NCBI GenBank assembly: GCA_016840035.1 | Contig: JAEOTC010000038.1 | Span: 32,001 to 96,000, forward strand | DNA: 64,000 nucleotides | Source: Candidatus Hodarchaeota archaeon | Lineage (GTDB): Archaea > Asgardarchaeota > Heimdallarchaeia > Hodarchaeales > Hodarchaeaceae | Direction of reading: 5' to 3' | Shown here: piece after piece, positions 1 through 64,000 of the stretch | Position numbering within the stretch: position 1 is the stretch's first letter | How the letters are laid out: every line of letters starts with the position of its first letter | Made by a program: the position numbers and the translations under genes | Notes under the pieces: generated by a model | What the model saw: the letters and a program-made list of their open reading frames with translations, nothing else | Database searches by the model: none | Told to the model about the DNA's origin: nothing

Positions 1-408
1 TTCTTTGAATCCTCGTTACACGGATATTTCTGACAATCAAGTGAATCATGTAATTATTTTTCGTTTATTTATATACTTCTTAGAAGATACCGTGGGGTGT
101 CCCCATGGGGGGGAATCTGGGCCCAAGATGCGCTTTGAATGGGAGAGGTTAGTGAAAATGACAAACTTGTTCAAGAAAAAGAAAAAAATCATCTTAACAT
201 TTTATTTTTCCGTGTTACACGGAGTAATAATCATCAGAAAATTTACTATCAGGTATCATATCAGATTTATGTTCTGAGTGCTCAATCAGTTCATTTGAAA
301 CATATACTTTGCTTGAAAAATTGTTCATACTACTAACTTGGGGGGTCTGTGGACTTATCAACACTTTCTCACTTCTTTTTGAGTGTAACAATTTGAGGAG
401 AAATAAAT

Positions 409-810
409 ATGTCTCATTTTACAAGAATAAAAACGAAAATCACAGATCGAAGTTGTTTATTGAAGACTCTAAAAAATCTACAATATACCGTAGAAGAAGA
501 TTCTACAATACGAGGATATAATCGAAGAACCCGAAAGGGGGATATTGTTATTAAAACGAATGGAGAATTCGATGTAGGATTTATTAAAGGTAAAGACTCG
601 TCCTACCAAATTCTCGCTGATTGGTATGGAGCTACCGCCGCAATAGGGAAAAATCGAAGAGAATTTGCGAACGAAGTTCAGAAGGAGTATGCAGTTACTA
701 AAGTATTAAGTGAGCTTCGCAAAAAGGGTTATCGAATCAGATCCCGATATATTAATGAGATTGGTGAAATAAAACTTCTAGTTGTCAAACGAGGGTGGGT
801 AGGCCGATGA
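409..810 (+). CDS. DUF1257 / Ycf35-like protein
   Basis: N-terminus MSHFTRIKTKI, DVGF...YQILADW motif; first gene of the typical DUF1257-DUF2997-AAA trio. Confidence 0.85.
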   Translation: MSHFTRIKTKITDRSCLLKTLKNLQYTVEEDSTIRGYNRRTRKGDIVIKTNGEFDVGFIKGKDSSYQILADWYGATAAIGKNRREFANEVQKEYAVTKVLSELRKKGYRIRSRYINEIGEIKLLVVKRGWVGR

Positions 811-1013
811 GTGCAGAAAACATTGAACTAGAAATCACTATTGATGAGAAGGGTAATATCAGTTATACTGTGAATGGAGTAAAGGGTAATTCTTGCACTG
901 AAACTACAAAATTTCTTGATGAAGCTCTTGGGGAAGTAGCAAAAAGAGACTTCAAACGAGAATACTACGAACATCCTGTCGACGTCACTAATCGAGTTAC
1001 AACAAGAAAGTAA
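807..1013 (+). CDS. DUF2997 family small protein
   Basis: IEITIDEKGNISYTVNGVKGNSC...LDEALG pattern; ATG at 807 overlaps upstream TGA (ATGA). Confidence 0.8.
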   Translation: MSAENIELEITIDEKGNISYTVNGVKGNSCTETTKFLDEALGEVAKRDFKREYYEHPVDVTNRVTTRK

Positions 1014-1032
1014 CCTCCTCACGACACAGGCG

Positions 1033-2571
1033 ATGATTATGACTGACTTAAGTGAGGATCAACAGAAGAAAGTTGATATTCTAATTCGAGCACGTTATCC
1101 TCTCATCTATATTACCTCTTGGGAAGAAGAAAGGGTAGCTGTTATGTTAAACACACTTGCCATGAAAGCTGAAAAGCAATTAATTATTTGGAGTACGACG
1201 GAGGGATTTTCTGACTTCTCTGGTAGAAAAATGGATGGTGAATCAGTCGATCCCTTTGCAGCACTAACTTACATTACTGATTATCAAAGGCCAGCAATAT
1301 TTATGTTGAAAGACTTTCATCCGTTTATGAAAGATCCAGTAGTTATTCGGAAACTCCGGGATCTAAAAGTTCATCTTAATGCTTTGAAAAAAACGTGTGT
1401 ACTTGTATCTCCAGTTTTAGAAGTGCCTATTGAACTAGAAAAATTAATAAATGTCGTAGATTTTGATTTTCCATCCTTAGAATTGCTTGATACCGTTTTA
1501 GAAGGAATAATTGAACCATTAAGAACGAATTTCCTAGTGGATGTAAGTTTGACCGAGGAAGAGAGGGAAACTGTTTTAAAATCTGCCCTAGGACTCACCG
1601 TTGATGAAGCAGAAAATGTATTTGCTAAATCACTTGTTGAAGTAAAACGATTTGATCCAGCAATAATTATTCAAGAAAAGGAGCAAATAATCCGTAAATC
1701 GGGAATATTAGAATATTATCACTCAAATGAACACTTTGATAATATTGGAGGATTAGAATACTTAAAAGAGTGGTTAACCATTCGTAATCGGGGGTTTACT
1801 GAAAAGGCAAGAGAATATGGTCTTCCCTTTCCCTCTGGTTTGATGTTGATAGGTATTCCTGGGACAGGAAAATCGCTTACTGCACAGGCGGTTGCTTCCT
1901 TATGGAAGTTACCCCTATTAAGATTTGATGTCGGAAAGGTTTTTGGTGGTATTGTAGGTGAGAGTGAGCGAAACGTTCGCAATGCAATTAAGACAGCTGA
2001 GTCTGTATCTCCTTCAATACTCTGGATTGATGAAATTGAGAAGGGGTTTGCTGGGGTACAATCAAGTAACCAAACAGATGCCGGAACAACGAGTCGAGTC
2101 TTTGGTACGTTTATTACCTGGTTACAGGAAAAGAAGAAACCAGTTTTTGTTATAGCTACAGCCAATAATGTCAGTCAACTACCACCAGAACTTATGAGAA
2201 AAGGACGTTTTGATGAAATCTTCTTTCTAGATCTTCCCTCTCCAAAAGAACGTGAGGATATATTTTCTATTCACATCAGAAAAAGAAATCGTCAAATTGA
2301 GAATTTTGATATGAAAACACTTGTTGGCTTGAGCAAAGGGTACTCTGGAGCAGAGATCGAACAGACAATCGTTACTGCAATGTTTGAGGCTTTTTCTGAA
2401 GATCGGGAGGTCGAAACAACGGACATGATGAATGCGTTAGAAGATATGGTACCTTTATCACGTTTTATGAAGGAAGAAATTACTTCCTTACGTACTTGGG
2501 CTCAAGCACGCGCACGATTGGCTTCAAAAGCGGAACAACAGAAAAAATCCACCATAAAAATCGAGATTTGA
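1033..2571 (+). CDS. Ycf46-like AAA+ ATPase
   Basis: [18 protein letters not shown]-domain, Walker A GIPGTGKS, Walker [27 protein letters not shown]. Confidence 0.9.
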
Positions 2572-2799
2572 GATTAATGTTATATGATTGATTTATCAAA
2601 TCAACCAGGTAGAAAATTCTCAGATTGGTAAGGTTTTTTCTGCAGAATAGTCCTTCGACTTAAGGATTGATGGATTAATTATTCGAACTGGCTTTTAAAT
2701 GGAGGAATTTCGCCACATTCTCAATTTTTAAATAAGTCTAAAAAATTAGTATTCATTGAAGCAACCTGAGTCAAAGATCCTTGAAGGTTGGAATGAACT

Positions 2800-3363
2800 A
2801 TGTCTAAAAATATTTGTCAAAATTGTGGAGCAATAGGAGCAATAGATGATTTATTTTGCCAAGAATGTGGATCAAAATTTGTAATTCAAGATAAATCAGT
2901 CTATTATGATTCTAATTCTCGTGTTAGGGAGTATAAAGGTTACATTCAAATTATTGGAATTATAGAAGCAATATTCGGAGTATTCGCAATGTTTATTGCA
3001 GGTCTTCTCATATTAGTTGCAGCATTACTACCTGTTATTGCCACCTCAGAGACCTTTATGTCAGAAAATGAAGCGATGACATGGCATCCGATATTACCTG
3101 GTTCAGAAGGGCAAATCGGAAACTCATCTGGGATTTTTCTGTTTGTGTTACTTGTTCTAGGTTTTGTAGCCCTATTTATACTAGCATATGGTATTCTCGC
3201 TATTATTAACGGTCGTAGATTAATGAGTTATCGAAGAAGTGGACATTCAGGTTCAATGGTGATCAGCGTACTAAGTTTGCTGGCCATGCCCATGGGAACC
3301 ATTTTCGGAATTTTTAGTCTGTATATCCTAACCCGTCCAGAAGTTGATCAGATTCTCTCTTGA
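2800..3363 (+). CDS. Zinc-ribbon membrane protein
   Basis: N-terminal CQNCG...FCQECG followed by 3-4 hydrophobic helices. Confidence 0.75.
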   Translation: MSKNICQNCGAIGAIDDLFCQECGSKFVIQDKSVYYDSNSRVREYKGYIQIIGIIEAIFGVFAMFIAGLLILVAALLPVIATSETFMSENEAMTWHPILPGSEGQIGNSSGIFLFVLLVLGFVALFILAYGILAIINGRRLMSYRRSGHSGSMVISVLSLLAMPMGTIFGIFSLYILTRPEVDQILS

Positions 3364-3423
3364 ACAGTGAACAGAGATTCTTTCTCTTCACCATTTTCTT
3401 TATAATAAAAAATATACTCAGGT

Positions 3424-3615
3424 TTAGAGCTTGATCCTCATCCTTCTCATAAATTCCTTTCCTCCCATTTTATTCCAAAACCCTATTGATTGAGGATTAT
3501 TACTGGCTACTGTTAATTCGACATGATTCACTTGAAAGGTCTTAAACCAGGTGCAAATTGAGTCAAAAAGTTTTGTTCCGATTCCTTGTCTTTTATAACC
3601 CGAATCCACATTCTT
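3424..3615 (-). pseudogene. Truncated GNAT acetyltransferase (C-terminal half only)
   Basis: VDSGYKRQGIGTKL acetyl-CoA motif A and LTVASNNPQSIGFWNKMG motif B; upstream part is unrelated GC-richer sequence. Confidence 0.6.
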
Positions 3616-3779
3616 CTTCATTGGGGTACCCCTCGGAGTATACTTAATCCTTCGAAGGTCCCCCTGGAAGGGAACACAGGTAGTCATTAATGATTCGGAT
3701 AATGTTGAATAATCACTTATGAGAAAAAAAGAAAAGAGTGAAAGAGTAGGCCTTGATGATGCTAACGGAGCTGAATAGG

Positions 3780-4748
3780 CTAGCTAATATTATTAGCAAG
3801 TTTAAAGCCAAGTACTTGCCAAGCAAGGACATCTTTAATCATGATATTCGCCGTTGATATAGGATCTTTCCTGATAAGACGTCTAAGACCATTCATGACT
3901 CCTAGCATTATACGTATCTCAGGTTTGAGTAATTTAAATTCAGGAATAATCGGATTAATTTCTCGCATTGCTGTAGTATAGATGAAATCTTGATCATCGA
4001 GTTTCCCTTCCGAGTGTGCTTTACTAAATATCTCCCACATCTGGTTAAAAACATGTTCAGCCTCATCTAAAACAGTTTTTGCTTCATTGTCTATGATACA
4101 ACCAAAATGACATAAACTAATGGTATTATAATCAATATTTTTAAGTTTTTGAATTGTAGAATGGAAATCTTTCTTATTACAAAACGGAGGTAAAATCGGA
4201 GGTAAATATGCGTTATCGCCAGCTTTCATACCGATTGCATCCCCGACAAAGATGTTTTTATTCCTTTCATCGAGGATGGAGATGTGATCGGAAATATGTC
4301 CAGGTGTGTGATAAATCTTTAGAGAGATCCCACCAAGATCAACAGTGTTTCCCTCACTCAAGGGGGTTACATCCTTGATATTCTGAAAACTCCCCTTTTG
4401 ATCAAAAACGTTGTTAAATGACTGATCTTCAAGCAAAGGAATAGCCTCAGTATGGGCAAAAACCTCAATTGCTTTCTGTTCTTTTAACGCTCTTTGTCTT
4501 AATATGGGAACTCCCTGACAATGGTCCCAATGAGAGTGTGTCAGGATAATATAATCTGGGGGAAAGGCGTCTAGCTGCTTTAATGCTTTAATAATCCGTG
4601 GTGCGCCTGATCGTGTCCCACTATCAATTAAACAAGACTTCTCTGCTTGAACTAAATATACTCCTCCCGCGCCTGCAACATCAACATAGCCAAAATCAAT
4701 TAGAGTGGTATTGGAATTTATAGGTCCTGGTATCCTCATTCCAGTCAA
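3780..4748 (-). CDS. MBL-fold metallo-hydrolase
   Basis: THSHWDH, TPGH, GDA and CHFG motifs. Confidence 0.88.
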   Translation of the reverse strand: MTGMRIPGPINSNTTLIDFGYVDVAGAGGVYLVQAEKSCLIDSGTRSGAPRIIKALKQLDAFPPDYIILTHSHWDHCQGVPILRQRALKEQKAIEVFAHTEAIPLLEDQSFNNVFDQKGSFQNIKDVTPLSEGNTVDLGGISLKIYHTPGHISDHISILDERNKNIFVGDAIGMKAGDNAYLPPILPPFCNKKDFHSTIQKLKNIDYNTISLCHFGCIIDNEAKTVLDEAEHVFNQMWEIFSKAHSEGKLDDQDFIYTTAMREINPIIPEFKLLKPEIRIMLGVMNGLRRLIRKDPISTANIMIKDVLAWQVLGFKLANNIS

Positions 4749-5015
4749 AATTTCTCCTCCTTAAACATAAAACATTAGAAATTTGGTTATCAAAATCCAC
4801 TCATGGAATTTAACCTATATAAAACTTGGGAACAAATTGCTTTTCATGGGATCAGAGATAATCTTGACACATTTTCTTACCCAAAAAGCTATACTCATGG
4901 GTGGGGTAATTCTTGACCAGAGACTCCCCAAATGATTGTAACGGAACAAAAAAGAGAATAAAAGCAGCTGCACCTGCTACTAGCCCACGAAGAAAATCCA
5001 TCTTAACCAAAGCAT

Positions 5016-6479
5016 CTATTTCCTGTGATCTGAATAGAGAGATTTAATATACTCAATAGGGGGTTTCCAATCATCAGGAAGAGGACTTTTATAGGGGGTC
5101 CGAGTGATCTTTTTGTTAAATTCGCTTTTTGCTTGTAATACTAGCTCAGGATTGGTAAATAATTCAAAACTAGCTAGAGCTAATACTTTTGCTGCATATA
5201 ACATCCCTTTATGTCCAATACTCATTCCTGCTTGGGCAACAAGTTGCCAAGAATGGCCAGGTGTCCCTAATATCGTACAAGTGGTTGCAAATTGGGCTAA
5301 AGGTGTAACCCAGCTTACATCCCCTACATCTGTAGAACCAGGTAGCGTTACACCCCTACTTACAAGAGGTATAACTGTCTTATGTAATTTAACTCCTCTT
5401 AATTTCTCTAACTCTTTCTGCATATCGATAGGGTAAGTTGCAAGAATTCTGTCGAAATAACCTTTCTCAAAAGTTTTGATAATACTATCAGCATAATCCT
5501 GATCACTTTGATCGTACGTTGGTGATCCGATCTGGTTCATCTTTTCATAAAGCAAGTCTTCTAGCGTAAGATTTGGGAGAAGGTTCGCTGATCCTCCCTG
5601 AAAGTCAATTTCAACTTCTGTTTCTGTCATAAGAGCGGCTCCCTTTGCTACTTTGACAACACGAGGATAGATCTCTGCCAATTGGTCAAGCTTAGCAGCT
5701 CTTACGAAATACCATACTGCAGCTTCATCTGGTACAATATTGGGAGCTTGTCCACCTTTTGTGATGATATAGTGTAGTCTTGCATCTGGTATAAGATGTT
5801 CCCTTAAATAATTACACCCCACATTCATTAATTCTACTGCATCAAGAGCTGATCTTCCATGATATGGATCAGCAGCTGCATGAGCAGTTTTTCCTTTGAA
5901 ATTAAAGACGACAGAGTAAATTGCCTGAAAATTGGTTGTTACTACCATGTTAAAATCCCATGGATGCCAAGTCAAAGATATATCAACATCAGAAAACGCT
6001 CCAGCTTTCACCATCCCCCCTTTTGCATCCACATTCTCTTCTGCCGGACAGCCATAATATCGAATAGTTCCTTGAAAATCACCATTATCAAATGACTCTT
6101 TCAATGCTAAACACGCTGTAAGTCCTGCAACTCCTAATAAATTATGACCACAACCATGTCCAGGTGCACCTTCTTCAAAGGGCTTTTTTATTGGATCAGA
6201 CGTTTGACTAAGCCCAGGCAGTGCATCAAATTCTCCTAATATTGCTACAACAGGTTTACTTGTTCCATGACTTGCTATAAAAGCAGTAGGCATACCTGCT
6301 ATGCCTTGTTCAATCGTAAAGCCAGCTTCTTTTAATGTCTCTATTAAGAGATGGGAGGATTTTTCTTCTAATAATCCAATCTCTGCAAATCTCCATATAC
6401 TATCACTAATTTCAATGAATTTCTCTTTATTCTTTTCAATCCAATCTAGAAAATCCAAAGGCAAACCAATGACCTCCAA
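5016..6479 (-). CDS. M20 amidohydrolase, AbgB-like (p-aminobenzoyl-glutamate hydrolase subunit B family)
   Basis: GEFDALPGL, GHGCGHNLLG, CPAEE, GRSALDAVELMNVG, GSTDVGDVSW motifs. Confidence 0.88.
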   Translation of the reverse strand: MEVIGLPLDFLDWIEKNKEKFIEISDSIWRFAEIGLLEEKSSHLLIETLKEAGFTIEQGIAGMPTAFIASHGTSKPVVAILGEFDALPGLSQTSDPIKKPFEEGAPGHGCGHNLLGVAGLTACLALKESFDNGDFQGTIRYYGCPAEENVDAKGGMVKAGAFSDVDISLTWHPWDFNMVVTTNFQAIYSVVFNFKGKTAHAAADPYHGRSALDAVELMNVGCNYLREHLIPDARLHYIITKGGQAPNIVPDEAAVWYFVRAAKLDQLAEIYPRVVKVAKGAALMTETEVEIDFQGGSANLLPNLTLEDLLYEKMNQIGSPTYDQSDQDYADSIIKTFEKGYFDRILATYPIDMQKELEKLRGVKLHKTVIPLVSRGVTLPGSTDVGDVSWVTPLAQFATTCTILGTPGHSWQLVAQAGMSIGHKGMLYAAKVLALASFELFTNPELVLQAKSEFNKKITRTPYKSPLPDDWKPPIEYIKSLYSDHRK

Positions 6480-6653
6480 TTATGCTAATACAACAATTCA
6501 ATTGCAACGATATCACAATTTATCTTTGTTATTATATTCGAAATTGAAAGTACAGGTTTAAGATGAGAGAATATAGAAAAAAAGGAAAAGATGGTTGCTA
6601 GCTCTAAATACGAAAGTAGAATCCAGATCAAACCAAGAATGTATAAAGAAAAT

Positions 6654-7028
6654 TTAGTGGACGACTAAACTAGTTCCACAATTAGGACAAAATTTGGCTT
6701 GGGCAGTATTTTGGGTACCACATTTGATACAAAAGTTAGCGATTTGTCCAACTGGAGCTTGAGGAACGGGTTGAGCACCTGCGTAATATTGTTGACGAGG
6801 TTTGTTCTGGTAACGGATCGGTTCAATAATCCAATAGTATAAAGGACCACCAACCATAATGATAAAACCTACAAAGACCATCAACATCCAGATAGGATTA
6901 AGTAACGAGGAATCATAGCTTTGACCATATTCTTGTTTTCCAATAAAACTTAAAGCAGCAAAAATCGAAGCAACTAACCAAAAACCAAAACCAAAAATCC
7001 CAACACCAAATCCGCGTAAAAAACGCAT
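6654..7028 (-). CDS. Small membrane protein with C-terminal double zinc ribbon
   Basis: Two TM helices then FCIKCG...FCPNCG; ATG at 7028 follows GAGG, preferred to the TTG at 7106. Confidence 0.75.
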   Translation of the reverse strand: MRFLRGFGVGIFGFGFWLVASIFAALSFIGKQEYGQSYDSSLLNPIWMLMVFVGFIIMVGGPLYYWIIEPIRYQNKPRQQYYAGAQPVPQAPVGQIANFCIKCGTQNTAQAKFCPNCGTSLVVH

Positions 7029-7210
7029 TTCCTCATCATCCTCAAGTTTAGGTTTGTAACAAGTGGGGCTTATAAAAAGGTTTGGAGGGAAGGGGAAAAA
7101 AACCAAAAAAATATGTTGACCTTCGACTTCAAATTGTGAGTATAAATGGTGAAAAAGGAATCCAATTTGGATAAAATCTGTAAAATACCAACCAAACTCC
7201 CCAAAACAGA

Positions 7211-7286
7211 AAAAATGAAAAGAGATGCCGTTTAAACGGTAATCTCAATGCTTAGCTCACGTACCAGCTCTTTGTAGTGATATCTC
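7211..7286 (-). repeat. tfb 3'-end copy 1 (YKELVRELSIEITV*, TAA) plus terminator-like tract
   Basis: Aligns with 21971-22045; last 14 codons show 6 synonymous and 1 non-synonymous change; stop TAG changed to TAA. Confidence 0.9.
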
Positions 7287-7392
7287 CCTAGTAGGGTGAG
7301 GAATACGAAAACAAGAAGGAATTGAAGACTTCGTTTCCTCCCAAAGTATTTTGAATGATTACATAACTGATTCCAGTATTATCCGCTGACTG

Positions 7393-8253
7393 GTGAATGA
7401 TATGTGTAAATACTGCTATCAACACACTCGGAAAATGTGGTATCTCGAAAAAGAATCCTTTGATATTAGATCAGGTAGATTCATGAAAATATTGCCAGGT
7501 AGATTCAGAGAACTGTGGTATAATTTTTACGCTCCTAAGTTACAATCGTTTGTTGATGGAACTACTGGTGACATTGGAGCGAATCCTGATCGTGAACCGT
7601 ACAAGGGTTTACAAAAGATGTTTTACAATTATTTCGCAAAGAACTTTTTAGGTGGTCAGGTCGTTAGCTCCCTCGATGAAATGATGCAAGTCCTTGATCA
7701 AGCAGAAGATATTTTTGTTTCATATTGTTCTTGTAAAAAAACCGCTGGCGGGGGAGAAGATTATCGATGCCTTTTTCTTAATCACAACGCCCGATTTACT
7801 AGAAAACGGCAACTCCAAGGGAAAACAAACAATGAAGGACGTTTCATCGACAAAGATGAAGCAAAAGAAGTAATTCAAGAAAAACGTCGTTTAGGTCATT
7901 ATGGCACAGTTCTGTGGGGATTACGACCGAAAGTAGATTGCATTTGTAATTGTGACCAATATTGTGCGGGTTTATACACTCCCGAAATACGATGGGGATT
8001 ACTACCCTCCTTCACTATTTCTGTAATCGTCGATTCTGATAAATGTGATTCTGATTGTACAGTATGCCTTGATCTTTGTTACCCAAAAGCCATTACAAAA
8101 AATGAGGACGGATTAGTGACTTCAATAGATAATTATCTATGTATAGGCTGTAATCTGTGTGTTGAGAATTGTCCAAATGGAGTTTATGATTCTCAACCAC
8201 GTAAGATATATTATGACGCTTCTATTGGTAAAAAACGCGTATTAGAATATTGA
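7393..8253 (+). CDS. 4Fe-4S dicluster (ferredoxin-domain) protein
   Basis: CSCKK and CICNC clusters; CDSDCTVCLDLC and CIGCNLCVENCP ferredoxin motifs. Confidence 0.8.
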   Translation: MNDMCKYCYQHTRKMWYLEKESFDIRSGRFMKILPGRFRELWYNFYAPKLQSFVDGTTGDIGANPDREPYKGLQKMFYNYFAKNFLGGQVVSSLDEMMQVLDQAEDIFVSYCSCKKTAGGGEDYRCLFLNHNARFTRKRQLQGKTNNEGRFIDKDEAKEVIQEKRRLGHYGTVLWGLRPKVDCICNCDQYCAGLYTPEIRWGLLPSFTISVIVDSDKCDSDCTVCLDLCYPKAITKNEDGLVTSIDNYLCIGCNLCVENCPNGVYDSQPRKIYYDASIGKKRVLEY

Positions 8254-8290
8254 TGAAACTATAACAGAATGAGATAAAAACAACAAGATG

Positions 8291-8378
8291 AAAAAGAAAG
8301 GAGATACCGCCTAGACGGTAATCTCAATGTTTAGCTTGCGTACGAGTTCTTTATAGCGATTTCTCACGGTTACTTCGG
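8291..8378 (-). repeat. tfb 3'-end copy 2 (EVTVRNRYKELVRKLNIEITV*) plus terminator-like tract
   Basis: 79/88 nt identical to 21971-22058; 5 synonymous codon changes and one S-to-N change. Confidence 0.95.
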
Positions 8379-8469
8379 AAAATCCGAACAGCTATGCAAG
8401 TATCTCAAGGGTAGAGAGATGAGAAGATAAAGTTTATAAGATCTGAAGACTCCTAGAAATAGGATAAGT

Positions 8470-9063
8470 ATGAAAAAAAATAACCGATGTCTTCTTCAGC
8501 TTGTCATTCTAATAGTACTTATCTTGAATCTAATGACAGGGTTAAAACTAATCCGAGGAGGAGAGATGAAAAGGGATCAACTCGTCCAAGTCGAATTATT
8601 ACTATTTCTAAAGGCTGTTCCCATGGAAGATTATCCTACAGCGGTTTTCAGTGGAATTGAAGACTATCAGGTTTGGACTGGAAATGTAACGGTCAATGGC
8701 TCAGTCGCTACAAATAATGACCTCAAAGAAGCAGTTGTGACCCTCAAAAATCGAACGTCAACATTTCTTCACACGAATTTAACGCTAACTAAAGATACGG
8801 ACTACTTAGGTCCGAAAAATCTAGCCTACTTATTCGAAGTAACACTTAATAGTAATGAATATCCAAATGGGTCGTATACATTGTTTTTTCATTTTCTAGA
8901 TACCAAAGGTGCCGGAATGATTTATCATTGGGACATCAGGATAGCTAATGCTTCAGATCATCTCTCTCCAGCAATAGGCCTCCCTCTGAGTTTCCTCACA
9001 CTGTTTTCTATTATTACCATTCGTCGAAAAGTTCCACGACTATTCAAGGAAGAGAAAAAATAA
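8470..9063 (+). CDS. Putative exported, C-terminally membrane-anchored protein
   Basis: Hydrophobic N-terminal segment, beta-rich middle with N-x-T/S sequons, C-terminal TM followed by RRK. Confidence 0.6.
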   Translation: MKKNNRCLLQLVILIVLILNLMTGLKLIRGGEMKRDQLVQVELLLFLKAVPMEDYPTAVFSGIEDYQVWTGNVTVNGSVATNNDLKEAVVTLKNRTSTFLHTNLTLTKDTDYLGPKNLAYLFEVTLNSNEYPNGSYTLFFHFLDTKGAGMIYHWDIRIANASDHLSPAIGLPLSFLTLFSIITIRRKVPRLFKEEKK

Positions 9064-9120
9064 AGGAGAGAATACCTAGACGGTTATCTCAATACTAAGC
9101 TTACGTACAAGCTCTTTATA
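9062..9120 (-). repeat. tfb 3'-end copy 3 (YKELVRKLSIEITV*)
   Basis: 9076-9120 encodes a peptide identical to the TFB C-terminus with 7 synonymous and 0 non-synonymous substitutions. Confidence 0.93.
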
Positions 9121-9244
9121 AATGGAGTTCTCAATCTTTTATTATGTACTTGCACTTCGGCATGATTTCAGTCAGTTTTGAATGAGAATCCTGAAAAGGA
9201 TATAGTGAGGAAATTTTTCAAATCACGAAATACTCCATTCTTAT

Positions 9245-9451
9245 ATGCGTGAAGGAGGGATAATTGAACATTTGTACTATTCTCCAATATATATAGGAAA
9301 TTATCCTGATGGGGACTGGAATGAATCATATGAGCTTCACGATTATATAGGGGGTTATATTATGGGTGGAATGAACCCCACATGGTATTTGCATCCTGAT
9401 ACAGAGAACAGAGTTTATAAAAATCTAGATCAATGGGATGGACCTATTTAA
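9245..9451 (+). CDS. Short hypothetical protein or gene fragment
   Basis: 68-aa ORF with protein-like composition inside a cassette; no recognised motif. Confidence 0.35.
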   Translation: MREGGIIEHLYYSPIYIGNYPDGDWNESYELHDYIGGYIMGGMNPTWYLHPDTENRVYKNLDQWDGPI

Positions 9452-9698
9452 TGATCTTTAAAAGAGAGCTCATTTAAATTTAAAAAAAGAGAATAATAAC
9501 TATAATTTGTAGGGTTAATTAACCATATGTTCACATTTCAAATACAAAATAGTTCTCGTGGAAATCGTAAAAATGTGTGATTAATGCATTATATGATAAG
9601 TATAAAAGCAAATAAAGGACTAGAAATTACTAGTTTTTTTCAGTTAACTGAAAAAAATAAGAATTCAGTAAAAAAGACTTGAATGAGCTGAAAACAAG

Positions 9699-10763
9699 AT
9701 GAAAAGGGGAAAAAGAGGATATTATCTATTATTAGTGAATCTGAGTCTGGGGTTATTACTATTACTAAGTGGATGCACGCTATTACCAACGAGTGAACCA
9801 GAGGAGATATTATCATTTGATCCAAATACTGCAACCATATATAATCCGAAAACAAACATTTCAGAGAGTTTTTATGTCAGGAACATGAACAGGAGTGGTA
9901 GTACTTTCTACCATGAAGATCAAATGAAAATTATAGTCGGAGTAAGAGATTCTAAAGGACTTCCAGGAGTAGCTGTGAATTTACATTTGAGAGTTATCTT
10001 TGACTGGTATGGAAATACAGATATTGTAAATTTAACAGAAGAATTCGGCCTCAAAATGACCACTAATCAATCAGGAGCGGTGTGTTTGATTTGTACATAT
10101 AATCAATATACATGGCCTCAAGGGTCTTATACCACTGAAGGAATACTTGAGATTTCTTCTTCTCAGCTAAATAATACAAGAGGATCCTCTGGAAAGCTAG
10201 ATTTTACCTATTATCATAAAGAAATCACACGAAATTCAACAGTAGAGGGGGGGATAGCAGTTATAAATGCTTTAGAAAAAATGAATCTGATAGAAGAAGC
10301 CAGTTTACTCGGTGGGGAAGACAACCTATACCCAAACTGGAATAGTCAATATTATGAATACTACGATATTAATCAAGTAATATTAAACCAATCTACCATT
10401 GAATTCTATACTAATTATCGCCAGCAACCAAGAGTTGAAGTCTACTATGTAGCATGGACAATCCTGTACGAAGAAACGAATTTAACATACAATATCATCA
10501 GAAATAACTGGAGTACATATATTGGGGAAGATTATGGATCTTTACTGATCAGTGATGAATATCTTGGAGAGAATTGGCTAATAACTGAACCAATCACAAA
10601 AGTAAATCTTACAACAGGTTGGTTAGTCATGCAAATTTTATATATTGATTCATTCCAAGAACCACTAAACGGTTGGACAAGAGTAGTTTATCAAGTTAGC
10701 CTTGTAACCATAGATATGCAACTTCGATGGTTATTATCTAGTTCCTTTACAGCAATAGCCTAA
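9699..10763 (+). CDS. Putative lipoprotein / exported protein
   Basis: Basic N-terminus, hydrophobic core and LLSGC lipobox; many N-glycosylation sequons. Confidence 0.7.
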   Translation: MKRGKRGYYLLLVNLSLGLLLLLSGCTLLPTSEPEEILSFDPNTATIYNPKTNISESFYVRNMNRSGSTFYHEDQMKIIVGVRDSKGLPGVAVNLHLRVIFDWYGNTDIVNLTEEFGLKMTTNQSGAVCLICTYNQYTWPQGSYTTEGILEISSSQLNNTRGSSGKLDFTYYHKEITRNSTVEGGIAVINALEKMNLIEEASLLGGEDNLYPNWNSQYYEYYDINQVILNQSTIEFYTNYRQQPRVEVYYVAWTILYEETNLTYNIIRNNWSTYIGEDYGSLLISDEYLGENWLITEPITKVNLTTGWLVMQILYIDSFQEPLNGWTRVVYQVSLVTIDMQLRWLLSSSFTAIA

Positions 10764-10945
10764 AAATTCGGAATTAACTGAAGATACTTGAACTAAACAT
10801 TAATATGCGTGTTAACCGAGAGGACTGAAAAATTCCACATTTCTAGTAAGAAATCTTTTTTTTCCTTTATAGACTCGGGAGAATTGTTGAAACTGAAGAA
10901 TGAAACCTTGGATATGTGATTTAATCCCTTCCACCCAAAACGAGA

Positions 10946-11031
10946 AAAAAGAAAGGAAATCCCGTCTAGGCGGTAATTTCGACACTAAGTTTGCGTACGA
11001 GCTCTTTGTAGCGATTTCACAAAGTAAGTTC
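10946..11031 (-). repeat. tfb 3'-end copy 4 (NRYKELVRKLSVEITA*) plus terminator-like tract
   Basis: Aligns with 21971-22056; 4 synonymous and 2 conservative changes in the last 16 codons; further upstream it is decayed (in-frame TGA). Confidence 0.92.
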
Positions 11032-11170
11032 ATGTTTAGAATAAGAATACAACAATTAAGATATTTAATTGTTGAAAATCAAATCCTTCATTAATTCACT
11101 ATCGAATAGAAAATCACAAATAGGAGAGAGTAGATGTGAAATACGCTTCCTTTTGAGGGATGAGATAAAC

Positions 11171-12142
11171 ATGAATGATATAGAATTGCTGCTAGTTTTT
11201 GGTATTACAATACTCATTTCGTCAGGAATTACCTTTTTTATCCTCAGGTATTTCTTTGCTACACGACTGAAAGGTATAGAAAAATCATCTGATACAATCT
11301 CTAAAATATCTGAGGGAATGGTTCAACAATCTAATAGCTTCATTGATCTAATGAAAAACAGTCTTAATACGCTACAGACGGACGTAATGGGACAATTAAA
11401 AGAATTACGGGAAATGTCTCGGGATCTTCAGACTACTCAAAAAGATACTCAGAGCTCTTTCGAAAAATTTGTCAGTTTAGTACGTATGCGTCCCCAAACA
11501 AAAGGCGAAGTAGGAGAAGGTATCGTACGTTGGGTATTAAGTTCATTACCAGCAAATTCATGGAAAGAGCAAGTAACAATCTCCGGAGGACGGGTAGATT
11601 TTATAGTATATTTACCACCAGATCAAGAAAAAGTTCTCATTGATTCAAAATTTAGCTTTCCAACAGAATTATTAGAATCCGATAATCTAGTTGCTGCTGA
11701 CCAACAAACCATCAACAAAATTAATCGAGGGATAATCAAGAGAAGTAAAGAACTCGAGAAATATTTAGTCCCAGAGAATACAAATATCGGTTTTTTACTC
11801 ATGTACATTCCAGATATACTATTTTCCTACCTATCTGATACCACATTTAAAGAATTGACAGGGAAGAAAATTATTCCAGTTAATGTGTCAGGTCTTTTAT
11901 CAACTTTATTGATAATTTCCCGTCAAATTCAAGTATTTCGAATTGGCGAGGCTATTTCGCGTTTAGAATCAATCAAAACAACTTTCGACAGTGAAATTGA
12001 TGCTATTCAGAAGATAACTAAAACAAGTAAAGGTCAACTTCAGAAAGCACTCACAAACGTCGAAAAAATCGATGTTCAACTTGATTCCACTCGACGGAAG
12101 ATTTTTAGAGAGTTTGGATTAATTGAAGAAGAGAGTACTTAG
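11171..12142 (+). CDS. RmuC-family DNA recombination protein (TM, coiled coil, PD-(D/E)xK nuclease)
   Basis: N-terminal TM, coiled coil, KGEVGE...RVDFIVYLP...IDSKF and LMYIP motifs; ATG at 11171 chosen. Confidence 0.8.
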   Translation: MNDIELLLVFGITILISSGITFFILRYFFATRLKGIEKSSDTISKISEGMVQQSNSFIDLMKNSLNTLQTDVMGQLKELREMSRDLQTTQKDTQSSFEKFVSLVRMRPQTKGEVGEGIVRWVLSSLPANSWKEQVTISGGRVDFIVYLPPDQEKVLIDSKFSFPTELLESDNLVAADQQTINKINRGIIKRSKELEKYLVPENTNIGFLLMYIPDILFSYLSDTTFKELTGKKIIPVNVSGLLSTLLIISRQIQVFRIGEAISRLESIKTTFDSEIDAIQKITKTSKGQLQKALTNVEKIDVQLDSTRRKIFREFGLIEEEST

Positions 12143-12159
12143 GATTAAAGAGAAGGCTG

Positions 12160-12957
12160 GTGAATTTAATGAGTAATTTGAAAGATAAATCAAAAATTTG
12201 TCCATATTATCAAAAACCATGCTTATTAGAGAAGTGTCTTGCCTACAGTGGTGAGACTTGCCTAATTATTCCTTTGGGGAGATTAGAAAGGGAAACTACT
12301 ACAAAAGTGCCTGTAATCCTCAAGACTAAATCCATAAAAGAATTAGCAGAAAAACTTGCTGATTATTATTTGGAAAAATATCCCGATGGAGAAAATTATC
12401 GATATACTGACACTTCCCTTTTCTGGAGCAATAGAATTGGAGTGAAAGAAATCTATAACCTCCCTTCGGACATCCAAGAAAAGATTCAAGATGTGGAAAG
12501 ACTTGCAGAGGACATAACAGAAGATAGGAAAATCCCCGAAGAATTAAAGAGCCAAAAACCTGAGAAGATAGCAGAAAACATGGTCAAATGGGCAGAAAAA
12601 AATTTTGATATCACTAGATATGTATATTTTAGAAAATACTGGGGATCCAAAGGATTGCCCGAATCTTATTATTTTTCAGATAGATATCGGCCGAAAGCTG
12701 AAAAATGTGAGTTACTGGCTGAACAAAAATTAGAGGAAATTCGTGAAAAGAGAAAGAAGGAGAAAAAAGAGAAAGAGAAACAGCAAGCATTAGCTGAAAT
12801 CGATAATATCATTAAATGGTTAAAAGAGAAACGGTTGGTGAAGCTCTCAAAAGCGAATTTAAAGCTTTATTTTTCTGAAATAGGTATGAAGGTCTCTCCC
12901 ACTAATCGTCAGAATGTATACATAAGGGTAAATGAAATTTTAAAACAAGAAAAATAG
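12160..12957 (+). CDS. Hypothetical protein (Cys-rich N-terminus, two similar helical repeats)
   Basis: 265-aa ORF; CPYYQKPC...C...C; internally similar segments ending in FW/YW. Confidence 0.65.
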   Translation: MNLMSNLKDKSKICPYYQKPCLLEKCLAYSGETCLIIPLGRLERETTTKVPVILKTKSIKELAEKLADYYLEKYPDGENYRYTDTSLFWSNRIGVKEIYNLPSDIQEKIQDVERLAEDITEDRKIPEELKSQKPEKIAENMVKWAEKNFDITRYVYFRKYWGSKGLPESYYFSDRYRPKAEKCELLAEQKLEEIREKRKKEKKEKEKQQALAEIDNIIKWLKEKRLVKLSKANLKLYFSEIGMKVSPTNRQNVYIRVNEILKQEK

Positions 12958-13013
12958 GGGGCTAAGTGATAAAAGTGATAGACCTAGAAATTTATAGCGA
13001 TGGAGGGTATTAA

Positions 13014-13874
13014 TTGAGGAAAACTCGAAATAAGAGAAGTACAAGTTTACTATTAATTTATATTGCCATCAATCTTGGTTTAATTCTCCCAATGGGAGTA
13101 TCAAACGCACTAACCACGAATAGAACACAGAATGAATATACACGAACATTTACTTGTAATAAAGACGCGTATGTAGACTCTTCGAACCCAACTTCAAACT
13201 ATGCTAATGCAGATTTAGAGGTTTCAAACTCATCATATCGAGCAAGACGTTCTTATCTATCCTTCGAAATTCAAGACCTACCTTCAGATGCTGATATAAA
13301 AGAGGTAACATTCGGATTAAGCGTGAAATTCTTGCCTTATGATGACCATACCGTTCCATTAGATATTTGGAAAACAACTTACTTTGATGAAGATATCGTT
13401 ACTTGGGAAAATTGTCCTCAAAGAACTGTTCTCATGATACAAGTCGATATTGCTGAAAATAAACGCTGGAGCATTCCACTGGAAAACCATGGCATTACTG
13501 GAAATTTAAATCTCTATATTTGCTTATCCACCGATCTCGACAACTCTGCACCCATTACATTCGATTCTAGAGATGATATGTGGAATCCACCAAGAGTAGC
13601 AGTTACTTTCGAAGCATTATCCATCGATGAAAGTCCAAATGGAACAGTAGACTTAGTGATATTCCTAATTTTACTTGGTCCAATTGGAGGAATTGGATTA
13701 GCAATATTTCTAATGGTGAGAAAATCAAATAAGAGAAAAACAAGTTTTAGTATTGTATATCAAGAACCGAGAATTTCTCAAAAATCCGTAACTATAGACC
13801 AATTTTGTGGCCAATGCGGTGCTCCTCTGGATTCGACGAATGTTTTCTGTCCGTCCTGTGGGAAGAAACAGTGA
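13014..13874 (+). CDS. DNRLRE/CBM96-like exported domain with TM and cytoplasmic zinc ribbon
   Basis: Signal peptide, DAYVDSSNPTSNY...RRSYLSF...VTWEN...FDSRD pattern, TM, FCGQCG...FCPSCG. Confidence 0.7.
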   Translation: MRKTRNKRSTSLLLIYIAINLGLILPMGVSNALTTNRTQNEYTRTFTCNKDAYVDSSNPTSNYANADLEVSNSSYRARRSYLSFEIQDLPSDADIKEVTFGLSVKFLPYDDHTVPLDIWKTTYFDEDIVTWENCPQRTVLMIQVDIAENKRWSIPLENHGITGNLNLYICLSTDLDNSAPITFDSRDDMWNPPRVAVTFEALSIDESPNGTVDLVIFLILLGPIGGIGLAIFLMVRKSNKRKTSFSIVYQEPRISQKSVTIDQFCGQCGAPLDSTNVFCPSCGKKQ

Positions 13875-13914
13875 GGATATACTTCTTCGTGAGAAGTTAA
13901 AACTGGGTGAAATT

Positions 13915-15036
13915 TTGAATAGAACTAATCTCATGAAACTATTTCAGCTCGAGGATAACCAGGAAATTTTTGATTTAGCCCTTACTCCAAAATCGTGTGG
14001 TGGAGGTGACGAATTCAAACTTTTAGCCCTTTATGGGGATAAAATCATTGACTTAGCTCTGATCATTGATTTTTCAAATCAAGGATTCACAAATACGGGA
14101 GTAATCTCACCTGCTATTGATAGCTTTCATAATGAAGATGCTCTCAACGCACTAGGAAGATATCTAGAAATCGATCATTTGATGAATCCACTTGATAAAT
14201 CCAAACCGATCTCAGATGGTGATGTGAAAGAAGGAGTAGAAGCTCTTATAGGAGCAGCATATCAAAAACATGGATTAACCACATGTATCAAAATTGTTCA
14301 ACGTCTATACGAACAATCGGAATCTTTTTCTACAAAACCGGGAGAGGAAAAAGCTACTATCCTGACGGAAAACTTGGTAGGGATGTTACAAGAGTGGTTA
14401 GCAAGCCAAGGCCTTGGAATACCTGTTTATGAAGGGATACGAGTTGGAGGAACTAATGACAATCCATTATGGAGATGTCAAGTTTCATTTGAATATCATG
14501 GAGAAAAAGTCAAGGAGAAAAGTGATATTTTTTCCAATAAAAGACTCGCTAAGAAGAATGCAGCCCAGAAAGCATTGGTTGCATTAGGAATAAGGAAAGA
14601 TAATGTAAGCAGAGTTTTTGGGTCGATTCAGGAGGTGAAAATTCCTGAAACAGCAACTCAATCTCTCCAAGAACGAGAAATTCTCTTTACCAAAGGAGGG
14701 AGGGGAGGGCATTTTATCACAGGAGAGATACAACTAACAACTCAAACGGGTGAAACTGTCTTAGAATGGGCAGAAAAGAAGATAAAAAAGAATCCTTATG
14801 GAAGCTTGATTCTCCTAAGTGCACGTTTAGAGGAAATAAGTGGATCTTCTTGGTCAACTTCCTTGGAGGATCAGGAGCTAATTCTACTAAATATTGTTAT
14901 TGAAGACATGCCCTATTTTGAAATAGGAAAAGGAAAGTCAAAAACAAAAGCTAGAAAAGATGCTGCGCAAAAAATAATAAGATCATCTAATCTTATCAAA
15001 TGGATTGCTCAAAAATATTCAACCATACTAATCTGA
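13915..15036 (+). CDS. Ribonuclease III-family protein with dsRNA-binding domains
   Basis: LALYGDKII and VEALIGAAY RNase III motifs; dsRBD LQEWLASQG...KRLAKKNAAQKAL; second dsRBD-like GKGKSKTKARKDAAQK; TTG start after GGTGA. Confidence 0.8.
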   Translation: MNRTNLMKLFQLEDNQEIFDLALTPKSCGGGDEFKLLALYGDKIIDLALIIDFSNQGFTNTGVISPAIDSFHNEDALNALGRYLEIDHLMNPLDKSKPISDGDVKEGVEALIGAAYQKHGLTTCIKIVQRLYEQSESFSTKPGEEKATILTENLVGMLQEWLASQGLGIPVYEGIRVGGTNDNPLWRCQVSFEYHGEKVKEKSDIFSNKRLAKKNAAQKALVALGIRKDNVSRVFGSIQEVKIPETATQSLQEREILFTKGGRGGHFITGEIQLTTQTGETVLEWAEKKIKKNPYGSLILLSARLEEISGSSWSTSLEDQELILLNIVIEDMPYFEIGKGKSKTKARKDAAQKIIRSSNLIKWIAQKYSTILI

Positions 15037-15050
15037 AAATGTAAAAATTA

Positions 15051-15114
15051 AGGAGATACCATTTGATTGGTAATTTTCATACTAAACTTATGTATGAGCC
15101 CTTTGTAGCGATTT
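15051..15114 (-). repeat. tfb 3'-end copy 5, heavily decayed (NRYKGLIHKFSMKITNQ)
   Basis: GGAGATACC...GGTAATTT...ACTAAACTT...CTTTGTAGCGATTT is colinear with 21979-22042 without gaps; stop lost. Confidence 0.8.
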
Positions 15115-15374
15115 ACCAAGTAACTCCAATCACTGTTACTCGTTTAAGTCAGAAGGGTACAATATTTTCTTCCTGTGTGGAGAAACAATGGAAGATAAAA
15201 AAGTAAATAGCAATTAGCAAAAAAGGGAGAATTCTGTTGAGAATGTGGAAATTATGTTTTAAGATGGAGTTGAAGTAATCGCAAACAGAGAAGACCAGTT
15301 TAAGGGAGAAATATATTGATCCGTTTCCCGTACTCTTAGCATTAAGCATTCTACTAATTGTTATATATATAATA

Positions 15375-16115
15375 ATGCTAATTAATCCTTCAATTTATGA
15401 TCTACTAGAAATGAACAGATCAAATCCCTTTAGTATATTAACTAGTCTATTAATCCATGATCTAGATAATTCAGCACATTTAAGCGTGAATTTGGGGGCA
15501 TTATGGATTTTTGGTTATATTGTAAATATCCAGACAAATCGATTTCGAATGCTAATAACTTTCTTCGTATGTGGTGTATTAGCAAATATATCTACGGTGA
15601 TTTTTTCAGATTTAATAAACCACCTATTTTCTACTACATTCACAAATTGGGCTGTTTCTTCTAGACATTGGATCGGAGAGAATTTACGTGTTGTTCCATC
15701 ACCAAACGGAGGAGGAGCTTCAGACGGATTGATGGGGCTAGGAGGATTTGCTCTCGCTTTAGCTATTGACTTTTTAATTATTAATTTACATGAAGCTTAT
15801 AGAATCAGCCGTAATTCAACCAATAAATACCTAATAATACTAATTGATCGTCTGAATCAGTCAATTGTGGATACCTGTGTAAATTGTGTTGGGATTCTAG
15901 GAATTTTAGTTCTTTGGGCAGGATTAATTATGGATCTTGAAATGTTTTATTATGTTTTAACTTTTAATTACGCAGCAGCAAACGGAGAACTGTTATCTTA
16001 CCCGACATCAGACGGGCATCCGTTACTAGCCCATGCTTTTGGAGGATTGATAGGATTTATCATCGGGATCTATTATACTCGGTTCTTTCAAAAGGGGATA
16101 AGAAACTCCAATTGA
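15375..16115 (+). CDS. Rhomboid-family intramembrane serine protease
   Basis: HLSVN, GASDG (catalytic Ser), AHAFGGLIG (catalytic His); first TM lies upstream, behind an in-frame TAA at 15276. Confidence 0.8.
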   Translation: MLINPSIYDLLEMNRSNPFSILTSLLIHDLDNSAHLSVNLGALWIFGYIVNIQTNRFRMLITFFVCGVLANISTVIFSDLINHLFSTTFTNWAVSSRHWIGENLRVVPSPNGGGASDGLMGLGGFALALAIDFLIINLHEAYRISRNSTNKYLIILIDRLNQSIVDTCVNCVGILGILVLWAGLIMDLEMFYYVLTFNYAAANGELLSYPTSDGHPLLAHAFGGLIGFIIGIYYTRFFQKGIRNSN

Positions 16116-16185
16116 CATGAGAGTGAAATACAAACAAGAAAAAGATGAGGGGAATACTTTACTTTGGAAAGACTTCCAATCAAAC

Positions 16186-18042
16186 TCAGAAGGATTGGAA
16201 TCGGTTCCTTAAGACTGCACGAAGGTTTCTGAAAGAGCGAAACAGCTGCAAATTCGGAAGATGATGTTGATTGAACATGGCACGATTATCAAGAATTAAC
16301 CCTGTGGCTTGATCTACTTCAGAGCGAATAGCACGCCCCAAACACTGGCGGACCTGTGTGAAGAGATAGCGTTCTATTAACGTCCATTTAACAAAATGGA
16401 GATGACGATAACGGTTAAAATAGAGTCTATAAAGCAAATTGTACACCGGAGTGGGTGCTGGAAAGGGTAAGCCTATTAAAATCACCATTCGTACACGACT
16501 TCGGCCAGTTTGAGGATCTCGAACTTCGACTCCTTCACTAAACTTCCCGCCATAAACTGCAAGCACCACACTTGGGTCCCCATTCATTAATTCAGAGAGG
16601 AATGTAATCTGACCCTTTCTAGGTTCACGATAGAGAGACAGTTTTTCATTCAAATGCTCTTCTAAAAGTGGAAATAAGTCATCAAGAAACTCATAGGACG
16701 GGACAAAAACCCAGGTATGATCAGGAATTTCAAGTGCGACCTCCTTCACAGTTTTTGCACACCAACGCAGGAACTTCTTTGTACGATTACGATGAGAACT
16801 ACTCACCTGCGGATGAATAAATGCAGCCACAAGTAATTGCTGAATACGCGATTTAGGAGTAGGAACGTGGTGCAAATGGTACATATTCCACGGTTTTTTT
16901 TTTAATCCATAATAATGCGAGTAATATTTGAGATATTGAAAAGTGGCAGAAAACAGCACTGTCCGGGAGAACTGCCGATTCACATATTCAAAGATTTTCG
17001 ATGGATAGGGATCGAGTTGAACTAATCCTTCCTCCGTGTTCACCCAATATCGGCCTTGACGCTCAACAAAAGAGCGCACAGCCAGTAAAGCTTCTAGATC
17101 GAGAGGAGAAAGAGAATATCGAATACCTTTCTGATGAAGGAACGAATCGATTTGAGCTAGATAAGAACGATCAAGAGTTGGGGGACGTTTAACATACCCA
17201 TACTTTCGCTGGCATAGATTTTGCAGAATTTGCACAACAGGAAAAGCTCCGATTGACTCAACCAACGAAAGTTGTTTCCGAGTGACTGTAGCCTCTATTG
17301 TTGGCCCAAAATTGTGAGCTTCATCAATAATAGCGAATCTATGACTCCAACGAAAACCATAATCATGCGCTTTCCAGGTGAATCGAGACAGGGAGCGCTG
17401 GAGAGAGTGAGATTCCAAATATCCCTGCGGGAGTAATATAATATTAGCCTGAGGAAGCAAACGTCGGATGACTTGAGCAGGACAGCCATAGGGAGTGAGA
17501 AGCTCCTGAAAACCGGCAAATGATGAAGGACAGTGCTGGAGGGATATTTGAGGAAGAATCTCTCTTAGAGAGGATAACGGTAAAAAACGAGTTTTTTTCT
17601 TTCGAGGACAATGAAAACAGTCATTTTCAGGAGGTAAAGGACAGAGATCTTTGCTAGCGATCAAAGGAAGTAAGGTTAACTTGTCTGCCGGAGGGTTAGA
17701 GTAATATTCTTTCAGAGTTTTGAGAAACACTGATCTAAGTTGTGCTTTGGTTTTAGAAAAACACCAGAGTTGATATTCACCGGTCTTCATCAGATCCCAG
17801 AAGGCAGAAAACGCGGTGACGGATTTACCAAACCCAGTGTAGGCATTAATCGCAATTCGGGGATAAGCAGCAATTAAAGCTAGGACCTGTGCCTGACCAC
17901 GACGAAAGGAGGGAAAAGGAAAATGCTGGCGAATTTCAGGGGGCAATTCTTCATCCTTGAAAGACGAATGAGCCGCACCTGCTTTAAAAGCATCTGAATA
18001 ATAGATAAAAATTCCCTCAAGAAGGTTTTCCCGTATACACAT
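16186..18042 (-). CDS. Rad3/XPD/DinG-family SF2 helicase
   Basis: Q-motif FRRGQ, AYTGFGKS, Cys cluster, IDEAHN, FSAT, FVPSY, GKFSEGV, GLPFP, QCLGRAIRS; true start may lie inside the ORF. Confidence 0.85.
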   Translation of the reverse strand: MCIRENLLEGIFIYYSDAFKAGAAHSSFKDEELPPEIRQHFPFPSFRRGQAQVLALIAAYPRIAINAYTGFGKSVTAFSAFWDLMKTGEYQLWCFSKTKAQLRSVFLKTLKEYYSNPPADKLTLLPLIASKDLCPLPPENDCFHCPRKKKTRFLPLSSLREILPQISLQHCPSSFAGFQELLTPYGCPAQVIRRLLPQANIILLPQGYLESHSLQRSLSRFTWKAHDYGFRWSHRFAIIDEAHNFGPTIEATVTRKQLSLVESIGAFPVVQILQNLCQRKYGYVKRPPTLDRSYLAQIDSFLHQKGIRYSLSPLDLEALLAVRSFVERQGRYWVNTEEGLVQLDPYPSKIFEYVNRQFSRTVLFSATFQYLKYYSHYYGLKKKPWNMYHLHHVPTPKSRIQQLLVAAFIHPQVSSSHRNRTKKFLRWCAKTVKEVALEIPDHTWVFVPSYEFLDDLFPLLEEHLNEKLSLYREPRKGQITFLSELMNGDPSVVLAVYGGKFSEGVEVRDPQTGRSRVRMVILIGLPFPAPTPVYNLLYRLYFNRYRHLHFVKWTLIERYLFTQVRQCLGRAIRSEVDQATGLILDNRAMFNQHHLPNLQLFRSFRNLRAVLRNRFQSF

Positions 18043-18817
18043 GAGGAGTCAAAGGTTTGGAAGCTTTTTTCTTCCTCTTTTTTGACCGAAATTCTCGAAA
18101 ATAACCCCTGAATTCTACCACTTGATCATAGATCTTGTGTGTCCACGAATTTTGCCAGAAACGAATCCGATGTTCTTTGTGTTTTAATTTCGTAATATAA
18201 CAGAAATAGGGAAAGGCCTCCCAGGGGTGGGTTTGAAGCAACTTATCGAGATCCCCACGAAGAGTAACGAGAAAACCCATCTGTTTAAAGGAAGCGAGGG
18301 TAGCAAAACCCCTCAATCCACTCGGGGGAAGAAAACAGGTATCATATCCGTCAAAAACTAAAGCTGTAAGCATAGGATGTCTAAGAATAGGTTTGAAAAA
18401 TTCACGGTCGAAACTCTTGGCAAATAAAGTGTGTTTATCAATTCGACTTAGATAAGAGGTGGGAAGTTGCTTTTGAGATCGGAAATTAAGGACACGAAGA
18501 ATACGTTGAACCTGATAATCCTCATTGAAATCGTAATACAAAATTTGCCATGGTTTTGGACTGCTCAAGAGGCAGGAGGCAACGAGTTGAGCAAGAAACA
18601 GGCTTTTTCCAGCGTTTTCCGGACCAGCAATGATAATGGGCCATTGCCAGAACCAGCCACCTCGCCATGTTCGATCCAAAGACTGTAAGTACGTAGGGAT
18701 CGGTTTACGTGGAGGAAGGGAACTATCGCACGGAACAGCATGTTTAATAACTTGGGATAACAAATCATCTAAAGACTCGGAGTCATTCCTAGATGAGAGA
18801 GGTTTTTGAGAAACCAA
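18017..18817 (-). CDS. Divergent RecA/RadB (Rad51-paralogue-like) P-loop ATPase
   Basis: IPTYLQSLDRTWRGG, Walker A GPENAGKS, YYDFNE, Walker B LVFDG. Confidence 0.6.
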   Translation of the reverse strand: MVSQKPLSSRNDSESLDDLLSQVIKHAVPCDSSLPPRKPIPTYLQSLDRTWRGGWFWQWPIIIAGPENAGKSLFLAQLVASCLLSSPKPWQILYYDFNEDYQVQRILRVLNFRSQKQLPTSYLSRIDKHTLFAKSFDREFFKPILRHPMLTALVFDGYDTCFLPPSGLRGFATLASFKQMGFLVTLRGDLDKLLQTHPWEAFPYFCYITKLKHKEHRIRFWQNSWTHKIYDQVVEFRGYFREFRSKKRKKKASKPLTPHVYTGKPS

Positions 18818-19732
18818 AAATATACACCTTCCATTTACTAGATATCGGGTTGTCCCCTTTTATATCTGAAAAGATCTAGAAAATTGGAAGAGGACCCAAG
18901 CTCAAGTACTTTTGAATATATAAGGGAGGGGCAGAATCTAGTACGGTTCTCTCTTTAGTACCATTCAGGCAGCTATAGTAGGTGAGAATTGTGAATGACC
19001 ACTCACAATGATCTTCACATACGTAGCGAAAAAGTGCTAGTCGCTAGCATTTGCCTTGCACTTGCTTAAAGAGGCAGGTGGATAAACAAACACGGTTGAA
19101 AACCGATGTTGGCAAGTGAAACACGAGAAAGTAAGAGGAAAACTATCCAGTTATGGCAAACTGGAAAATTTAGTCATATTTTGTTCGTGAATGAACTGGC
19201 CCTGTTTCCTCAGAAGAATCAGGTAGATAAGGTTCAAGAATCAGATCAATTAAACCTGGTTCAAGGTACGGATACGAAAACACAAAGAACGCGGAATCCG
19301 CAAAGACAAACAATAACCCCAATCCAATACCCACCAGTATACCCTCTTCAACTGGGAAATACTGGCCTTGTCGACTCTCCAAGGTGGATCGAGTCACACG
19401 ACAAGCAATTCTTTACGAAGGAAACGAAAACCCCACACGAAGGGAAAATGGAACAATACCCAAAAGAACAACACCAGCGTTTAATAACAAAACAACCATA
19501 TTCGACTTACACTCACGGTCAGGAAGAGACGCGGAAGTGTGTGTCAGTCAAGCGGAGTGTATCCACTCAAAACCATATCCAACTACCACGGGAAAGCATC
19601 CCTCCCAAGGGTGCTAGGCCTCAGAAGAGATGTGTCGTAAGACAGGTCTCTTCTGAGGATCCCACGAATATGGGCCCTTGTCATGGTGACATGACCAGGG
19701 TAGGTAGATACTCTACCCAAGGTGAACTGACG

Positions 19733-21214
19733 ATGTCACAAACCAACCCTCTTCCTACGGAAGGAGGGGCGCAGGCCCCACTTCCTGACCGTGTCATCAC
19801 GGGGCAAAACGCCCCATGGCCGGTCGTCCCCGAAGAGTACACCTTCCAGGAGGTGTCTCTTTGGGAGTTTACCAATCTCTATGTCCTGTTGGGCAAAGAC
19901 GATTGGATTACCCTGTCAACATTGTTGCAGGGAATCAATCTCTCGGCAATAAGTCGAGAGATTGGGATAGGCGTATCCGTCCTATCCAACATTCGAGAAT
20001 CCCCCGATCAAACGATCGCGGTGGCGAATCTCGAACATCTCTGCCACTATGCAGGGATGGATCTTTCACAGGTCGAGCGAAACGCGCGAGCGGTTCGTTT
20101 TTCTAAACGAGGTGACCTGGAGTACCTCAAATTTCCATTCGTCATGGATATTTATGCCTGGCGAGTCCTTTGTCACATTGCTGGAGATGGTAATGTGCAT
20201 TTTCGCAAGTATCCTGATCTCCGGTGGATTCAACTCCCCGAGCATCAGGATCCAATGCGGACTCTTCTATCCAATCTGAGTCGTGATCCAACAATTGATT
20301 ACGAACGGATGATATATCCTAAGACATTAGCTTATGCTATCTTGGGAACCATTCGAGGGATCACATTCCGTGACCTTCGGACCCCTTCATTCATACAATT
20401 TGTACTTGATTTACCCAGTCGCTATCGTGATTGGAAAGTACAATTCCTTGCCGCTTTCATCGTAGATGATGGATGTATTGGTGAGGACATATCTATTTCT
20501 CAGAAGGATGAACGAGTCCTTCGCCTCATCATGCAACTATGTGATCAGTTGGGATATGATCATTCCCCGCTATATCCAAGTAAGCGTGATGGAGTAAATA
20601 ACTTTCAGTTACGTCAGGAAGGAATTCAAGCCTTCTTATATGATGTAGCGCCCCTTTATGCACGTGATCCACTTCTAGGTCTCTGGCATAAGCATACACA
20701 ACTCTTAACTGTTGCTAGTTCTTTTTCTTCAGAAAGAAAACTAGATCAAAAGTTATCTGTTCATGTGTGCACCACTATCCTTCAGATTTTGGAGGATGGA
20801 ACTATCTATTCCACGGATGAACTGCGTGTTCATCCAGCTCTTCAAGTTTATCTTGAAGGGTACCCATCCTATGTTTTAAACAGAAGATTGGGAATTCTCC
20901 ATCGTTCTATGAATCTCATTCATGAGGACATCAAGAACAATGGAACCTCTTACCGGCCTAAACGCTGGTATGTTCCTCGTTGTACTACTTCAGAACACTT
21001 GATTCAAGTGTTTCATGCGAAGTACAACAATCGTGCTCATCCACAATCCTACAAACGTAGGAACATTACTTCTCAGATGGTAGAGGACGCCATTGAGGAA
21101 CTTAGTGCGCAGGGGGTCAAACCTAGTGCACTAAATGTCTCTCGTTTCATAGGGTGCTCGAAAAAGCAGCTCTATAAACGAAAAGACTTACGGGTGTACT
21201 TCATTGGTAAATGA
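19733..21214 (+). CDS. HTH-containing double-motif LAGLIDADG endonuclease-like protein
   Basis: Xre-like HTH (LSAISREIGIGVSVLSNI), LAGLIDADG-like helices VLCHIAGDGNV and FLAAFIVDDGCI, C-terminal HTH (ALNVSRFIGCSKKQLY); ATG at 19733 after GGTGA, ORF open from 19106. Confidence 0.7.
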   Translation: MSQTNPLPTEGGAQAPLPDRVITGQNAPWPVVPEEYTFQEVSLWEFTNLYVLLGKDDWITLSTLLQGINLSAISREIGIGVSVLSNIRESPDQTIAVANLEHLCHYAGMDLSQVERNARAVRFSKRGDLEYLKFPFVMDIYAWRVLCHIAGDGNVHFRKYPDLRWIQLPEHQDPMRTLLSNLSRDPTIDYERMIYPKTLAYAILGTIRGITFRDLRTPSFIQFVLDLPSRYRDWKVQFLAAFIVDDGCIGEDISISQKDERVLRLIMQLCDQLGYDHSPLYPSKRDGVNNFQLRQEGIQAFLYDVAPLYARDPLLGLWHKHTQLLTVASSFSSERKLDQKLSVHVCTTILQILEDGTIYSTDELRVHPALQVYLEGYPSYVLNRRLGILHRSMNLIHEDIKNNGTSYRPKRWYVPRCTTSEHLIQVFHAKYNNRAHPQSYKRRNITSQMVEDAIEELSAQGVKPSALNVSRFIGCSKKQLYKRKDLRVYFIGK

Positions 21215-21250
21215 AGTCACTCCCATTCCCTTCTCTTTTTTTTTCATAAC

Positions 21251-21838
21251 TCAAACTTGATACGGAAGACTAGTTTCATCAAGTTTTACGATCTCATTTC
21301 CACTAATTGACCATGAGAACCTCTCACATGCTTCTTTGAAAACAACATCTGTTACTAGAAAATCCAGAATTCCTGAATCTTTACTAGAATCAAGGATTTT
21401 AACTTTTTTCCTTCGGGTCCACTCACGAAGTATTTTGATATCCTCAGTTAACTCCATAAGTTTTTGGAGAATCTCATCAAGAGGACGACATACATCAATT
21501 GCATATTTAAACGAGATGTAAAAGTGAATTGGTGTGCGAAACAAAGAGACTGGAGATTCTTGAGTAAAATGGTTTTTAATGGAATTTTCCACAAATCTCG
21601 CATCTTGAAGAGAGAGGGGGTTTTTTAGAGATCGAGATCCGTCATTATTCTTTTTGATTTGCACAATTACTTCTTGAACGAAGTCCTGGTTATTTATTGA
21701 AGGAAATCCATCAAAAATTAGTCTTTTACTTGTAAAATCAGTATAGTTTATTTGTGTGTATCTATCCTTGATTGCAAGAGGTGTATCTGAATAATTTTGA
21801 TTTTTAATCTCATTAGGGTTTTGTTCATCTTCTTCCAC
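21251..21838 (-). CDS. Hypothetical protein
   Basis: 195-aa ORF, GTG start preceded by GGAGGT. Confidence 0.6.
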   Translation of the reverse strand: MEEDEQNPNEIKNQNYSDTPLAIKDRYTQINYTDFTSKRLIFDGFPSINNQDFVQEVIVQIKKNNDGSRSLKNPLSLQDARFVENSIKNHFTQESPVSLFRTPIHFYISFKYAIDVCRPLDEILQKLMELTEDIKILREWTRRKKVKILDSSKDSGILDFLVTDVVFKEACERFSWSISGNEIVKLDETSLPYQV

Positions 21839-21990
21839 ATATTTACCTCCTTAGAGTCAATAAACGTGAAGGATTTTTAGAAACCCAAGTTCATTAGATT
21901 GTTAAATCCTAACAAAAAAGAAGAACATAATGAAATTAAGAAAAAAAGAATCCAAGCAATTATTATAATAAAAAAGAAAGGAGATCCCGT

Positions 21991-23004
21991 CTAGACGGTA
22001 ATCTCGATACTTAGCTTGCGCACGAGCTCTTTGTAGCGATTTCTCACGGTAACTTCGGTAACGTGAGCGACCTCTGATATTTCCCGCTGTGTCCGTCGTT
22101 CTCCGTTGATTATCCCGCTGATATAGATTGCTGCGGCTGCTAGGCCGGTTGGGTCTTTTCCTGCTGTCAATCCTCCGGCTTTTGCGCGTTTTAGGATTTC
22201 TGCGGCTTTTCGTTGACAGACTCCTGATAATCGTAATTCTGTCCCAAACCGTACCAGATAATCTATGGGGCTTGCGAGGGGGATATTCAGGTATAATTCC
22301 CTGAGTAATAAGCGGTAACATCTGCCCAGTTCTTTTTTTGTGATTCGTGATTCTTTTGCGATCTCATCGAGTGTTCTGGGTACCCGGCGTACGCGTGCGG
22401 ATGCATAGATGGTTGCTGCGACCATCGCTTCTATGGAGCGTCCTCGTACTAAGCGTTTTTCTATGGCTTTTCGATAGATTATTGCTGAGGTTTCTTTTAC
22501 ATTGCGTGGTATTCCGAGTTGTGAGGCTAATCGATCCATTTCTGACATGGCGAATGCCAGATTTCTATCCATTGAGCTATGGACTCTTGTTCGTATTTGC
22601 CATTTTCGTAATCGATAGATTTGTGCTCGTCGTGAGGCTGTGAGTTTGTTGCCAAACGTATCTCGGTTTTCATATCCTATAATTGTTGATAAGCCTTTAT
22701 CATGTACTGAAAATGTGCTAGGTGATCCTACACGACTGCGTTTATCGCGTTCTTCGCTATTGAACGCACGCCATTCGGGTCCTTCATCTATTAATCGTGT
22801 TTCCAGTACGTAACCACATTTTTCACAGATTAGTTCGCCTCGATTTTCGTCGGCGACGATATCTGTGGATCCACAGTTTTTACATTCGAGGATTTCTTCC
22901 TCATCATCTACCTGGCCTTTTTTCTGTGGTTTTGCTTTTGCTTCTTTCATAAGTGCCATTCCTGAGCGTTCCTTCTCAAACTTGTGATTGCCTGGTCGGG
23001 GCAT
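21991..23004 (-). CDS. tfb: Transcription initiation factor IIB (TFB)
   Basis: Zn ribbon CKNC...CEKC, B-reader IDEGPEWRAF...RSRVG, two cyclin repeats, HTH EVTVRNRYKEL. Confidence 0.98.
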   Translation of the reverse strand: MPRPGNHKFEKERSGMALMKEAKAKPQKKGQVDDEEEILECKNCGSTDIVADENRGELICEKCGYVLETRLIDEGPEWRAFNSEERDKRSRVGSPSTFSVHDKGLSTIIGYENRDTFGNKLTASRRAQIYRLRKWQIRTRVHSSMDRNLAFAMSEMDRLASQLGIPRNVKETSAIIYRKAIEKRLVRGRSIEAMVAATIYASARVRRVPRTLDEIAKESRITKKELGRCYRLLLRELYLNIPLASPIDYLVRFGTELRLSGVCQRKAAEILKRAKAGGLTAGKDPTGLAAAAIYISGIINGERRTQREISEVAHVTEVTVRNRYKELVRKLSIEITV

Positions 23005-23175
23005 TAGCGTTCCTTATTGGGAATCTATTCTCGTTTCGATAGCGCGCTCTCACTTCTGTGCGACAAATAACTGCGAGAGTGTGTTCTTTCTTACTAAAAG
23101 ACTGGGGAAAATTAATTGCCACCTAGGGTGAGCGCCTGACCTCAATCACCACTAATCTCAAAGGCTTTTTCCTCC

Positions 23176-23192
23176 TTTATAAGCCTTTTCGC
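23176..23192 (-). promoter_or_regulatory. Candidate BRE-TATA promoter of tfb
   Basis: Minus strand GCGAAAAGGCTTATAAA about 170 nt upstream of the tfb start. Confidence 0.4.
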
Positions 23193-23450
23193 AAGACTTA
23201 TATATGATTTCCCTTATGCCGGGGGCCCCATTTTCCCTGTCCCTCCTTGTTTGCACTTCTTCTGTTGACTTTTTTAAGCAATTCGTTTTTCCCTGTATTT
23301 TCTTGTTATTTTTGTAATTTATTACTTGTTTAACTAGAGAAATCCTTCGTTAAACGAGTGAGTATCTTGAATTATACCTCGAATGAAAAAACCTCAATAC
23401 ATACCTTCTAACTTCAACATCTTCAAGCAATAATAAATTATTTCCTTTCA

Positions 23451-24782
23451 ATGCATTTCCCTTTAATTGAGAAGACCGTGACAAAACCAAGCGTTAATCC
23501 TCCTATTACCCTAATTCCGGAGGAAGCTTCATCAATCCAAAATAGAAAACCAACTATTTATGGAGTAGCTATCGGGAAGGATACAGGACATTTTATTGTC
23601 GCCACTTACTCACAAATCTACGCTGTATTTGTTGCTGCATCTCCTCTTCTCCTTTCAATCATCACAAGCATCAGAAATCTTATTCAACTTACTGTTCAAA
23701 TGCCTTTTGGTAGATTAAGTGACAGATATGGTAGAAAACCATTCTTGACCATGGGTCTATTTATTTCAGCCCTAACGAGCTTTATAATTCCAATGATTTC
23801 GAATCCTCTTATCCTACTTATCGCTATAATCATTTATTCCCTAGCTTTTAGTATATTTTCACCTTCTTGGATTGCCCTCTTAGGTGATTCGTCTCATGAA
23901 ACAACTAGAGGTTCTTATATTGGACGTATTACAACAATAACGGTTATTTTCACGATGTTCGTCTTTCTGATCTCAGGTTGGGTAATACCCTTTCTTACAC
24001 AAGATGAAGCCTCTCAATATTCTATCATTTATTCTATCGCAGGATTTGGCTTTCTCTTCGCAGGTATTATTACATTCTTCTTCCTGCACGAAACACATGC
24101 TGGAAATAAATCAGAAAGTGAAATCCATACTCTCCCCACAAATGGGACTACTAATAAATTTTTGGCAAAGTTCTCCATTCATAACATCTTTGCTCCTTTT
24201 CGAGAAAATCCAACGTTCACTCGCTTTGTGATCATTAGTGCATTGATGGATTTTAGTATGTCCACAGGATGGCCTCTCTTCAGCTTTATTCGTCAACGCT
24301 ATGCAACACCCAGTCAATTCAGTTTTCTCTGGGCTGTTCATATGGCATGCCAGATCTTTTCTTTATCCATCGGAGGCAAAGTAATTGACAAATATGGAAA
24401 GAAAATTGGATTTAATGGACGAAGAATTATGTTCTTGATCCCATTGGTACTTTTCTTTGCCCGAGATTGGGTACAACTGGCAATTGGGAATTTTATTGGA
24501 GGAATTGGATATGGGCTATACTTTATCACAGCCACTGCTTACATCATTGATTCCGCTCCAGAGGAATCCAAAGGAAGATATATTGGTATATACCAGCTTG
24601 TCATGGGACTTTCAACCTTTCTCGGTTCCTTTGCTATGGGCGTGGTTGCTGAAATCCTTATCCCAATTTTAGGAAAATGGTCTGCGATCTATTCACTTGT
24701 ATTAGTTGTTGTGATTTTACGATTTTTGGGAGGAATTGCCTTTTATTTTGTTGATGAACCATCTAAACCAACTTCCAATTAG
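23451..24782 (+). CDS. MFS transporter
   Basis: GRLSDRYGRKP motif A, about 12 TM helices, GKVIDKYGKK repeat. Confidence 0.9.
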   Translation: MHFPLIEKTVTKPSVNPPITLIPEEASSIQNRKPTIYGVAIGKDTGHFIVATYSQIYAVFVAASPLLLSIITSIRNLIQLTVQMPFGRLSDRYGRKPFLTMGLFISALTSFIIPMISNPLILLIAIIIYSLAFSIFSPSWIALLGDSSHETTRGSYIGRITTITVIFTMFVFLISGWVIPFLTQDEASQYSIIYSIAGFGFLFAGIITFFFLHETHAGNKSESEIHTLPTNGTTNKFLAKFSIHNIFAPFRENPTFTRFVIISALMDFSMSTGWPLFSFIRQRYATPSQFSFLWAVHMACQIFSLSIGGKVIDKYGKKIGFNGRRIMFLIPLVLFFARDWVQLAIGNFIGGIGYGLYFITATAYIIDSAPEESKGRYIGIYQLVMGLSTFLGSFAMGVVAEILIPILGKWSAIYSLVLVVVILRFLGGIAFYFVDEPSKPTSN

Positions 24783-24884
24783 TTTCATACAAAATCAAAG
24801 AAATCGATTATACCCATCCAAAGTTTAAAATATCGATCAAATCTACTTTGGGGGTATATTCAGAAAATTTCTAGGTGATCACGT

Positions 24885-25490
24885 TTGGAGTCAGAAGAGG
24901 ACAGAAAGAGAGCTTATGATGAAAGGTTGATTGTTAAAGAGTCAGCTTTGGATTTATTAGGCCATTTTTCAACAGCTGCTGCTATCTTAGCAGGATTTTT
25001 CTTAACAGCGGCAATTTTCTTGGTTTCAGTAAATGCTGAACGACTTGGTTCCGCTCAATACAGTTTCCTAGATGAACCGATTGGGGATCAATTTGGTCTT
25101 ACTGAAATCCTACGTCAATGGTTACCAGATTCTTTTGTTACGAATTATTGGCCTAATCATTATTCTTATATGTTAATAATCTTTATCATTCTATTCTTAC
25201 TCGCTATGTTTTCTTATGCCTGTTATATTCAGGCTGGGTTATCTCATATGAAAGTTCTCGAAGGAAAAAGCAGTTCCCTTAATCGTGTTTGGTTTTGGCA
25301 AAAATGGGGGTTGCGTATCTTAATCTTAGGCTTGATCGCTGCATTCATCAGTCTACCTTGGGCTATTCTTCGCTTTGCTTTTGAACATGCCTTTTCTTGG
25401 ACTATCGTTCTCCTTTCTATTGTACTCATCTGTGGCTTGATTCTTGGAATTGGTATCAAGCTGATAAATATCCGAAGGATGAGCCACTGA
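24885..25490 (+). CDS. Hypothetical membrane protein (about 4 TM)
   Basis: Hydrophobic helices; TTG start after GGTGA. Confidence 0.65.
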   Translation: MESEEDRKRAYDERLIVKESALDLLGHFSTAAAILAGFFLTAAIFLVSVNAERLGSAQYSFLDEPIGDQFGLTEILRQWLPDSFVTNYWPNHYSYMLIIFIILFLLAMFSYACYIQAGLSHMKVLEGKSSSLNRVWFWQKWGLRILILGLIAAFISLPWAILRFAFEHAFSWTIVLLSIVLICGLILGIGIKLINIRRMSH

Positions 25491-25537
25491 TCAGTTGAAT
25501 AACCAGATTTATCTATACAGTTCAAGAGATTACGGTA

Positions 25538-26815
25538 ATGGCACCAAATATCCGTCACCAATTATTAGCCTTTATGTCAATATCTCATTTTATTCATCAT
25601 GTGCTATTGTATGCGTTCCCTGCTTTAATTATCCTTATCATTAATGACATTCCTCTCACTTATCTCGAAATGGGAATATTAGGTTCTCTTCCGTCTTTGA
25701 TTATGGCCTTTACCTCTCCCGCAATCGGTTATTTAGGAAAAAAGGCACGAAAAGGATTTTTCATTGTTCTCATCGGTGTCTTTTTCTTTGCTGTGTCTAG
25801 TTTTTGTATCTCGATTGCTAATGACTTCTTAGGATTGTTTTTAGGGAATATTATTCTTGGATTTGGTTGCACTACATATCATCCCGTAGGTTTGGGTGTT
25901 TCGGCGAATTCTTTTTCAGATCGTAACCGTGGTAAGGCCATGGCTATAAACCATGCCGCTGGAGTGATTGGAACTGCAGTCAGCCCATTTAGTACGCTAT
26001 CATTGGCATTGTTTGTTTTGACTTGGCGATGGACTTTCTTTTTATTAGGTTTGGTCTGTATATTTCTTGCCATTGTTCTTCTTATATGGATGTTTTTCCA
26101 GAAATTAATAACTCGTTTTGAAACCTTAGTATCACTAAAGGAGAAACAGAATTCCCAAAGTGAAACAATGAAGAACTCTTCGATTCGGCATTCACCTCAT
26201 AGAAACTGGATTTTAACGAGTTTAGCTCTTATAATCATAATTAGTGCAATGCGAGGGGGAGTCTATCGATCTGTTAGTTATTTTACCACTACTTTACTCC
26301 GAAACTTCTATGATTTTGATGCTTTCATGGCTGGAGGAATAACCAGTTTTATTCTTTTATTAGGATCTATGTCTGATATTTATGGCGCTGTCAATTCAGA
26401 TAGAATGGGGCCACGCGGAAGAATTAGAATTATCCTTATTTCTGCATTAATCTCAAGTTTGGCTATTACTAGCCTTATTGTATTTACAGTTAGCTTTACG
26501 GATGTTTTAATGATTATCCTCGGATTCTCCGTATTTGCTATAGGATTTTATCTTGCAGGAGGAACATTGCAAGCATTACAAGTTGATCTCGTTCCTGTGG
26601 GAGATAGAACGTTTTTCTACTCGCTCGTTTTTTCCCTAGGTCTCGTTGTTAGTTCCTTTTCCCCTACAATCTTTGGAGCACTACTGGATGAATTTAATTC
26701 TCCTGTGGGTGGATTACTCTTTATGTTAAGTTTAATGGTAATATCTTTTATTATAACAGAGATGTTTCGTCGACGAATTCCGTTTGCGGAGAAGAACCAA
26801 TTATTTTCTAATTAA
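25538..26815 (+). CDS. MFS transporter (Fsr-like)
   Basis: SHFIHH, YHPVG, RGKAMAIN motifs; about 12 TM helices. Confidence 0.85.
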   Translation: MAPNIRHQLLAFMSISHFIHHVLLYAFPALIILIINDIPLTYLEMGILGSLPSLIMAFTSPAIGYLGKKARKGFFIVLIGVFFFAVSSFCISIANDFLGLFLGNIILGFGCTTYHPVGLGVSANSFSDRNRGKAMAINHAAGVIGTAVSPFSTLSLALFVLTWRWTFFLLGLVCIFLAIVLLIWMFFQKLITRFETLVSLKEKQNSQSETMKNSSIRHSPHRNWILTSLALIIIISAMRGGVYRSVSYFTTTLLRNFYDFDAFMAGGITSFILLLGSMSDIYGAVNSDRMGPRGRIRIILISALISSLAITSLIVFTVSFTDVLMIILGFSVFAIGFYLAGGTLQALQVDLVPVGDRTFFYSLVFSLGLVVSSFSPTIFGALLDEFNSPVGGLLFMLSLMVISFIITEMFRRRIPFAEKNQLFSN

Positions 26816-27586
26816 TTATATATAATAACTGGGTCCTCGTGAGGATTCATCATCTGAACCACCCTCTGCTTCCTCTGCTTGATGTAATAAATCATTTTTC
26901 TGAACAGCTTCCTCAATAATTCCATCAAGGTCTTCATATTTATAATCAAGAGAGAAAAGTTTTGCTAATCGTTTAAGGAGATTTTTGCTAGCTAATGGAT
27001 CTGTACCGACTAGAGTTAATTTCCCAAGTAATCCAAAACTCCGTAATCCCTTCTCCGCAGCTAAAGCTGAGAAGACTCCTACTGCTCCTGTTATTTCTCC
27101 TCCCTTTAAAGGTGTGATTTCAAACCCTTCTAACCACTTCATGGTTTCTTCGTTATAACCAAATGCAGCGACTTCTGGTCCTTCTTCTAATGCCCTGAGT
27201 CCTCCCAAACACACAACAGTCTTTGCTTTCAACTCAATGACAAAATCTAGAACTTCATTCAAGACCTGTATAATTCCGATATCATGGGGTTGCGCATCAC
27301 CTGTTAATATCAATAGATTCGGAGTTGTTTTTGTGATTGCGTAGATTTCCATTCGTGCCAGTTGCCCTACTCCCTGGTCATTATCAATCTGCACCACAGG
27401 TGGGAAGAATGAACTGTATACACGGGCAATTTCGACGCCATTAAATTGATCGATTAAAAAATTGGCTGCGATCTTTCCTATTAACCCCATACCGGGTAAT
27501 CCTTGAATAACAACTGTATCAGGCTTTAGATCTACTTCGGTAAGTTTATGGAAGTAGCTGAAAGAATTTCCATTCGATTGACTCAA
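26816..27586 (-). CDS. PAC2-family proteasome assembly chaperone
   Basis: IQGLPGMGLIGKIA, YSSFFPPVV, LTGDAQP, CLGG, DPLAS motifs; C-terminal YYI resembles HbYX. Confidence 0.88.
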   Translation of the reverse strand: MSQSNGNSFSYFHKLTEVDLKPDTVVIQGLPGMGLIGKIAANFLIDQFNGVEIARVYSSFFPPVVQIDNDQGVGQLARMEIYAITKTTPNLLILTGDAQPHDIGIIQVLNEVLDFVIELKAKTVVCLGGLRALEEGPEVAAFGYNEETMKWLEGFEITPLKGGEITGAVGVFSALAAEKGLRSFGLLGKLTLVGTDPLASKNLLKRLAKLFSLDYKYEDLDGIIEEAVQKNDLLHQAEEAEGGSDDESSRGPSYYI

Positions 27587-27718
27587 TATAGTACCTCAAT
27601 TACTAATTCGTTCTCAACATTTTATTGACTAGGTTGCGGAAAAACGAGTGAATCCCACACAGAAAAGGGAATGATAAAGAGATTGAGTCGTTTTCCAAGA
27701 AATATTGATTTTTATCTC

Positions 27719-28684
27719 CTAATAATCGAGGGGAGGACCATCACGAATACCTTGAGGAGTGATATGATAGACTGCTTCTCTTTCAGCTAATTCGGGTGAA
27801 TCAAATATACGAGCAATACGTGCAGTTCCCCTTGATTTACGTAATAGGATTCTATGAGTAGGTCTATGACCCCATGCAAATCCCAATGCAGGTTCCAAAT
27901 TTTGTGCTCCTGAGAATAGATTATCAGGGTTACTAAGAATTTGATTTGTAGTTATAATAGCTAGTTTGTAGCTATCTGCTAATCGTTGAAGAGTTTCCGC
28001 ATGAGCCATAAGCGTCTGTTGACGTCTTGGAAGGTTCTCTTTCCCAGGAAATTCGGCGCGGAAATGTGATGCCATAGAGTCGATGACTACTAATCGAATA
28101 TTGTTTTCCTCAATGATTTTGTCTGCATTCTTGATCAACTGAATCTGGTGATCTGAATTATAAGCACGACTCACAAAGATATTGTTTAAGAATATTTTTG
28201 GATCATCTGTAAACGAATATGCCATTTCGGCTACCCTTGCGGGAGCAAATGTATTTTCTGTGTCAACAAAGAGAGCTTTTCCTTCTAATCCTCCTTCTTC
28301 TACGCTTCGTTGAACATTTAGACATAATTGAAATGATATTTGTGTTTTTCCGGTTGCAAATGCTCCACTAAATTCTGTAATGGATCCAACAGTAATTCCT
28401 CCTCCCAAGATGTCATCAAGTGATTGTGAAGAGGTGGTAATTCTAGGTTTTGTTAACTCTTGCTTCAATAGTGATGCTGCTGTTGTTGGTTGGTTCATTC
28501 CAATGACTTTTCTTGCTTGATTCACTGCTCGTTCTGCAGATGACTTACTTACTTCGCAGCGTTCCATTACTTCACTTGGAGGAGTCGCAGCTAGCGCCAT
28601 TAGACTAGGAAACTCTTCCTCAAGTCGGCCTCGAAGCTCTTTTGCTACATTTAACTGAGTGAAATCATTTGTCTTGCTCATCAT
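27719..28684 (-). CDS. radA: DNA repair and recombination protein RadA (Rad51-like)
   Basis: N-terminal HhH domain, GAFATGKTQ, DTENTF, LVVIDS, FRAEF, RIARIFDSP. Confidence 0.9.
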   Translation of the reverse strand: MMSKTNDFTQLNVAKELRGRLEEEFPSLMALAATPPSEVMERCEVSKSSAERAVNQARKVIGMNQPTTAASLLKQELTKPRITTSSQSLDDILGGGITVGSITEFSGAFATGKTQISFQLCLNVQRSVEEGGLEGKALFVDTENTFAPARVAEMAYSFTDDPKIFLNNIFVSRAYNSDHQIQLIKNADKIIEENNIRLVVIDSMASHFRAEFPGKENLPRRQQTLMAHAETLQRLADSYKLAIITTNQILSNPDNLFSGAQNLEPALGFAWGHRPTHRILLRKSRGTARIARIFDSPELAEREAVYHITPQGIRDGPPLDY

Positions 28685-28782
28685 TCATCCTTTCAATGGA
28701 ACCAGTTATTATTTCCAAAATATGAGTATTAAGTCTCCTTAGGTTGAGGAAATTTCTTCTTACGCTATATTAGGTTTTCTCT

Positions 28783-29694
28783 CTACCGACGTATTTTTGT
28801 CATCAGGTAGTCAACTATTTTTTCAGCGACATTAATATTGGGATTCGCTATTTCAAACGCTTTCCACCCAGGACAGGCATTTACTTCAAGAACATACATC
28901 CCATTTGGTGTAGGAAATAGGTCGATTCCAGCCACTTCAATCTTTATTCTTTCGACTATTTGATGAACTAATTCTTCATCTTCCGTTGATAATGTATATG
29001 CTTCACAATTTGCTCCAAGGGCAAAATTTGTTCTCCATTCTCCTGTTAAAGCAGTTCGTTTCATACTCCCAATTATTTCGTTTCCTATGGAAAATACTCG
29101 TATATCGGCGGAGGGGGGAGCTTTATGCGGAGGCCCAGTTTGAAGATATTCTTGAATCATAATTGGTTCAGAGGATCGCATGAACAATGATTCAATTATT
29201 TCCTCAGCAGCTTTTGAATTGTAAGCCAACAGTGTTCCACTTCCCTGTGTTGCATCAGGTAGTTTGATTACCAATGGGAATTTGAAAGCTTTTAACAGTT
29301 GGTCTATCTGGAATGCGTTATTTATCAAGATCGTTTTTGGCAATTGGACCCCTTTAATCTTTGAGATGGTTTGATAGCACCGAAATTTATCCCGAGAAAG
29401 GAATAGCGCTTCTGCGGAGAGAGTACTTGGTATATCCATCAGTTCGAAGTGCTTCAGGCATAATACACCTAAATTTGTTTGTGATCTGCCTATACGTGGA
29501 ATAACCCCCAAAAGAGGGTGTAGTGATTGGTTTGCGAACCTAGCATCAGCTCCAGTAGAGCTAATTAGGGGAAAAACATATTGTGTAGAAAGGAAAACAC
29601 CAGAAACATCGTTTCTTTTATTTATGTCCTTTAGTAATTCGGTTGTCGGGAAATAATCCTTATTTCGACTTAGGACACCTATTTGTCTTGCCAG
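28783..29694 (-). CDS. RimK/LysX-family ATP-grasp ligase
   Basis: IPRIG, QGSG, IQEY, DIRV, EWRTNFALG, LEVNACPGW; frame stays open to a CTG at 29694 just downstream of AGGAGG, restoring the RimK-type N-terminus IGVLSRN. Confidence 0.85.
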   Translation of the reverse strand: MARQIGVLSRNKDYFPTTELLKDINKRNDVSGVFLSTQYVFPLISSTGADARFANQSLHPLLGVIPRIGRSQTNLGVLCLKHFELMDIPSTLSAEALFLSRDKFRCYQTISKIKGVQLPKTILINNAFQIDQLLKAFKFPLVIKLPDATQGSGTLLAYNSKAAEEIIESLFMRSSEPIMIQEYLQTGPPHKAPPSADIRVFSIGNEIIGSMKRTALTGEWRTNFALGANCEAYTLSTEDEELVHQIVERIKIEVAGIDLFPTPNGMYVLEVNACPGWKAFEIANPNINVAEKIVDYLMTKIRR

Positions 29695-29713
29695 ACTTGA
29701 ATGCCTCCTTAGA

Positions 29714-29821
29714 TAGCCCCGCTCAGATTCGAACTGAGGTCAGAGAGAATTTCCACATAGCTTATACCGAATAAACTGATGTCATAGAACTCTCTATGAT
29801 GGACCACTACACTACGGGGCT
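29714..29821 (-). tRNA. tRNA with Gln-type body (A1-U72) and 35-nt BHB intron (29749-29783); predicted mature anticodon CUA
   Basis: AGCCCCG/CGGGGCT acceptor, D arm GTGT-AGTGGTCCA-TCAT, GAGAG/CTCTC anticodon stem, CTCAG-TTCGAAT-CTGAG T arm, bulge-helix-bulge at 37/38; tRNA fold is certain, amino-acid identity is not. Confidence 0.9.
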
Positions 29822-29825
29822 GAAA

Positions 29826-30029
29826 TTAACGAATTGGGCTTGAAAAAGTCAGAATATCGTCAATAAGTTCCACGTGTGTTATTAACATCCTTCTGCAGCA
29901 GTATCGTTTCAATTCAAAAGAATCGAGTAACTCTGATGCTTCTTTACCTGCTTTCAAACCATCTAAAAAATCATCATAATACTGAGCAATAACTTTACCG
30001 CAGGTATAACATCGGATTGGAATCATCAT
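29826..30029 (-). CDS. rpoN: DNA-directed RNA polymerase subunit N (Rpo10)
   Basis: MIPIRCYTCGK...RYCCRRML. Confidence 0.97.
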   Translation of the reverse strand: MMIPIRCYTCGKVIAQYYDDFLDGLKAGKEASELLDSFELKRYCCRRMLITHVELIDDILTFSSPIR

Positions 30030-30045
30030 GGTTATTGATCACCCT

Positions 30046-30699
30046 TTAGAATCCATCATCACTCATGGGACGGCGGCCGCGTGGAGCTCTAAACAATTCT
30101 ACTCGCATTTGAGCATCTTTCTCGGGTGTTAATTCTCCACGTTCACGGAGTATCTCCTTAGTTAATAACCAAAAGATCATTGCTAATGAATTGCGTCCTT
30201 TGTTGTTGCATGGAATTGCTAGATCGATATTCTTTATTGTATTATCAGTATCGACCAACGATATCACTGGTATTCCCATTCGATATGCTTCTTTAAGCGC
30301 TTGATGATCAAAATGAGGATCAGTGATCAAAATGCTTGTTGGTTCAACGAAATTATAGCGTCCTTTAATATTTGGATTTGTAAAAATTCCTGGAATGAAT
30401 CTTCCAGTAATCGGAACGGCACCGGTCACTTTGCAGAACATTTCTACAGGATAAATTCCGTACGCTCTAACGCTGCATGCTGCTACTCGTGACATATCTT
30501 GACGAGCAAGGAATTTTGCTGCTGTACGGATTCGATCATCAGTTTTATGGACATCTAATACATATAGACCATCACTTCGTGTCCGATAAATTGCCCAATC
30601 CATGCTTTTCATTCCGCTGGAGGTTCCTATATGGACACCAGCCTTCAGATAATCTTCTAGAGGGGTGAGCAACTCTTCTTCTTGTGTAGGGGTTGTCAT
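30046..30699 (-). CDS. rps2: 30S ribosomal protein S2 (uS2)
   Basis: YLKAGVHIG, GRFIPGIFTNP, DTDN, IPCNNKG. Confidence 0.97.
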   Translation of the reverse strand: MTTPTQEEELLTPLEDYLKAGVHIGTSSGMKSMDWAIYRTRSDGLYVLDVHKTDDRIRTAAKFLARQDMSRVAACSVRAYGIYPVEMFCKVTGAVPITGRFIPGIFTNPNIKGRYNFVEPTSILITDPHFDHQALKEAYRMGIPVISLVDTDNTIKNIDLAIPCNNKGRNSLAMIFWLLTKEILRERGELTPEKDAQMRVELFRAPRGRRPMSDDGF

Positions 30700-30806
30700 T
30701 TGAAGAAATTCCTTATTTTATCAATCCTTTCTGCGTTTAAGTGACAGTTACCCTAGTAAAAAACGATGTTAAGAAGTTTTGTAGATGTCTTTTTGAGGTG
30801 GAACTA

Positions 30807-31598
30807 TCAAGAAAAGAAATTGAATTCAATCGTTTTTTGCTCTGAATCAGCCCAAGAGGCTTTCTTTGACTTCACCATTAATTTCATTATTATTTGTAAA
30901 TCCTTAGGGGGTAGTGATGACCAAGTTTGGTTCATTTTGACCATGTCGTATAGAGTTACCATCTCAAATCCATTTTGGAAGCTGTAATTAAATATTTCTT
31001 CTGCAAAAGAATTTAGGGTCTTCCAATATACTCGAAGGCGCGTTTCGTCTGTGTCCCACCATGTGGCTTTTTCCTGTTCAATCAAATATTCGGAAATGGC
31101 TTTGAGTTGCGGGATCGAGAGTTTTTTATGGAGAATTCCATTTTGAAAGGGATAGACCAAACTAATTTCTTGAAGGTCAAGAATATGCTGATTCAAAACT
31201 CTTGCGAATGCAAGTAAAAAGTCTCCCCATGTGATTAGCCATTGTTGTTTTAACTCTGGATCTTCTGGGATCATCCAACGCCAAGGTTTCGATACCCAGC
31301 CTGGTAATATTGGCTTAACATTTGGATGAACAGTTCCAGGTTTTAACTCTGAGATGGATATTCTCTCTACTGGCTTGGTTACCACTTTTTCGACTGTTAA
31401 TGTTCTAGATGGAACTTGAATTTGTGGTAAAGTATGGGTTATTGTTTCTTTCTCAAACTTTGGTGTTTCAACCTTAGATGGGGCGGAAGAATCCGTAGTT
31501 ACATCTTGAAGGACTTCTTCAAGGACATCAATATTACTTTTTTTCTTCTCGACCTTTTCCTTCTTTCGTTGTAATTCTGCCATCCAAGAACAACTCAA
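30807..31598 (-). CDS. ESCRT-II Vps25-like protein with N-terminal extension
   Basis: KQQWLITWGDFL, PFQN...KKL, VYWKT tandem winged-helix pattern; located in the ESCRT operon. Confidence 0.75.
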   Translation of the reverse strand: MSCSWMAELQRKKEKVEKKKSNIDVLEEVLQDVTTDSSAPSKVETPKFEKETITHTLPQIQVPSRTLTVEKVVTKPVERISISELKPGTVHPNVKPILPGWVSKPWRWMIPEDPELKQQWLITWGDFLLAFARVLNQHILDLQEISLVYPFQNGILHKKLSIPQLKAISEYLIEQEKATWWDTDETRLRVYWKTLNSFAEEIFNYSFQNGFEMVTLYDMVKMNQTWSSLPPKDLQIIMKLMVKSKKASWADSEQKTIEFNFFS

Positions 31599-31625
31599 AA
31601 TCCGATAAATGTAGAAGGACTCTCT

Positions 31626-32771
31626 TTATCCACCAAATTTATCTCGCCAATCATCATATCGTGCAAGTTCACTAGGAGCTACAGAAGGCCGAATATGTAT
31701 CATTGCATTATGAAAGTCTGTTGCTGTTGGAGCTCGTACTTGAACACTCATGTCTGTTAGTGCTCCCTCTGCATCTAATTCTCTAATTGGCTGCATTAAC
31801 GATTCACGACATAATAGTGCAATATCTGCCGCAGTATATCCTCCAGTGATTTCAGCTAATGCTCTGAAATCCACATCCGTATCTACTGGTACTCCTTTGG
31901 TATGGATTGAAAACATCACTTCCCTAGCCTCCTTGGTTGGAAGTGTCACATAAACACGCCGCTCAAATCTTCTTCGCATTGCAGCATCAATATCCCAAGG
32001 TGTATTTGTTGCTCCAACCGTAACCAGAAGTTCATCCCCTGTAGCAAATCCTTCAACTGCCTGTAAAAGCTGTGTTTTAACTCGTCTCATTGCTTCACCT
32101 TCAGAACTACCACCACGAGTTCCAGCTAGAGCATCAATTTCATCAAAAAAGATAATCGAGGGTGCCTCTTCGACAGCTCGTTCATACAATTCATTAACTA
32201 GCTTCTCAGACTCACCTAACCATTTACTTATTAGATTGGCAGCACTAACAGAGAAAAAAGTTGAATCAACTTCCGATGCGACAGCTTTGCATAGATATGT
32301 CTTTCCACATCCAGGGGGTCCAAACATCAAAATCCCCTTCCATGGTTTCCGTGCACCTTTGAATAAATCAGGTCGTGACATAGGTAGGATAATAGCTTCC
32401 CTTAATGCACGTTTAGCATCTTCCATCCCAGCAACATCTTCCCATTTCACATTGGGTTTTTCTCTTACAATTACGCTTGAGATAGCATCTTCTATTTCAT
32501 TACTTTTTTGGGCTTGGGAGGAAGGAGAGGGTGTAGAGGTTTCAGAAGGTTCAATAATTCCTCTTATTTCTTTCACACGAAGGATGTACTCCATCGCCTT
32601 GTGATAATAGAGATTTTTCATATTTGGATCGTCAGTGAAATTTATAAGTTTCTGTAACTGTTCTGCAGCAGAAACATAGTATTTAACTGCTTGTTGTGTC
32701 TGTCCACTCTGATCCAGCTTGTATGCTAAACTAGCATTCTTTTTAGCTGCTTCAAATAAAGGAGAACCCAT
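31626..32771 (-). CDS. vps4: Vps4 AAA ATPase (MIT + AAA)
   Basis: N-terminal MIT helices, EKPNVKWEDVAG, GPPGCGKT, SKWLGESEKL, FFDEID, RRRFERR, C-terminal KFGG. Confidence 0.93.
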   Translation of the reverse strand: MGSPLFEAAKKNASLAYKLDQSGQTQQAVKYYVSAAEQLQKLINFTDDPNMKNLYYHKAMEYILRVKEIRGIIEPSETSTPSPSSQAQKSNEIEDAISSVIVREKPNVKWEDVAGMEDAKRALREAIILPMSRPDLFKGARKPWKGILMFGPPGCGKTYLCKAVASEVDSTFFSVSAANLISKWLGESEKLVNELYERAVEEAPSIIFFDEIDALAGTRGGSSEGEAMRRVKTQLLQAVEGFATGDELLVTVGATNTPWDIDAAMRRRFERRVYVTLPTKEAREVMFSIHTKGVPVDTDVDFRALAEITGGYTAADIALLCRESLMQPIRELDAEGALTDMSVQVRAPTATDFHNAMIHIRPSVAPSELARYDDWRDKFGG

Positions 32772-32824
32772 GATTTCATCACATAAATAAATATGCTTTC
32801 TTAAATAAATGCGTGGTCAAAAGA

Positions 32825-33439
32825 TCAGCTTTTCTTGATTTTTTCAAGTTCTTTTTGAAGTTCTTGGGATCGAATATCGGGTGAGGGAAGACCAAAATCT
32901 GCTGTAGCAGCTTTAGAGGCACTAATTTCTCCAAGGATTTTTTCCACCATCTCATCTTCTTCTACATCGGATGTCATCATTTCAAAACCCTCATCCATTG
33001 CCTCTGTCGCAACATCTACACGTTCTGTTTCAATTTCCATTTGTTGAAGAACACCTTCAAGCTGAGGAATTTTTAATTGAGCGTTCATCTGATGCAATGT
33101 GCGAACAAGACCCTTGAGATCTTTCCCGATTGCTTGAGTTGCGGCTGCTTGTTCAAGTTTGAATTTTATGGCCTTTACTCGACTAGCCATCTGTTGACAG
33201 GCACGAGCCATGTTTCGATTTTTGGCCACATCCTTAGCTAATAATCTAGCAGTTGACATATCCCCATCATCTATCGCTTTCTCGACTTCCTTCAGCATGC
33301 TTCGTTCTTCTTTTTGTAATTTTCTTCTTTGACGTAACATGCGTTTTTCGACCATTCTAAGTCGCACAATCCATTTTCGTGTCGAACCTGCACCGCTTCC
33401 TCCACCTTTGAGCCATTGACCAAATTTATCAAAAACCAT
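32825..33439 (-). CDS. ESCRT-III subunit, Vps2/24/46 class
   Basis: Basic N-terminal hairpin (ARLLAKDVAKNR), acidic C-terminus, terminal MIM1-like helix ELQKELEKIK. Confidence 0.85.
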   Translation of the reverse strand: MVFDKFGQWLKGGGSGAGSTRKWIVRLRMVEKRMLRQRRKLQKEERSMLKEVEKAIDDGDMSTARLLAKDVAKNRNMARACQQMASRVKAIKFKLEQAAATQAIGKDLKGLVRTLHQMNAQLKIPQLEGVLQQMEIETERVDVATEAMDEGFEMMTSDVEEDEMVEKILGEISASKAATADFGLPSPDIRSQELQKELEKIKKS

Positions 33440-33441
33440 GT

Positions 33442-34116
33442 TTATGACCTCAATCCTTCTTCGATCTGTTTTCGCATTTCATCTAATTTCTTTTTATCTG
33501 CTTCACGTTTACCTGAGGTATCTTCAGATATCGGAGAAGTGGGTGTTGCAGAAACACTTGTGTCACTTGCTGGTAAAGAGCCAGATAATTCAGCTTCTAG
33601 CTCTGCCATTTGCATTGAGATCCGATCATCAGCTTCTACATCCATTCCTATTTCTGTAATCGATGTATCGGTTAATGCTTCTTCCATATCGGACACCATT
33701 TCGATAGAATCTTCAAGAGACATCATAACTTCTTCCGTTTTTTCAGGAGAGGCGGCCTCGATATTACTGTCAATTGCAGTTTGAGCTTGTGAAAGAGTTT
33801 CAGTTAATGTAACATTATCCGCAGATATGTCCAGTGTTTCAATGGTTCTTTGTAAATTAGCTATCTTACTATGAGTACTCGTTATTTGTGTTAAATACAA
33901 TTCACGCCGCTTTAATGCTTGGTGTGCTCCTGGTTTATTTCCAGACTTTAATAATTGACGTGCTAACTCATATTGCTCATCAGATTGTCGTTGATAGTTT
34001 TTTACTTTTATTTCCATTTGATTGATGGTTCTTTTTAACTTCGCTTTCGTCTCAGTTGATGAAGATGGTTTCGATCCTGTTAAGAATCCTTTAAGTCGTT
34101 TCAATTGTGTTTTCAA
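33442..34116 (-). CDS. ESCRT-III subunit, Snf7 (Vps20/32/60) class
   Basis: GNKPGAHQALKRRELY motif, basic N-half and acidic C-half. Confidence 0.85.
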   Translation of the reverse strand: MKTQLKRLKGFLTGSKPSSSTETKAKLKRTINQMEIKVKNYQRQSDEQYELARQLLKSGNKPGAHQALKRRELYLTQITSTHSKIANLQRTIETLDISADNVTLTETLSQAQTAIDSNIEAASPEKTEEVMMSLEDSIEMVSDMEEALTDTSITEIGMDVEADDRISMQMAELEAELSGSLPASDTSVSATPTSPISEDTSGKREADKKKLDEMRKQIEEGLRS

Positions 34117-34315
34117 CTCGCTTCTAGCTTATCTGAAATGAGTATCTTCTTTCAGTTAAATATCTTAAGCTAGGTAGATGAAGAGTTCTTCTTAAGATTT
34201 ACCATAGAGTTCCTCTATATGTCACCAGAAGTAATTTCTTAAGGAACAGAAGTCATAATCATATCGAATGATACCTAAAAAGCATTAACCATGAAAAAAC
34301 ATATAATATCTGGAT

Positions 34316-35035
34316 TTACCCAACCCCGGGGAATGAAATTAAGACGCCGTCTAGGGTATTAGATTTAATTGCGATTTTTTTACTAATTAATCCCTCTAAT
34401 GATCTTTCAACTCGTTCTATTGTCCAAGCTGTTTTCTGAATTAATTCCGCTGTTGTAATCTGCCCATTAGCAAGTGCTGCAATTTCTAATATCTTTTGAT
34501 GGTCTTTTGTCAATTCTGGATCTGAAAATTCAATAATTTTCATTCCAGCTAGTGTACGTATCTGATGAAGCAATCCATTAGTGGTAAGTAGTTTTAGGGC
34601 TTTATTAACATCTTCTATAGATACAACAATCCCTTTACTTTCATCATTGAGTTTTAAAATCAATTCTGATACGCTAAGGATTCCTCCTGATTGATTTCGT
34701 ACCTGTTTCCCTATTTCAATAATCCTTAGGCCAAGGTAATTGGTGTATTCATCCTTACCTTTCAATCTATCTTTGAATGACGACTTTTTACTAATATCAT
34801 AAATTCCAATTGCGAGAGGAAGCCCTAATTCCTCACGTAATTTCATGACTTTCTGGGCAAGGTCGGGATTCTTCTTAATATCAGTCTTGTATTGGGCTTC
34901 AAGTTTTTGCAATTCTTTATGTAAATTACGAATTCTTTTGCTCATCTCATCGAGAGATTTAAGAGCCAACTGACTACCTTTTACTTTCAGTGCTGCTTCT
35001 TGAGTGATCTTCTCTTCAATTCGTCGTAGGCCCAT
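34316..35035 (-). CDS. ESCRT-II Vps22/Vps36 (EAP30) family protein
   Basis: MGLRRIE N-helix, DIKKNP, YLGLRIIEIG...GGILSVSEL, ELTKDHQKILE...WTIER winged helices. Confidence 0.88.
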   Translation of the reverse strand: MGLRRIEEKITQEAALKVKGSQLALKSLDEMSKRIRNLHKELQKLEAQYKTDIKKNPDLAQKVMKLREELGLPLAIGIYDISKKSSFKDRLKGKDEYTNYLGLRIIEIGKQVRNQSGGILSVSELILKLNDESKGIVVSIEDVNKALKLLTTNGLLHQIRTLAGMKIIEFSDPELTKDHQKILEIAALANGQITTAELIQKTAWTIERVERSLEGLISKKIAIKSNTLDGVLISFPGVG

Positions 35036-35377
35036 CTTATTATTCCTCGAGAGCTCGATATTATGAGGTCACTTTGATCTTGTCAATGTTTATTTATAAT
35101 TTTTTACAATACGATACAAAAAATCAGAGTAGAAGGACTAATTAATCATTTCAAATCATCTATTTGAATCGTTGAACATGAGAAAACAGAGAGAAGAACT
35201 TACTAGGTAATTCTTTGTATTCACAAATAGGTTTGCGATTTCAATATTTTTAGAGTTCAATAGTTTTAAACAAGAAGCACTCCAATTCACTAAGTACTGA
35301 TTCTTTCCTGTCATCTTACTGTAGTGTTATATTCATTTAAATATCAACATTCAGTGTAAACTAGGTAGGGAACGTCT

Positions 35378-36724
35378 TTGGGTCTAAGTTCATCTTCTTC
35401 TGACTCGACGGGTTACTGTTCTTTTTGCGGATCAGGACTCGTTTCTTCGGAAGTTCACAAGTGTTTAGATTGTGGTGCTACGTTTTGTCAGCAATGTGCA
35501 ACACGATCTCTTATGACTGGTTCCCAACTTAAATGTTCATGTGGTTCACCCAATATTGAAGCGTTTGACCACATCAAAAATGGAAAAGCTGATCTATTAG
35601 AGGAAATTTTCGATCTAAAACGCTCACTTAAGCAGGTAGGTTACCGGCCAGTTATTCTCTTAAAGCGAACAGGCCAGTTAGAGACACGATTACGTTCCTT
35701 CAGAAAGCAGTTTCTTATTCCAGGTAATTTAATTGATAAGATATTCCTAGAGACGAAAAAAATCGAAAATTTTACACTCAATGAGTTTCAAGAATATACT
35801 TCTAAACTCCAACGAATTTATCACAATGTTGTGCGTCATCCCATTACCGAAAATTCATTCCGAAACTCCTCTCTCCAAATTTCTCTATTTCAAAAACACA
35901 TTGCGAGTTTTGATCAAACTGTGCTCTCTAAGCTTGAATCAATCTCTAAGTTAATTGAGCAGGTTGAAAAACAATGCGATCAATTTGATGAAATGAGAAA
36001 AAATCTTGCTCGTTGTATCGATGTCTTTGTATTAATCCCTGGTGAATTAGGCATCGGATATTTTTCGAATTTAGATCTCCATAATGACAGTTTTAGAAAA
36101 TCTATTGTTGATTTTATTATTACAACTGACAGGATTGCCCTGATAAGGAAAAAACGAACAAATGTCCTTGGACATAAGATGATAATTTTTGATGAATTTC
36201 CACCCAAAGCTTTGATGGACGTGCAGAAAAAGAATTCGGGATTCTTAAAACGAGATAAGCTTCTAATCACCGCCATTAAGCGAGATTTCGTTATTCAATC
36301 CGATGAACACACCCTTTTACGGATTTTCGACTCATTAAAACTCAGTTATCTTGGTCGGCCAAGTGATCTCTATATTAATGAGCCTTTTAGGGATTGGTCC
36401 TCCGAGATTTATCAGGAAAAGATCCTATCTGCATTAAATTTTCAAAATAAGAAGAATTCATCTTCTTCTCCTCTCAAAGCAAACACAAAAGTCCCTGAAA
36501 ATCTTCCTGATTTTGTTAACGGTTTTTTAGAAGAAAGATTACGTGATCTGAGGATCCATGAACTTGCTGCTAAAAGAGCATTACAGGAACTTAAAGAGGG
36601 ACGTAAAAAGGTTGCAGGACGAGAATATTTCGAATTACTAAAACAGTTTGAATTTGAACTCGCAAAAATTGCAGAAGAACGAACAGAACTCCTAATTCGG
36701 ACTGGTAAAACTAATCTTCTATGA
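35378..36724 (+). CDS. Multidomain protein: FYVE-like Zn finger, coiled coil, PH-like domain, steadiness-box-like C-terminus
   Basis: 8-Cys CxxC-x11-CxxCGxxFCxxC-x12-CxC; FIITTDRIALIR PH-type strands; C-terminal ELKEGRKKVAGREYFELLKQF. Confidence 0.6.
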   Translation: MGLSSSSSDSTGYCSFCGSGLVSSEVHKCLDCGATFCQQCATRSLMTGSQLKCSCGSPNIEAFDHIKNGKADLLEEIFDLKRSLKQVGYRPVILLKRTGQLETRLRSFRKQFLIPGNLIDKIFLETKKIENFTLNEFQEYTSKLQRIYHNVVRHPITENSFRNSSLQISLFQKHIASFDQTVLSKLESISKLIEQVEKQCDQFDEMRKNLARCIDVFVLIPGELGIGYFSNLDLHNDSFRKSIVDFIITTDRIALIRKKRTNVLGHKMIIFDEFPPKALMDVQKKNSGFLKRDKLLITAIKRDFVIQSDEHTLLRIFDSLKLSYLGRPSDLYINEPFRDWSSEIYQEKILSALNFQNKKNSSSSPLKANTKVPENLPDFVNGFLEERLRDLRIHELAAKRALQELKEGRKKVAGREYFELLKQFEFELAKIAEERTELLIRTGKTNLL

Positions 36725-36730
36725 GAAGTA

Positions 36731-37351
36731 TTATAGATTCTTTAATTCTCTTCTAAAGTCTGATAGCCATCGTGATGCCTGAAGCTCTAATTTTTTGAGT
36801 TCGTCAGACTTCAATAATTGTCCTGGCTTTTGTTTGTCCATCCAGATTATCCATTGATTAATATCGTTAGTGACCCAGTGATTATCCCCATACATCGGTG
36901 CTCTAATCAGGATATCGTGAATTTCATCTAAGTAGGGTAAAACACGATCAACTGTTGCAATTGATTCTAGATGGAGAAGGTCAAGAAGCTCTATAGCATT
37001 CGCTACGAATTCTGCAGCAATTGTTGGGAGTTTTTTGATATGTGAATAGTCAATCTGGCTATAGGTATTATCATCCGCTCCTTCTGTCATCTTGAGCTTG
37101 GATAACCCTGAAGGAAATAGTTGAGCAATTCCCTCTTCTTCGATAAAACGATCTACATCAAAATTGTATTGTTCTAATTCAGCACGTGTCTCAATAATTC
37201 TCGTAAGAAGAGTTCTATGTTGTTTATGGTAGGTACTTGAATCGATTTCCCCACGATCATAGGTACGCGAAATCAAGTCAAGAGTACCAATATTCGCAAA
37301 TAATCGGGCTTCTAGATCCCATCTGTGTGTTAAGTTCTGGGGGAATGACAT
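36731..37351 (-). CDS. vps28: ESCRT-I Vps28-like protein
   Basis: LFANIGTLDLISRTYDRGEI..STYHK N-domain; AEFVANAIELLDLL four-helix C-domain. Confidence 0.85.
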   Translation of the reverse strand: MSFPQNLTHRWDLEARLFANIGTLDLISRTYDRGEIDSSTYHKQHRTLLTRIIETRAELEQYNFDVDRFIEEEGIAQLFPSGLSKLKMTEGADDNTYSQIDYSHIKKLPTIAAEFVANAIELLDLLHLESIATVDRVLPYLDEIHDILIRAPMYGDNHWVTNDINQWIIWMDKQKPGQLLKSDELKKLELQASRWLSDFRRELKNL

Positions 37352-37360
37352 TGGCTTTAC

Positions 37361-38095
37361 CTAACTCAAGTATTGGAGTTGTTTCCGTAGTAAATACAAC
37401 TCTTTTGTATATTTCTTATACAGTCGTGAATACTCAAAGATTGAGATTTCACCGGCTGCGTAGCGATCTTCTAGGGAGGAGAGTAAATCTGAGATAGCTA
37501 TCCTTTCAGATTCAAGTTCTTCTTGGTCTGAAACCTTCAAACTTCGTGATCTTGATGATTCTTCGGGGTTAATCATAGATCTGGCTCTAAATCTTGCCAG
37601 TTCCTCATCTTTTGCCGTAAGTCGAGCATTCAAAGAAGATAATTCCGTACGTAATGCTTTTGTTTCCACGGCAGATTTAGAAACTCGTTTTTCAACTGTT
37701 GGTTCTGTTAATCTCACCATTGTATCACGAACGGATCTCGCGGTTTCTCCACGGGGTGTAGGCGGTACTCGTGACATGAGATTCTTTAATGCTATGATTA
37801 CTTGGTAAAGGTGAAATTCCGCTCTCCAATTATCCAGAATTCTCAATTGAATGAAACCATCCTTGTCAATATTGGGATGGTCCATCCATCCAATTGCAGT
37901 TACAACTGGAGGAACATTAGGAAAGTATTCTGGGAGAAAAATTTCAAATGTAAACATATTCCTTCCCTTGTTTGTAGTATACGTCAATGTCCCTTGCCAA
38001 CGAGCAAGAGATTCTCCTACTGGATTGAATCCTGATGCAGCGCTATTTGAATATGTTAATTGTGCCTCTCTCGCTAATATAAAATCTCTATCCAT
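37361..38095 (-). CDS. vps23: ESCRT-I Vps23/TSG101-like protein (UEV, coiled coil, steadiness box)
   Basis: E2 fold LPEYFPNVPP...HPNID with Gln in place of the catalytic Cys; C-terminal GEISIFEYSRLYK SB motif. Confidence 0.85.
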   Translation of the reverse strand: MDRDFILAREAQLTYSNSAASGFNPVGESLARWQGTLTYTTNKGRNMFTFEIFLPEYFPNVPPVVTAIGWMDHPNIDKDGFIQLRILDNWRAEFHLYQVIIALKNLMSRVPPTPRGETARSVRDTMVRLTEPTVEKRVSKSAVETKALRTELSSLNARLTAKDEELARFRARSMINPEESSRSRSLKVSDQEELESERIAISDLLSSLEDRYAAGEISIFEYSRLYKKYTKELYLLRKQLQYLS

Positions 38096-38296
38096 CTAAT
38101 TCACCTGATACTATTGAAATAGGGAGGAAGATACCTTCTCTTCATGGATACTCCACTATCATTTTATCTCTTAGTCAGATTATCAGTACTTGATGTGCTT
38201 AAAAAATCCTCACAATTAGGAAGAGGAAAAACCCGTTCTATCAAGTGATCATCAAATTATACCCTTTTGATGCCCAATGAATATAAAGAGTAATTA

Positions 38297-39511
38297 TTAC
38301 TTCTTTGTTGCTTCAAAAAAGTCCATAACAGCTTCTCCCAACAATTCAAAGGCCAAATTGATATTTAAACCTGTTTTAGCTGATGTAGGAAGATAGTGGA
38401 TTTCAAAACCACGATATTCTTTTGCGACATGTGAAAGTGTCCGTGCAAATTTCCTTGCTTTTGCATCAGAAACCCCGTGAATGCCTTCATCTCGTAAATC
38501 AGCCTTATTTCCTAAAATAATAATAGGTACAGGTCCTCTACCATTCAATTTCCAGAATTCGTTCATCCATCCAACAATGTTTTGGAAACTCTCAACACGA
38601 GTTGTGTCAAAAACTACTATTGCTCCCATGGCAGACATATAATAGGCTTTTCGAACTCCTTCAAAACGTGGTTGACCAGCAAGATCCCAGATGAGATATT
38701 TGACTTGTCTTCCTCCAGAGTACAAAACAGGTGATTCTTTGCTTGCCAAATCAGCTCCAATGGTCATCTGATAATCGTTCCGAAATCCTTCTCCTAAATA
38801 TTGTCTTCTAATTGATGTTTTTCCAACCGCACCATCGCCAATAAGAATAATTTTTAATGTATGATGCTCCTTAACAAAAGAGGATTGATTGGATTCGATT
38901 TGAGTAAGGACTTCCTGTCTAAATTCAGGATTACTTCGTAAAAGATCCTCAGAGTATTTAGCCATAATTGAAACGATTTGTAACGTAAGAGGCGCGATTC
39001 TATCTCTTGTGAATTGCTTTGTAGTTACGATAGCGAAAATGTATTTTTCATCGATTACAAAGAAGTGAATTATCTGAGATTCTAGAGATAATTCTTCGAT
39101 TAATTCTCCAAGCTTATGCCGAACATAATTCTTCATAGCATTTAAAATAAAGCTCAGCGATGTTTGACAACTGGCTTTATCAGAAAGGCAAATTTCAAAT
39201 AAGGGTCGTCCTGAATCACGAAAACATGTTACCATTACGATTTCTTCTGCTTTTTTGGAATGGAATAATCCAAATTGCTTGAATTTTTCTTGTTCCTCCT
39301 CCTCTGTCGGCTGAGAATGAGAATAAACATCTTCTAGGATGTGGAGAAAGTCACCACCATCAGTGAGTGCATCTTCCAGATCAACTTGGACCTTCAAATA
39401 GAATTCTTCCATTTCCATGGCTGCAATGTCTGATTCTATCTGTTTTTCAAGCATCGAAGCATAATCTGGACTATCTTGTGGTGAAGATCTCTTTTCATCT
39501 TCATCCGACAT
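38297..39511 (-). CDS. Rab-like small GTPase with long N-terminal (longin-like) domain
   Basis: G1 GDGAVGKT, G2 TIGAD, G3 WDLAGQ, G4 GNKAD, G5 TSAKTG in the C-terminal part; N-terminal FRDSGRPLFE alpha/beta domain. Confidence 0.85.
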   Translation of the reverse strand: MSDEDEKRSSPQDSPDYASMLEKQIESDIAAMEMEEFYLKVQVDLEDALTDGGDFLHILEDVYSHSQPTEEEEQEKFKQFGLFHSKKAEEIVMVTCFRDSGRPLFEICLSDKASCQTSLSFILNAMKNYVRHKLGELIEELSLESQIIHFFVIDEKYIFAIVTTKQFTRDRIAPLTLQIVSIMAKYSEDLLRSNPEFRQEVLTQIESNQSSFVKEHHTLKIILIGDGAVGKTSIRRQYLGEGFRNDYQMTIGADLASKESPVLYSGGRQVKYLIWDLAGQPRFEGVRKAYYMSAMGAIVVFDTTRVESFQNIVGWMNEFWKLNGRGPVPIIILGNKADLRDEGIHGVSDAKARKFARTLSHVAKEYRGFEIHYLPTSAKTGLNINLAFELLGEAVMDFFEATKK

Positions 39512-39658
39512 AATTTATCTCCAAATTAATTTTTGACTATGGTGTAATTGTCTCAGATCCTTAAATATTGTACTAAATTCATCAGAGATTGGAGTTTTTC
39601 TTACGACAATGCCAAATTATTTACTTGTATTTTGAATATCCACACGTTTAAATATTTA

Positions 39659-40663
39659 TTATTCAAGTTTAGAGAATAGTCCGGGGATTAGGAATGCTAT
39701 ACAAAATGCAATGACAAAATAAGATAGAAAGTTAGTCACCTGAGTAATCCATACGAGTTCAGGCTGAAATTCCATCGCAATATTATCAATCCCTTTTGCT
39801 ACAAAATATAGAACTACAACTGAAACAATTCCTATGAGAATACGAATAAAGATATTTTTAGAGCTCTCTCTTTTCGTTGAAAAATTTATATATTTTACTT
39901 CCAAGGGTTGACCAACTACTATGCCTGCTAATAGTCCTGGATAGGTTCCTAAATTAGCGTCAGCCCATACCGTAGGATCAGATAACGAGATTGTTTCATT
40001 GAATGGAATCACTGTCCCTAAAATGAGCATAATCAACCCAAGAATAGCTAATAACAAGCTAGCTAAGAGACCGTATATCATTTTCTGATTGTCTGACCAA
40101 CTCTTGCTACGTTCGCTTAAACTAGGTTCTAGTCTGGTGTACAGCCATGAAAGGAACAGACCAAACATGACACCAATTAGAATATCACTAGGCCAATGAA
40201 CTCCCAGATACGTTCTACTTAAAGGAATTGATACTAAGAATATTAACCCAATAATTAAGAGTGGTACACTTTTTACTTTCGCGAGTACATATCCCCATAT
40301 AGCACCTTGAGTTTGTGAATGTCCCGAGGGAAAAGAATATCCATTTGCACTCCAAACCGTTTCCTGACCTAGTACATTTGTAGTAACCTGAAAATCCTCA
40401 GCGTTATACACAAATGGGCGGGGATTATGAAAGAATATCTTCGCTACATAGTTTAAATGAGCAGAGAAAACAAGTAGATATATCAATTTTGTCATGAACT
40501 CTTTATCTAGGGTATAATAGAGTAATACTAGGATTATTAGAATCGGGAAAGTATTTCCAAGAGTTGTCACAACCCCAAAGTAGATATCAAGGAATTCATT
40601 TGATAATCCCTGAATTAAATCCAAAATACTTTCACCCAATGGGCCAAATAGGAGATCAGACAT
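39659..40663 (-). CDS. PAP2-family membrane phosphatase
   Basis: KIFFHNPRP, SFPSGH, SRTYLGVHWPSD. Confidence 0.92.
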   Translation of the reverse strand: MSDLLFGPLGESILDLIQGLSNEFLDIYFGVVTTLGNTFPILIILVLLYYTLDKEFMTKLIYLLVFSAHLNYVAKIFFHNPRPFVYNAEDFQVTTNVLGQETVWSANGYSFPSGHSQTQGAIWGYVLAKVKSVPLLIIGLIFLVSIPLSRTYLGVHWPSDILIGVMFGLFLSWLYTRLEPSLSERSKSWSDNQKMIYGLLASLLLAILGLIMLILGTVIPFNETISLSDPTVWADANLGTYPGLLAGIVVGQPLEVKYINFSTKRESSKNIFIRILIGIVSVVVLYFVAKGIDNIAMEFQPELVWITQVTNFLSYFVIAFCIAFLIPGLFSKLE

Positions 40664-40848
40664 GATTAAACACCAGTTTTGATTTTGAGTAAAAGATTAC
40701 ATTTAAACTTTCTTCCCCAATATTTCTATAATATACCAGATTCTACTGGAAAGCATTCATAGAAATGCAAAATAATTATCAATAAGTTAATTTCTTAACT
40801 CATTATTCGATAATCAGTGGTTTACTTATCTTTTCGATGTGATATTTC

Positions 40849-41598
40849 GTGAGTGAATCAGAATCAATTGTATGTCCAAACTGTAGTGAAAGGAGTCCAG
40901 CTGGTTATATCTTATGCCCTTACTGTGGCTTTGATCTAACAAAAATACTGCGTCAGAGGCAGAAAATTGGAATTACCTTCAAAGAGCGATTTTCACGGAT
41001 TTGGAGAAGTCTTTCAGATCCTCGTGATAGTAAAATTCTATTCAATGAAATTGGAGTAAATCCAGATAGGTTAGGAGTGCTAATTCTATTATACCTTGTC
41101 TCAGTTTCGTATTCAACCGCTACAGTTGGAACTCTTGTAATAAAAGGGAGTAGTTCTTCTTGGCATGATTTTCACTTCTTTTATTTCCTTATTTCACCCT
41201 GGCTTGTTGGGATAGGCTTCCTGTTTTTGGCTTTATTTGGTTGGTTAATTTGCACACTCGTTATTTGGTTAATTGCCAAAACCCTTGGGGGAAAAGCAAG
41301 TTTACGTGACACGTATAGTATAGTGGGATATTCATTTGGCCCACTTATTACAGCTTCGTTGCTAATTTCTGTAGTAATTATTCTGCTTGGGAGTCCTCTG
41401 GAAATCGGTGATACTTTATCTTCCTCTGGTTACGGTATCTTTCATATACTCTATTTACCTTTCATAGCATTCTGTGCATATCATTGTGGGAATGGCCTTC
41501 AGTCTGGACATTTACTAAACCCAACGTACTCCTACATTCTTTCAGGTACAGTGGCAGGAGGATTTGCTATTTTATACCTAATTCCTGTTCTGGGTTGA
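40849..41598 (+). CDS. Zinc-ribbon plus Yip1-domain membrane protein
   Basis: CPNC...CPYC, then about 5 TM helices with AKTLGGKASLRDTYSIVGYS. Confidence 0.75.
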   Translation: MSESESIVCPNCSERSPAGYILCPYCGFDLTKILRQRQKIGITFKERFSRIWRSLSDPRDSKILFNEIGVNPDRLGVLILLYLVSVSYSTATVGTLVIKGSSSSWHDFHFFYFLISPWLVGIGFLFLALFGWLICTLVIWLIAKTLGGKASLRDTYSIVGYSFGPLITASLLISVVIILLGSPLEIGDTLSSSGYGIFHILYLPFIAFCAYHCGNGLQSGHLLNPTYSYILSGTVAGGFAILYLIPVLG

Positions 41599-41607
41599 TA
41601 AAATAGA

Positions 41608-42642
41608 TTAGGAATCAAAATATACTTGAAATTTTAGTGGTTTAGAAAGTGAGGGATCAATTACACGAAGTATAGCTTCTGAGTCAATAATTTCATTCAA
41701 TCTCTTTGAAGTCTCACTAATCGTCTGTGTTCCAGAGATCATTACCATTTCCTTCCCTAAATTAAATGAATACCGTAATTGGTTCATAAAATCACCTATT
41801 AGCTGATCGATTGCTGATCTTACAGGAATAGCATTTAGTTGGTATTCACTAGAACAAACAAAACAGTCATCACGACGGGAAAGCTCGACAGCAGTAAATA
41901 CACCAGCGGTTCCATCCCAAAATAAGTATTCTTTGAGTGAAGGTAACTCTAAAATAATTTTCAATGTTTCTTGGGCCATCAATCCGCCTATTACAAAGGA
42001 AACACTGGATACTGATGGAATAACGTCATCAACAGGTTTCTTTTTGCGAGATTCTTTTCGTTGGTCCCCAAAAGGAGTACATGCCTTTTGAAGCTCTTCC
42101 TCTGGTATCAATGATTGACACTCTAAACAGGCATTTTCATGTGGGATAATCACCTGGAGATTACCTAAGAAACCAAACATCCCTCCTGACACTAGTGGAA
42201 GATCGTGCTCAACCACGTATGAATTAATCCATCTTCGATCAACGAATGTATCCAATCCTTCTACAATCACAGTCGCAGTTTCTAAATCAGCTTTTGTTAC
42301 ATCTTGAATTTTCATATTTAGAGGGGTAACTCTCAATTCAGGATTAATTTTCGATAACTCTCGTGCAGCTACTTCAACCTTCGATTTACCTACATCTTCC
42401 ATACGGAATAGTAACTGTCGATTTAGATTGCTAATCTCAATTGAATCGAAATCCACTAATACAAGTTCTCCTACTCCGGCCATCGCTAGTGAAACAGCTG
42501 CTACTGAACCCAAAGCTCCCAAACCTACAATTATTACCTTTCCCTTGTGTATTTTCTCTTGATCCCAATTTTCTATGAGTGTTTGCCTATCATACCTGAT
42601 TTTCTGGGATTCGTGAGTAAAATTGTTCATATTGTTCCCCAA
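41608..42642 (-). CDS. Ubiquitin-activating E1-like enzyme (ThiF/UBA)
   Basis: RYDRQ, GLGALG, DFDSIEISNLNRQLLF, CLEC, likely catalytic ACTP, CFVC and a C-terminal domain. Confidence 0.92.
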   Translation of the reverse strand: MGNNMNNFTHESQKIRYDRQTLIENWDQEKIHKGKVIIVGLGALGSVAAVSLAMAGVGELVLVDFDSIEISNLNRQLLFRMEDVGKSKVEVAARELSKINPELRVTPLNMKIQDVTKADLETATVIVEGLDTFVDRRWINSYVVEHDLPLVSGGMFGFLGNLQVIIPHENACLECQSLIPEEELQKACTPFGDQRKESRKKKPVDDVIPSVSSVSFVIGGLMAQETLKIILELPSLKEYLFWDGTAGVFTAVELSRRDDCFVCSSEYQLNAIPVRSAIDQLIGDFMNQLRYSFNLGKEMVMISGTQTISETSKRLNEIIDSEAILRVIDPSLSKPLKFQVYFDS

Positions 42643-42851
42643 ATTGACTGATGAAAGACTTTGTTTAATTTTTTTCTTCAGCTTTATTATATTAAGGACG
42701 ATTTTAAATCATCTTGGAAAGAGTAACCCAACAAACTCAATGCAGCTGTGAATGAATATTGAAAAACGATTGCGTACAATCGCTATGGTATCCATATTTC
42801 AATAGAAAAGAATTACTCAAGAAGAAAAATAAGAAAAAAAGAGAAAGACAA

Positions 42852-43094
42852 TTATTTAACCGTTCCACCGGTTGTTCTCGTAATCATGTATAATTTATCT
42901 AAATCTTCAATACCCGCGGATTTTAATGTCTCGCTCTCATCAAGCTGTTTTCCCTGAAAAACTAAAATCACTGAACGGGCAGGAATACGTTTTTGTTGTG
43001 CAACGCGCTCTTTAATAGATGCTAATGATTCAGTTTTTTCACAAGTAAGCGTTATCTGTCCTCCTCCAATTGCTTGGACAATATTTATCTGCAT
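42852..43094 (-). CDS. Ubiquitin-like protein (GG followed by a TVK extension)
   Basis: MQINI...IKERV...IP...LVFQGKQLDE..TL..AGI...RTTGG ubiquitin pattern. Confidence 0.9.
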   Translation of the reverse strand: MQINIVQAIGGGQITLTCEKTESLASIKERVAQQKRIPARSVILVFQGKQLDESETLKSAGIEDLDKLYMITRTTGGTVK

Positions 43095-43273
43095 TTTTGA
43101 TTCCCAGCTAAGTATTTCTTGTTTAATCTAGTGATGTTCTTCATATCAAATTTTGAAGTTACTTCGACTAAGCCCACTAAGATCATAGGCCGAGAGCTTA
43201 TAAAAGATACGAAAGGGGATTATGAAACTCTGAAGAATCATATTGATCTTATGATATTTCAACATAAATGTTT

Positions 43274-44077
43274 CTATTCTTCTTCATCATCCTCGAGAAA
43301 TTCTATTCCTTCATTTGTAATCTGGAATGTTAATGTTTTCGTAGTATGTTTTGTACCTCTCATTTTACTGATTCGGAGGATTCGCATCATTTCTCCTCGC
43401 ACAGATAACATATCCAAATGTATTATAGAATCGGCAATATACTCTTCCCCAAAAATCGATGTGCCCGTATTACTAGGAAGCTCTGATATCGCAAGTGTAG
43501 TTACATTAAGGGAGGCAATATTGGTTAAGAAACCCGTAGTAATTTTTCTCAAGAAGCCCTGGTCATTCCCGTAGTCATAAAACCGAAAAGCCGCAAGTGG
43601 ATCAATAACTATCCGTTCTATCTTCTTTTCCTCGACTACTTGACTGATGTGATAGAAAACACGATGGAGGAATGTAGGTAAAGATGTCTCATCATATGGT
43701 ACTCCTTCGGTTTCCATAATAAATGGTGAGTCTTCTGACATATTGAGACTATCAGGATCCCATAATTCCCAACCTGAAGGTGTAAAATCTAGCATGATAA
43801 TTTTTTCGGGTTCCACATAGTGATTGTGATCAAAAAATAAAAAATTACTCGCATCTCGACGGATAGCCCACGGAGGCTCTTGCATAGCTATAAGTAATCC
43901 ATTTTCATTCTTTAACGCCCCATCTGATAAAAAATGTAGACCAAAAATAGTTTTACCAGCTCCTGCTGGTCCAATAATCAAATTTGTTGAACCTTTGATA
44001 AACCCACCTTGAGTAAGTTCATCTAGATTTGGTATGCCGCTAGTTACACGTATTTTTTCAAACAAATGATGCCACAT
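43274..44077 (-). CDS. KaiC/RAD55-like single-domain ATPase
   Basis: TSGIPNLDELTQGG, GPAGAGKT, RIVIDP, EEYIAD, RISKMRG. Confidence 0.88.
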   Translation of the reverse strand: MWHHLFEKIRVTSGIPNLDELTQGGFIKGSTNLIIGPAGAGKTIFGLHFLSDGALKNENGLLIAMQEPPWAIRRDASNFLFFDHNHYVEPEKIIMLDFTPSGWELWDPDSLNMSEDSPFIMETEGVPYDETSLPTFLHRVFYHISQVVEEKKIERIVIDPLAAFRFYDYGNDQGFLRKITTGFLTNIASLNVTTLAISELPSNTGTSIFGEEYIADSIIHLDMLSVRGEMMRILRISKMRGTKHTTKTLTFQITNEGIEFLEDDEEE

Positions 44078-44183
44078 TTCCTCTATGGGATTCTAGAGAA
44101 AAATAGCATTTCCTTCTTTATTAGTTAAACTCAATTCGAAATCCGCTTGAATCACACTAATTTGTAGGAAAGTTCATTCTTAA

Positions 44184-44801
44184 CTAGATTTGAGTCTGTT
44201 CAACAACGACTTTTCGATATTTTATCATTTCTTTGACAAGGTATGCGAATGCAGCTTCAAGATTTTCCCCGCTTCTAATTCCTCCGGGATCTGTTGCTAC
44301 CGTTCCAAATATTTGATATGTATACTCTTTTAGATGCGCTTCAACGAATGCTTTCAGGATGAAGTCAGGAGAAAGTGCGATTGGCAAATCCTGTTTATTT
44401 GCAATCACTAAGATAGGTATTTTACCTGGTATCAATCGTAAAGCTTCATCCAACCACTGTTCATCATTTCTAAAATTCCTTTGAGAACTATCGACAATAA
44501 AAACTATCCCATCAGCTGTTCTTACAAATCGTTCATGGTATCGCATATCTAAAAACCGCTTCTGCCCACCCACATCAATTAACCCTAACACAGCAGAATC
44601 TATCTCAACATGAGATACTCCAAAGGCTATTGTTGGTTTAATATTTCTTGGGGCTGGATACCCATGTTCCAAATAGAAAGCGATGGAGGATTTCCCTACT
44701 CCGCTGGTACCAAGAAGTATCACCGAAAATATGTTATCAGATGAAGTCTGCATATGGAAATGAATCCTAGTATTACTACTAATGGCTGAAATAGTACTCA
44801 A
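44184..44801 (-). CDS. Arf/Arl-like small GTPase
   Basis: GTSGVGKS, PTIAF, DVGGQ, FIVDSS, ANKQDL. Confidence 0.85.
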   Translation of the reverse strand: MSTISAISSNTRIHFHMQTSSDNIFSVILLGTSGVGKSSIAFYLEHGYPAPRNIKPTIAFGVSHVEIDSAVLGLIDVGGQKRFLDMRYHERFVRTADGIVFIVDSSQRNFRNDEQWLDEALRLIPGKIPILVIANKQDLPIALSPDFILKAFVEAHLKEYTYQIFGTVATDPGGIRSGENLEAAFAYLVKEMIKYRKVVVEQTQI

Positions 44802-44982
44802 ACATTAGAGATATTAGTGTAAGTTAAATCTCCTATACACTAATTGAAAATGGAATCGAAACTTTAAAAGAGATTCCAAACTAAAATTAATATTAAGAAC
44901 TTGGAAAACTAACTAGTTATTTCAATAGAAATTTATGAGGATATTTTCCTATGAAAATTAGTTTTTATTTTTCCCTTTGTGA

Positions 44983-45372
44983 ATGAAAATGAACCAGAAA
45001 TCTCGCGAAATTAAAATTGAATCACTAAAGACTCCGAAAGGAGATGTACCGACTGTAAAAGGATTGGAATTGGTAATGGAACTGTTCTTTTCTGAATATA
45101 ACAAATTGGGATCTGTTATAGATTCCCTTCAGAAGAAAATTGGAGATTTATCAGGTGAGATTTCGAAACAATCAAAGCTAATGACCGATTTTGGAAAAAA
45201 TTTTTCAGATTTGATTGTAATTTTAGGGAACTTTGAACGTAAAATCGAACAACAACAATCTGCTACAGCAAATACCCGTCTCATGGAAACGACTGATTTA
45301 TTAACCTTAAAAAAGGACTTATCTCAAATTTTAACAAAATTAGAGTCATTGCTGACAATTAATGAAAGGTAA
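44983..45372 (+). CDS. Hypothetical coiled-coil protein
   Basis: 129-aa heptad-rich ORF overlapping the RING gene. Confidence 0.6.
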   Translation: MKMNQKSREIKIESLKTPKGDVPTVKGLELVMELFFSEYNKLGSVIDSLQKKIGDLSGEISKQSKLMTDFGKNFSDLIVILGNFERKIEQQQSATANTRLMETTDLLTLKKDLSQILTKLESLLTINER

Positions 45373-45595
45373 AGGCAATCCTATGAAACAAACTAGTATA
45401 AAACTAATTTCAAGTCCAATTGGATCTTGGAATCCATTTCAGACTCCCTCTAAGTGCATTATCTGTTGGAAACCGATGAAAGAGAGTGAACCTTTGATGG
45501 AGTGTCCCCACTGCCATAGTAGAGCCCACCAAGAGCACATGCTGCGCTGGTTAGCAAAGAAAGGTTATTGTCCTTTCTGTAACAATAAGTGGTAA
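45362..45595 (+). CDS. Small RING-type zinc finger protein (E3-like)
   Basis: CIIC...CPHC...HQEH...WL...CPFC. Confidence 0.8.
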   Translation: MKGKGNPMKQTSIKLISSPIGSWNPFQTPSKCIICWKPMKESEPLMECPHCHSRAHQEHMLRWLAKKGYCPFCNNKW

Positions 45596-45596
45596 T

Positions 45597-46049
45597 ATGA
45601 AGGAACTTATACATCTACCTAAAGTCATTAAAAAATTGGAACAGAACCTAGAAGGTTATTTAGGTAAGCTATTCCCGACACGAGAACGAACTTTACCTGT
45701 AAAAAAAATGAAAAGGGAAAATAATACGATAATGACATGGAATGTGTATCCTAATCCTCCTGAAAAAATTAACAAAATTTTTGTAGACTTAGAAAAAATA
45801 ATTTCGAGAATTCTCAAACATCCTATTGATGGGGAACTAATCTGTTATGAGATTAAGGCTGGTCAAATTCTTGATGGAGGAGTTAATGCCTTTTCAATAC
45901 TTCAAGGATTCAACTGGGATTTATACCTGTACCAACCTGAAATTTTCATATACATTAGGTTACAACATGAATCAGACCTTGATGTAACCAATGAATGGAT
46001 TTCAATTGATATTGACCTAGTTAATAATTCGGCCTGGTTCCTTGACTAG
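45597..46049 (+). CDS. Hypothetical protein
   Basis: 150-aa ORF starting 1 nt after the RING stop. Confidence 0.6.
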   Translation: MKELIHLPKVIKKLEQNLEGYLGKLFPTRERTLPVKKMKRENNTIMTWNVYPNPPEKINKIFVDLEKIISRILKHPIDGELICYEIKAGQILDGGVNAFSILQGFNWDLYLYQPEIFIYIRLQHESDLDVTNEWISIDIDLVNNSAWFLD

Positions 46050-46059
46050 AGTTTTCATT

Positions 46060-47004
46060 TCAAACGATTTTCCATCTCTTGGAATGGCTTTCGTATTCTG
46101 TTCGTCCTTCCACCTCCATTTCTTTGAGGAATGCATTTGCAGTTGTGGATCCCACTCCTAGTTCACTAAATGGAGATTCCCAAGATATACCAATTGTATT
46201 CATATATTCTTCTGCAATATATTGTATTTTAGCTTCCCCTTTGCTTACTAATACATCATAGATAGTATCTTTTGTGTGTTTATGTTCAAAAATTAAATTG
46301 TGAATGTACAGATCAAATGGGTGCGGAACTGGACTTTGATGGGAGGGACAAATTACTTCTGTCGTGAGATTAGATAACATTTCAAGAAGTTTCAACCGTT
46401 TTTGGGAACTGCCTGTCCCATCAATGAAGAAGGAGGCTGGTTGTTCTGGGGCAATATTAGCTTCATCACCAATAAAAGTACATTTAGCAGAATAAGCTTG
46501 TATTAAAATTGAATCTTTCGAATGACCCCCAGTAGATTGCAGAATAAGTTCTTCAGATCCAAGATCAATTGATTCACTACCACTAAAGCAAGTTATATGC
46601 TCTTCTTTAACTTTACTAATTTTTGAAAATAATGATGACTTCATTGCGAGACTGAATTTTGATGGATTCGGGAATTGCTCATCTAAAATATACTTCTGAC
46701 CTTCAGTGAGTGCTTTTTTCCCTGATTCATGGATTACAATCATCGGTTTAATTTTTGAAAGAGCACTTACTCCTGCCCAATGATCAGGGTGGGTATGAGT
46801 TAGGACTAAATACTTAATATCTGAAGTATCTCTACCTTCTTTCTTCACAAAAGATATTATATCTTTCCCAACTGATCTTGAAGGTAAATCAATTATTGCA
46901 ATCTTTTCCCCCATGACCAGATAACTGGCAAATTCTTCTTCTTGCTTACCTGTTTTTCCTACAATCCGAAAAACTCCTGGTGCCCATTCTACAAAGTTTC
47001 CCAA
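46060..47004 (-). CDS. MBL-fold metallo-hydrolase
   Basis: THTHPDH, GGHS, GDE, PSH motifs and a C-terminal winged-helix-like segment. Confidence 0.85.
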   Translation of the reverse strand: MGNFVEWAPGVFRIVGKTGKQEEEFASYLVMGEKIAIIDLPSRSVGKDIISFVKKEGRDTSDIKYLVLTHTHPDHWAGVSALSKIKPMIVIHESGKKALTEGQKYILDEQFPNPSKFSLAMKSSLFSKISKVKEEHITCFSGSESIDLGSEELILQSTGGHSKDSILIQAYSAKCTFIGDEANIAPEQPASFFIDGTGSSQKRLKLLEMLSNLTTEVICPSHQSPVPHPFDLYIHNLIFEHKHTKDTIYDVLVSKGEAKIQYIAEEYMNTIGISWESPFSELGVGSTTANAFLKEMEVEGRTEYESHSKRWKIV

Positions 47005-47177
47005 AAATATTCACCTATTTCAGTTTGATGTGACTTTTTCTGAATAAAACCCTCGTAATTTCTTTATTAATGCTTTTTGGTGGAGGAGGTCGCTTTTCTG
47101 TAAAAGATTTTCTCTGCAACAATAAAGGATAATTTTTAAAAAGAATCTCTAGAATCAAGATCGTATATGAGAGTCCT

Positions 47178-48209
47178 TTGAGGGATACCATATTGAACTT
47201 AGACGAATTAATCGAACATGGTTTTATACCAACCATTGATCCTACTTCCCCGGATTCACTAGCTAGTCAAGGAGCCAATGCTTTTCTTGCTGAATATGGA
47301 GGAGTAGTTGAAGAAGTAGCACTTGTTTGTAAAAAAGAGGACGGTTTAGTTACTTTTCGAAGTGGAGCCGCTCCTAGTGACCGTAATTATGAAAACTTTT
47401 TCACAGACTTTACCGAATTAGCTAATGACCTTGGTATGAAAACCCATGCCTTTTCCTATGCTTTTGGTGATTCTTATCTTGGATCAGATCCAAATTATTC
47501 AATAGGTCGCTCTGATGGGACACTCATGACGACTTATGTTGATCCAAGTATGGAGGGATACTGGAAACATCTTAGTCAAATTTCACGTGAGGTTGCTCGT
47601 AAACCTATTAGGTCATTAGTTCTGCAAGAATTTCTATTTCCTAGACAGGAGTTTTCTTTTTCAAAGAGAGCTGTTCGAAAATTCGCAGAATTATCAGGTG
47701 TAAGCTTAGACACGAGTTACCTTGACATTCAAAAAGACCCTTCAATTCAACGAATGTTTGAAGATTGGCGTACTGATCTCATAAGCAGAGCATTTCGTCA
47801 AGCCGTAGAAAACGCAAGAAGCGAACGTCCAAGTTTAGACATAGGCATGGTCGTACCTGTCGATCCTGAAACAGAATGGCACAACGGATTTGTGCGTCAT
47901 TATGGGATAAATCTGGATAGAATTATCGAAATTTGTGGTTATGTTATTTATCACATTATGCCCTATTCCCCTATGTACCCTGAGCCAGGTTCCCCTAGTT
48001 GGGATACTCTAACGCAAGCCCTCCGTAGTTCCAATCTCTATGAAGAAAGTGGATATAAAAAAGCCCTTTTTGTCTGGGGCTTGGATTCAGAAGACGATGT
48101 CACGTGGTTAGAAACTTTAAAACAAGAAGTTAATGCTGATAAAATATTCGCACGTCTAGAATATCCGGAGAAATATTCTGTGAAGCGTGAAATACACCGT
48201 GGGGTATAA
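47178..48209 (+). CDS. Putative TIM-barrel protein distantly like glycoside hydrolase-like family 10
   Basis: ANDLGMKTHAF, YVDPS, FSFSKRAVRKF, WRTDLI, IMPY segments; weak assignment. Confidence 0.5.
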   Translation: MRDTILNLDELIEHGFIPTIDPTSPDSLASQGANAFLAEYGGVVEEVALVCKKEDGLVTFRSGAAPSDRNYENFFTDFTELANDLGMKTHAFSYAFGDSYLGSDPNYSIGRSDGTLMTTYVDPSMEGYWKHLSQISREVARKPIRSLVLQEFLFPRQEFSFSKRAVRKFAELSGVSLDTSYLDIQKDPSIQRMFEDWRTDLISRAFRQAVENARSERPSLDIGMVVPVDPETEWHNGFVRHYGINLDRIIEICGYVIYHIMPYSPMYPEPGSPSWDTLTQALRSSNLYEESGYKKALFVWGLDSEDDVTWLETLKQEVNADKIFARLEYPEKYSVKREIHRGV

Positions 48210-48216
48210 ATCCCGA

Positions 48217-48669
48217 CTATTTTTGGTTCCAATGCGCATAACGTCGAATATAATCGCCAACCTGATTTTGAAAGACCCTTCGATTTCGCTTCCATTGGCG
48301 CGCAGCAGTCGCATTTAGGGGGTCATCGGGATTGGGACTTGTTAGAAGGAATCGAATTGTCTCCACCACCTGCACTAAACTATAAGCTGGACTCCAATCC
48401 TTCCCAAGAATACCTACACACACTTTTTCTCTGAATATGTTCACATGCCAAATGGGAGTCTTAAACCTGACCTTTGGAGGTTCAAATGGATAACTACGAG
48501 GAATTTTTATTTCAATTACAAACACTCCCCCCTCATATAACCCAGATCCTAAAATTTCACCTTTCCAGAAAGTCAAATCGTTGTTAACTGATCTAAAAGT
48601 TGGTTGTTCCCGAGTCAACTCTTGAGCTTCGATTGCAAGTCGATCTAACCATTCTTCTTCAGTTAACAG
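48217..48669 (-). CDS. Ubiquitin-conjugating enzyme E2
   Basis: YEGGVF...YPFEPPKVRFKTPIWHVNI...VCVGIL..WSP...PNPDDPLN with catalytic Cys; frame extends to a CTG at 48669 after GGTGA, giving helix 1 (WLDRLAIEAQEL). Confidence 0.93.
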   Translation of the reverse strand: MLTEEEWLDRLAIEAQELTREQPTFRSVNNDLTFWKGEILGSGLYEGGVFVIEIKIPRSYPFEPPKVRFKTPIWHVNIFREKVCVGILGKDWSPAYSLVQVVETIRFLLTSPNPDDPLNATAARQWKRNRRVFQNQVGDYIRRYAHWNQK

Positions 48670-48916
48670 ATCTTTTTCACCCTTATTTTTCTCTATATTA
48701 AAGGACTGGAACTTTGTTAATAAGTATAAGCAAATGAACCTTAATTATTACTTTCAATAGATTGGGTATAAAATTAGGTTTATAGGAAAGATGAATTCTA
48801 GAAAAGACATAATCTGACAATAACATTTTTATTTATTTCAGAAGGCATAAACTTACAATCAAACTTCCCTATACCACAATCTCCGAAAAAAAATACTTGA
48901 AAGGTGACTCTGTTAA

Positions 48917-49213
48917 ATGAGTGAAGCATACTTAGACATCCTCGAGAGGTTTACAAAGATCCAAGAAATTATGATTCTAGATGATAAGGAGTATCGGAAA
49001 AATCCGAAAAAAACCGCCAGAATCGCAAGCATGCTAGTAATGGCGAGTCTTTATTCGAGATTCTCCTTAGATCGTCAATATGCAGTATTCAAAGCCATGA
49101 AACAATCGATGCGTGAGAAGCTTGATAGTTTTAAGGCACTAGGGGATTCCGTTGATGATATTGCAGCAACCCTGATTTATGCATCTGAAGTTAATAAAAG
49201 CAAAACAGGCTAA
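48917..49213 (+). CDS. Hypothetical protein
   Basis: 98-aa ORF with GGTGA upstream. Confidence 0.6.
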   Translation: MSEAYLDILERFTKIQEIMILDDKEYRKNPKKTARIASMLVMASLYSRFSLDRQYAVFKAMKQSMREKLDSFKALGDSVDDIAATLIYASEVNKSKTG

Positions 49214-49934
49214 TGATCAGAATTTCTAGTCAATACAGGTTATTAATCATTAAACCCGATTTCATCCACGATAATTCTTCTTTTCCTTTACTCTTATATT
49301 TGGATTAGATAGCCATTCAGTAGACTAATTCAACAATAGAAGGAATTGGTTGGTATGTCTACAATCTAAGCTGGTATTAGAACTTAAATAGTAATCTACC
49401 AGTTGAAATGCAATCTATACAAAGAAGAATTAAGAGGGGGGAGGGAGGGGATCCAGCGCTAATAAAAAACAGAGTTTTTTGGCACGCTGAATCCCAAGGT
49501 ATTCTCGTTTTTCTTCCAACCATACTAGAAGTGAATGATTGGACAAGAAAGCTTCCGTTGTAGAACTATATAATATTTTTTGTAAGGTACCCGAAAAAAG
49601 CCCTCTTTCTCTTTGCAGATAATATACTTACTTCGTACTTAGTTCTCTCGAATAGCATTTAGCTTAGATTTCTATCAACTAGTAACAAAATCCTTAGAGA
49701 GTATTTAAGCTCGAAAGAATTTTAAACACTCCCTTATTTGCTTTTTCTGAGGCGAAATAACATGTGGGATTGCCAAATGCTTGAATCACTTTGAACTCTT
49801 TTCTGGTCTCTTTCAAGCTAATGTTTTACTTCGCCTAAGCAGAATTGAAACACGGAATTTTGCGGATCCCTCAACTCCTCTCTTAATTATATTTGATAAT
49901 TATAATAGTAGAAGTAAAAATCAGTATTTAGGAT

Positions 49935-52025
49935 GTGTCTTACTTGGAAGATTTAACTGATAAGAAATTTGTTGTGTGTCCCGCGTGGCCTTACGTGAAT
50001 GCTGTTCCTCATCTCGGAACAGTGTTACATTTACTTAGTGCGGATATATATGTTCGTTACTTAAGGCTTCGTGGAGCAAATGTAATCTCAGCTACTGGTT
50101 CAGACTGTCATGGAACACCAATAGAGGTGGCTGCGCTAGCCACTGGAATATCACCTGAAAAATTGGTAGAACAACATCATGCTCAAATTTTAGACTTACT
50201 GCGGAAATGGAATATTGATCTAAATTATTCAAAAACAGAGAGCTCGCACCATTATTCTTGGGTACAGGATTTCTATCATCGATGTTTCGAAAATGGATTT
50301 ATTTTCAGTAAAGAAATTGAACAATTGTACTGTGAGACAGACAAGCGTTTCCTACCCGACAGATTCGTTGAAGGAACCTGTCCTCACTGTGAAACCCCAG
50401 GAGCTCGTGGAGATCAATGTGATTCCCCTTCTTGTGGAAAACCATTAAGTCCTGTTGAGTTAATAAATCCTGTGTGTAAAATTTGTGGAAAACCACCTAT
50501 TACTAAAGTTACAACTCAATGGTATTATGATTTCAGTGCTTTCCAAGAAGAATTGACCGATTTTATTAACAAGAATGAAAATTTCCCTGATAATGCACGT
50601 AAATTCTCAAATCATATCCTTCAGGAAGGATTACAAGCCCGAACTTTAACACGTGATCTCGCATGGGGAATACCTGCTGGGCCCGCAATACCTGGAGCAG
50701 AAGGAAAATCGATCTATGTATGGTTGGAAGCAGTTTTAGGATATGTTTCAGCATCAGCAGAATTAGGATTACGTTTATACAAAGACCCTGATTTTTGGAA
50801 ACAATTTTGGCTTGAACAAGATACTCGGACTATTTTCTTTATTGGAAAAGACAATATTTTCTTTCATACACTTTTATTTCCAGCTCTTTTATTGGGAACT
50901 AAAGATACTTATGGTAAGCCATTTGTTCTTCCATACAATGTTAGTACAACCGAATTTCTTATTTTTGAGGAGGACAAATTTAGTAAATCCAGAGGTATAG
51001 GTGTCTGGATTGATGAAGCTGCCAAGCTCCTTCCTACTGATTATTGGAGGTATTATTTAGCAGCGACACGTCCAGAAATTAAAGATACGTCATTTACTTG
51101 GACTGAATTTGAGCAACGTGTAAACAATGATCTTAATGACGTATTAGGGAACTATATTCATCGTGTCTTTGTACTAATTCACAAGTACTTTGAAGGAAAA
51201 ATCCCAGAATGCCACAGGTTAGATACTACCGATAGAGAATTTGTTTCAGCCATAAATAATGTTCCTGAGGCTGTAGCAGACCATTTTGACAATTTTGAAT
51301 TTAAAAAAGCAGTCGCTGCAATCATTGATTTCGCTCGTGTCGCCAATGGATATCTAAGTACAAAAGAACCCTGGAAATTAATAAAATCTGATCCTACAAC
51401 AGTTGAAACTACATTATACCTTTGTGCTCAATCAGTTGCGACTTTAAGTGTTATTTTATCACCTATTATTCCCGACACTGTGAAAAAAATTTGGGAAATC
51501 CTGAAACAGGATGGAAGTGTCCACGACCAGCAATTAGAGGATGCTGGAAAGCTAAGATTAGATCCAGGATCAGTCATTTTAGAATCAAAACCCCTTTTTG
51601 CTAAGGTTGAAAGCGAAGAATTACAGAAGGAACTCAACGCTATTCATAAAACGGAGTCTAAAAAACCAAAAAAGGTGAAAAAATTGCCAGATAGAGAAAC
51701 AATTCCATTCAAAGATTTTGAGAGACTTGATATCCGAATAGGTACAATCATTAAAGCAGAAAAAGTTCCTAAAGCCAAGAATCTATTGAAACTAAGAGTA
51801 GATCTAGGCGAAGACATCGGAGAAAGACAGCTAGTCGCTGGACTTGCATCTTTTCGTGACCCTAAAGACTTAATTAACCAAAGAATCACGGTTATAGTTA
51901 ATCTGGAACCTACAACAATCAGAGGGGTCAGATCTGAAGGAATGCTCCTCGCTGCAGTCGAAGGTAAGGAATTAGGATTAATAGTCCCTGATAAAAATAT
52001 CGCTAATGGCACTAGAGTTAGCTAA
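49935..52025 (+). CDS. metG: Methionine--tRNA ligase
   Basis: WPYVNAVPHLG, Zn knuckles, FIGKDNIFFH, KFSKS, C-terminal tRNA-binding OB domain. Confidence 0.97.
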   Translation: MSYLEDLTDKKFVVCPAWPYVNAVPHLGTVLHLLSADIYVRYLRLRGANVISATGSDCHGTPIEVAALATGISPEKLVEQHHAQILDLLRKWNIDLNYSKTESSHHYSWVQDFYHRCFENGFIFSKEIEQLYCETDKRFLPDRFVEGTCPHCETPGARGDQCDSPSCGKPLSPVELINPVCKICGKPPITKVTTQWYYDFSAFQEELTDFINKNENFPDNARKFSNHILQEGLQARTLTRDLAWGIPAGPAIPGAEGKSIYVWLEAVLGYVSASAELGLRLYKDPDFWKQFWLEQDTRTIFFIGKDNIFFHTLLFPALLLGTKDTYGKPFVLPYNVSTTEFLIFEEDKFSKSRGIGVWIDEAAKLLPTDYWRYYLAATRPEIKDTSFTWTEFEQRVNNDLNDVLGNYIHRVFVLIHKYFEGKIPECHRLDTTDREFVSAINNVPEAVADHFDNFEFKKAVAAIIDFARVANGYLSTKEPWKLIKSDPTTVETTLYLCAQSVATLSVILSPIIPDTVKKIWEILKQDGSVHDQQLEDAGKLRLDPGSVILESKPLFAKVESEELQKELNAIHKTESKKPKKVKKLPDRETIPFKDFERLDIRIGTIIKAEKVPKAKNLLKLRVDLGEDIGERQLVAGLASFRDPKDLINQRITVIVNLEPTTIRGVRSEGMLLAAVEGKELGLIVPDKNIANGTRVS

Positions 52026-52070
52026 AGTTTAATAAAACCCAGTTCCCATTCAGAGTTTAGGGATGAGTTT

Positions 52071-53204
52071 ATGCCTGAATGGGATTTAATTCTTTACACA
52101 GACGAAAAACAGAAAAATGTTCTGAATAAACTAAAACTTTCTGATAAAACTTTGTCCGCTGCGGGCCAACACGGAAAAGCCACTATTCTCGTGGATCATC
52201 AGGGGAAAGAATGGCTTTTGAAGATTTTCTCTAATATTCTAGATTTAGAGGTAAAAAAAGTATCCGACTTGGATATCGATATTCAAGATACTCCCGAACG
52301 GAGTCGTGACCGACTTCATTTATGGCGAGTATTAAATGAGATTACAGCATCACGACTTGGAAGACGTTTGTACCTAAATGTTCCCGAAACACGGATAATT
52401 TGTTCAGGTAAGGTTGCCAAATTTAAGTTAAAGTCCTCAACAGTCCTTAAAGAAGAAGATGTGGTAGTTTTAGATGAGGAAGAGGAAGAAGGGGAATCAG
52501 CAGAGGAATTTTATTCTTTTTCTGAGCGAGAAATTGGGTCTTTGAAAACTTCTGATCGGTTTGAAGAAATTCTAGCTCAAAAAAGTCCACGGAAAAATCC
52601 CACAGATATTTTAGCTCTTCTCCAAGAAAAAGTTCCAGATTCTCGGAATATTGATGAATACTTAGATGATCATAAGGCCGATTTAGATGCAGCCTTTGAA
52701 AATATTCAAAGCATAGATGATGCTTTTCTCCTTCTGCCTTTTGATATCTGGTTAAACGATCCTGATCGAAATGCTGGCAATTATTTAGTCCAGCTGAACG
52801 AGAAAAATGAAGCTTCACGAATTTGGGGGATAGATTATGAAATGTGGTCCTTTGGAAGCGATATTTGGATGGAAGAAGATAATGTAACCCAAGGAAGAAG
52901 TTATCTTACCGCAATAATCCATCCAAAAAGTCATATTTTCGATTCACGGGTCAATCAAACATTCTACAGAATAAGAATGCTTTCCGATGAGGAAATAGTT
53001 CAAATGACTAAAGCTCCTCAATTGGCTTGTAAGTTTTTCGAATTCCACATAAATACGGGCGATCTACACCCTGATGAGAGAGATAAATTAAAGCAAGTGG
53101 AGATTAACCTTGAAGATTTTCTGATTGAGTCCCGTCCACGTTCAGATAAATTAAGTGAAATCATCACACGTCAAATAGGTTTACCTAAAGACTTTAAGAC
53201 TTGA
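52071..53204 (+). CDS. Atypical kinase of the HipA / PI3-PI4-kinase-like fold
   Basis: WLLK, NEITAS..LG..L.LNVPE, FDIWLNDPDRNAGNYLV catalytic loop, WGIDYE. Confidence 0.7.
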   Translation: MPEWDLILYTDEKQKNVLNKLKLSDKTLSAAGQHGKATILVDHQGKEWLLKIFSNILDLEVKKVSDLDIDIQDTPERSRDRLHLWRVLNEITASRLGRRLYLNVPETRIICSGKVAKFKLKSSTVLKEEDVVVLDEEEEEGESAEEFYSFSEREIGSLKTSDRFEEILAQKSPRKNPTDILALLQEKVPDSRNIDEYLDDHKADLDAAFENIQSIDDAFLLLPFDIWLNDPDRNAGNYLVQLNEKNEASRIWGIDYEMWSFGSDIWMEEDNVTQGRSYLTAIIHPKSHIFDSRVNQTFYRIRMLSDEEIVQMTKAPQLACKFFEFHINTGDLHPDERDKLKQVEINLEDFLIESRPRSDKLSEIITRQIGLPKDFKT

Positions 53205-53229
53205 AAATAAATTGGTAAATTTCGGGTCT

Positions 53230-54408
53230 TCATAAAACAGCACTCTCAAGCAAGTTCTTTGTCTTTAAGGCCATCATGTATTCTTCATCGGTAGGAATAA
53301 CCACAACTTCTATTTTGGATTCTGAAGATGAAATAATCACTTCTTCCTCTCCATTAGCTCCCTCGTTCTTTGAGATATCAATGGAAACATCTATACTATT
53401 CAGTCCCTTCACTATCAGTCTTCGAAAGTAAGAAGATCTCTCACCTATCCCACCTGTGAACACAATCGCGTCTAATCCTCCCAAAGCAATAAGGTACGCT
53501 CCAATATATTTCCGAATTCTGTAGGCAGCCATCTGAACAGCTAATTCTGCAGAGTGACTCCCCTTCAGAGCACTTTCCTGGATATCCCGCATATCTCTAA
53601 AATTCCCTGTAATTCCCAATAAGCCACTCCTTGAATTTAATTCTTGATCGATTTGATCAATGGTCAAATTTCCAGAACGCATCATAGCTAGTATTAAACC
53701 TGGGTCTATATCCCCCGATCGCGTGCCCATTATTAGGCCCTCTAAAGGAGTTAACCCCATACTTGTATCAATTGATTTTCCATCATATACAGCTGTTACT
53801 GAAGCTCCATTCCCAAGATGTAAGACGATTAGCTTTTTAGATTTCTTTAAACTAAGTAAACTTCTCGTTCTATTAGTCACATATTCAATAGATGTTCCAT
53901 GAAACCCATATCTCCGGAAAGAATTTTCCTCATACCACTTTCCTGAAATCGCATATCTGTATGCATATTCTGGAATCGTAGCATGAAAAGAAGTATCAAA
54001 AACTGCAATATGAGGAATAGCTGTTAATTTTTTTTTACTAGCTCGGATTCCAATTAGATTAGCGGGATTATGAAGTGGGGCAAGCTTTGATAGTTTTTCT
54101 ATCTGAGATTCAACCTCAGTATCAATGATCAATTCTCTTCGGAACTGTTCTCCCCCATGTACTACACGGTGAGCTACAGCTTTAATCGTATTAATGTCGA
54201 AGAATGTTAAGACATAATCTACAGCCTCTTCATGAGTAGCACAACTTATTACCTTGGTAACTTCCTCCTCCTTGCTTTTATGATATATCTTTGGTTCAGG
54301 GAGGCCTATTCGTTCCACTAATCCTTTAGCTATTAGCTGTTCTTTCTCCATGTTATAGATCGAATATTTTAGAGAGGAAGATCCTGAATTTATCGTTAAA
54401 ATTGTCAA
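53230..54408 (-). CDS. ackA: Acetate kinase
   Basis: INSGSSSLKY, HRVVHGG, APLHN, RRYGFHGTS, GTRSGDIDP, FTGGIGE. Confidence 0.96.
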   Translation of the reverse strand: MTILTINSGSSSLKYSIYNMEKEQLIAKGLVERIGLPEPKIYHKSKEEEVTKVISCATHEEAVDYVLTFFDINTIKAVAHRVVHGGEQFRRELIIDTEVESQIEKLSKLAPLHNPANLIGIRASKKKLTAIPHIAVFDTSFHATIPEYAYRYAISGKWYEENSFRRYGFHGTSIEYVTNRTRSLLSLKKSKKLIVLHLGNGASVTAVYDGKSIDTSMGLTPLEGLIMGTRSGDIDPGLILAMMRSGNLTIDQIDQELNSRSGLLGITGNFRDMRDIQESALKGSHSAELAVQMAAYRIRKYIGAYLIALGGLDAIVFTGGIGERSSYFRRLIVKGLNSIDVSIDISKNEGANGEEEVIISSSESKIEVVVIPTDEEYMMALKTKNLLESAVL

Positions 54409-54418
54409 AAAGACCCCT

Positions 54419-55867
54419 CTAGTAGGTACCTTTAGGTGTATCAGTCCCTTTTACAATAGCAATGGATGCTGATGCACCAATCCTAGTTGCTCCAGCGTTT
54501 ATCATCTGCTCTGCAATCTCGTGAGTTCTTATCCCTCCAGCTGCTTTTACACCCATTTCTGGACCTACTGTTTTTCTCATCAGAGCAATATCCTCAACTA
54601 ATGCTCCTGCAGTACTGAAACCTGTAGAAGTTTTAACAAAATCTGCTCCACTTAATTTTGTTAACAGACTACCTTTAACTATTTGTTCCTTGGTTAGTAG
54701 AGCAGTTTCAAGAATGACCTTTACTATGGCTTTCCCTGCAGCGGCATTTACTACCGCTTGGATATCCTCCCTAACTAAGTCATCGTTACCTGATTTCAAC
54801 GCTCCCACGTTAATAACCATGTCTACTTCATCTGCTCCATTTGCTACAGCATCTCGAGTTTCAATTGCCTTTACGGTGGGGGTAGTTGCTCCTAATGGAA
54901 ATCCAATTACAGTACATACTTTCACTGAGCTACTTTTCAAATATTTGGCTGCTTTTGCTACATTTGTAGGATTAATACATACTGATGCGAATTTATACGT
55001 TGCAGCTTCTTCACATAGTTGTTTAATCTCTTCTTCAGTTGCATCTGCACGGAGATTAGTATGGTCGATATACTGAGCAAGCTCCATATCATACCCATTT
55101 ATCCCTGTCTCAGAGGTAATTCTTGTTGCTCCTCCATTAACTAATGCTTTAACAGCAGCTTGAGACTTTCCATCTAATCCAATCTCTTTCCCTGAAGTCC
55201 CAATTGTGTATGATCGATCAGAGGTGGTTGGGATATAGGGAGAGGGTTCTTGATCAGTTATCTGATGAACATCAACAATTTTGATTCCCATAGTCCTTAA
55301 TTGATCAATAATTCCCTCAATACGTCTATTCATTGCAGGTGGGACTTGATCTTTCTCAATCTGACAACAGTAGATGGAATCATATGCTGCAATAACTGGT
55401 TTTCCATACATCAATCCAAATACTAGGGTTATAGTTCCCAAGGAATCTGCGTTCAAGGCCGCTACTTTAGCTGCAGTATTTAAGGATAATATAGGCACAT
55501 AAATAACATCTACCCGACTTAAAATATTGTCAAAAAACTGTTCAGAATAATCAGTAATAATTGTGGCTCCTTCAGAGACTTGTCTAATATCAGGTAAACC
55601 AATTATTTTTATTGCTGCACGAGTCATTACGATGTAAGTATTAGTATACGATTTTGAGATTTTTTCTATTTGGTGCATAACTTCATTAATCTCTTTATTC
55701 CCCCCACATAGTAGAATTAAAGCTGAGTTTCCTGAAGCTATTGTATAATTGATTTTCCGATTAGAAGTCTGTAAATTCGAATCGAACTGTTGTTTGGGAG
55801 CGAGATTATCTTGATCAAGCTTCCTCATCACTTCTTCAGTGATTTTCTGTATCATCTCATTACTCAT
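54419..55867 (-). CDS. deoC: Encapsulation peptide, flavoprotein-like domain and deoxyribose-phosphate aldolase fusion
   Basis: C-terminal [41 protein letters not shown]; N-terminal flavoprotein-like [12 protein letters not shown]. Confidence 0.9.
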
Positions 55868-55887
55868 TTTCTTTACCCAAAATTATT

Positions 55888-56178
55888 TTAACTTAATTCA
55901 GTTTGTTTTCCATCCACTTCAATATAATCAATAACACCTACTATTAATGCATCCACAGCGGCTTTGTCATTATGCATTATACCTCGTATAGAGTTACCTT
56001 CTCGGATAACAAGGACACAATCCCCGATTCCAGATTTGGCTACATCTAGAGCGATGATAGAAGGCTCAGTGAAATTTCCTTTCAGATCTATCGGACGTAC
56101 CACAAGTATTTTTCCGTTTTCATGACTCTCAGTTTTAATTGGAGCAACTACATTGCCGATTACTTTAGCAAGAATCAT
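55888..56178 (-). CDS. BMC pentameric vertex protein (EutN/CcmL)
   Basis: MILAKVIGNVVAPIK...ALD...GIGDCVL...VDALIVGVID. Confidence 0.93.
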   Translation of the reverse strand: MILAKVIGNVVAPIKTESHENGKILVVRPIDLKGNFTEPSIIALDVAKSGIGDCVLVIREGNSIRGIMHNDKAAVDALIVGVIDYIEVDGKQTELS

Positions 56179-56717
56179 TCTGTTTCACTTTCTACAATTT
56201 TTGGTTTAATTTCACGAATCTTTTTTGGTTTCTTCTTTCGAGTGGCCCTTTTTCTTGGTTTTGGTTTAACTACGGGCTTAATTTCTTCAACTACTTCGGG
56301 TTCCTCTACTTTCGTTTTCGGGATCGGTTCAAGTATCTCCTCTTTGGGAATTTCCCCGATTTCTTCATCTAGACTTATATCAACTTGTTTTAATGTTGCT
56401 GGAGGGGCCTTCTTCTTCTTTCTCTTCTGAGGTTTGCGTTTTGCACTTTTTGTAACATAATATTCCTCAATATATCCAACTATACACTCATCAATCGGAA
56501 CGAGTTCCTTTGGAAAGACAATAGCTGCCTCCTTTTTACTTACTACATACACAATATCTCCAGGTCCTGCAGTTTCAATGCCATCAGCGGCAACATATGG
56601 ACTTCCCAAGGGTTGAAGATTATCATCTAGACCTTGAACTACTAGAAGTCGGAGAGAATTTAATCCTGGATCTTTTGTTGAGGCAACAACATTCCCTATT
56701 ACTTTTCCAAGTTTCAT
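56175..56717 (-). CDS. BMC pentameric vertex protein (EutN/CcmL) with long Lys/Arg-rich tail
   Basis: MKLGKVIGNVVASTK...AAD...AGPGD...PIDECIVG then about 90 low-complexity residues. Confidence 0.92.
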   Translation of the reverse strand: MKLGKVIGNVVASTKDPGLNSLRLLVVQGLDDNLQPLGSPYVAADGIETAGPGDIVYVVSKKEAAIVFPKELVPIDECIVGYIEEYYVTKSAKRKPQKRKKKKAPPATLKQVDISLDEEIGEIPKEEILEPIPKTKVEEPEVVEEIKPVVKPKPRKRATRKKKPKKIREIKPKIVESETE

Positions 56718-56721
56718 GTAA

Positions 56722-57180
56722 TCACGCTGATTTTAAATATTTCAATTCAATCTCGGAAATCTTATTTACTCTGGTCTCGTGTCTTCCACCACCGAAAGGA
56801 GTAGATAACCAAATCTTAACAATATTTTGCGCAATTCCTGGACCAATTACTCTCGCACCTAAAGTCAGGATGTTAGAATTATTGTGTTCACGAGCGGAAT
56901 TCGCAGTAAATTCATCCGTGCAAGGAGTTGCTCGAATTCCTTTAATTTTATTTGCTACAATTGCGCTAGCTACGCCTGTACCATCGATGAGAATCCCAAC
57001 GGATTCAACTGAGACTGCAACTGTTTGTGCTACTAATAATGCAATATCAGGATAATCCACAGGATCTGTAGAATAACAACCATAGTCCGCAACTTCGTAT
57101 CCTATTCCTTTCAGGAATTTTATCAGATCATTTTTGAGATGGAAACCACCATGATCCGATCCAATTATTATTTTCTTCAT
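56722..57180 (-). CDS. rpiB: Ribose-5-phosphate isomerase B family protein
   Basis: IGSDHGG, VDYPD, IDGTGV, ANKIKGIRA, REHNNSN, GARVIG, FGGGRH. Confidence 0.93.
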   Translation of the reverse strand: MKKIIIGSDHGGFHLKNDLIKFLKGIGYEVADYGCYSTDPVDYPDIALLVAQTVAVSVESVGILIDGTGVASAIVANKIKGIRATPCTDEFTANSAREHNNSNILTLGARVIGPGIAQNIVKIWLSTPFGGGRHETRVNKISEIELKYLKSA

Positions 57181-57205
57181 TTGACTTCAACTTGTAATAT
57201 AAAAC

Positions 57206-57757
57206 TCAAAGCAGAGTTTTTACTAGATCTGGATGAGGAGCAGGAATTACAGCAGTGGATAATACTAATCCTTCTCCTTTTACACGATTAACCCCAGCAT
57301 CTACAGCTGCTCGCACGGCACCCACTTCTCCTGTTAAAACAACAAACGCCTTTCCACCTATTGCGCGACTCATCCGAATTTCGATTAACTGTACCTGCGC
57401 ACTTTTAACAGCTTCGTCACCAACCATGATCGCTGTAGGAGCAGAATAAGTTTCTACTACTCCTATCGCGCCTACTTTTTCAACTCCAGATGTACCCGCA
57501 ATTGCTGGAAAAACCTCAGGATGTATATTGGGAATTACTGTGTAATTTACTAAGGTTTCACCTGCTATTTCACTTCCAGCGATTAGAGAGCTTTGAACAG
57601 CTGCAACTGCTCCTTGAATAATGATTAAATATTTTCCAGGACATACTGGTGAGGCGAATAATAGCTCGACTTCTGCTGTTTTCGCTATTGTATCGGCACT
57701 CAGTATACCTCGAGCAATTACATTTGTTTCTAGAACTCCTATAGCACGCATTTTCAT
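57206..57757 (-). CDS. BMC-T tandem-domain shell protein (PduT-like)
   Basis: Two BMC domains, VCPGKY, IGGKAF, VIPAPH. Confidence 0.92.
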   Translation of the reverse strand: MKMRAIGVLETNVIARGILSADTIAKTAEVELLFASPVCPGKYLIIIQGAVAAVQSSLIAGSEIAGETLVNYTVIPNIHPEVFPAIAGTSGVEKVGAIGVVETYSAPTAIMVGDEAVKSAQVQLIEIRMSRAIGGKAFVVLTGEVGAVRAAVDAGVNRVKGEGLVLSTAVIPAPHPDLVKTLL

Positions 57758-57827
57758 TTTCCTCTAAGATTGTAAACAAAGATGAAAGTAGTGAGCATTA
57801 GCTGCTCTCTTGCAGCTAATTGTTTAT

Positions 57828-58106
57828 TCAACCTTTCTTTGGGAGAATACTCTCAACTTCATCATGGGGTCGAGGAATTACATGAGCTGAGGTTAGTTCA
57901 CCAACTTTTCGTGCAGCGACTGCACCAGCTTCAACAGAAGCTTTCACAGCACCAACGTCACCTCTAACCATTACAGTAACAAAACCACCGCCAATAACTT
58001 CGCGTCCCATTAAATGAACGTTCGCTGCTTTCACCATAGCGTCAGCTGCTTCAATAGATGCAACTAACCCTTTTGTTTCTATCAATCCAAGTGCTTCTTT
58101 AGCCAT
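57828..58106 (-). CDS. BMC-H hexameric shell protein (PduA/EutM-like)
   Basis: [10 protein letters not shown]...[12 protein letters not shown]...RGDVGAVKA...HVIPRPH. Confidence 0.97.
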
Positions 58107-58130
58107 TTTTTTCACCAATTTTTTTGTCTT

Positions 58131-59456
58131 TTATTTTGTCTTTTCAATGACAATTTCTTGTCCAATTTTGCGAATAATTCCGCTAATACTAGCATGAATT
58201 ACTGCACCTAGTGACCCATCTGGAATCTTTCCTATGAGTGCACCTTTTTCAACCGAATCTCCTACTTTTACCGTTGGAATTGCAGGATCTCCGATATGTT
58301 GTTTGAGAGGGATGGAAACTTTTCGAATCTGTAATTTTCGTTTTCGTATTGGACATTCATGATTATAATTCAATAGATCCAATCGTGAAATTAATCTTTT
58401 TACAGGTAATTTTCGATATTCCCTCTCAGGATGAATCGATAATACTTTTCGATTATGAGTATTCTTTAAACCCTCTACCCTCAACTGTCCCTTTACTTCT
58501 GTCATCATTTTACATGGATCCAACCCCATAGGACATCCATAATATGTACAAGCTCCACATTCCACACAAAGGAATGTTCCCGTCATATAATCGGGTCTTT
58601 CTGGAGCACCCCATGCTATTCCTCGCATAACTTTGTCAGGATGTAATTCATGGCCCAATAAGAATCTAGGACAGACATCTGTACATAATTGACATCTTAT
58701 GCATGCTGCTTTGGTAACAATTACTTTGGATGAGATCCGTTCAGTTTTCATTCTGATTACAAAATGATTCTCTGGCAAAACAATTATTCCAGAAGTTAAT
58801 TTGGTAATAGGTTTTTTAGGGGCAATTACTGTACCCATCATGGGTCCATTTATCAATACTTGATAATCATCGATTGTAGCTCCCCCTGCAGCTTTTATTG
58901 CATCCTTTATTGAGGTACCAATTGGAAATTCCATCGTAGAGGGGTTTTTAACAGCGCCTGTTATGGTTACATAACGAGATACTATGGGATTTCCTTCAGC
59001 GGCCTCAGCTAGATTGATCAATGTATAGACATTATTTACTACGACTCCAATGTCAAGAGGGAGTCCACTTTCCGGAATTATTTTACCTAAAGCTTCATAA
59101 ACAAGAACATGTTCATCTCCAGCAGGATAAACATCATCGAGAAGGAATATCTCGATTCTGGAATCAGCTTTGACCACTTGTTTAAGCTTCTTAATTGCAG
59201 TTTTATACTTCCTTTTTACAGCGATTATTCCTCGCTTCGCCCCAGTGGCTTTCATTCCTAGCTGTAATCCAGTTATTAATTTTCCTGGACAGGTTGTCAT
59301 TAATTGCTGATCCACTCTTAATAATGGTTCACATTCAGCTGCATTAACTATAAACGTATCTACTTTCGCAGAAAGCTTCACATGTGTAGGAAAACCAGCT
59401 CCACCAGCTCCAACTATTCCAGAATTTCGTGCCATGTCTGCTATTTCGGAGCTCAC
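58131..59456 (-). CDS. PduS/RnfC-like flavin and Fe-S reductase
   Basis: GIVGAGGAGFPTHVK, NAAECEP, YPAGDE, GPMMG, two Fe-S motifs, LKQHIG, HASISG. Confidence 0.9.
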   Translation of the reverse strand: MSSEIADMARNSGIVGAGGAGFPTHVKLSAKVDTFIVNAAECEPLLRVDQQLMTTCPGKLITGLQLGMKATGAKRGIIAVKRKYKTAIKKLKQVVKADSRIEIFLLDDVYPAGDEHVLVYEALGKIIPESGLPLDIGVVVNNVYTLINLAEAAEGNPIVSRYVTITGAVKNPSTMEFPIGTSIKDAIKAAGGATIDDYQVLINGPMMGTVIAPKKPITKLTSGIIVLPENHFVIRMKTERISSKVIVTKAACIRCQLCTDVCPRFLLGHELHPDKVMRGIAWGAPERPDYMTGTFLCVECGACTYYGCPMGLDPCKMMTEVKGQLRVEGLKNTHNRKVLSIHPEREYRKLPVKRLISRLDLLNYNHECPIRKRKLQIRKVSIPLKQHIGDPAIPTVKVGDSVEKGALIGKIPDGSLGAVIHASISGIIRKIGQEIVIEKTK

Positions 59457-59483
59457 TTATATTTGCCTCGTTTTCTTTTGATT

Positions 59484-60911
59484 TCAAATGATTCTAAAAG
59501 CATCCACTAGAGTACAACGTCTTTGACGTGTAAAAGTTCTTGCTGAGGTAAGTCCTTCTCCCGTTGGTCCTGCAATTGTCATAGTAGTATAGCCTTCCCC
59601 TCCGAATCCAATCCCAGCAAAGGAGGGGGCATTTTTGACAAAAATTGTAGTTTCGATATCTTTTGCCACAAGACTCATATTTCCAACTGAATCGCTCCAC
59701 ATCATTGCTGTGTGTTTGAATCCATGTTCAGCCTTCTTTGCTTTTTGCAAAGCTTCTTCTATTGATTTCACTCTAACTATTGGTAAGACTGGCATCAACA
59801 TTTCAGATATTACGAAGGGATGTTCATCATCAGGCACCTCTGCAATTATCAACCGGATATTGTCACTAACCTGCACTCCGATTCCCTCAAGAAGTATTTT
59901 GGCATCTTTTCCGATGAAGTCCCTGTTTACTATGGGAAATCTCCCTTTCTTTCCTTTGAAAACGAGATTAGTCAGTTGGACTATCTGATCTCCAACAATT
60001 TCATATGCACCATAATTCTTCATTTCTGCTTTTAATCGATCAGTGATGACATCAAATGCGAATACTTCTTTTTCTACAATACATACAATATTATTATCAA
60101 AACTTGCGCCTTCTACTATTCCTCGGGCTGCTTTTTGAATATTTGCAGTATCATCAACTATTACAGGAGGATTTCCTGGTCCTGCACATATCGCTTTTTT
60201 TCCAGATTGCATTGCAGCTTTTACTACTGCACTTCCTCCTGTTACAACTAGACACCGAATCTTTTTGTGTGTCATTAAAGTCTGGGCTGACTCAATCGTA
60301 GGGGATATGGTTGATGTAAGAACATTTTCTGGTCCCCCCGCTTCGAGAATTGCCCTATTCAATAATCTCACAGCTTCATTACTTGCTCTTTTAGCTGATG
60401 GATGAGGATTAAATACTACGCTATTTCCTGCCGTAACCATTGATATTCCATTGTTAATTATCGTTGCTGTTGGGTTTGTTGAAGGAGTAATTGACCCAAT
60501 TACGCCATAAGGAGCCATTTCAACAAGTGTTAATCCTTTATCACCCGTCCATGTATTTGGTACCAGATCTTCTAAGCCTGGAGTTTTTCGAGCACAGAGC
60601 AAATTCTTTGCTACTTTATCCTCTAATCTCCCTAGACCAGTTTCTTGGATTGCTAATTCAGCTAGATATCGTGCATGTTTAATAGCGGAGTCACGCATCG
60701 ATTGTATGATTTCTTTTCTTCTCTCCAAAGATAAATCCATTAGTGCTACTTGACTCTTTTCCGCAGCCTCTATTGCCTGTTCAATGTCCTGGAATATTCC
60801 TCCACCTGCACTAGTGGGAATATTCTCCAATCCTGAATAGACTTGATAAGCTCTTATTTTCTGTACAACAGAATTGACGATTTTTGCAATTTGTTGTTCG
60901 TCATATGACAT
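59484..60911 (-). CDS. CoA-acylating aldehyde dehydrogenase (EutE/PduP-like) with N-terminal encapsulation peptide
   Basis: TPSTNP, VTGG, AGPGNPP, SFDNNIVCIVEK, EMLMP, TGEGLTSARTFTRQRRC. Confidence 0.95.
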   Translation of the reverse strand: MSYDEQQIAKIVNSVVQKIRAYQVYSGLENIPTSAGGGIFQDIEQAIEAAEKSQVALMDLSLERRKEIIQSMRDSAIKHARYLAELAIQETGLGRLEDKVAKNLLCARKTPGLEDLVPNTWTGDKGLTLVEMAPYGVIGSITPSTNPTATIINNGISMVTAGNSVVFNPHPSAKRASNEAVRLLNRAILEAGGPENVLTSTISPTIESAQTLMTHKKIRCLVVTGGSAVVKAAMQSGKKAICAGPGNPPVIVDDTANIQKAARGIVEGASFDNNIVCIVEKEVFAFDVITDRLKAEMKNYGAYEIVGDQIVQLTNLVFKGKKGRFPIVNRDFIGKDAKILLEGIGVQVSDNIRLIIAEVPDDEHPFVISEMLMPVLPIVRVKSIEEALQKAKKAEHGFKHTAMMWSDSVGNMSLVAKDIETTIFVKNAPSFAGIGFGGEGYTTMTIAGPTGEGLTSARTFTRQRRCTLVDAFRII

Positions 60912-60958
60912 TTATCTACCTTCGTTTCGTTTTTTATTTTCTTACATAAAGGGAAATC

Positions 60959-61249
60959 TTATTTTCGATAAGTTTCTTTTCCATTTATTTGGATAAAATC
61001 TATGATAGCTTGGATCGTTGCATCTGTGGGTTTATCCTTGGTCATTGCAGTTAAACGAGATGAACTTCCAGTAACAACTAGTACTAATTCGTTCTCTCCC
61101 GCACCAACTGCATCAATTGCCACGAAAGGAGAACTCTCTGGTTTTAAATCAGTCATATCCACTGGTTGTACTATCATTAATTTAAAGCCTTTAATACTGG
61201 CATCCTTCTCGGTACTTACTACATTTCCTATTACTTTACACACTTTCAT
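60959..61249 (-). CDS. BMC pentameric vertex protein (EutN/CcmL)
   Basis: KVIGNVVSTEK...VAIDAVGAGENELVL...GSSSR...DATIQAIID. Confidence 0.95.
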   Translation of the reverse strand: MKVCKVIGNVVSTEKDASIKGFKLMIVQPVDMTDLKPESSPFVAIDAVGAGENELVLVVTGSSSRLTAMTKDKPTDATIQAIIDFIQINGKETYRK

Positions 61250-61260
61250 GTAAATATCTC

Positions 61261-61980
61261 CTAAATCTTAATTATCTTTATATCAAGCATTTTAGCTTTT
61301 TCTTGTGCTAAGGGGGTAATAATAGTTGAATGGGGTACAAATATTTCGTGAATTTTACCTTTTAATCCCTCTAAATAATCCTCGGTAATTAAATCTGGTA
61401 TAGCTGGAGTATGTTTGACAAATTGATCTTCTAAGTCCTCTATGTCAACAAGTCTGAATCCCATTTCGATTAAAGTAGATAAATATCGACTCAGATTATT
61501 AGTTAACATACCCGATGGGCCATAGTCAAATGTTAAATCTGTGGGAGGAAAAGGTGTTACAATATAAACAGGAATTTTAAATAACAACCCTTGAAGTAAT
61601 AAATTAACAGTTGAATTGGAATCTTCAAATTTTGTTATTTTTTTTGCTATTTCAAAACTAAAGGCACCAAACATAATTGATTTAAGATTACTGTAAAAAT
61701 TTAGGCAAAAATCTCCAAAAGGATTAACTAAAACGTCCATTGTGGGAATTGAACCTGCTTTTGTGGTTATTTTCTTAGCCTGGTCAATTTCATCCTTTGT
61801 CCAGATCAGGACTTGCATTTTTTGTTCGGCTAATCTAATTAGGGATTGTAATAATTCATCCAATCCTTGTCCCATATGGGTTAAGACACCTAGGACATCG
61901 TAAGGACCTAGGTTATGCTCATTCTTGAGAACACTCTTAACTTGCTGTGTAACGAGTAATTCGAGCTCTTTCTCATTCAT
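61261..61980 (-). CDS. BMC-associated protein (encapsulation peptide, degenerate flavoprotein-like domain, IITPLA C-terminal module)
   Basis: MNEKELELLVTQQVKSVL helix; LITEDYL...IITPLAQEKAKMLDIKI module typical of BMC loci. Confidence 0.7.
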   Translation of the reverse strand: MNEKELELLVTQQVKSVLKNEHNLGPYDVLGVLTHMGQGLDELLQSLIRLAEQKMQVLIWTKDEIDQAKKITTKAGSIPTMDVLVNPFGDFCLNFYSNLKSIMFGAFSFEIAKKITKFEDSNSTVNLLLQGLLFKIPVYIVTPFPPTDLTFDYGPSGMLTNNLSRYLSTLIEMGFRLVDIEDLEDQFVKHTPAIPDLITEDYLEGLKGKIHEIFVPHSTIITPLAQEKAKMLDIKIIKI

Positions 61981-61995
61981 GATGCTTCACTCTTG

Positions 61996-62316
61996 TTAAT
62001 CTCTTCCAGGATCCTCTTCTACGCTTGAAGTTCGACTTCTGACTTTCTCAATAAGATCAACCGTCACCTGATCAGGTCTTGGAATTACATTAGTTAATAA
62101 ACCACAGGAGATCTGACGTAGTTGGACTTTTGCTGCTTCAATTGCTTCACGGACAGCAGCGACCTCTCCCTCAATTATCACAATAACCAATCCCCCTGAA
62201 ACACGTTTTAAGGAAATAAGGCTCACATCTGCGGTTTTCATGGCCGTATCTGTTGCCACAATGGCTCCTATCCGACCGCATGTCTCCATAAATCCTAAAG
62301 CTTTCATTAAAATCAC
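61996..62316 (-). CDS. BMC-H shell protein
   Basis: KALGFMETCG...DTAMKTADV...EGEVAAVREA...NVIPRP. Confidence 0.93.
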   Translation of the reverse strand: MILMKALGFMETCGRIGAIVATDTAMKTADVSLISLKRVSGGLVIVIIEGEVAAVREAIEAAKVQLRQISCGLLTNVIPRPDQVTVDLIEKVRSRTSSVEEDPGRD

Positions 62317-64000
62317 CTGAACGGAGAATAAGATCCTTCTTTTAAATCCAAAATCAGACTCCCCATTTCTCCCGTATTCAGTGCAAGAGCATTACCCTCG
62401 TCAAGGTCTAAATGGAGCTCCAAATTATAATCCGGGTGAATTCTAACCATGATCTCGTCTAGGATTCCAGCTCGGGTTCCAGGAAATTGAACAGCAACTA
62501 TCTGTCGATCTGACACATTTAACCTTTGCGCATCTTTTGGTGACATGTGGATGTGTCGCGCTGCGAAAATGACTCCCTTATCCAAAGTGATAGCTCCCTT
62601 TGGACCAATTATGTGTACTCCTGGAGTATCTCTTAAATCTCCTGATTGACGTGTTGGTGGATTAATACCTAATACATAACCGTCACTCCGAGATATTTCA
62701 ACTTGAGTTTCGTCTCTGAAGGGGCCAAGAATACGAACTCCATAGATGGCTCTTTTGGGGCCGATTAGATCAACAACTTCTTTGCATGCATACTGTTTTG
62801 GTTGAGTTAAGGAATTAAGGGGAGTTAAAACTGCTTTTTCTCCAAATAATTTGTGAAAATCGGCTTTTGAAAGGTGGATGTGACGTGCAGATAAGGATAC
62901 TGGAATTAAATGATCATCGAATACTTTAGTCAGCTCATCGGTGACTAATCTCTTCACTAGTTCTCCAGCTGCTGACTGTGTACTTCGTTGTGAAATGGGT
63001 TGATATTCACAACCTAATGGACCGCAATATCTTCCTACATATTCAGCAGAGGGTCTATAAATCACTGGTTTGACGGTAGGAGTTTCGGGATACTTCTCTT
63101 CTAAAACATGAGCAGTCCAACCAGCGACTCTCGATGTAGTAAAAATCGGTGTAAAGAGTTCAACTGGGATATTTAAGCTTGTATATACCGTGGCACCATA
63201 TAGATCCACATTAGGATATATTCCACGATTTTTTCGCTTCTTAAATTCTTTTTGAGTAATCTCAACCAACTTATTGGTAGTTTCATACATCCATTGAGCT
63301 AATCCACCCTTCCTTCTCACAAGATCTGCAGCCATTTCCTTCAATATTTTGGCTCTCGGATCTGTAGTTTTATATACGGCATGTCCCATCCCCATAATTC
63401 GTTTACCTTCATTAAATCGATTTTTGACCCATTCCTCAGCACTTGAGACTTTCTTAATCTCCATTAAGCTTTCATAAACTAAATGATTAGCTCCCCCATG
63501 ATACATCCCTGATAAAGAACCAATGGCACCAGAAATAGATGCATATAGATCCGCTCCAGTAGATGCAATGACCCGAGCTGTGAATGTGGAAGCATTGAAA
63601 GAGTGTTCTGCATGTAGAATTAGTGTGACATCAAAGATCCTTGCTTCTTCATCAGTTGGGATACTCCCATGAAGCATGTAGAGGAAATTTGATGCATATT
63701 TTAGATTCTTATTTGGAGCGATTGGTTCTTTATTGCTACGAATTCTCTCCCATGCGGTCACAATAATAGGAAGCCGAGCTATTATTCTAATTGCAATATT
63801 TCGATCGGATTCTCTTTTTCCAGTCCCGATCTCGTTGTTGTATCCTGCTAGTAAAGCTAATGAAGATTGGAGTACACTCATAGAAGGGGTATTCTTTGAG
63901 GTTTTCTGTAAATGTGAGATTAATTGTGGTGGTAAATCCTGATTTGAAATTATTGCGTTCTTAAAACTCTCCAATTGATCAAAAGAGGGGAGGTTTCCGT
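62313..64000 (-). CDS. Citrate synthase-family domain fused to PduL phosphotransacylase (5' end beyond the window)
   Basis: LHAEHSFNAST, HGGAN, MGMGHAVY, YPNVD, then SARHIHLS...QVEIS..D...RHIHM...LHLDLDEGNA; frame is open to the window edge (GNLPSFDQL). Confidence 0.9.
   Translation of the reverse strand, partial: GNLPSFDQLESFKNAIISNQDLPPQLISHLQKTSKNTPSMSVLQSSLALLAGYNNEIGTGKRESDRNIAIRIIARLPIIVTAWERIRSNKEPIAPNKNLKYASNFLYMLHGSIPTDEEARIFDVTLILHAEHSFNASTFTARVIASTGADLYASISGAIGSLSGMYHGGANHLVYESLMEIKKVSSAEEWVKNRFNEGKRIMGMGHAVYKTTDPRAKILKEMAADLVRRKGGLAQWMYETTNKLVEITQKEFKKRKNRGIYPNVDLYGATVYTSLNIPVELFTPIFTTSRVAGWTAHVLEEKYPETPTVKPVIYRPSAEYVGRYCGPLGCEYQPISQRSTQSAAGELVKRLVTDELTKVFDDHLIPVSLSARHIHLSKADFHKLFGEKAVLTPLNSLTQPKQYACKEVVDLIGPKRAIYGVRILGPFRDETQVEISRSDGYVLGINPPTRQSGDLRDTPGVHIIGPKGAITLDKGVIFAARHIHMSPKDAQRLNVSDRQIVAVQFPGTRAGILDEIMVRIHPDYNLELHLDLDEGNALALNTGEMGSLILDLKEGSYSPFR

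Follow-up and report, generated by a model that had tools for sequence, protein, structure and literature searches.

The 3' end of a gene can be replaced by an incoming element, as is known for phage 21 and e14 at icd and for tandem islands at tRNA and tmRNA genes. All these elements carry a gene for a tyrosine integrase, and their recombination takes place at a precise core. In integrons, also those reported from Archaea, small cassettes, often of one gene and in one orientation, pile up beside a fixed gene. The hybrid atp6 gene of Allomyces, reportedly described by Paquin et al. in 1994, is said to be an insertion of another kind, in which a free-standing homing endonuclease gene comes with a duplicated host-gene end. 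Insertions of free-standing homing endonucleases with host-gene C-terminal duplication have been described in fungal mitochondria, in the cob and atp6 genes of Endoconidiophora resinifera (PMC6279837). Free-standing LAGLIDADG genes are also found in the glycosylation islands of Haloferax, where an endonuclease break was proposed to move the islands by gene conversion; no duplicated target-gene ends or stacked cassettes were described for these cases (PMC5867893).

In one genus of the Hodarchaeales, the region 3' of tfb is a hotspot of gene accretion, and the enzyme behind it is most likely a free-standing LAGLIDADG homing endonuclease encoded convergently to tfb. The window is a stretch of 64,000 nt from Candidatus Hodarchaeota archaeon (Hodarchaeales; GCA_016840035.1, JAEOTC010000038.1, positions 32,001 to 96,000), whose assembly (G000) has a size of 4.3 Mb. 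As in the fungal mitochondrial insertions, a LAGLIDADG (there also GIY-YIG) ORF lies between the intact gene and a stranded C-terminal copy, the functional gene end comes from the inserted unit, and degenerate endonuclease ORFs are common. However, the tfb site is chromosomal, belongs to a transcription-factor gene of an Asgard archaeon, and stacks up to five or more layers with kilobases of unrelated cargo. Like the elements at icd and tRNA genes, each unit brings a mainly synonymously differing 3' end, displaces the old one and stacks in tandem, but the array has no integrase and its inner ends are ragged. Small, often single-gene cassettes that gather in one orientation at a single site beside a fixed gene are shared with integrons, whereas IntI, attI and an attC family are lacking and the repeats are pieces of the host gene. 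A free-standing endonuclease beside variable DNA is common to the Haloferax islands and to the intronless homing of phage T4 Seg enzymes; in contrast to Haloferax, the orphan ends, the empty site and the endonuclease remnants at tfb document repeated events at one gene. New here are fam2 as a homing endonuclease tied to tfb, its remnants, the gene-end duplications beside its paralogues, the homology limit at -72, and the lack of an integrase on every array contig checked.

The target gene tfb (21991..23004, minus strand) encodes a TFIIB homologue of 337 aa (Pfam TFIIB 4.8e-43, Zn_Ribbon_TF 7.4e-20), and its last 42 aa are 100% identical across eight congeners. A repeat search and an nhmmer profile detected exactly six same-strand copies of its 3' end, one functional and five orphan (E-values 1e-19 to 1e-28 in a search of all 4.3 Mb of the genome). 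All of the direct copies in the original prediction were thus found, with the spacings that it gave (1079, 765, 1890, 4097 and 6928 nt), and the profile revealed no copy elsewhere in the assembly. A relaxed profile search between 3500 and 7300 found no more decayed orphan beyond the most distal one. The functional end, R0 (21967..22063, minus strand, 100.7 bits), consists of the last ~72 nt of tfb, the stop codon, the palindrome CCGTCTAGACGG and a T-tract.

The orphans all lie on the minus strand. R1 (15039..15138, peptide VNRYKGLIHKFSMKITNQ) is the most decayed copy, with 69% identity to R0, a 1-nt deletion and no in-register stop; at 15063, where the original prediction placed a stop codon, the codon in register is CAA. 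R2 (10941..11036) encodes NRYKELVRKLSVEITA with a stop at either end. In R3 (9051..9147, peptide YKELVRKLSIEITV and stop) the homology starts at about -44, all seven differences within the homologous part are synonymous, and the nearest functional allele is that of G002. R4 (8286..8389, peptide RNRYKELVRKLNIEITV and stop) is the best preserved orphan and shares 91% identity with the functional allele of G014. The distal orphan R5 (7208..7309, peptide RYHYKELVRELSIEITV and stop) has had its stop changed to TAA, for which a second change in the palindrome compensates.

Four window orphans together showed 21 synonymous and 16 non-synonymous nucleotide differences, against an expectation of 23% synonymous changes (p = 9e-6). 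In other genomes, many orphans encode the exact TFB C-terminal peptide at 78-94% nucleotide identity. This retention of the peptide under mostly synonymous change indicates that the orphans are former functional coding ends of tfb. The homology has a fixed outer limit at -72 nt from the stop, which no orphan out of 34 exceeds, and the individual limits cluster between -72 and -62. The palindrome that spans the stop codon covaries between species (CCGTCTAGACGG, CCGTTTAAACGG, CAATTTAAATTG) and, within the set of genomes sampled, was restricted to the array-bearing genus.

The copies could instead be locally duplicated functional elements, such as terminators reused by the cargo, or an assembly artefact. 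Cargo genes do end near the copies, each of which has a T-tract and a hairpin-like palindrome. However, the T-tract is on the tfb strand, opposite the convergent cargo genes, and the divergence is of the coding type. The mis-assembly considered in the original prediction is unlikely because independent Logan contigs (low depth of ~5x, three marine-sediment runs of a single study) bridge five of the six copies, at 7.2, 8.3, 10.9, 15.0 and 22.0 kb, with 100% identity. The empty site and the variable arrays of congeners also speak against this explanation, which is largely refuted and was considered extremely improbable. Four joints in the Logan contigs were rejected as evidence of excision; their sides are 21-25 nt long and do not lie on repeat pairs. 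Loose Logan ends at 22022 represent a different TFB C-terminus, of another organism or a paralogue.

The intervals between the copies form five cassettes, and Pfam confirmed most of the cargo identities read earlier from the sequence. Cassette 1, next to tfb, contains fam6 (21251..21838, minus strand, 195 aa), the endonuclease gene fam2 (19106..21214, plus strand), a RecA-like AAA ATPase gene (18017..18817, minus strand), a DinG/XPD-like helicase gene (16186..18042, minus strand; PADLOC typeIV_DinG 1.2e-44) and, at its distal end, a rhomboid-family gene (15375..16115, plus strand; Pfam Rhomboid 4.5e-5) that is missing from the counterpart in G020. In L017, L032 and L031, too, the endonuclease occurs with a similar pair of a small protein and a helicase (Helicase_C_2/DEAD_2). 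Cassette 2 (11069..15036, plus strand) encodes RmuC, a 265-aa hypothetical protein, a Zn-ribbon protein and an RNase III/dsRBD protein. Cassette 3 encodes a 354-aa protein without family match (9699..10763, plus strand). Cassette 4 carries fam18 (8470..9063, plus strand, 197 aa), which is 64.5% identical in nucleotides to L017 7854-8349 and has a homologous single-gene cassette in G020. Cassette 5 encodes a 4Fe-4S dicluster protein (7393..8253, plus strand; Pfam Fer4_7, Fer4). As predicted, the four distal cassettes have all eight of their genes on the plus strand, in convergent orientation to tfb, and the distance from gene end to next copy is 0-178 nt. PADLOC detected no known defence system; its sole match was the DinG-type helicase. 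The distal flank comprises a Zn-ribbon membrane protein gene (6654..7106), an M20 peptidase gene (5016..6479) and fam3 (3780..4748), all on the minus strand.

fam3 is the first gene of a conserved block, and it lies directly 3' of tfb in G002. This genome therefore presents the empty site, with fam3-fam5-fam4-fam7-fam8-fam9 following tfb directly. In the window, G014, G020 and G004, one to five cassettes lie between tfb and the conserved downstream genes, which begin with fam3 except in G020 (fam5-fam4). Across congeners, the arrays range from one to at least five cassettes and differ in cargo, which includes helicase, RmuC, P-type ATPase, beta-lactamase-fold proteins, PIN toxins and Piwi. The variable cassette number and content before the same block thus agree with what had been expected of relatives. 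Together with the coding-type orphans and the empty site, they uphold the claim that successive units carrying a tfb 3' end and cargo were inserted, each leaving the older end behind. Strict accretion at the proximal side did not hold fully, because the degree of orphan decay is out of step with position in the array: R1, beside the endonuclease cassette, has decayed most and R4 least.

The fam2 protein (702 aa) has HTH-rich flanks, and its N-terminus is disordered. The motif residues G360-D361-G362 and D454-D455 (GDG and DDG motifs), taken as the acidic ends of two LAGLIDADG helices, are invariant in 20 homologues, eight of which are matched by Pfam LAGLIDADG_3 (best E 5.9e-6). The core was modelled by AF2 at pLDDT 85-95, and in a Foldseek search against the PDB all of the top 50 matches were LAGLIDADG enzymes, with I-DmoI at TM 0.52-0.60 (normalised by target); a profile search against PDB sequences gave no match. 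From these motifs and this model, fam2 is predicted to be a LAGLIDADG homing endonuclease of the free-standing, double-motif type, with the alpha-beta-beta-alpha-beta-beta-alpha double-domain fold and a likeness to I-DmoI. The core dN/dS of 0.11-0.17 indicates that fam2 is under purifying selection, with which a domesticated host function would also be compatible.

The original prediction had counted the LAGLIDADG gene as mere cargo. Instead, fam2 is the sole site-specific DNA enzyme systematically linked to the site. Its long form adjoins the tfb stop in nine of nine contexts (the window, L016, L017, L020, L029 and L031-L034), in which the genes on the other side of tfb vary. fam2 matches were obtained in 9 of 21 genomes of the genus, the window's own not counted, and in 0 of 19 outside it. 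Five of the positive genomes have the long form or remnants at tfb, three have a short paralogue elsewhere, and one has a copy at another gene. In G001, G008, G014 and G021, the functional tfb end is followed after 50-200 nt by a C-terminal remnant of fam2; such remnants also follow orphans, twice in G001 and in G013. Both presence/absence polymorphism and decayed copies, the pattern of a homing cycle, are therefore present. Paralogues at two other loci serve as independent replicates. In G002, G008 and G015, a duplication of 55-109 nt from the 5' end of the neighbouring gene flanks the short paralogue, and in G000 the corresponding locus (contig C108) is empty. The paralogue in G003 is flanked by a duplicated 16-codon gene start. 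As to immunity recoding near -72, no consistent difference was found between endonuclease-bearing and endonuclease-free functional tfb alleles. In G001, the repeat unit of ~250 nt includes the last ~30 endonuclease codons. All fam2 remnants of this genome end at the same codon and were therefore copied within the repeat, not independently decayed. This copying is compatible with recombination without fresh endonuclease invasion.

The integron-like mechanism of the original prediction, or an island-like one, supposes that a site-specific recombinase acts on an att-like site in the tfb tail and that the units bring a replacement tail. The enzyme would be encoded elsewhere or belong to an unrecognised family, with fam6 as a candidate. 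The fixed outer limit at -72, the covarying stop-codon palindrome of the array-bearing genus, and the small single-gene cassettes in one orientation would suit such an enzyme. fam6 lies between tfb and the endonuclease gene wherever it is present, with homologues in L017, L015, L020, L032, L033 and L029, and it has no known fold or function: it has no Pfam or PADLOC match, its sole match in a set of 5.8 billion proteins is itself, and its AF2 model (mean pLDDT 43) is too poor for use. A recombinase acting in trans could also be unassembled, because every genome compared is a MAG with a completeness of 70-99%. However, no tyrosine recombinase was found on the array contigs of G000, G001, G004, G015, G017 and G020. 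The PF00589 matches in the window's own genome are on other contigs (C174, C244), and four congeners (G001, G004, G015 and G017) have one Xer-like gene per MAG, off the array contig. The search for serine recombinases in the own genome yielded a single resolvase fragment on another contig, no SSV-type integrase was found, and the 25 Pfam families listed for 94 array ORFs include no recombinase. The inner ends of the copies are ragged, from -72 to -26, rather unlike a single core, and no tfb-end copy lies on another contig as a possible free element. No attC-type inverted repeats bound the cassettes, whose boundaries are tfb coding-end copies with the 12-nt palindrome at the stop. The integron-like mechanism is accordingly not supported, and a recombinase is considered quite improbable. 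A XerA-based route like that of IMEX elements was also considered and rejected, as was insertion of the casposon type, as no dif-like site, Cas1 or short target-site duplication was found.

Homologous recombination alone might also build and shuffle the array, with the endonuclease as a passenger or the source of the first duplication. Circles would loop out between repeats and re-enter any tfb-end copy, of their own or a different cell, by a single, Campbell-type crossover. Consistent with this, most cassettes have no endonuclease gene (it is missing from four of the five window cassettes and from the whole arrays of G001 and G004), the G001 repeat unit was copied three times with a fixed remnant, orphan decay is out of order, and the fam18 and fam6+PIN cassettes differ in rank between genomes. 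However, the first bracketing of new cargo by tfb ends is left unexplained, as are the -72 limit, the nine-of-nine linkage of the endonuclease and the gene-end duplications beside its paralogues elsewhere. Moreover, the ~5x-depth contigs contain no circle or deletion joint. Recombination alone is therefore regarded as unlikely.

The probable explanation is that the endonuclease initiates replacement of the tfb end and that donor DNA is captured in the process. For this model we infer the cut site, the repair route and one mode of origin for cassettes with and without an endonuclease gene. The endonuclease is predicted to cut the conserved HTH-coding stretch of tfb, ~72-80 nt before the stop. 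The tfb-side end would be repaired from the donor allele, importing the donor tfb tail with the DNA behind it, namely the endonuclease gene, fam6 and cargo. The far side, with little or no homology, would be joined at or just inside the broken end, and the resident tail from the cut onward would therefore persist as an orphan. Repeated rounds would stack the cassettes. The endonuclease gene would decay afterwards, as in the usual life cycle of homing endonuclease genes, and recombination between direct repeats could delete, shuffle or re-insert cassettes. A broader proposal, which we put forward tentatively and hold somewhat less likely than not to be correct, is that an integron-like platform for gene capture on an Asgard chromosome is run by a homing endonuclease instead of an integrase, and that the same enzyme family acts at other genes. 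Repeated breaks in the tfb tail would then force the import of a replacement tail with foreign DNA, and accessory and defence genes would be stacked behind the essential tfb gene.

Few known archaea are more closely related to eukaryotes than the Hodarchaeales, and the route by which foreign genes enter their large, gene-rich genomes is at issue. The tfb locus is a defined and recurrent entry point for accessory genes that has no integrase. The genes entering there include metal pumps, hydrolases, toxin genes, helicases and, in a relative, Argonaute. If the endonuclease drives the array, homing endonucleases would be builders of genomic islands, beyond their role as selfish passengers of introns and inteins. 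The predicted target in tfb would then also offer a natural and testable landing pad for Asgard genetics.

The tfb gene (21991..23004, minus strand) encodes a 337-aa protein with TFIIB repeats and a Zn ribbon (Pfam). It ends in a unit of ~95 nt made up of ~72 nt of terminal coding sequence, the stop codon, a stop-spanning palindrome (CCGTCTAGACGG) and a T-tract. Six same-strand copies of this unit were detected in the window by a repeat search and an nhmmer profile. These were the functional end R0 (21967-22063) and, numbered outward from tfb, the orphan ends R1 (15039-15138), R2 (10941-11036), R3 (9051-9147), R4 (8286-8389) and R5 (7208-7309). The originally predicted coordinates and spacings were correct, except that the stop claimed at 15063 is CAA in register. 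The self-search proposed with them, performed by BLASTN and profile on the whole assembly (4.3 Mb, 293 contigs), found no further tfb-end copy, and the copies are confined to the array. Five of the six copies were bridged at 100% identity by Logan contigs (three marine-sediment runs, one study). Therefore, the array is unlikely to be an assembly artefact, and the mis-assembly considered in the original prediction was not borne out. The genome (G000) contains at least three further TFB paralogues (C112, C2, C229; 53-59% identical over the C-terminal 42 aa), and orphan ends were absent at these.

The palindrome (21985-21999 in the window, and in each orphan; L014, L015 and L017 in relatives) covaries between species, with the variants CCGTCTAGACGG, CCGTTTAAACGG, ACTGTGTAAGCAGT and CAATTTAAATTG. 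It was absent from tfb of eight genomes examined outside the genus and may serve as a terminator hairpin or be recognised by a protein.

The organism is assigned to Candidatus Hodarchaeales by the names that its homologues carry. When the last 42 TFB residues were searched against six-frame translations, orphan ends among the matches listed were confined to the genus of the window. Fifteen loci were retrieved, and repeats and ORF families were mapped on each. As had been anticipated, the number and content of cassettes, the cargo-gene blocks between successive tfb ends, varied. G002 displayed an empty site, with tfb, ~210 nt and then the block fam3-fam5-fam4-fam7-fam8-fam9. The window contains five cassettes and two further genes before a G002-type block from fam3. 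G014 contains one cassette and G020 two, the first matching window cassette 1 and the second the 197-aa cassette of the window; G004 contains three, and G001 at least five with different cargo in each. Pfam searches over 94 array ORFs showed ordinary accessory functions, including beta-helix surface proteins, transporters (MFS and P-type ATPase), enzymes such as helicases, esterases and an aldehyde dehydrogenase, ArsR regulators, PIN toxins, a beta-lactamase-fold protein and an Arf GTPase.

The C-terminal peptide ...YKELVRKLSIEITV* is still encoded by four of the five window orphans. Compared to the functional end, these four showed 21 synonymous and 16 non-synonymous nucleotide differences in the last 17 codons, a count that takes in degraded boundary codons (synonymous share expected by chance, 23%; binomial p = 9e-6). 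This substitution pattern marks the orphans as gene ends that were once in use. All seven differences in the homologous part of R3 were synonymous, and its nearest match was the functional allele of G002; R4 was nearest to that of G014. Many orphans of relatives encode the 17-residue peptide unchanged, at 78-94% nucleotide identity. Furthermore, the lineage-specific ending LNIEITI is common to orphans of G001 and of G017, and close kin therefore seem to account for most exchange.

The putative driver is fam2, a 702-aa ORF (19106..21214, plus strand) assigned to the LAGLIDADG endonucleases by motifs, Pfam and fold match. Its homologues (24 found) share the invariant motifs LCHIxGDGN and LAAFIVDDGS, and Pfam LAGLIDADG_3 matched 8 of 20 family members. 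The AF2 model showed a disordered N-terminus followed by a confident core (residues 245-700, pLDDT 85-95). All of the top 50 PDB fold matches were LAGLIDADG enzymes, including I-DmoI (TM 0.52-0.60 normalised by target), PI-SceI and PI-PfuI. With a dN/dS of 0.11-0.17 versus closer homologues, the core is under purifying selection.

In all nine contexts recovered (window, L016, L017, L020, L029, L031, L032, L033 and L034), the long form of fam2 faced the tfb stop convergently at a distance of 70-800 nt, often with a fam6-like gene in between, and gene content on the opposite flank of tfb varied across these contigs. Orphan ends were also present beyond the endonuclease cassette in L032 and L033. 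The genome survey, with the genome of the window set aside, matched the family in 9 of 21 members of the genus and in none of 19 genomes from outside it. When six-frame translations were searched with a profile, C-terminal fam2 remnants (profile positions ~604-636) were detected. They lay 50-200 nt behind the functional tfb end in G001, G008, G014 and G021; others followed orphan ends, two of them in G001 and one in G013. The G001 repeat unit (~250 nt) joins the last ~30 endonuclease codons to the tfb tail and a hairpin terminator. Since the G001 remnants share one end-point, they were copied within the repeat unit and did not decay separately.

The 195-aa fam6 ORF (21251-21838, minus strand) had no detectable relatives outside these loci. 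In most loci it lay directly behind a tfb-end copy in tfb orientation; in L029 a fam6-like domain lay beyond the endonuclease gene. The window endonuclease cassette also encodes a RecA-like AAA ATPase and a DinG/XPD-like helicase (16186-18817; PADLOC typeIV_DinG, 1e-44), a pair that may act in defence or assist recombination. A similar pair of small protein and helicase accompanies the endonuclease in L017 (5104-7751), L032 and L031. In L029 (3700-5136), the endonuclease cassette behind tfb includes a helicase and a gene for a Piwi-domain protein (prokaryotic Argonaute).

When 34 orphans, each with 400 nt upstream, were aligned to functional tfb genes, homology limits ranged from -72 to -26 (counted back from the end of the tfb stop codon) and clustered at -72 to -62. 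None of the 34 reached past -72, and since conservation of tfb is just as high upstream of that point, any longer copy would have shown up. This limit suggests that a site-specific event took place within the codons for ...TEVTVRNRY and that variable erosion came after it.

Endonuclease-initiated tail replacement with stacking is the most likely mechanism. fam2 would cut tfb near -72 to -80, the predicted site. The tfb-body end would take up a donor tail and downstream DNA by copying, and the distal end, lacking homology, would be joined at or inside the break, stranding the resident tail. Cassettes may then stack through rounds of invasion and endonuclease decay, and repeat-repeat recombination may reshuffle them. 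A fam6+PIN module now occupies third place in the G004 array, after two cassettes without an endonuclease gene. It is related to the cassette of G014, which combines an endonuclease remnant with the same PIN gene, and the arrangement is consistent with proximal addition. Window cassette 1 is 70-78% identical in nucleotides to that of G020, compared to 85.6% for tfb and 80% for the downstream block; the greater divergence of the cassette could mean either that the endonuclease module moved horizontally or that it is old.

R1, adjoining the endonuclease cassette, is the most decayed orphan (15 non-synonymous and no synonymous differences, a 1-nt deletion, stop lost). Orphans farther from tfb are better preserved, R4 being the least decayed, and this out-of-order decay does not fit simple proximal accretion plus neutral decay. 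Most cassettes lack an endonuclease gene, and no immunity recoding near -72 was visible among the functional tfb ends compared between endonuclease-bearing and endonuclease-free genomes. Because of these caveats and the shared G001 end-point, two rivals keep some weight. Shuffling of cassettes by recombination alone is improbable. An unseen recombinase is less probable still. The original prediction saw no tyrosine or serine recombinase in the window, and the genome search placed both tyrosine recombinases of G000 on other contigs. Besides these two genes, the search for an integrase acting in trans that it proposed gave one resolvase fragment elsewhere than the array; no SSV-type integrase was found in G000. 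G001, G004, G015 and G017 each have one Xer-like gene on a non-array contig, and none of the three tyrosine recombinases of G020 lies on array contigs.

The proposed tail replacement has known parallels. In fungal mitochondria, C-terminal duplications of cob and atp6 carry LAGLIDADG or GIY-YIG ORFs between the copies (PMC6279837), the same arrangement as at tfb; the tfb array differs in its stacking and rich cargo. Endonuclease-initiated island transfer was proposed for Haloferax glycosylation islands with free-standing LAGLIDADG genes (PMC5867893). Two reports on Asgard mobile elements (PMC8813620, PMC11529989) deal with viruses, with elements that are integrase-based and with one endonuclease element that is rRNA-adjacent; neither describes a tfb-located element. 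Literature searches for arrays of the tfb type found none, and a stacked, cargo-rich array at tfb appears to be a new version of the arrangement known from mitochondria and Haloferax.

The fam2 family also occurs at other genes. Short paralogues (409-431 aa) in G002 (C96; L035 7877-9824), G008 (C52; L036 8115-9993) and G015 (C411; L037 194-2204) have an LPG-synthase-like gene on one side and a membrane-protein gene on the other. A 55-109 nt direct repeat of the membrane-protein gene 5' end (ATG and ~35 codons) brackets each of them. In the empty site of G000 (C108:3949-6356), the two genes are adjacent without endonuclease or duplication. A 493-aa homologue in G003 (C128; L038 7360-9571), ~48% identical to window fam2 and not beside tfb, is bracketed by a 49-nt direct repeat overlapping the first 16 codons of a downstream 423-aa gene, which would be a third target. 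Together with the tfb ends, these repeats therefore tie the fam2 family repeatedly to a duplicated end of a neighbouring gene, at three different targets.

Follow-up and report, generated by a model that had tools for sequence, protein, structure and literature searches.

The tfb locus and its repeated gene ends

The window analyzed here, a 64,000-nt stretch of Hodarchaeales DNA, corresponds to G000:C184:32001-96000, where G000 is the window's own genome, the other G numbers used below denote genomes of relatives, C numbers contigs, and P numbers homologous proteins by which contigs are named. It contains a resident tfb gene encoding the transcription factor TFB (TFIIB), for which an exact-protein look-up found no record. 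The last ~54 nt of this gene constitute the functional member of a repeat family. The 45-nt segment at the gene end (21991-22035, with the stop at 21991) was found by an exact scan to recur at 7232-7276, 8311-8355, 9076-9120, and 10966-11010 (copies c1 to c4), always in one orientation, with the coding sense on the minus strand, and each copy differs from the resident by 6-8 mismatches per 45 nt. A profile of the five units, run against the 4.3-Mb genome, brought up c5 as the sixth member of the family, and beyond tfb and c1-c5 it returned no further member anywhere in that genome. The repeat exceeds the 45 nt, since beyond the stop it runs on for ~25-30 nt, a part that includes an imperfect palindrome and a T-run, and c2 and c4 extend deeper into the coding sequence. 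All copies lie within 15 kb. The features are as follows.

21991-23004, minus strand: resident tfb (TFB/TFIIB, 337 aa); ORF, Pfam TFIIB 4.8e-43 and Zn_Ribbon_TF 7.4e-20
21963-22064, minus strand: resident repeat unit, consisting of the tfb 3' coding end, a stop-spanning hairpin, and a T-run; nhmmer E 3e-31, fold
15041-15121, minus strand: c5, the most decayed copy; nhmmer E 1.8e-9, stop-equivalent near 15063
10937-11034, minus strand: c4, core 10966-11010; four synonymous changes plus I>V and V>A, in-frame stop in the upstream extension
9047-9152, minus strand: c3, core 9076-9120; 7/7 differences synonymous; the stretch on which the initial annotation had been placed
8282-8387, minus strand: c2, core 8311-8355; longest coding homology, at least 23 codons
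7203-7307, minus strand: c1, core 7232-7276; six synonymous changes, K>E, and TAG>TAA, followed by the ancestral downstream flank

An in-frame gene end at 21991-22035 is accordingly followed by five extra ends downstream, all on the minus strand, which is the arrangement that C-terminal replacement leaves behind. The copy c5 has lost its stop and marks the border of the unit that bears a predicted endonuclease gene, described below.

The end of the repeat has a structural property of its own. Within the clade of G000, G020, G004, G014, and G002, a hairpin made up of the final four codons, the stop codon, and ~10 nt beyond it precedes a T-run. Pairing was found in 90% of cells, compared with 33-51% when the 3' partner was slid, and compensatory double changes were seen at three pairs. 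In c1 they couple the Val third position to the final base of the stop codon; in c4 they involve the third position of Glu, and in G004 that of Thr. In c5, the hairpin was kept through a compensatory CCA/TGG change. A number of the synonymous changes therefore have partners in non-coding sequence, which is another indication that every unit evolved while it served as a working end of the gene. The hairpin is missing from the repeats of G001, G013, G021, P0006, and C49, and since arrays of these other clades exist without it, it is not needed for array formation. An Rfam scan of positions 4000-24000 at E ≤ 1 gave no match, so that neither the repeats nor the GC-rich leader of the endonuclease gene is explained by a known RNA family.

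Divergence of the copies as coding sequence

The initial annotation had listed the substitutions of each copy and had proposed that the copies diverged as protein-coding sequence. The lists for c1, c3, and c4 were reproduced codon by codon. For c2, the S>N replacement was confirmed, but the five synonymous changes that had been counted reduce to four codons, the fifth being the third base of the two-base change AGT>AAC by which Ser is replaced with Asn. In the columns that vary among tfb and c1-c4, the substitutions are distributed 2/2/13 over codon positions 1/2/3, and the third-position excess is significant in a formal test (Fisher p=2.7e-6). There are 4 non-synonymous codons, compared with 16.8 expected under random substitution, a number as low as this being reached in 0/20000 simulations. 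Taken one by one, the copies give P values of 0.0012 (c1), 0.014 (c2), 0.0001 (c3, in which all 7 differences are at third positions), and 0.10 (c4). The decayed c5 is random-like, with differences of 5/3/7 by codon position and 8 non-synonymous codons vs. 8.3 expected. Six further arrays, belonging to relatives, replicate the bias: their 14 displaced copies show 103 differences from the local resident, which fall 11/11/81 on the three codon positions and produce 12 non-synonymous codons vs. 64.6 expected. Coding-type divergence can be regarded as shown.

The extra upstream part of c1, c3, and c4 contains first- and second-position changes as well as in-frame stops. The clean signal is therefore confined to the last 15-17 codons, the inner edges of the repeat are ragged, and the 45-nt frame has to be regarded as a favourable choice. 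If the rate of change at positions 1 and 2 is used as a gauge of the time spent in a non-coding state, then 4/120 such positions (3.3%) have changed, compared with 23/60 third positions (38%). An origin in place predicts a third-position difference of at most ~7%, which is incompatible with the 23/60 seen (p=1.8e-12), and duplication in situ is for this reason rejected. The difference between working and displaced ends is mainly synonymous and above what local divergence allows, as would be expected for C-terminal replacement. Comparison of the sequences supports the view that the fragments evolved as coding sequence during nearly all of their divergence.

Comparison with tfb alleles of relatives

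Functional tfb genes from 12 genomes encode a near-invariant C-terminal peptide, and within the 45 nt their differences are synonymous only, with the exception of G001, in which the functional tfb has the same S>N as c2. Because the peptide is near-invariant, only synonymous drift is possible between lineages, and this accounts for the silent-site bias. When sister species are compared with the resident tfb, the protein is 98.8-99.1% identical (3-4 of 337 residues differ), and the DNA is 12-13% diverged. Functional alleles of sister species differ by 4-7 of the 45 nt, all synonymous, and the distance between copy and resident is 6-8 of 45. The nearest functional allele of c3 is the tfb of G002, from which it differs at 3 positions, as opposed to 7 from its own resident. 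It had been suggested that the fragments are former or foreign functional TFB C-termini and that the array is a record of horizontal exchange. Both suggestions are borne out by the agreement of these distances with those between species' alleles, the S>N shared with G001, the rejection of an in-place origin (p=1.8e-12), the position of c3, and the bias in the other arrays. The conclusion that the copies are diverged functional tfb alleles of foreign origin, brought together via horizontal exchange, is thus supported.

The copy most distant from tfb deserves separate consideration. Between c1 and the most distal copy of G004, the differences by codon position are 1/1/6, and both of these copies adjoin a homologous Zn-ribbon ORF. 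Had the pair been non-coding since the species split, far more divergence at positions 1 and 2 would be expected (p=2e-6). The common neighbour together with the 1/1/6 pattern indicates that both were coding until recently, and they look like each lineage's native end. The flank of c1 has a motif in common with the flank of the G002 resident and the flank of the G014 distal copy. It is probable, therefore, that c1 is the native tfb 3' end of this lineage, recently displaced, and if so, the present tfb end must be imported.

The proposal of the initial annotation that the resident tfb is a 3'-end chimera did not receive such backing, although the results are not counter-evidence because of their low power. 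Windowed divergence revealed nothing unusual in the last 36-126 nt of the resident tfb, and among tail-vs-body binomial tests of 55 allele pairs, in which power is very low with ~50 nt, none survived multiple testing. The tail divergence of G020 vs. the P0008 contig is nominally low (p=0.008) but not significant after correction, and no pair involving G000 was nominal. G021 was left out of the full-gene alignment on account of an internal TGA or frameshift. In comparisons of native and inserted ends over 45-54 nt, the distances are too noisy for grouping. It had also been anticipated that each copy would be nearest to a relative sharing its cassette, and this failed in two cases. The cargo of c3 is homologous to the cA cassette of G020, yet the copy there is not its nearest allele, and the neighbour of c1 is homologous to the neighbour of cC in G004, but the G004 copy is not the nearest allele. 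Considered as a whole, the earlier reading, which proposed no mechanism, is partly supported.

The tfb 3' end as an insertion hot spot

The copies are separated by cargo, and the variable region has a border on the distal side.

15375-16115, plus strand: cargo, rhomboid-like
13807-15036, plus strand: cargo, RNase III/dsRBD protein; ORF, Pfam
13014-13874, plus strand: cargo, Zn-ribbon membrane protein
12160-12957, plus strand: cargo ORF
11069-12142, plus strand: cargo, RmuC; ORF, Pfam
9699-10763, plus strand: cargo, lipoprotein-like; ORF
8470-9063, plus strand: cargo, membrane protein; ORF
7393-8253, plus strand: cargo, Fer4 protein; ORF, Pfam
3780-7106, minus strand: distal border of the variable region; blastn synteny, Pfam
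6654-7106, minus strand: Zn-ribbon ORF, common to the most distal G004 unit
5016-6479, minus strand: M20 peptidase
3780-4748, minus strand: metallo-beta-lactamase-fold gene

The relatives differ in the occupancy of this site. In G002 the site is empty, and the tfb stop lies ~200 nt from a homologue of the metallo-beta-lactamase-fold gene (window 3785-4747). In G014 there is a single unit between direct repeats of ~100 nt (-30 to +75); visual inspection of its sequence suggests two genes, a putative toxin-antitoxin pair. Between two and six ends make up the arrays of G020, G004, G001, G021, G013, G015, G017, the P0006 contig, and G020:C49. Homologous cassettes occupy differing array positions in G020 and G004, and the cargo of c3 is similar to the cA unit of G020. 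The cargo types in the window and in relatives include P-type metal ATPase, solute-binding proteins, esterases, and NosD-like proteins, together with a beta-lactamase-fold enzyme, RmuC, and an RNase III/dsRBD protein, and among relatives the orientation of the cassettes is mixed. According to this comparison, the tfb 3' end is a recurrent insertion hot spot within the genus. The literature on archaeal and Asgard mobile elements that was consulted contains no mention of tfb as an integration target (PMC8813620; PMC11529989; a 2026 preprint).

No dedicated recombinase was detected at this site. The PF00589 (integrase) matches in G000, G001, G004, G017, and G020 are all on other contigs, and Pfam scans, which cover serine recombinases, gave no recombinase domain in 10 ORFs of the window and 20 ORFs of relatives' arrays. 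A shared identical core is also absent, the longest run invariant across the five units being 5 nt, and the edges of the repeat vary from -30 to -75 on the left and from +25 to +160 on the right. Taken together, the lack of an integrase, the lack of a core, and the ragged edges are more in keeping with recombinational repair than with the action of a site-specific recombinase.

The tfb-proximal unit and its LAGLIDADG gene

The unit next to tfb spans 15122-21990, and its 16.2-21 kb part is richer in GC (0.42-0.49 vs. ~0.35 elsewhere). It contains the following genes.

21251-21838, minus strand: 195-aa ORF of no known family (no Pfam match), between tfb and the endonuclease gene
19106-21214, plus strand: free-standing double-LAGLIDADG homing-endonuclease-like gene, 702 aa, convergent with tfb; conserved residues ~230-702
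18017-18817, minus strand: 266-aa ORF; AAA_25 at 21.3 bits, under the 27-bit cut-off
16186-18042, minus strand: XPD/Rad3-like helicase; Pfam Helicase_C_2 1.7e-25, DEAD_2 above threshold

The 195-aa ORF has homologues behind the tfb end of G020 and behind displaced copy cB of G004, and two other contigs carry one close to the endonuclease gene. The trio of helicase, 266-aa ORF, and endonuclease gene, which makes up the GC-richer part of the unit, is present also in G020, and in the P0019 contig the endonuclease gene is near a helicase and an adjoining 268-aa gene without Pfam matches.

The assignment of the 702-aa protein comes from its predicted fold. Residues 230-702 yielded an AF2 model with pLDDT 85.7, and the best Foldseek match of this model is I-DmoI (E 1.6e-5, TM 0.62 on the target). 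There are 42 PDB matches at E ≤ 0.001, and among the matches listed all are LAGLIDADG enzymes or LAGLIDADG-bearing inteins. The protein has two LAGLIDADG helices, each of which terminates in a catalytic acidic residue, and G131-D132-G133 and D225-D226, with the aspartates of both motifs, do not vary among 20 homologues with 39-82% identity. The window protein has no Pfam match at E ≤ 0.01, and the P0008 homologue has only a faint PF14528 record. According to the model, the protein is a monomeric, two-motif, LAGLIDADG endonuclease-like protein whose predicted fold, a pseudo-symmetric alpha-beta-beta-alpha-beta-beta-alpha double domain, resembles that of I-DmoI.

In 9 of 10 informative contexts the homologues are convergent to the tfb stop, namely in G000, G020:C137, G020:C49, G011, and the contigs of P0006, P0008, P0016, P0027, and P0020, and among these contexts the proteins share no more than 39-82% identity and the other neighbours differ. 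The homologue G003:C128 is not beside tfb, one further homologue was not counted as informative because its contig ends too early, and a shorter paralogue family resides elsewhere, in conserved synteny. The gene is present in only 9 of the 22 genomes of the genus. C-terminal remnants of it were found in G014, G001 (three times), G008, G021, and G013, at a distance of 90-190 nt behind either the tfb stop or a displaced copy, and those of G001, G014, and G013 end at a similar point (~residue 675). This common break hints at a preferred junction, which simple decay does not explain. Homing endonuclease genes pass through a life cycle of invasion, decay, and loss, and the patchy presence, the linkage to tfb, and the remnants fit it. 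From its position and conservation, the LAGLIDADG protein next to tfb is most likely the engine of insertion, although its tight linkage to tfb could instead mean a functional partnership.

Two observations restrict what can be concluded for the remainder of the array. A homing-endonuclease ORF between the working and the displaced end is found in the tfb-c5 unit but not in the four distal units, and a profile search in six frames of 4700-16200 gave no endonuclease remnant in the cassettes behind c1-c5 (nothing below E 0.19), so that the arrival of those cassettes by homing is an extrapolation. Moreover, DNA identity between the endonuclease units of G000 and G020 is 70-78%, about the level seen in flanking core genes (77%), and the unit could therefore have been vertically inherited.

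Proposed mechanism and alternatives

The best model for these data is, in our opinion, endonuclease-driven serial replacement of the tfb 3' end, with cargo, to which we assign a probability of roughly 0.6. It assumes that incoming DNA carries, in frame, the last ~15-25 codons of tfb and the terminator region. The imported copy would become the new working end of tfb, and the older end, together with its cargo, would be shifted downstream. The array tfb-c5-c4-c3-c2-c1 could then be read as a stack of formerly functional ends from diverged alleles, with c1 as the original end, and this reading would also give a presumed order of arrivals. It is proposed that the I-DmoI-like LAGLIDADG enzyme cuts a tfb end that is free of the element, and that repair copies the element from the donor, for which the tfb body would serve as the left homology and the displaced copy as the right. 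The process would amount to homing with co-conversion of the cargo, and older units would drop the endonuclease gene and retain the cargo. The debatable point is c5, which adjoins the endonuclease unit and is nevertheless the most decayed copy, which a simple stack in which the nearest is the youngest would not predict. One may speculate that a copy beside the active enzyme is perhaps selected to lose the target.

Foremost among the alternatives, although an unlikely one, is exchange through homology only. It assumes that repeats of a donor array recombine to give a circle with one tfb-end repeat, that the circle enters the conserved tfb end of another cell by a Campbell-type event of homologous recombination, without a dedicated enzyme, and that the endonuclease gene is a passenger. 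The repeat boundaries that are ragged on both sides, the absence of an integrase from the arrays, and the cassettes behind c1-c5 without a trace of endonuclease all agree with such a process, and since the repeats include native non-coding flank and are thus derived from chromosomal loci, this also counts for it. However, the occurrence of the LAGLIDADG gene at the tfb stop in 9/10 contexts and of its remnants after copies is left unexplained. The units are, furthermore, 82-87% identical over ~100 nt with exact runs of at most 20 nt, which makes them a poor substrate for unaided recombination.

Site-specific recombination in trans is less probable still, and we consider it doubtful. Here, the repeats would be attachment sites of a recombinase encoded elsewhere, e.g., the host's Xer-type tyrosine recombinase, and the system would resemble Xer-exploiting elements or an integron with the integrase outside the array. 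The imperfect palindrome across the stop codon in repeats of the G000 clade and the several cassettes that are single ORFs are consistent with this, and a conserved tyrosine recombinase is available in each genome, with a second one in G000 on C244. Yet a recombinase gene is neither in nor beside any array examined, there is no identical core (5 nt being the longest invariant run), the boundaries are ragged, and arrays form without the palindrome in G001, G013, G021, P0006, and C49. The compensatory changes in the palindrome point to an RNA hairpin and not to a protein-binding site.

It is very improbable that the copies arose by local tandem duplication of the tfb end, with the silent bias kept in place via translation or via gene conversion from the resident. 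The copies do lie within 15 kb in a single orientation, and the hairpin is kept even in the decayed c5, but models of in-situ origin were rejected in two tests (p=0.0055 and p=1.8e-12). No ORF of at least 50 aa runs over any copy, in-frame stops occur just upstream of c3 and c4, and the cargo between the copies is unrelated sequence. Since the copies are not nearer to their own resident than to the alleles of other species, there is also no concerted evolution.

An assembly artefact, in which a metagenome assembler would have joined strain alleles through the conserved tfb end, is scarcely credible, even though the bin consists of 293 contigs at 4% contamination and the same samples hold related strains with other tfb ends (loose ends 22022 and 22062, which probably belong to the tfb genes of other organisms), because exact runs between copies are too short to mislead a k-mer assembler, comparable arrays exist in at least 8 other assemblies, and independently assembled contigs from three runs bridge 7044-8367 (c1 and its cassette), 10199-11302 (c4), 14429-15376 (c5), and 21695-22299 (the tfb stop) without a difference. 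The read evidence consists of short Logan contigs of ~5x from four runs of one marine-sediment study, and the three read-contig joints, having sides of 21-25 nt, are untrustworthy.

Significance and comparison with known systems

These data show that in Asgard archaea, horizontal exchange extends into the coding part of a core information-processing gene, and they make the route of exchange concrete, as an endonuclease-marked hot spot with no need for an integrase. They also carry two warnings, namely that tfb-like fragments downstream of tfb should be annotated as scars and not as genes, and that tfb 3' ends may mislead in phylogeny. If the endonuclease model is true, it would provide a new family of natural rare-cutting enzymes with a known candidate target, it would explain the spread of metal pumps, toxin-antitoxin pairs, and nucleases among Hodarchaeales, and it would extend to archaeal chromosomes a mechanism known only from fungal mitochondria. 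To our knowledge, C-terminus-replacing mobile ORFs have so far been described only in those mitochondria. Hodarchaeales are among the closest archaeal relatives of eukaryotes. A broader interpretation, which we advance tentatively and at somewhat short of even odds, is that Hodarchaeales possess a chromosomal homing system of LAGLIDADG protein, XPD-like helicase, and ~270-aa ORF that repeatedly overwrites the C-terminal codons of the essential general transcription factor TFB. The outcome would be a reservoir of accessory and defence genes, integron-like but lacking an integrase, that moves between species, and the system would be the prokaryotic counterpart, conceivably the forerunner, of the fungal mitochondrial mobile ORFs.

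Some similarities to integrons are evident, as short units of diverse accessory function, often single ORFs, are placed between repeats bearing an imperfect palindrome. However, the tfb arrays have neither intI nor attI (PF00589 matches are absent from the window and from every array), their repeat is part of a host gene, the orientation of cassettes is mixed in relatives of the tfb array, and a palindrome of the attC type is not present at every boundary but limited to one clade of arrays. Tandem accretion is also known for integrative elements that share a single attachment site, located at the 3' end of a tRNA or protein gene, and restore the gene end. The tfb arrays are similar to these in the direct repeats of a gene 3' end in the same orientation, in incoming DNA that keeps the gene intact, and in the location of older units farther from the gene. 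They differ in having no nearby integrase, no common identical core, and variable repeat edges.

I-DmoI represents the monomeric double-LAGLIDADG homing endonucleases of archaeal rRNA introns and inteins. The predicted fold of the tfb-linked protein, with both motif aspartates conserved, resembles this type. In contrast, the tfb-linked gene is free-standing, outside any intron or intein, and its product, in which ~470 residues are conserved, is much bigger than these enzymes, carries an additional helical domain at either end, and has a sequence similarity below the Pfam threshold.

The closest parallel to our model is found in mobile ORFs (mORFs), which replace gene C-termini in fungal mitochondria, as shown for atp6, atp9, cox2, and nad3 of Glomus sp. 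(PMC3630166), with atp6 of Allomyces macrogynus as a further case (1994 study, via PMC3630166). The inserted and native ends differ there mostly by synonymous changes, and horizontal transfer was inferred (PMC3630166). Both systems have the same order of gene core, in-frame inserted C-terminus, LAGLIDADG ORF, and displaced native C-terminus, in both the ends differ strongly in DNA and little in protein, and in both a horizontal origin is proposed and there is no integrase. The differences are that the tfb case is archaeal and chromosomal, with an essential transcription factor as the target, and that it is serial, with six ends, kilobases of unrelated cargo, a helicase, and a 266-aa ORF weakly similar to AAA-ATPases. 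In addition, the predicted endonuclease gene on the tfb side is convergent and separate instead of being an in-frame fusion. On balance, the mechanism at tfb is likely an archaeal, serial, and cargo-bearing form of endonuclease-borne C-terminal replacement.

The endonuclease gene and its companions

The predicted LAGLIDADG endonuclease gene, convergent to tfb, is accompanied by an XPD/Rad3-like helicase gene and an ORF of ~270 aa, both in the source genome and in its relative G020. The similarity of the ~270-aa product to AAA-ATPases is sub-threshold only. On a third contig, where the endonuclease is only 42% identical, a helicase gene lies nearby, as does a 268-aa gene that is a possible counterpart of the ~270-aa ORF. 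The three genes may constitute a single functional module.

Loci with the LAGLIDADG gene, helicase gene and ~270-aa/268-aa gene
window 16186-21214
L031:9189-14251
L060:224-7025

Across homologues, which range from 387 to 752 aa in length, conservation is weak over the ~230 codons that open the 702-aa endonuclease ORF (window 19106-19790). These codons lie where the GC content of the region peaks (0.48). The real start might be located further downstream, and the leader is possibly non-coding; Rfam gave no match in this stretch. A family of shorter LAGLIDADG paralogues (~410-430 aa, ~40% identity) was also observed. Their loci, which lie away from any tfb gene, show conserved synteny, and the family could represent a domesticated or differently targeted relative.

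Loci of the shorter LAGLIDADG paralogues
L057, G008:C52
L058, G002:C96
L059, G015:C411

Arrays, remnants and cargo in related genomes

The simplest array, that of G014 (L033:3283-4200), consists of one ~0.9-kb unit flanked on both sides by ~100-nt direct repeats; it contains a putative two-gene toxin-antitoxin pair, judged by eye from the sequence, and 26 residues left over from the C-terminus of the endonuclease. In G001 (L035, G001:C11:50000-65000), the repeat unit of ~200-220 nt takes in the tfb end, a spacer of ~85 nt and the endonuclease gene's final ~28 codons. The endonuclease remnants in G001, G014 and G013 are all cut short at much the same point, around residue 675.

The protein encoded as cargo immediately before c5, one of the displaced tfb ends, is RNase III-like and has a dsRBD (window 13807-15036), and the G004 array carries a fragment homologous to it (L032:1812-2495). 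On another Hodarchaeales contig, that of P0016, a gene with a Piwi domain (Argonaute-like) and a helicase gene stand behind the tfb-linked endonuclease gene (L042:3700-5136). The hot spot at the tfb end may gather defence genes.

The tfb 3' end

The source genome encodes three more TFB paralogues, 38-47% identical (contigs C112, C2 and C229), all of them free of repeat copies of their 3' ends. Sequence agreement between the tfb body and contigs of the same sediment samples ends at window 22022 and 22062, within or just before the last 45 nt of tfb, beyond which the contigs differ. The samples probably contain additional strains or species whose tfb ends are different.

The tfb stop codon lies inside a hairpin, in which the first ~10 non-coding bases pair with the last four tfb codons, followed by a T-run.

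Stop-spanning hairpins
window 21961-22017, resident tfb end
window 7202-7258, displaced copy
window 8281-8337, displaced copy
window 10936-10992, displaced copy
window 15033-15089, displaced copy

Compensatory changes link the non-coding partners to silent codon positions and to the third base of the stop codon. The hairpin with its T-run looks like a terminator hairpin, a type of signal that is unusual in archaea.

Follow-up and report, generated by a model that had tools for sequence, protein, structure and literature searches.

Introduction

Why would an archaeon that ends its genes with UAG in the usual way keep a well-formed tRNA with an amber-reading CUA anticodon in the middle of a row of core genes? 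The question is raised by the minus strand of positions 29714–29821 of the window, i.e., the whole 64,000-nt stretch of DNA analysed here, which lies on contig C184 of a metagenome-assembled genome (MAG) of 4.30 Mb, 36% GC and 87% completeness. The organism belongs to the Hodarchaeales, an order of Asgard archaea often placed closest to eukaryotes. In theory, the capture of a stop codon begins when a spare tRNA gains a stop-reading anticodon while the release factor is still reading the codon, and derivation from tRNA-Gln is the commonest route to it. Natural examples frozen at such a stage are rare, to our knowledge. A preliminary description of the locus had left a choice between an amber suppressor or read-through tRNA, an edited or unusually spliced tRNA-Gln, and a repurposed non-decoding tRNA. 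As detailed below, the gene gives the impression of a spare tRNA that has taken an early step towards stop-codon capture, or of one that has been disarmed; it does not point to a changed genetic code.

Structure of the tRNA gene

When ARAGORN is run in its intron mode, the minus strand of 29714–29821 is read as one tRNA with a CTA anticodon and a 35-nt intron after position 37. The fold and the exact elements of the bulge-helix-bulge (BHB) motif agree with this call, as does the synteny described below, and the intron-containing tRNA of the preliminary description is thus recovered as claimed. Without introns, ARAGORN finds no tRNA at the locus, and Rfam finds none either, whether at its gathering threshold or in E-value mode on 29600–29950. 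Both miss it because of the intron, which makes this a failure of detection and no argument against the gene.

The precursor of 108 nt gives a spliced tRNA of 73 nt, in which the CCA is not encoded. The 5′ exon (29784–29821, minus strand, 38 nt) comprises the acceptor 5′ strand AGCCCCG, a D arm with GG, the anticodon-stem 5′ strand GAGAG and the loop residues U32 U33 C34 U35 A36 U37. The CUA anticodon occupies 29785–29787 of the minus strand, where the plus strand reads TAG, and U37, which is a G in the CUG orthologues, lies at 29784 (minus strand). The intron (29749–29783, minus strand, 35 nt) is inserted at the canonical 37/38 site and contributes the outer helix ACAU/AUGU, the inner hairpin AGUUUAU/AUAAGCU and the central-helix 3′ strand GGAA. 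The 3′ exon (29714–29748, minus strand, 35 nt) starts with U38 and continues with the anticodon-stem 3′ strand CUCUC, a 4-nt variable loop, the T arm CUCAG/UUCGAAU/CUGAG, the acceptor 3′ strand CGGGGCU and the discriminator A73. The BHB motif itself is canonical, with a central helix UUCU/GGAA, bulges AUg and auU, and the hairpin lying beyond the outer helix. The precursor fold has an energy of -37.1 kcal/mol (z = -3.56), which none of 200 shuffles equals. The window genome's copy has zero stem mismatches and in this respect does not resemble a tRNA pseudogene.

The body of the molecule carries the marks of archaeal tRNA-Gln of the indirect-pathway type: the acceptor AGCCCCG/CGGGGCU opens with the pair A1-U72, and A73, the D-loop GG and the T loop UUCGAAU, both loops being canonical, are all there. 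Such a tRNA-Gln has a YUG anticodon followed by a purine at position 37. In its place, splicing leaves the loop U32 U33 C34 U35 A36 U37 U38, i.e., UUCUAUU, with CUA and U37. The window tRNA is a descendant of tRNA-Gln, and no reader of Gln codons. As in nonsense suppressors, a stop-complementary anticodon stands on an otherwise intact tRNA, but the favourable extended anticodon of suppressors (purine 37, usually A37) is replaced by U37 in all seven CUA sequences now available. The usual purine at 37, to which the preliminary description had drawn attention, is indeed the rule in this organism: position 37 is A or G, and never a pyrimidine, in every intron-less tRNA called by ARAGORN in the window genome.

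Orthologues and gene order

Sixty relatives were searched, and full-length DNA matches to the tRNA are confined to the genus. At the syntenic gene, the loop UUCUAU (CUA with U37) is found in the window genome, in G020, G004, G014 and G002 (a MAG of 2017, B3_Heim), and in G005. The orthologue has instead the loop YUCUGG (CUG with G37) in G019, G001, G021, G003, G012, G008, G016, G009, G015 and G013. An eleventh CUG orthologue comes from G010, a closed genome of a third lineage, and was read without its flanks, outside the 16-locus synteny set; it keeps CUG on the same conserved body, in a loop CCCUGG where C33 replaces the near-universal U33. CUA with U37 is thus carried by six species including that of the window, and a tRNA-Gln(CUG) with G37 by 11 others in the genus. 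One further metagenome contig with the CUA tRNA, 94% identical to the G005 locus, came from a pattern scan of public collections. The preliminary description had feared a private mutation or an assembly error, to be betrayed by orthologues reading CTG-GA. The comparison gives the opposite result: six species and an independent metagenome contig share CUA and U37, and the presence of the same loop in seven independent assemblies rejects an artefact.

The mature window tRNA differs from the tRNA-Gln(CUG) of G019 at five of 73 positions, and only two substitutions, both in the anticodon loop, define the change: G36 to A and G37 to U, which give the loop UUCUAUN and the anticodon CUA. Sequence and gene order show that the ancestor of the window tRNA is the archaeal-type (‘type-1’) tRNA-Gln(CUG), which follows rpoN across the whole genus. 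The Gln-type body first recognised from A1-U72 is therefore borne out by orthologues that are tRNA-Gln(CUG) in the 11 other species.

The core genes named as its neighbours are confirmed by Pfam. The row consists of ESCRT-III/Vps4/ESCRT-II genes, upstream, followed by those of ribosomal protein S2, RpoN, the tRNA, a RimK-like protein and RadA. All 16 loci compared share the order ESCRT-II, S2, RpoN, tRNA, RimK-like, RadA, and ten of them have CUG. The S2 gene (30046–30699, minus strand; PF00318) is part of this operon-like row, conserved in the 16 loci, and precedes rpoN (29826–30029, minus strand; PF01194, E = 1.2e-26), which encodes RNA polymerase subunit N. Between the TAA stop of rpoN and the tRNA 5′ end downstream there are 4 nt, and the tRNA is therefore probably co-transcribed with rpoN. 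Directly downstream is the gene of the RimK-like ATP-grasp protein (28783–29694, minus strand; PF08443), which starts 19 nt past the tRNA 3′ end, behind an AAGGAGG motif.

A second glutamine system

The old CUG gene had a substitute. A GlnRS gene is present in the window genome at C69:65401-66975 (TIGR00440, 691 bits for a cut-off of 426), and about 600 nt away from it lie tRNA-Gln(UUG) and tRNA-Gln(CUG) genes in tandem, with G73, A37 and an encoded CCA, the UUG gene also carrying a D-loop intron. This GlnRS/tRNA-Gln cassette is found in CUA-type and CUG-type genomes of the genus alike, and GlnRS is widespread in the class, scoring above the cut-off in 34 of 61 genomes. Searched for the old-type body, each CUA genome yields one match, which is the CUA gene; no old-type UUG gene turned up in these genomes, whereas many CUG genomes have one. 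With the GlnRS-linked pair present and no old-type UUG gene recovered, the old CUG gene had become redundant. We infer from these facts that Gln codons are covered by the GlnRS-linked tRNA pair in the CUA genomes, which left the old CUG gene free to change.

These additional tRNA-Gln genes, for which the preliminary description had recommended looking, also bear on whether the tRNA could end up as a normal tRNA-Gln(CUG), with a sense anticodon restored after transcription by editing or alternative splicing. The Gln-type body would suit such a fate, and an inosine at position 36, were one formed, could pair with C. We know of no editing described at this tRNA position, and the splice register is fixed by helices that covary and that are the same in the CUG orthologues. 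In 18 orthologous sequences aligned in register, the anticodon stem is paired in 90 of 90 cells, the BHB central helix in 64 of 72 and the outer helix in 57 of 72. The 5′ strand of the outer helix occurs in 13 versions, which form on average 3.17 pairs with their own partner vs. 2.28 with a foreign one. An unusually spliced tRNA-Gln is consequently unlikely, and the 42 nt that separate the stem strands offer no visible alternative BHB that would yield YUG. Editing is also unnecessary, given the separate tRNA-Gln(CUG) and tRNA-Gln(UUG) genes beside GlnRS. A restored sense anticodon thus appears very improbable.

As for the enzymes of the indirect pathway, an intact gatE-gatD operon is present in all six CUA genomes (the gatE of G004 is cut at a contig end). 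Archaeal GluRS was identified in G002, G014 and G020, and was not found in the window genome, an 87%-complete MAG. The GatE of this group is divergent; Hodarchaeales annotations list it as ordinary GatE, and over its catalytic part it shares about 50% identity with that of other Heimdallarchaeia. It was considered as a CUA-specific partner of the tRNA and rejected, since G006 and G019 have the same form (333–352 bits, no GatB_Yqey hit). No other candidate for a partner enzyme restricted to the CUA genomes was found.

UAG as a stop codon

The statement that TAG is a genuine stop in the window holds genome-wide. In the window genome, 3008 stop-to-stop ORFs reach 150 codons or more, and 667 of them (22%) end in TAG; the open frame past TAG is as short as past TAA or TGA. 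The TAG share among terminators is 22.2% in the window genome, 22.2% in G002 and 25.3% in G005, all with CUA, vs. 17.6% in G010, 18.0% in G019 and 19.9% in G021, all with CUG. TAG depletion is thus not seen in CUA genomes: the pooled Fisher test (p = 0.02) goes in the direction opposite to toxicity, and compares genomes that are not independent. The turnover of stop codons between orthologues is symmetric (26 vs. 35), with no selection against TAG terminators to be seen. An excess of back-up stops after TAG appears with one window size only in the window genome and is absent from the other CUA genomes.

Genes in which UAG would be decoded have been sought in several ways. Among long frames that run across stops of a single kind, 22 cross TAG, 38 TGA and 70 TAA; ten TAG-bridged candidates proved to be adjacent separate genes, and a Pfam domain spans the TAG in none of them. 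Paralogue alignments run across in-frame stops in similar numbers (TAG six, TGA seven, TAA six). A tblastn comparison of 858 ORFs from three CUG-type relatives with the window genome produced 698 alignments covering 223,270 residues. Within them, 50 TGA, 45 TAA and 15 TAG stops lie in frame, the majority in upstream or antisense sequence, and no convincing TAG aligned to Gln, the footprint that the preliminary description had proposed to search for, occurs in the 698 alignments.

The release factor tells the same story. Its adaptation was rejected, the aRF1 motifs TATNIRS and YVCDNRF being identical in the CUA and CUG groups, and the alignment of the aRF1 N domain shows no substitution peculiar to the CUA group. 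PylS is absent as well, the best PylS_Cterm match reaching 27.9 bits for a cut-off of 178; together with the standard D and T loops, this rejects a tRNA-Pyl, in line with the earlier conclusion that the gene is not a typical pylT. Reassignment of TAG is rejected in turn, with no recoded islands, no depletion of TAG as a terminator and an unchanged aRF1. A CUA anticodon on a well-formed tRNA could have announced a genome-wide code change, with TAG read as Gln or another residue, a pyrrolysine-type system, or an artefact of assembly. All are refuted, at the sensitivity of the tests, by the TAG ends, the aRF1, the PylS score and the seven assemblies, and hardly any weight can be left on them. The genomic proxies are compatible with weak suppression of UAG, or with none.

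Selection or decay

The core clade, which consists of the window genome, G020, G004, G014 and G002, offers a first view of how the gene evolves. Its mature tRNAs show zero to four differences over 73 positions; exon identity is 94.5–100% and intron identity 60–89%, and the RimK-like proteins of the clade are 80–83% identical to that of the window genome. In G004, the anticodon stem has undergone a compensatory change from G27-C43 to A27-U43. The great excess of exon over intron identity, together with this compensatory pair, points to purifying selection on the CUA tRNA gene, as judged from sequence comparison. The loop UUCUAU is invariant across all seven CUA sequences. The CUA tRNA is identical to the decoding CUG orthologues in its T arm, D loop and acceptor, and there is therefore no hint of a lost fitness for the elongation factor or the ribosome.

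What neutral decay looks like in this group is illustrated by the old-type tRNA-Gln(UUG) of G019, which has acceptor mismatches and has lost G18. The CUA tRNA might be a decaying relic of the same kind, a redundant tRNA-Gln in the course of degeneration whose anticodon changes are the first neutral hits. Its redundancy with the GlnRS-linked pair would fit, as would the fate of the old-type UUG gene, not found in the CUA genomes and decayed-looking in G019, and the missing decoding footprint. The A1-C72 that replaces A1-U72 in the G005 lineage could be added to these points, but the CUG-type G013 likewise has A1-C72, which is thus no mark of decay. The contrast between exons and both introns and RimK-like proteins over five species, the compensatory stem change and the occurrence of the same two substitutions in two lineages all speak against degeneration, which we consider improbable.

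Two lineages

The relationships between the CUA genomes were analysed with a tree built on 852 columns of concatenated flanking proteins. In it, the core CUA genomes, five in number, cluster with a support of 100/100. G005 stands apart from them and clusters with the CUG-bearing G019, again with 100/100, and the aRF1 tree also groups G005 with G019. A single CUA clade, and hence a single origin, is rejected by the AU test (p = 0.0016). The tRNA of G005 itself has the D loop, anticodon stem and intron core of G019, from which it differs only at positions 36, 37, 38 and 72. The AU test and the flank tree imply that the pair of substitutions, G36A with G37U, arose twice, or reverted once, in G019.

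This convergence alone does not prove selection for the reading of UAG. CUA is the sole position-36 neighbour of CUG that spares sense codons, and convergence would thus also be expected if the tRNA had merely been disarmed.

A possible attenuated suppressor or disarmed tRNA

The best reading of these data, to be held with considerable reserve, is that of an attenuated amber suppressor with weak reading of UAG. In its favour are the conservation of the gene, the double change seen in two lineages, the redundancy, the gatE-gatD route for charging, and a TAG share and aRF1 motifs that speak for weak rather than strong reading; against it stands the lack of any direct genomic sign of UAG decoding. 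The precursor would be excised from a transcript running from S2 through rpoN and the tRNA to rimK, and would then be spliced by the BHB endonuclease. Charging would proceed as in the ancestor. Glu would be attached by a non-discriminating GluRS, already tolerant of C or G at position 36, and GatDE would amidate it to Gln, reading A1-U72 and the D loop and ignoring the anticodon. Archaeal GatDE is indeed known to recognise A1-U72 and the D loop, not the anticodon. The charged tRNA would then compete with aRF1 for UAG and read it weakly. With a pyrimidine at position 37, stacking on the weak A36-U pair should be poor, and the suppressor would in this way be attenuated and tolerated, UAG remaining the normal terminator. 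Work on the extended anticodon has established that changes at position 37 strongly cut the efficiency of suppressors. Such a state would be an ambiguous intermediate of stop-codon capture, with the code unchanged. U37 may also abolish decoding entirely rather than weaken it.

A more complete formulation, that the Hodarchaeales hold a natural, attenuated, Gln-inserting amber suppressor that evolved twice from a tRNA-Gln made redundant by the GlnRS/tRNA-Gln cassette, is conceivable, with doubt prevailing. It is less likely that the tRNA serves the programmed read-through of a few genes, or that it carries a residue other than Gln.

The main competitor is a disarmed, non-decoding tRNA kept for another role, in which CUA and U37 would have put an end to competition for CAG; it deserves serious consideration, though here too our doubts outweigh our confidence. 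The role might be that of a processing signal for RNase P and tRNase Z between rpoN and the rimK-like gene, or of a substrate or partner of GluRS, GatDE or another tRNA-dependent enzyme. The choice of CUA, the only position-36 neighbour of CUG that entails no missense reading, would be explained, and U37, of a kind unseen among the genome's intron-less tRNA predictions, would cripple any residual reading. A footprint of UAG decoding was found nowhere, and aRF1 is unchanged. The C33 of G010 also suggests that the function of the anticodon loop may be relaxed or altered in this gene generally. In the core clade, moreover, the tRNA is wedged between the rpoN stop (4 nt) and the rimK-like start (19 nt, with AAGGAGG in between), and its excision would thus shape both mRNAs. 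However, a processing signal would need the acceptor and T arms only, while the D arm, anticodon stem, BHB intron and UUCUAU loop are conserved too. If decoding were irrelevant, the loop should drift, yet it is identical in two separate lineages. A role as enzyme partner lacks a CUA-specific enzyme, the divergent GatE being shared with G006 and G019.

Comparison with known systems

The closest likeness to the putative attenuated suppressor is found in supE-type suppressors (glnV44/supE in E. coli, SUP70-type in yeast), which have the same origin from a tRNA-Gln(CUG) by a change of G36 to A. There too, a redundant copy mutates while other genes read CAG, and UAG stays the stop of the host. These are laboratory or strain-level mutants with a purine 37 and measurable suppression, whereas suppression by the window tRNA is only putative. 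The window tRNA is also archaeal and fixed across six species in two lineages, and has U37 and a BHB intron; its charging would be indirect, through GluRS and GatDE instead of GlnRS, against a background of two parallel Gln-tRNA systems.

The tRNA-Gln(CUA) and (UUA) of ciliates and other eukaryotes, and those of TAG-recoded phages (code 15-like), likewise have a stop-reading anticodon on a tRNA-Gln derivative. The window tRNA resembles the first step of the ciliate-type reassignment of UAG to Gln. In the recoded systems, however, genes contain many internal TAG codons and seldom or never end in one, and termination relies on an altered release factor or on an altered use of it. The window genome has none of these traits. 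The tRNA-Pyl of methanogens and some Asgard archaea (pylT) is another archaeal CUA tRNA in hosts where UAG is also a stop. It is a compact molecule with a short D loop, no G18G19 and a 6-bp anticodon stem. The window tRNA differs by its D-loop GG, UUCGAAU T loop, 5-bp anticodon stem and A1-U72, by its orthology to tRNA-Gln(CUG) and by the absence of PylS. The cell-wall tRNA-Gly of Staphylococcus offers a parallel of another kind, as a redundant isoacceptor under selection, possibly outside decoding. Its T-stem and D-loop changes weaken elongation-factor binding. The window tRNA, unlike it, differs from its decoding orthologues in the anticodon loop only.

In the literature searched, no description of a CUA tRNA-Gln in Hodarchaeales was found, nor any report of a natural archaeal tRNA frozen at an ambiguous stage of stop capture. 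A 2024 preprint presents a code in which all TAG are read as pyrrolysine, and states that Archaea had no established alternative code until then. If an attenuated suppressor is the right reading, the gene would represent a living ambiguous intermediate of UAG-to-Gln capture, a route repeatedly taken by eukaryotic nuclear codes. The whole path can be followed within one genus, from two parallel Gln systems, through the loss or decay of one old isoacceptor, to the turning of the other into CUA with U37 in two lineages. Provided that it is charged through GluRS and GatDE, the tRNA may also lend itself, as a natural molecule, to the development of an orthogonal amber pair. On the side of annotation, tools call the gene tRNA-Pyl or ‘Sup’, or miss it, and could wrongly imply pyrrolysine or recoding in Hodarchaeales.

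The downstream RimK-like gene

The RimK-like gene ends in TAG, and this stop tracks the CUA tRNA, being present in all six CUA genomes and in none of nine others. It is an unlikely read-through target. The sequence past the TAG has no protein-level conservation. In core-clade genomes, this TAG directly adjoins AGAGAAAACCTAATATA, a conserved promoter-like element upstream of radA. The correlation is probably a coincidence. At the other end of the gene, no in-frame TAG lies between the tRNA and the called start, where the frame is simply open. The start codon itself is CTG in the window genome (29694–29692), and the aligned codon is ATG or GTG in relatives.

The RimK-like gene beside the tRNA

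The gene encoding a RimK-like protein lies immediately 3' of the CUA-anticodon Gln-type tRNA, and its stop codon follows the distribution of that anticodon. It is TAG in all six genomes that carry the CUA tRNA (window 28783-28785 in G000, the MAG that holds the window), and TAA or TGA in the nine CUG-bearing genomes examined (9/9). Comparison of the orthologous loci (L002-L017) revealed no conservation, as protein, of the in-frame extension past this stop. In the core clade, which comprises five of the six CUA genomes, the TAG adjoins a conserved promoter-like AGAGAAAACCTAATATA, located upstream of radA. The correspondence between the TAG stop and the CUA tRNA is probably a coincidence or the result of a promoter constraint.

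At the other end of the gene, alignment to the starts of its relatives places the initiation codon at a CTG (window 29692-29694, minus strand), which aligns with ATG in G020 and G004 and with GTG in G002 and G014, all members of the core clade. The gene then has about 304 codons, versus 242 from the ORF listing. This start lies 19 nt past the 3' end of the tRNA, with AAGGAGG in between.

The release factor aRF1

The motif NIRS (TATNIRS) replaces NIKS in aRF1 (loci L073-L096) across the whole genus. An additional, very divergent paralogue, with NIKS, is found in the relative G008. The core-clade aRF1 genes lack an ATG at the N-terminal position where relatives have one. In G000, aRF1 is found at C233:7394-8614, and a second, partial copy (C125:1-711) lies at a contig end, beside a second tRNA-Gly(UCC); this copy probably reflects strain heterogeneity or a duplicated contig.

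Glutamine charging: GlnRS, GluRS and GatE

Outside the window, the MAG encodes a GlnRS (TIGR00440, 691 bits) in a cassette with tandem tRNA-Gln(UUG) and tRNA-Gln(CUG) genes about 600 nt away (C69:65401-67821, locus L041). Both of these tRNA genes have G73, A37 and an encoded CCA, and the UUG gene has a D-loop intron. The cassette is found throughout the genus, and GlnRS scores above the cut-off in 34 of the 61 genomes of the class. A search of the whole MAG for an archaeal-type GluRS was negative, its sole TIGR00463 match being the GlnRS gene. Since relatives possess an archaeal-type GluRS, that of G000 probably belongs to the missing 13% of the genome.

Two forms of GatE coexist in the genus. 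The first, with scores of 530-578 bits, ends in a GatB_Yqey tail. The second, only 34% identical to it, scores 333-357 bits, without a Yqey match, and shares about 50% identity in the catalytic part with GatE of other Heimdallarchaeia. The second is the sole form found in the CUA genomes (C111:13301-16484, locus L043, in G000) and in the relative G006; the CUG-bearing G019 carries operons of both forms (C2 and C9, loci L097 and L098).

Other old-type tRNA-Gln variants and a putative tRNA-SeC

The CUA loop is not the only unusual anticodon loop within the syntenic old-type tRNA-Gln family. In the closed genome G010, the syntenic tRNA-Gln(CUG) (C1:3963582-3963689, locus L101) has the loop CCCUGGA, where C33 replaces the near-universal U33, the rest of the body being conserved. 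Judged from its sequence, the intron-containing old-type tRNA-Gln(UUG) of G019 (C153:3148-3259, locus L099) looks like a pseudogene: its acceptor stem has two mismatches, the D-loop GG is changed to AG, and ARAGORN makes no call at this locus. In its intron mode, the same program predicts a putative tRNA-SeC(TCA) with a 48-nt intron in G000 (C71:6372-6508).

Follow-up and report, generated by a model that had tools for sequence, protein, structure and literature searches.

A type I AMC operon of a Hodarchaeales archaeon is probably an SPU metabolosome of bacterial descent

The type I archaeal microcompartment (AMC) was described by Du et al. (bioRxiv, Nov 2025; PMC12747264), including its fusion proteins and a DNA-binding vertex tail. 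In that study, shells were assembled in E. coli from the genes of B3_Heim (GCA_003144275, the representative), cargo was recruited in a helix-dependent manner, the intrinsically disordered tail (IDR) of AMC-P2 bound DNA and RNA, and the operon was transcribed in the cultured strain SC1. The type I AMC gene set consists of CS+PTAC, H1, DUF, P1, AldDH, MNdh, H2, Ts with a CPGK motif, RPI, P2 with an IDR, P3, Flav+DERA and AK, and it is the same as that of the operon reported here. Among bacterial sugar-phosphate-utilising (SPU) loci, the SPU1/4/7 pattern has AldDH with an N-terminal encapsulation peptide, RPI, PTAC and a PduS homolog as its core and is without BMC-Tdp (PMC11585597), which is the proposed sugar-phosphate pore in other SPU subtypes. 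The DERA of SPU6 has been shown to use deoxyribose-5-phosphate. BMC-associated flavoproteins have been reported from two other settings: EUT2B/2D loci, where PduS and acetate kinase accompany them, and GRM3 loci, where acetate kinase does.

The window, i.e. the whole stretch of 64,000 nucleotides analysed, lies on a 142.8-kb contig of an assembly of 293 contigs with an estimated contamination of 4%. A genome search grouped the host in one genus with Candidatus Hodarchaeota YT2_004, Heimdallarchaeota B3_Heim, bin6 and bin272. The operon, as delimited by ORF calls, consists of 13 minus-strand genes at window positions 53230–64169 and thus reaches 169 nt past the window (Table 1). A sequence-only reading had listed two BMC-H, one BMC-T and three BMC-P proteins, DeoC, RpiB, an acylating aldehyde dehydrogenase, PduL, PduS and AckA as co-oriented genes with short gaps. 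Pfam and NCBIfam searches recovered every one of these genes in place on the minus strand, with intergenic gaps of -4 to 70 nt and intact reading frames in 13/13 genes, but the list was incomplete. It lacked the gene of the 'DUF' protein and the tail of BMC-P2, and it missed two fusions: the PF06130 domain taken for PduL belongs to a citrate synthase fusion whose gene starts beyond the window, and the aldolase taken for DeoC carries a 255-aa N-domain of flavoprotein fold.

Table 1. Genes of the operon in the order of their window coordinates
Feature	Coordinates	Strand	Remarks
AckA (acetate kinase)	53230..54408	-	operon's last gene, 10 nt after Flav+DERA; PF00871 E 3e-133
Flav+DERA fusion, 482 aa	54419..55867	-	TIGR00126 deoC 287 bits
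BMC-P3 vertex pentamer, 96 aa	55888..56178	-	PF03319 E 5e-20
BMC-P2 vertex pentamer + 95-aa tail, 180 aa	56175..56717	-	PF03319 E 2e-20, residues 1-83
RpiB (ribose-5-phosphate isomerase B)	56722..57180	-	PF02502 E 3e-52
BMC-T, single-trimer type, PduT-like	57206..57757	-	two PF00936 domains, E 2e-43
BMC-H2 hexamer	57828..58118	-	PF00936 E 8e-29
PduS-like metabolosome NADH dehydrogenase (MNdh)	58131..59456	-	PF01512 E 8e-46, PF10531, PF13534, PF13375
CoA-acylating aldehyde dehydrogenase (AldDH), EutE/PduP type	59484..60911	-	NF011927 660 bits vs cut-off 403
BMC-P1 vertex pentamer, 96 aa	60959..61249	-	PF03319 E 2e-29
'DUF' protein, 239 aa	61261..61980	-	without Pfam match
BMC-H1 hexamer, 106 aa as listed	61996..62316	-	PF00936 E 4e-21
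Citrate synthase+PduL (CS+PTAC) fusion, 618 aa	62313..64000, on to 64169 (L005:313-2169)	-	operon's first gene

Within 11 kb there are three genes with PF03319 and three with PF00936, the latter having four such domains in all, and the shell is predicted to be composed of H1, H2, the PduT-like T protein and three pentamers. BMC-T carries the CPGK motif at residues 39–42 and had eut_PduT as its best NCBIfam match. It was the sole tandem-BMC protein in an NCBIfam search of the 13 frames, and BMC-Tdp was absent from the operon. In BMC-P2, the pentamer (residues 1–85) is fused to a basic-acidic-basic disordered tail with 31% K+R and a net charge of +12, which is the counterpart of the AMC-P2 IDR. 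For BMC-H2, the ATG at residue 5 is likely the true start. The shell complement of two BMC-H, a single Ts and three BMC-P proteins is that of a type I AMC. The two fusions Flav+DERA and CS+PTAC, the DUF protein and the pairing of MNdh with a Ts that bears CPGK also belong to that type, and at 95 aa the P2 tail lies within the 36–137 aa given for its K/R-rich disordered region. A third H, TPI and class II aldolase were not found, with no PF00121 or PF00596 match among the 13 frames. A Hodarchaeales host is indicated by its genus relatives and by the ESCRT, ubiquitin-system and small-GTPase genes in the window. Upstream of the operon, an archaeal context is provided by VPS28, UEV, EAP30, ThiF (E1-like), E2 and Arf/Ras GTPases.

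The cargo enzymes matched their families well. AckA scored 451 bits against TIGR00016 (cut-off 293), and the AckA and RpiB of the operon were the only ones found in the host genome. In Flav+DERA, the flavoprotein (HFCD/UbiX) fold spans residues ~46–211 and the aldolase about 262–472; the latter far exceeded the TIGR00126 cut-off of 117 bits, has both KTSTG (Lys412) and KAAGG (Lys441), and is 65–73% identical to ordinary bacterial DERAs. MNdh combines a NuoF-type FMN/NADH domain, SLBB, RnfC_N and two 4Fe-4S motifs (Cys motifs at 252–262 and 297–308), and its TIGR01945 score of 272 bits is over the cut-off. In CS+PTAC, PF00285 (E 1e-122, residues 11–373) is followed by PF06130 (E 2e-70, residues 423–597; NF011652 246 bits vs cut-off 209). 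Dozens of fused homologs of 609–620 aa were found, and every labelled one was from Hodarchaeales or Heimdallarchaeota. The Cys-containing motif of AldDH, the His/His/Asp of CS and the His of PduL are present. Amphipathic helices were seen at the four expected places: residues 3–18 of Flav+DERA, which resemble an encapsulation peptide and lie in the N-terminal window with the protein's highest hydrophobic moment; the N-terminus of AldDH (hydrophobic moment 0.68 at residues 6–20, rank 5 of 461 windows); the DUF protein; and the linker at ~401–419 of CS+PTAC.

Clustered shell and cargo genes, DERA as the PF01791 signature enzyme, and RpiB, AldDH, PTAC and a PduS homolog without BMC-Tdp conform to the SPU1/4/7 pattern, and the SPU assignment made in the sequence-only reading thus held on locus typing. 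Based on the enzyme families, the pathway may be as described below. Flav+DERA, AldDH, the DUF protein and CS+PTAC would be directed to the lumen by their amphipathic helices. Deoxyribose-5-phosphate from nucleoside breakdown, the substrate suggested by family membership, would enter the shell, where DERA would convert it to glyceraldehyde-3-phosphate and acetaldehyde, and AldDH would turn the trapped acetaldehyde into acetyl-CoA, yielding NADH. CoA would be recycled in the shell by two routes, one in which PduL forms acetyl-phosphate and AckA then acetate and ATP, and another in which the fused citrate synthase forms citrate. NAD+ would be restored by the PduS-like flavo-iron-sulfur protein, whose electrons would leave the shell through the T trimer, via an Fe-S cluster at its CPGK pore. 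P2 would extend its Lys/Arg-rich tail from the vertices and bind nucleic acid with it, as its ortholog does (Du et al., PMC12747264). Substrate could come from four nucleoside phosphorylases (PNP_UDP_1) and four mutases of the PGM/PMM family, all encoded in the host genome. Bacterial-type phosphopentomutase (DeoB, TIGR01696) was not found in this genome, so the step from deoxyribose-1-phosphate to deoxyribose-5-phosphate would rest on a PGM/PMM homolog. A further point against the scheme is the absence of BMC-Tdp, through which sugar phosphates are proposed to pass in other SPU subtypes.

Besides the lack of DeoB, the scheme leaves the role of RpiB unexplained, and a lumenal citrate synthase and a pair of flavoprotein-fold proteins are outside the canonical SPU scheme. 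In addition, three of four operon-less relatives have, at the corresponding chromosomal position, an unshelled pair of DERA and aldehyde:ferredoxin oxidoreductase (AOR), which means that the genus has more than the shelled route for handling deoxyribose-phosphate sugar. These facts would fit a shell holding other chemistry, such as the use of some other aldol by a promiscuous DERA, a route for ribose or another pentose phosphate via RpiB, or net aldol synthesis, in which case the DNA-scavenging story would be wrong. However, the deoC score and the identity to ordinary DERAs, the substrate of the SPU6 enzyme and the combination of AldDH, PTAC and AckA, which is the standard acetaldehyde-handling core, make this unlikely.

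BMC genes are classically bacterial, and with an assembly of many contigs and some contamination, a chimeric contig or bacterial DNA binned into an archaeal genome had to be considered. The sequence-only reading, which placed the locus next to archaeal metG and the ESCRT region, had named a composition break at about 53.2 kb, as the mark of a chimeric contig, or absence from all related genomes as grounds for rejecting its interpretation. Neither was seen. The GC content of the operon (0.36–0.41) lies within that of the window (0.34–0.44) with no break at 53.2 kb, and on the contig, Asgard ESCRT and ubiquitin genes lie to one side, with archaeal genes in colinear order to the other. Moreover, the order MetG-orf377-operon-CxxCxxCC was kept in four other genomes of the genus (G002, G006, G008 and G010), two of which are single contigs (CP070695.1 and CP070760.1). 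The dS values of the operon (0.3–2.7) were comparable to those of the flanking MetG and orf377. The synteny in four other genomes rules out a chimera, and an artefact of either kind is considered next to negligible. Flank synteny and dS support the view that the operon is native to the chromosome, stable and vertically inherited.

BMC genes were detected in 9/24 genomes of the order, all of one genus, and in none of the other 15. AckA is missing from the G010 locus, and G008 has a stand-alone 402-aa CS, so that CS and PTAC appear unfused there, a separate PTAC being presumed. Patchiness and losses of this kind would be expected of a relic, an anciently transferred operon in decay whose compartment is no longer made. 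Yet besides the intact frames, dN/dS was 0.00–0.11 for every operon gene, i.e. all operon genes are under purifying selection, and BMC-H2 is 99% identical to its G006 ortholog (dN = 0). An operon of this type is also reported to be transcribed in SC1, and shells have been formed from the B3_Heim genes (PMC12747264), whose products are 71–96% identical to those described here. A relic is thus very improbable. Taken together, we estimate at roughly 85% the probability that the type I AMC operon of this archaeon is an SPU metabolosome of bacterial descent that is stable and vertically inherited.

The AF2 model of the Flav N-domain had a core pLDDT of 80–90, and Foldseek searches of the PDB matched it with UbiX, EpiD, MrsD, TvaF and CoaC (E 3e-7 to 1e-5; TM normalised by target 0.54–0.72). 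The modelled domain has the HFCD/UbiX fold. Its PF02441 score was 15.5 bits, under the gathering cut-off of 22.7, and a profile search of PDB sequences gave no match. By eye, the P-loop-like first motif reads CGGN and a PxxxNTxAK-type motif has been kept as the second; flavin binding is putative. The DUF protein begins with a helix, which is followed by a degenerate domain of flavoprotein fold and, at the C-terminus, by a motif like that of TIGR02536/PduM. Both BLASTP (E 7e-6) and hhalign (96%, E 3e-9 over 212 columns) align it with the Flav domain, of which it is a paralog, and Foldseek gave UbiX-like matches (E about 1e-3). Against TIGR02536 it scored 20.4 bits (E 3e-4) vs a cut-off of 152.6, over C-terminal residues 183–238 only, while its counterparts in SPU loci L042 and L044 matched at full length (E 6e-10 and 7e-10; up to 39 bits). 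These scores indicate a distant TIGR02536-like relative, not a family member. The likeness of both proteins to TIGR02536 ('eut_hyp'), BMC flavoproteins and PF02441 lies in the HFCD/UbiX Rossmann-like fold; the difference lies in scores far under the curated cut-offs (20 vs 153 and 15.5 vs 22.7 bits) and in degenerate flavin-binding motifs, most of all in DUF. Our best guess is that both are oligomerising scaffolds or electron-shuttle accessories.

Among PTAC-bearing bacterial SPU1/4/7 loci (Axen 2014, PMC4207490; PMC11585597), the nearest bacterially labelled ones are from Myxococcota (GCA_018820615.1) or Deltaproteobacteria (GCA_016937155.1 and GCA_021162935.1), with the order PTAC-DUF-P-AldDH-MNdh-T-P-TIM-RpiB-P-H-H-Flav+DERA and 41–79% identity to the operon, protein by protein. 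They share with it the core order PTAC-DUF-P-AldDH-MNdh, three P paralogs that are one-to-one orthologs, a single T without Tdp, RpiB, Flav+DERA as the last cargo gene and the N-terminal helix of AldDH. Annotation truncates their Flav+DERA genes; the Myxococcota frame aligned end to end with ours (46% identity, E 5e-139), and the fusion is no archaeal peculiarity. The bacterial loci differ in having TIM and a CxxCxxC motif in the Flav-DERA linker, and in lacking citrate synthase, the basic tail of P2 and an in-locus AckA. Myxococcota were not resolved as sister in the AldDH tree, which has a basal polytomy, nor in a 12-taxon concatenated tree, where a clade supported at 97/95 shows no resolved internal branching. 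The gene order, the one-to-one P1/P2/P3 orthologs and the rare fusion support bacterial descent by horizontal acquisition, as had been proposed from the sequence alone.

On contig NJBF01000010.1 of B3_Heim, order and flanks are as here, and there is no difference of substance from that type I AMC, the present host being another species of the same genus. The operon type is not new, having already been described by Du et al. (PMC12747264), and the doubt over novelty voiced in the sequence-only reading was justified. To that description, the present analysis adds the bacterial Flav+DERA fusions, DUF as a TIGR02536-like paralog of Flav, and the DERA+AOR pair in the operon slot.

The 13 genes of the operon all lie on the minus strand with intergenic gaps of -4 to 70 nt, according to ORF calls in the window and in L005 (C184:94001-112000), the stretch that carries the start of the first gene. 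Pfam and NCBIfam assignments were strong for every operon gene except that of the 239-aa protein (DUF). The genes named in the sequence-only reading were correct, but its list was incomplete, one gene having been missed. Its "PduL" does contain a PduL (PTAC) domain, but the protein is a fusion with citrate synthase (CS+PTAC). Likewise, its "DeoC" has the aldolase (DERA) domain, in which the lysine motifs KTSTG and KAAGG are retained, but a 255-aa N-terminal domain (Flav) had been overlooked. The operon is real, was correctly read and is already known, so that the doubt about novelty expressed in that reading was justified: Du et al. (bioRxiv, 18 November 2025; PMC12747264) described archaeal microcompartment (AMC) operons in 66 of 111 Hodarchaeales genomes. 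Their type I composition comprises CS+PTAC, Flav+DERA, DUF, the PduS-like NADH dehydrogenase (MNdh) with CPGK-bearing Ts, and the P2 IDR (PMC12747264).

Coordinates of the operon genes, of the surrounding genes and of the related loci compared with them (window positions unless a locus or genome is named)
Feature	Position	Strand	Remarks
CS+PTAC	62313 to 64169	-	618 aa; first 169 nt outside the window, read from L005
BMC-H1	61996-62316	-	gene 2 in transcription order
239-aa protein (DUF)	61261-61980	-	without Pfam match
BMC-P1	60959-61249	-	
Acylating AldDH	59484-60911	-	EutE/PduP-type subfamily, 660 vs 403 bits
PduS-like NADH dehydrogenase	58131-59456	-	NuoF-type domain and two Cys clusters
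BMC-H2	57828-58118	-	
Tandem BMC-T	57206-57757	-	CPGK at residues 39-42
RpiB	56722-57180	-	
BMC-P2	56175-56717	-	95-aa tail
BMC-P3	55888-56178	-	
DeoC protein	54419-55867	-	482 aa; deoC equivalog, 287 vs cut-off 117 bits
AckA	53230-54408	-	last gene in transcription direction
orf377	52071-53204	+	377 aa
CxxCxxCC protein (PF03692)	L005:2403-3350	+	just outside the window
EAP30/Vps22-36	34316-35035		
VPS28	36731-37351		
UEV/E2-like	37361-38095		
Ras-family GTPase	38297-39511		
Yip1	40849-41598		
ThiF E1-like	41608-42642		
KaiC-like ATPase	43274-44077		
Arf-family GTPase	44184-44801		
E2	48217-48618		
Extended DeoC frame, Myxococcota	L041:16395-17834		
Extended DeoC frame, Deltaproteobacteria	L034:9248-10720		
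Extended DeoC frame, Deltaproteobacteria	L035:8759-10672		
Stand-alone CS	G010:C1:509856-510899		
Stand-alone CS	G002:C100:28301-29344		
Oxidoreductase and DERA pair, G015	L021:10581-13264		co-oriented
Oxidoreductase and DERA pair, G018	L022:6259-8897		co-oriented
Oxidoreductase and DERA pair, G003	L024:5629-8248		co-oriented

The window is plainly Asgard DNA, with genes for VPS28, UEV/E2-like, EAP30, ThiF, E2, and Arf and Ras GTPases upstream of the operon; this block of eukaryote-like genes spans 34316-48618. A genome search placed 21 other species representatives in the genus, and the matching GenBank records, titled Candidatus Hodarchaeota or Heimdallarchaeota, include YT2_004, B3_Heim, bin6, and bin272. 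The order E2-orf98-MetG-orf377-[operon]-CxxCxxCC-flavin reductase was common to four same-genus genomes, two of which are single-contig chromosomes, and identities in these genomes were similar in flank and operon (MetG, 71-86%; AldDH, 76-94%). GC content was flat, with no step at the junction at about 53.2 kb, where a composition break had been considered, and dS against the G006 orthologs was of the same order in operon and flanks, though saturated. Synteny in four genomes, flat GC, and comparable dS rule out a chimeric contig, and the archaeal context proposed from the sequence was upheld. BMC domains were found in 9 of the 24 genomes of the order, every one in a single genus; the locus is thus not absent from all relatives. 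dN/dS was 0.00-0.11 for every gene against its G006 ortholog, values by which the operon genes are evidently under purifying selection. In G010 (CP070695.1), AckA is absent at the locus and a 4.4-kb insertion separates MetG and orf377.

Family assignments support the SPU scheme, each step of which is predicted for this genome. Deoxyribose-5-P would be split into glyceraldehyde-3-P and acetaldehyde, and the latter would be oxidised to acetyl-CoA, which could pass via acetyl-P to acetate and ATP, or to citrate. Electron export via MNdh and the T-pore cluster would regenerate NAD+. Four phosphorylases of the PNP_UDP_1 family are encoded in the genome, as are four mutases of the PGM/PMM family, and a supply of upstream substrate by these enzymes is plausible; DeoB (TIGR01696) was not found there. 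A sigma-70 promoter and terminator scan, a model irrelevant to an archaeal host, gave fewer promoter-like sites than shuffled sequences.

DUF and the Flav domain are homologous (BLASTP E 7e-6; hhalign 96% probability, E 3e-9, 212 columns). AlphaFold2 predicted a confident Rossmann-like core (pLDDT 80-90 at Flav residues 46-211), and Foldseek matched both Flav (E about 1e-7) and DUF (E about 1e-3) to the flavoproteins UbiX, EpiD, MrsD, and CoaC. The DUF C-terminus matched TIGR02536 and PduM weakly, and its positional counterparts in the Myxococcota, Firmicutes, and L042 loci matched TIGR02536 over the full length, up to E 6e-10. Only 7 matches to DUF were obtained among 1.8 billion representative proteins; the family is fast-evolving, and profile and fold methods are needed to place it. 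DUF is therefore paralogous to the flavoprotein-fold domain, though degenerate, and is distantly related to TIGR02536. BMC-associated flavoproteins have already been noted at EUT2B/2D loci, beside PduS and acetate kinase, and at GRM3 loci. An amphipathic helix opens both DUF and Flav+DERA, and these N-terminal helices agree with the four encapsulation peptides of the preprint, in which cargo recruitment depends on the helix and the IDR binds DNA and RNA (PMC12747264).

The nearest homologs of DERA and AldDH with bacterial labels were labelled Deltaproteobacteria, Polyangia or Myxococcota. SPU-type loci of Myxococcota (L041, GCA_018820615.1) and Deltaproteobacteria (L034, GCA_016937155.1; L035, GCA_021162935.1) have the order PTAC-DUF-P-AldDH-MNdh-T-P-TIM-RpiB-P/H-DERA, and P1, P2, and P3 each have a one-to-one counterpart in them. 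According to Du et al., the Flav+DERA fusion distinguishes most operons of Hodarchaeales and is uncommon in BMCs (PMC12747264). In the three bacterial loci, the DeoC frame stays open for 250-400 codons 5' of the annotated start, and the annotated 224-240-aa DeoC is the C-terminal part of an open frame of 480-638 aa. Since these frames align end to end with the 482-aa protein (Myxococcota frame: 46% identity, E 5e-139), the fusion is common to the related bacterial loci; it was absent in two Firmicutes SPU loci. The bacterial Flav-DERA linker carries a CxxCxxC motif, unlike the archaeal protein.

Transfer from Myxococcota was inferred by Du et al. (PMC12747264). A FastTree of 117 AldDH sequences gave support of 100 to both the core Asgard clade and the Myxococcota/Delta clade above a basal polytomy. 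An IQ-TREE of 12 taxa and 8 proteins grouped Hodarchaeales, Myxococcota/Delta, Krumholzibacteriia, and one further genome against two Firmicutes (97/95), and neither tree separated the sister group of the Hodarchaeales operon. An AldDH-alignment scan of genome contigs returned only 9 loci, without a broad bacterial sample, because its patterns sat on the lineage-specific N-terminal helix. Assignment of the donor therefore depends chiefly on the preprint, to which the common fusion and gene order are the only support added here. A further locus, L042 (GCA_041890195.1, JBEEQD010000007.1, 530 kb, GC 53%), reads PTAC-H-DUF-P-AldDH-MNdh-T-H-H-TIM-RpiB-P-H-P-Flav+DERA, an arrangement similar to the type II form. 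Its MNdh (52%), RpiB (60%), and Flav (34%) are closer to those of the window than are their Myxococcota counterparts.

All labelled CS+PTAC fusions found were from Hodarchaeales or Heimdallarchaeota. Outside matches labelled Hodarchaeales, Heimdall or Odin, the closest labelled stand-alone CS carried Bathyarchaeia or Nanoarchaeia labels (53-55%); these labels, although few, hint at an archaeal origin of the CS module. In this genome (87% complete) and G006, the fused, helix-bearing CS was the only full-length one, and no stand-alone CS was found. As a general claim, the fused CS as the sole CS of the organism was rejected, a second, stand-alone 384-aa CS being present in the single-contig G010 and also in G002. 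In G008 (CP070760.1), the 402-aa CS is apparently unfused, and PTAC was assumed to be a separate gene.

orf377, which gave no Pfam or NCBIfam match, lies beside MetG in 9 of 9 relatives examined, with or without the operon (57-85% identity). On the far side of the operon, its divergently transcribed neighbour is the CxxCxxCC gene; in four operon-lacking relatives, orf377 adjoins a divergent, inverted CxxCxxCC gene. Given the inversion of this counterpart and its low identity to the L005 copy (31-39%), the slot has been rearranged and not simply emptied. In three of the four (G015, G018, and G003), an aldehyde:ferredoxin oxidoreductase (AOR; PF02730 and PF01314) and a 289-aa DERA come next, past which gene order is again colinear with the window's contig. 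The slot DERA has a C-terminal Cys-rich tail and lacks an N-terminal extension. It shares only about 52% identity with the operon DERA, for which the identity to ordinary bacterial DERAs is 65-73%; therefore, it is a different gene. The low identity, missing extension, and different Cys-rich tail rule out both a relic of the operon and a host source of the AMC enzyme. Slot-type DERA was not found in this genome or in four of five operon-bearing genomes searched, and in G020 the query returned no DERA whatever. The DERA and AOR pair looks like an unshelled alternative for deoxyribose-5-P, and it provides a natural contrast between dealing with one toxic aldehyde inside a shell and dealing with it in the absence of one.

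That the archaea most closely related to eukaryotes have a protein organelle of bacterial type is relevant to how metabolic compartments and gene flow from bacteria preceded eukaryogenesis, and for this reason the 2025 preprint, in which B3_Heim genes yielded shells assembled in E. coli (PMC12747264), drew attention. Our literature search found that work and a companion preprint citing it, and no other paper. The present analysis confirms the operon in an independent genome and refines the picture on three points: the fusion arrived as part of the bacterial cassette, the cargo protein DUF is related to Flav, and genomes without the organelle can hold an unshelled pair at the same locus. Taken together, we give a probability of roughly one half to the reading that, across this Hodarchaeales genus, the orf377 slot holds either the 11-kb AMC operon or DERA and AOR, the lineage having swapped a ferredoxin-linked cytosolic and a NADH/CoA-linked compartmentalised route in place. 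Compared with the bacterial loci, the archaeal operon has acquired the fusion to CS, a basic tail on P2, and AckA, and TIM has been lost from it; since Flav+DERA and DUF would have arrived with the cassette, archaeal novelties would on this reading be limited to these changes.
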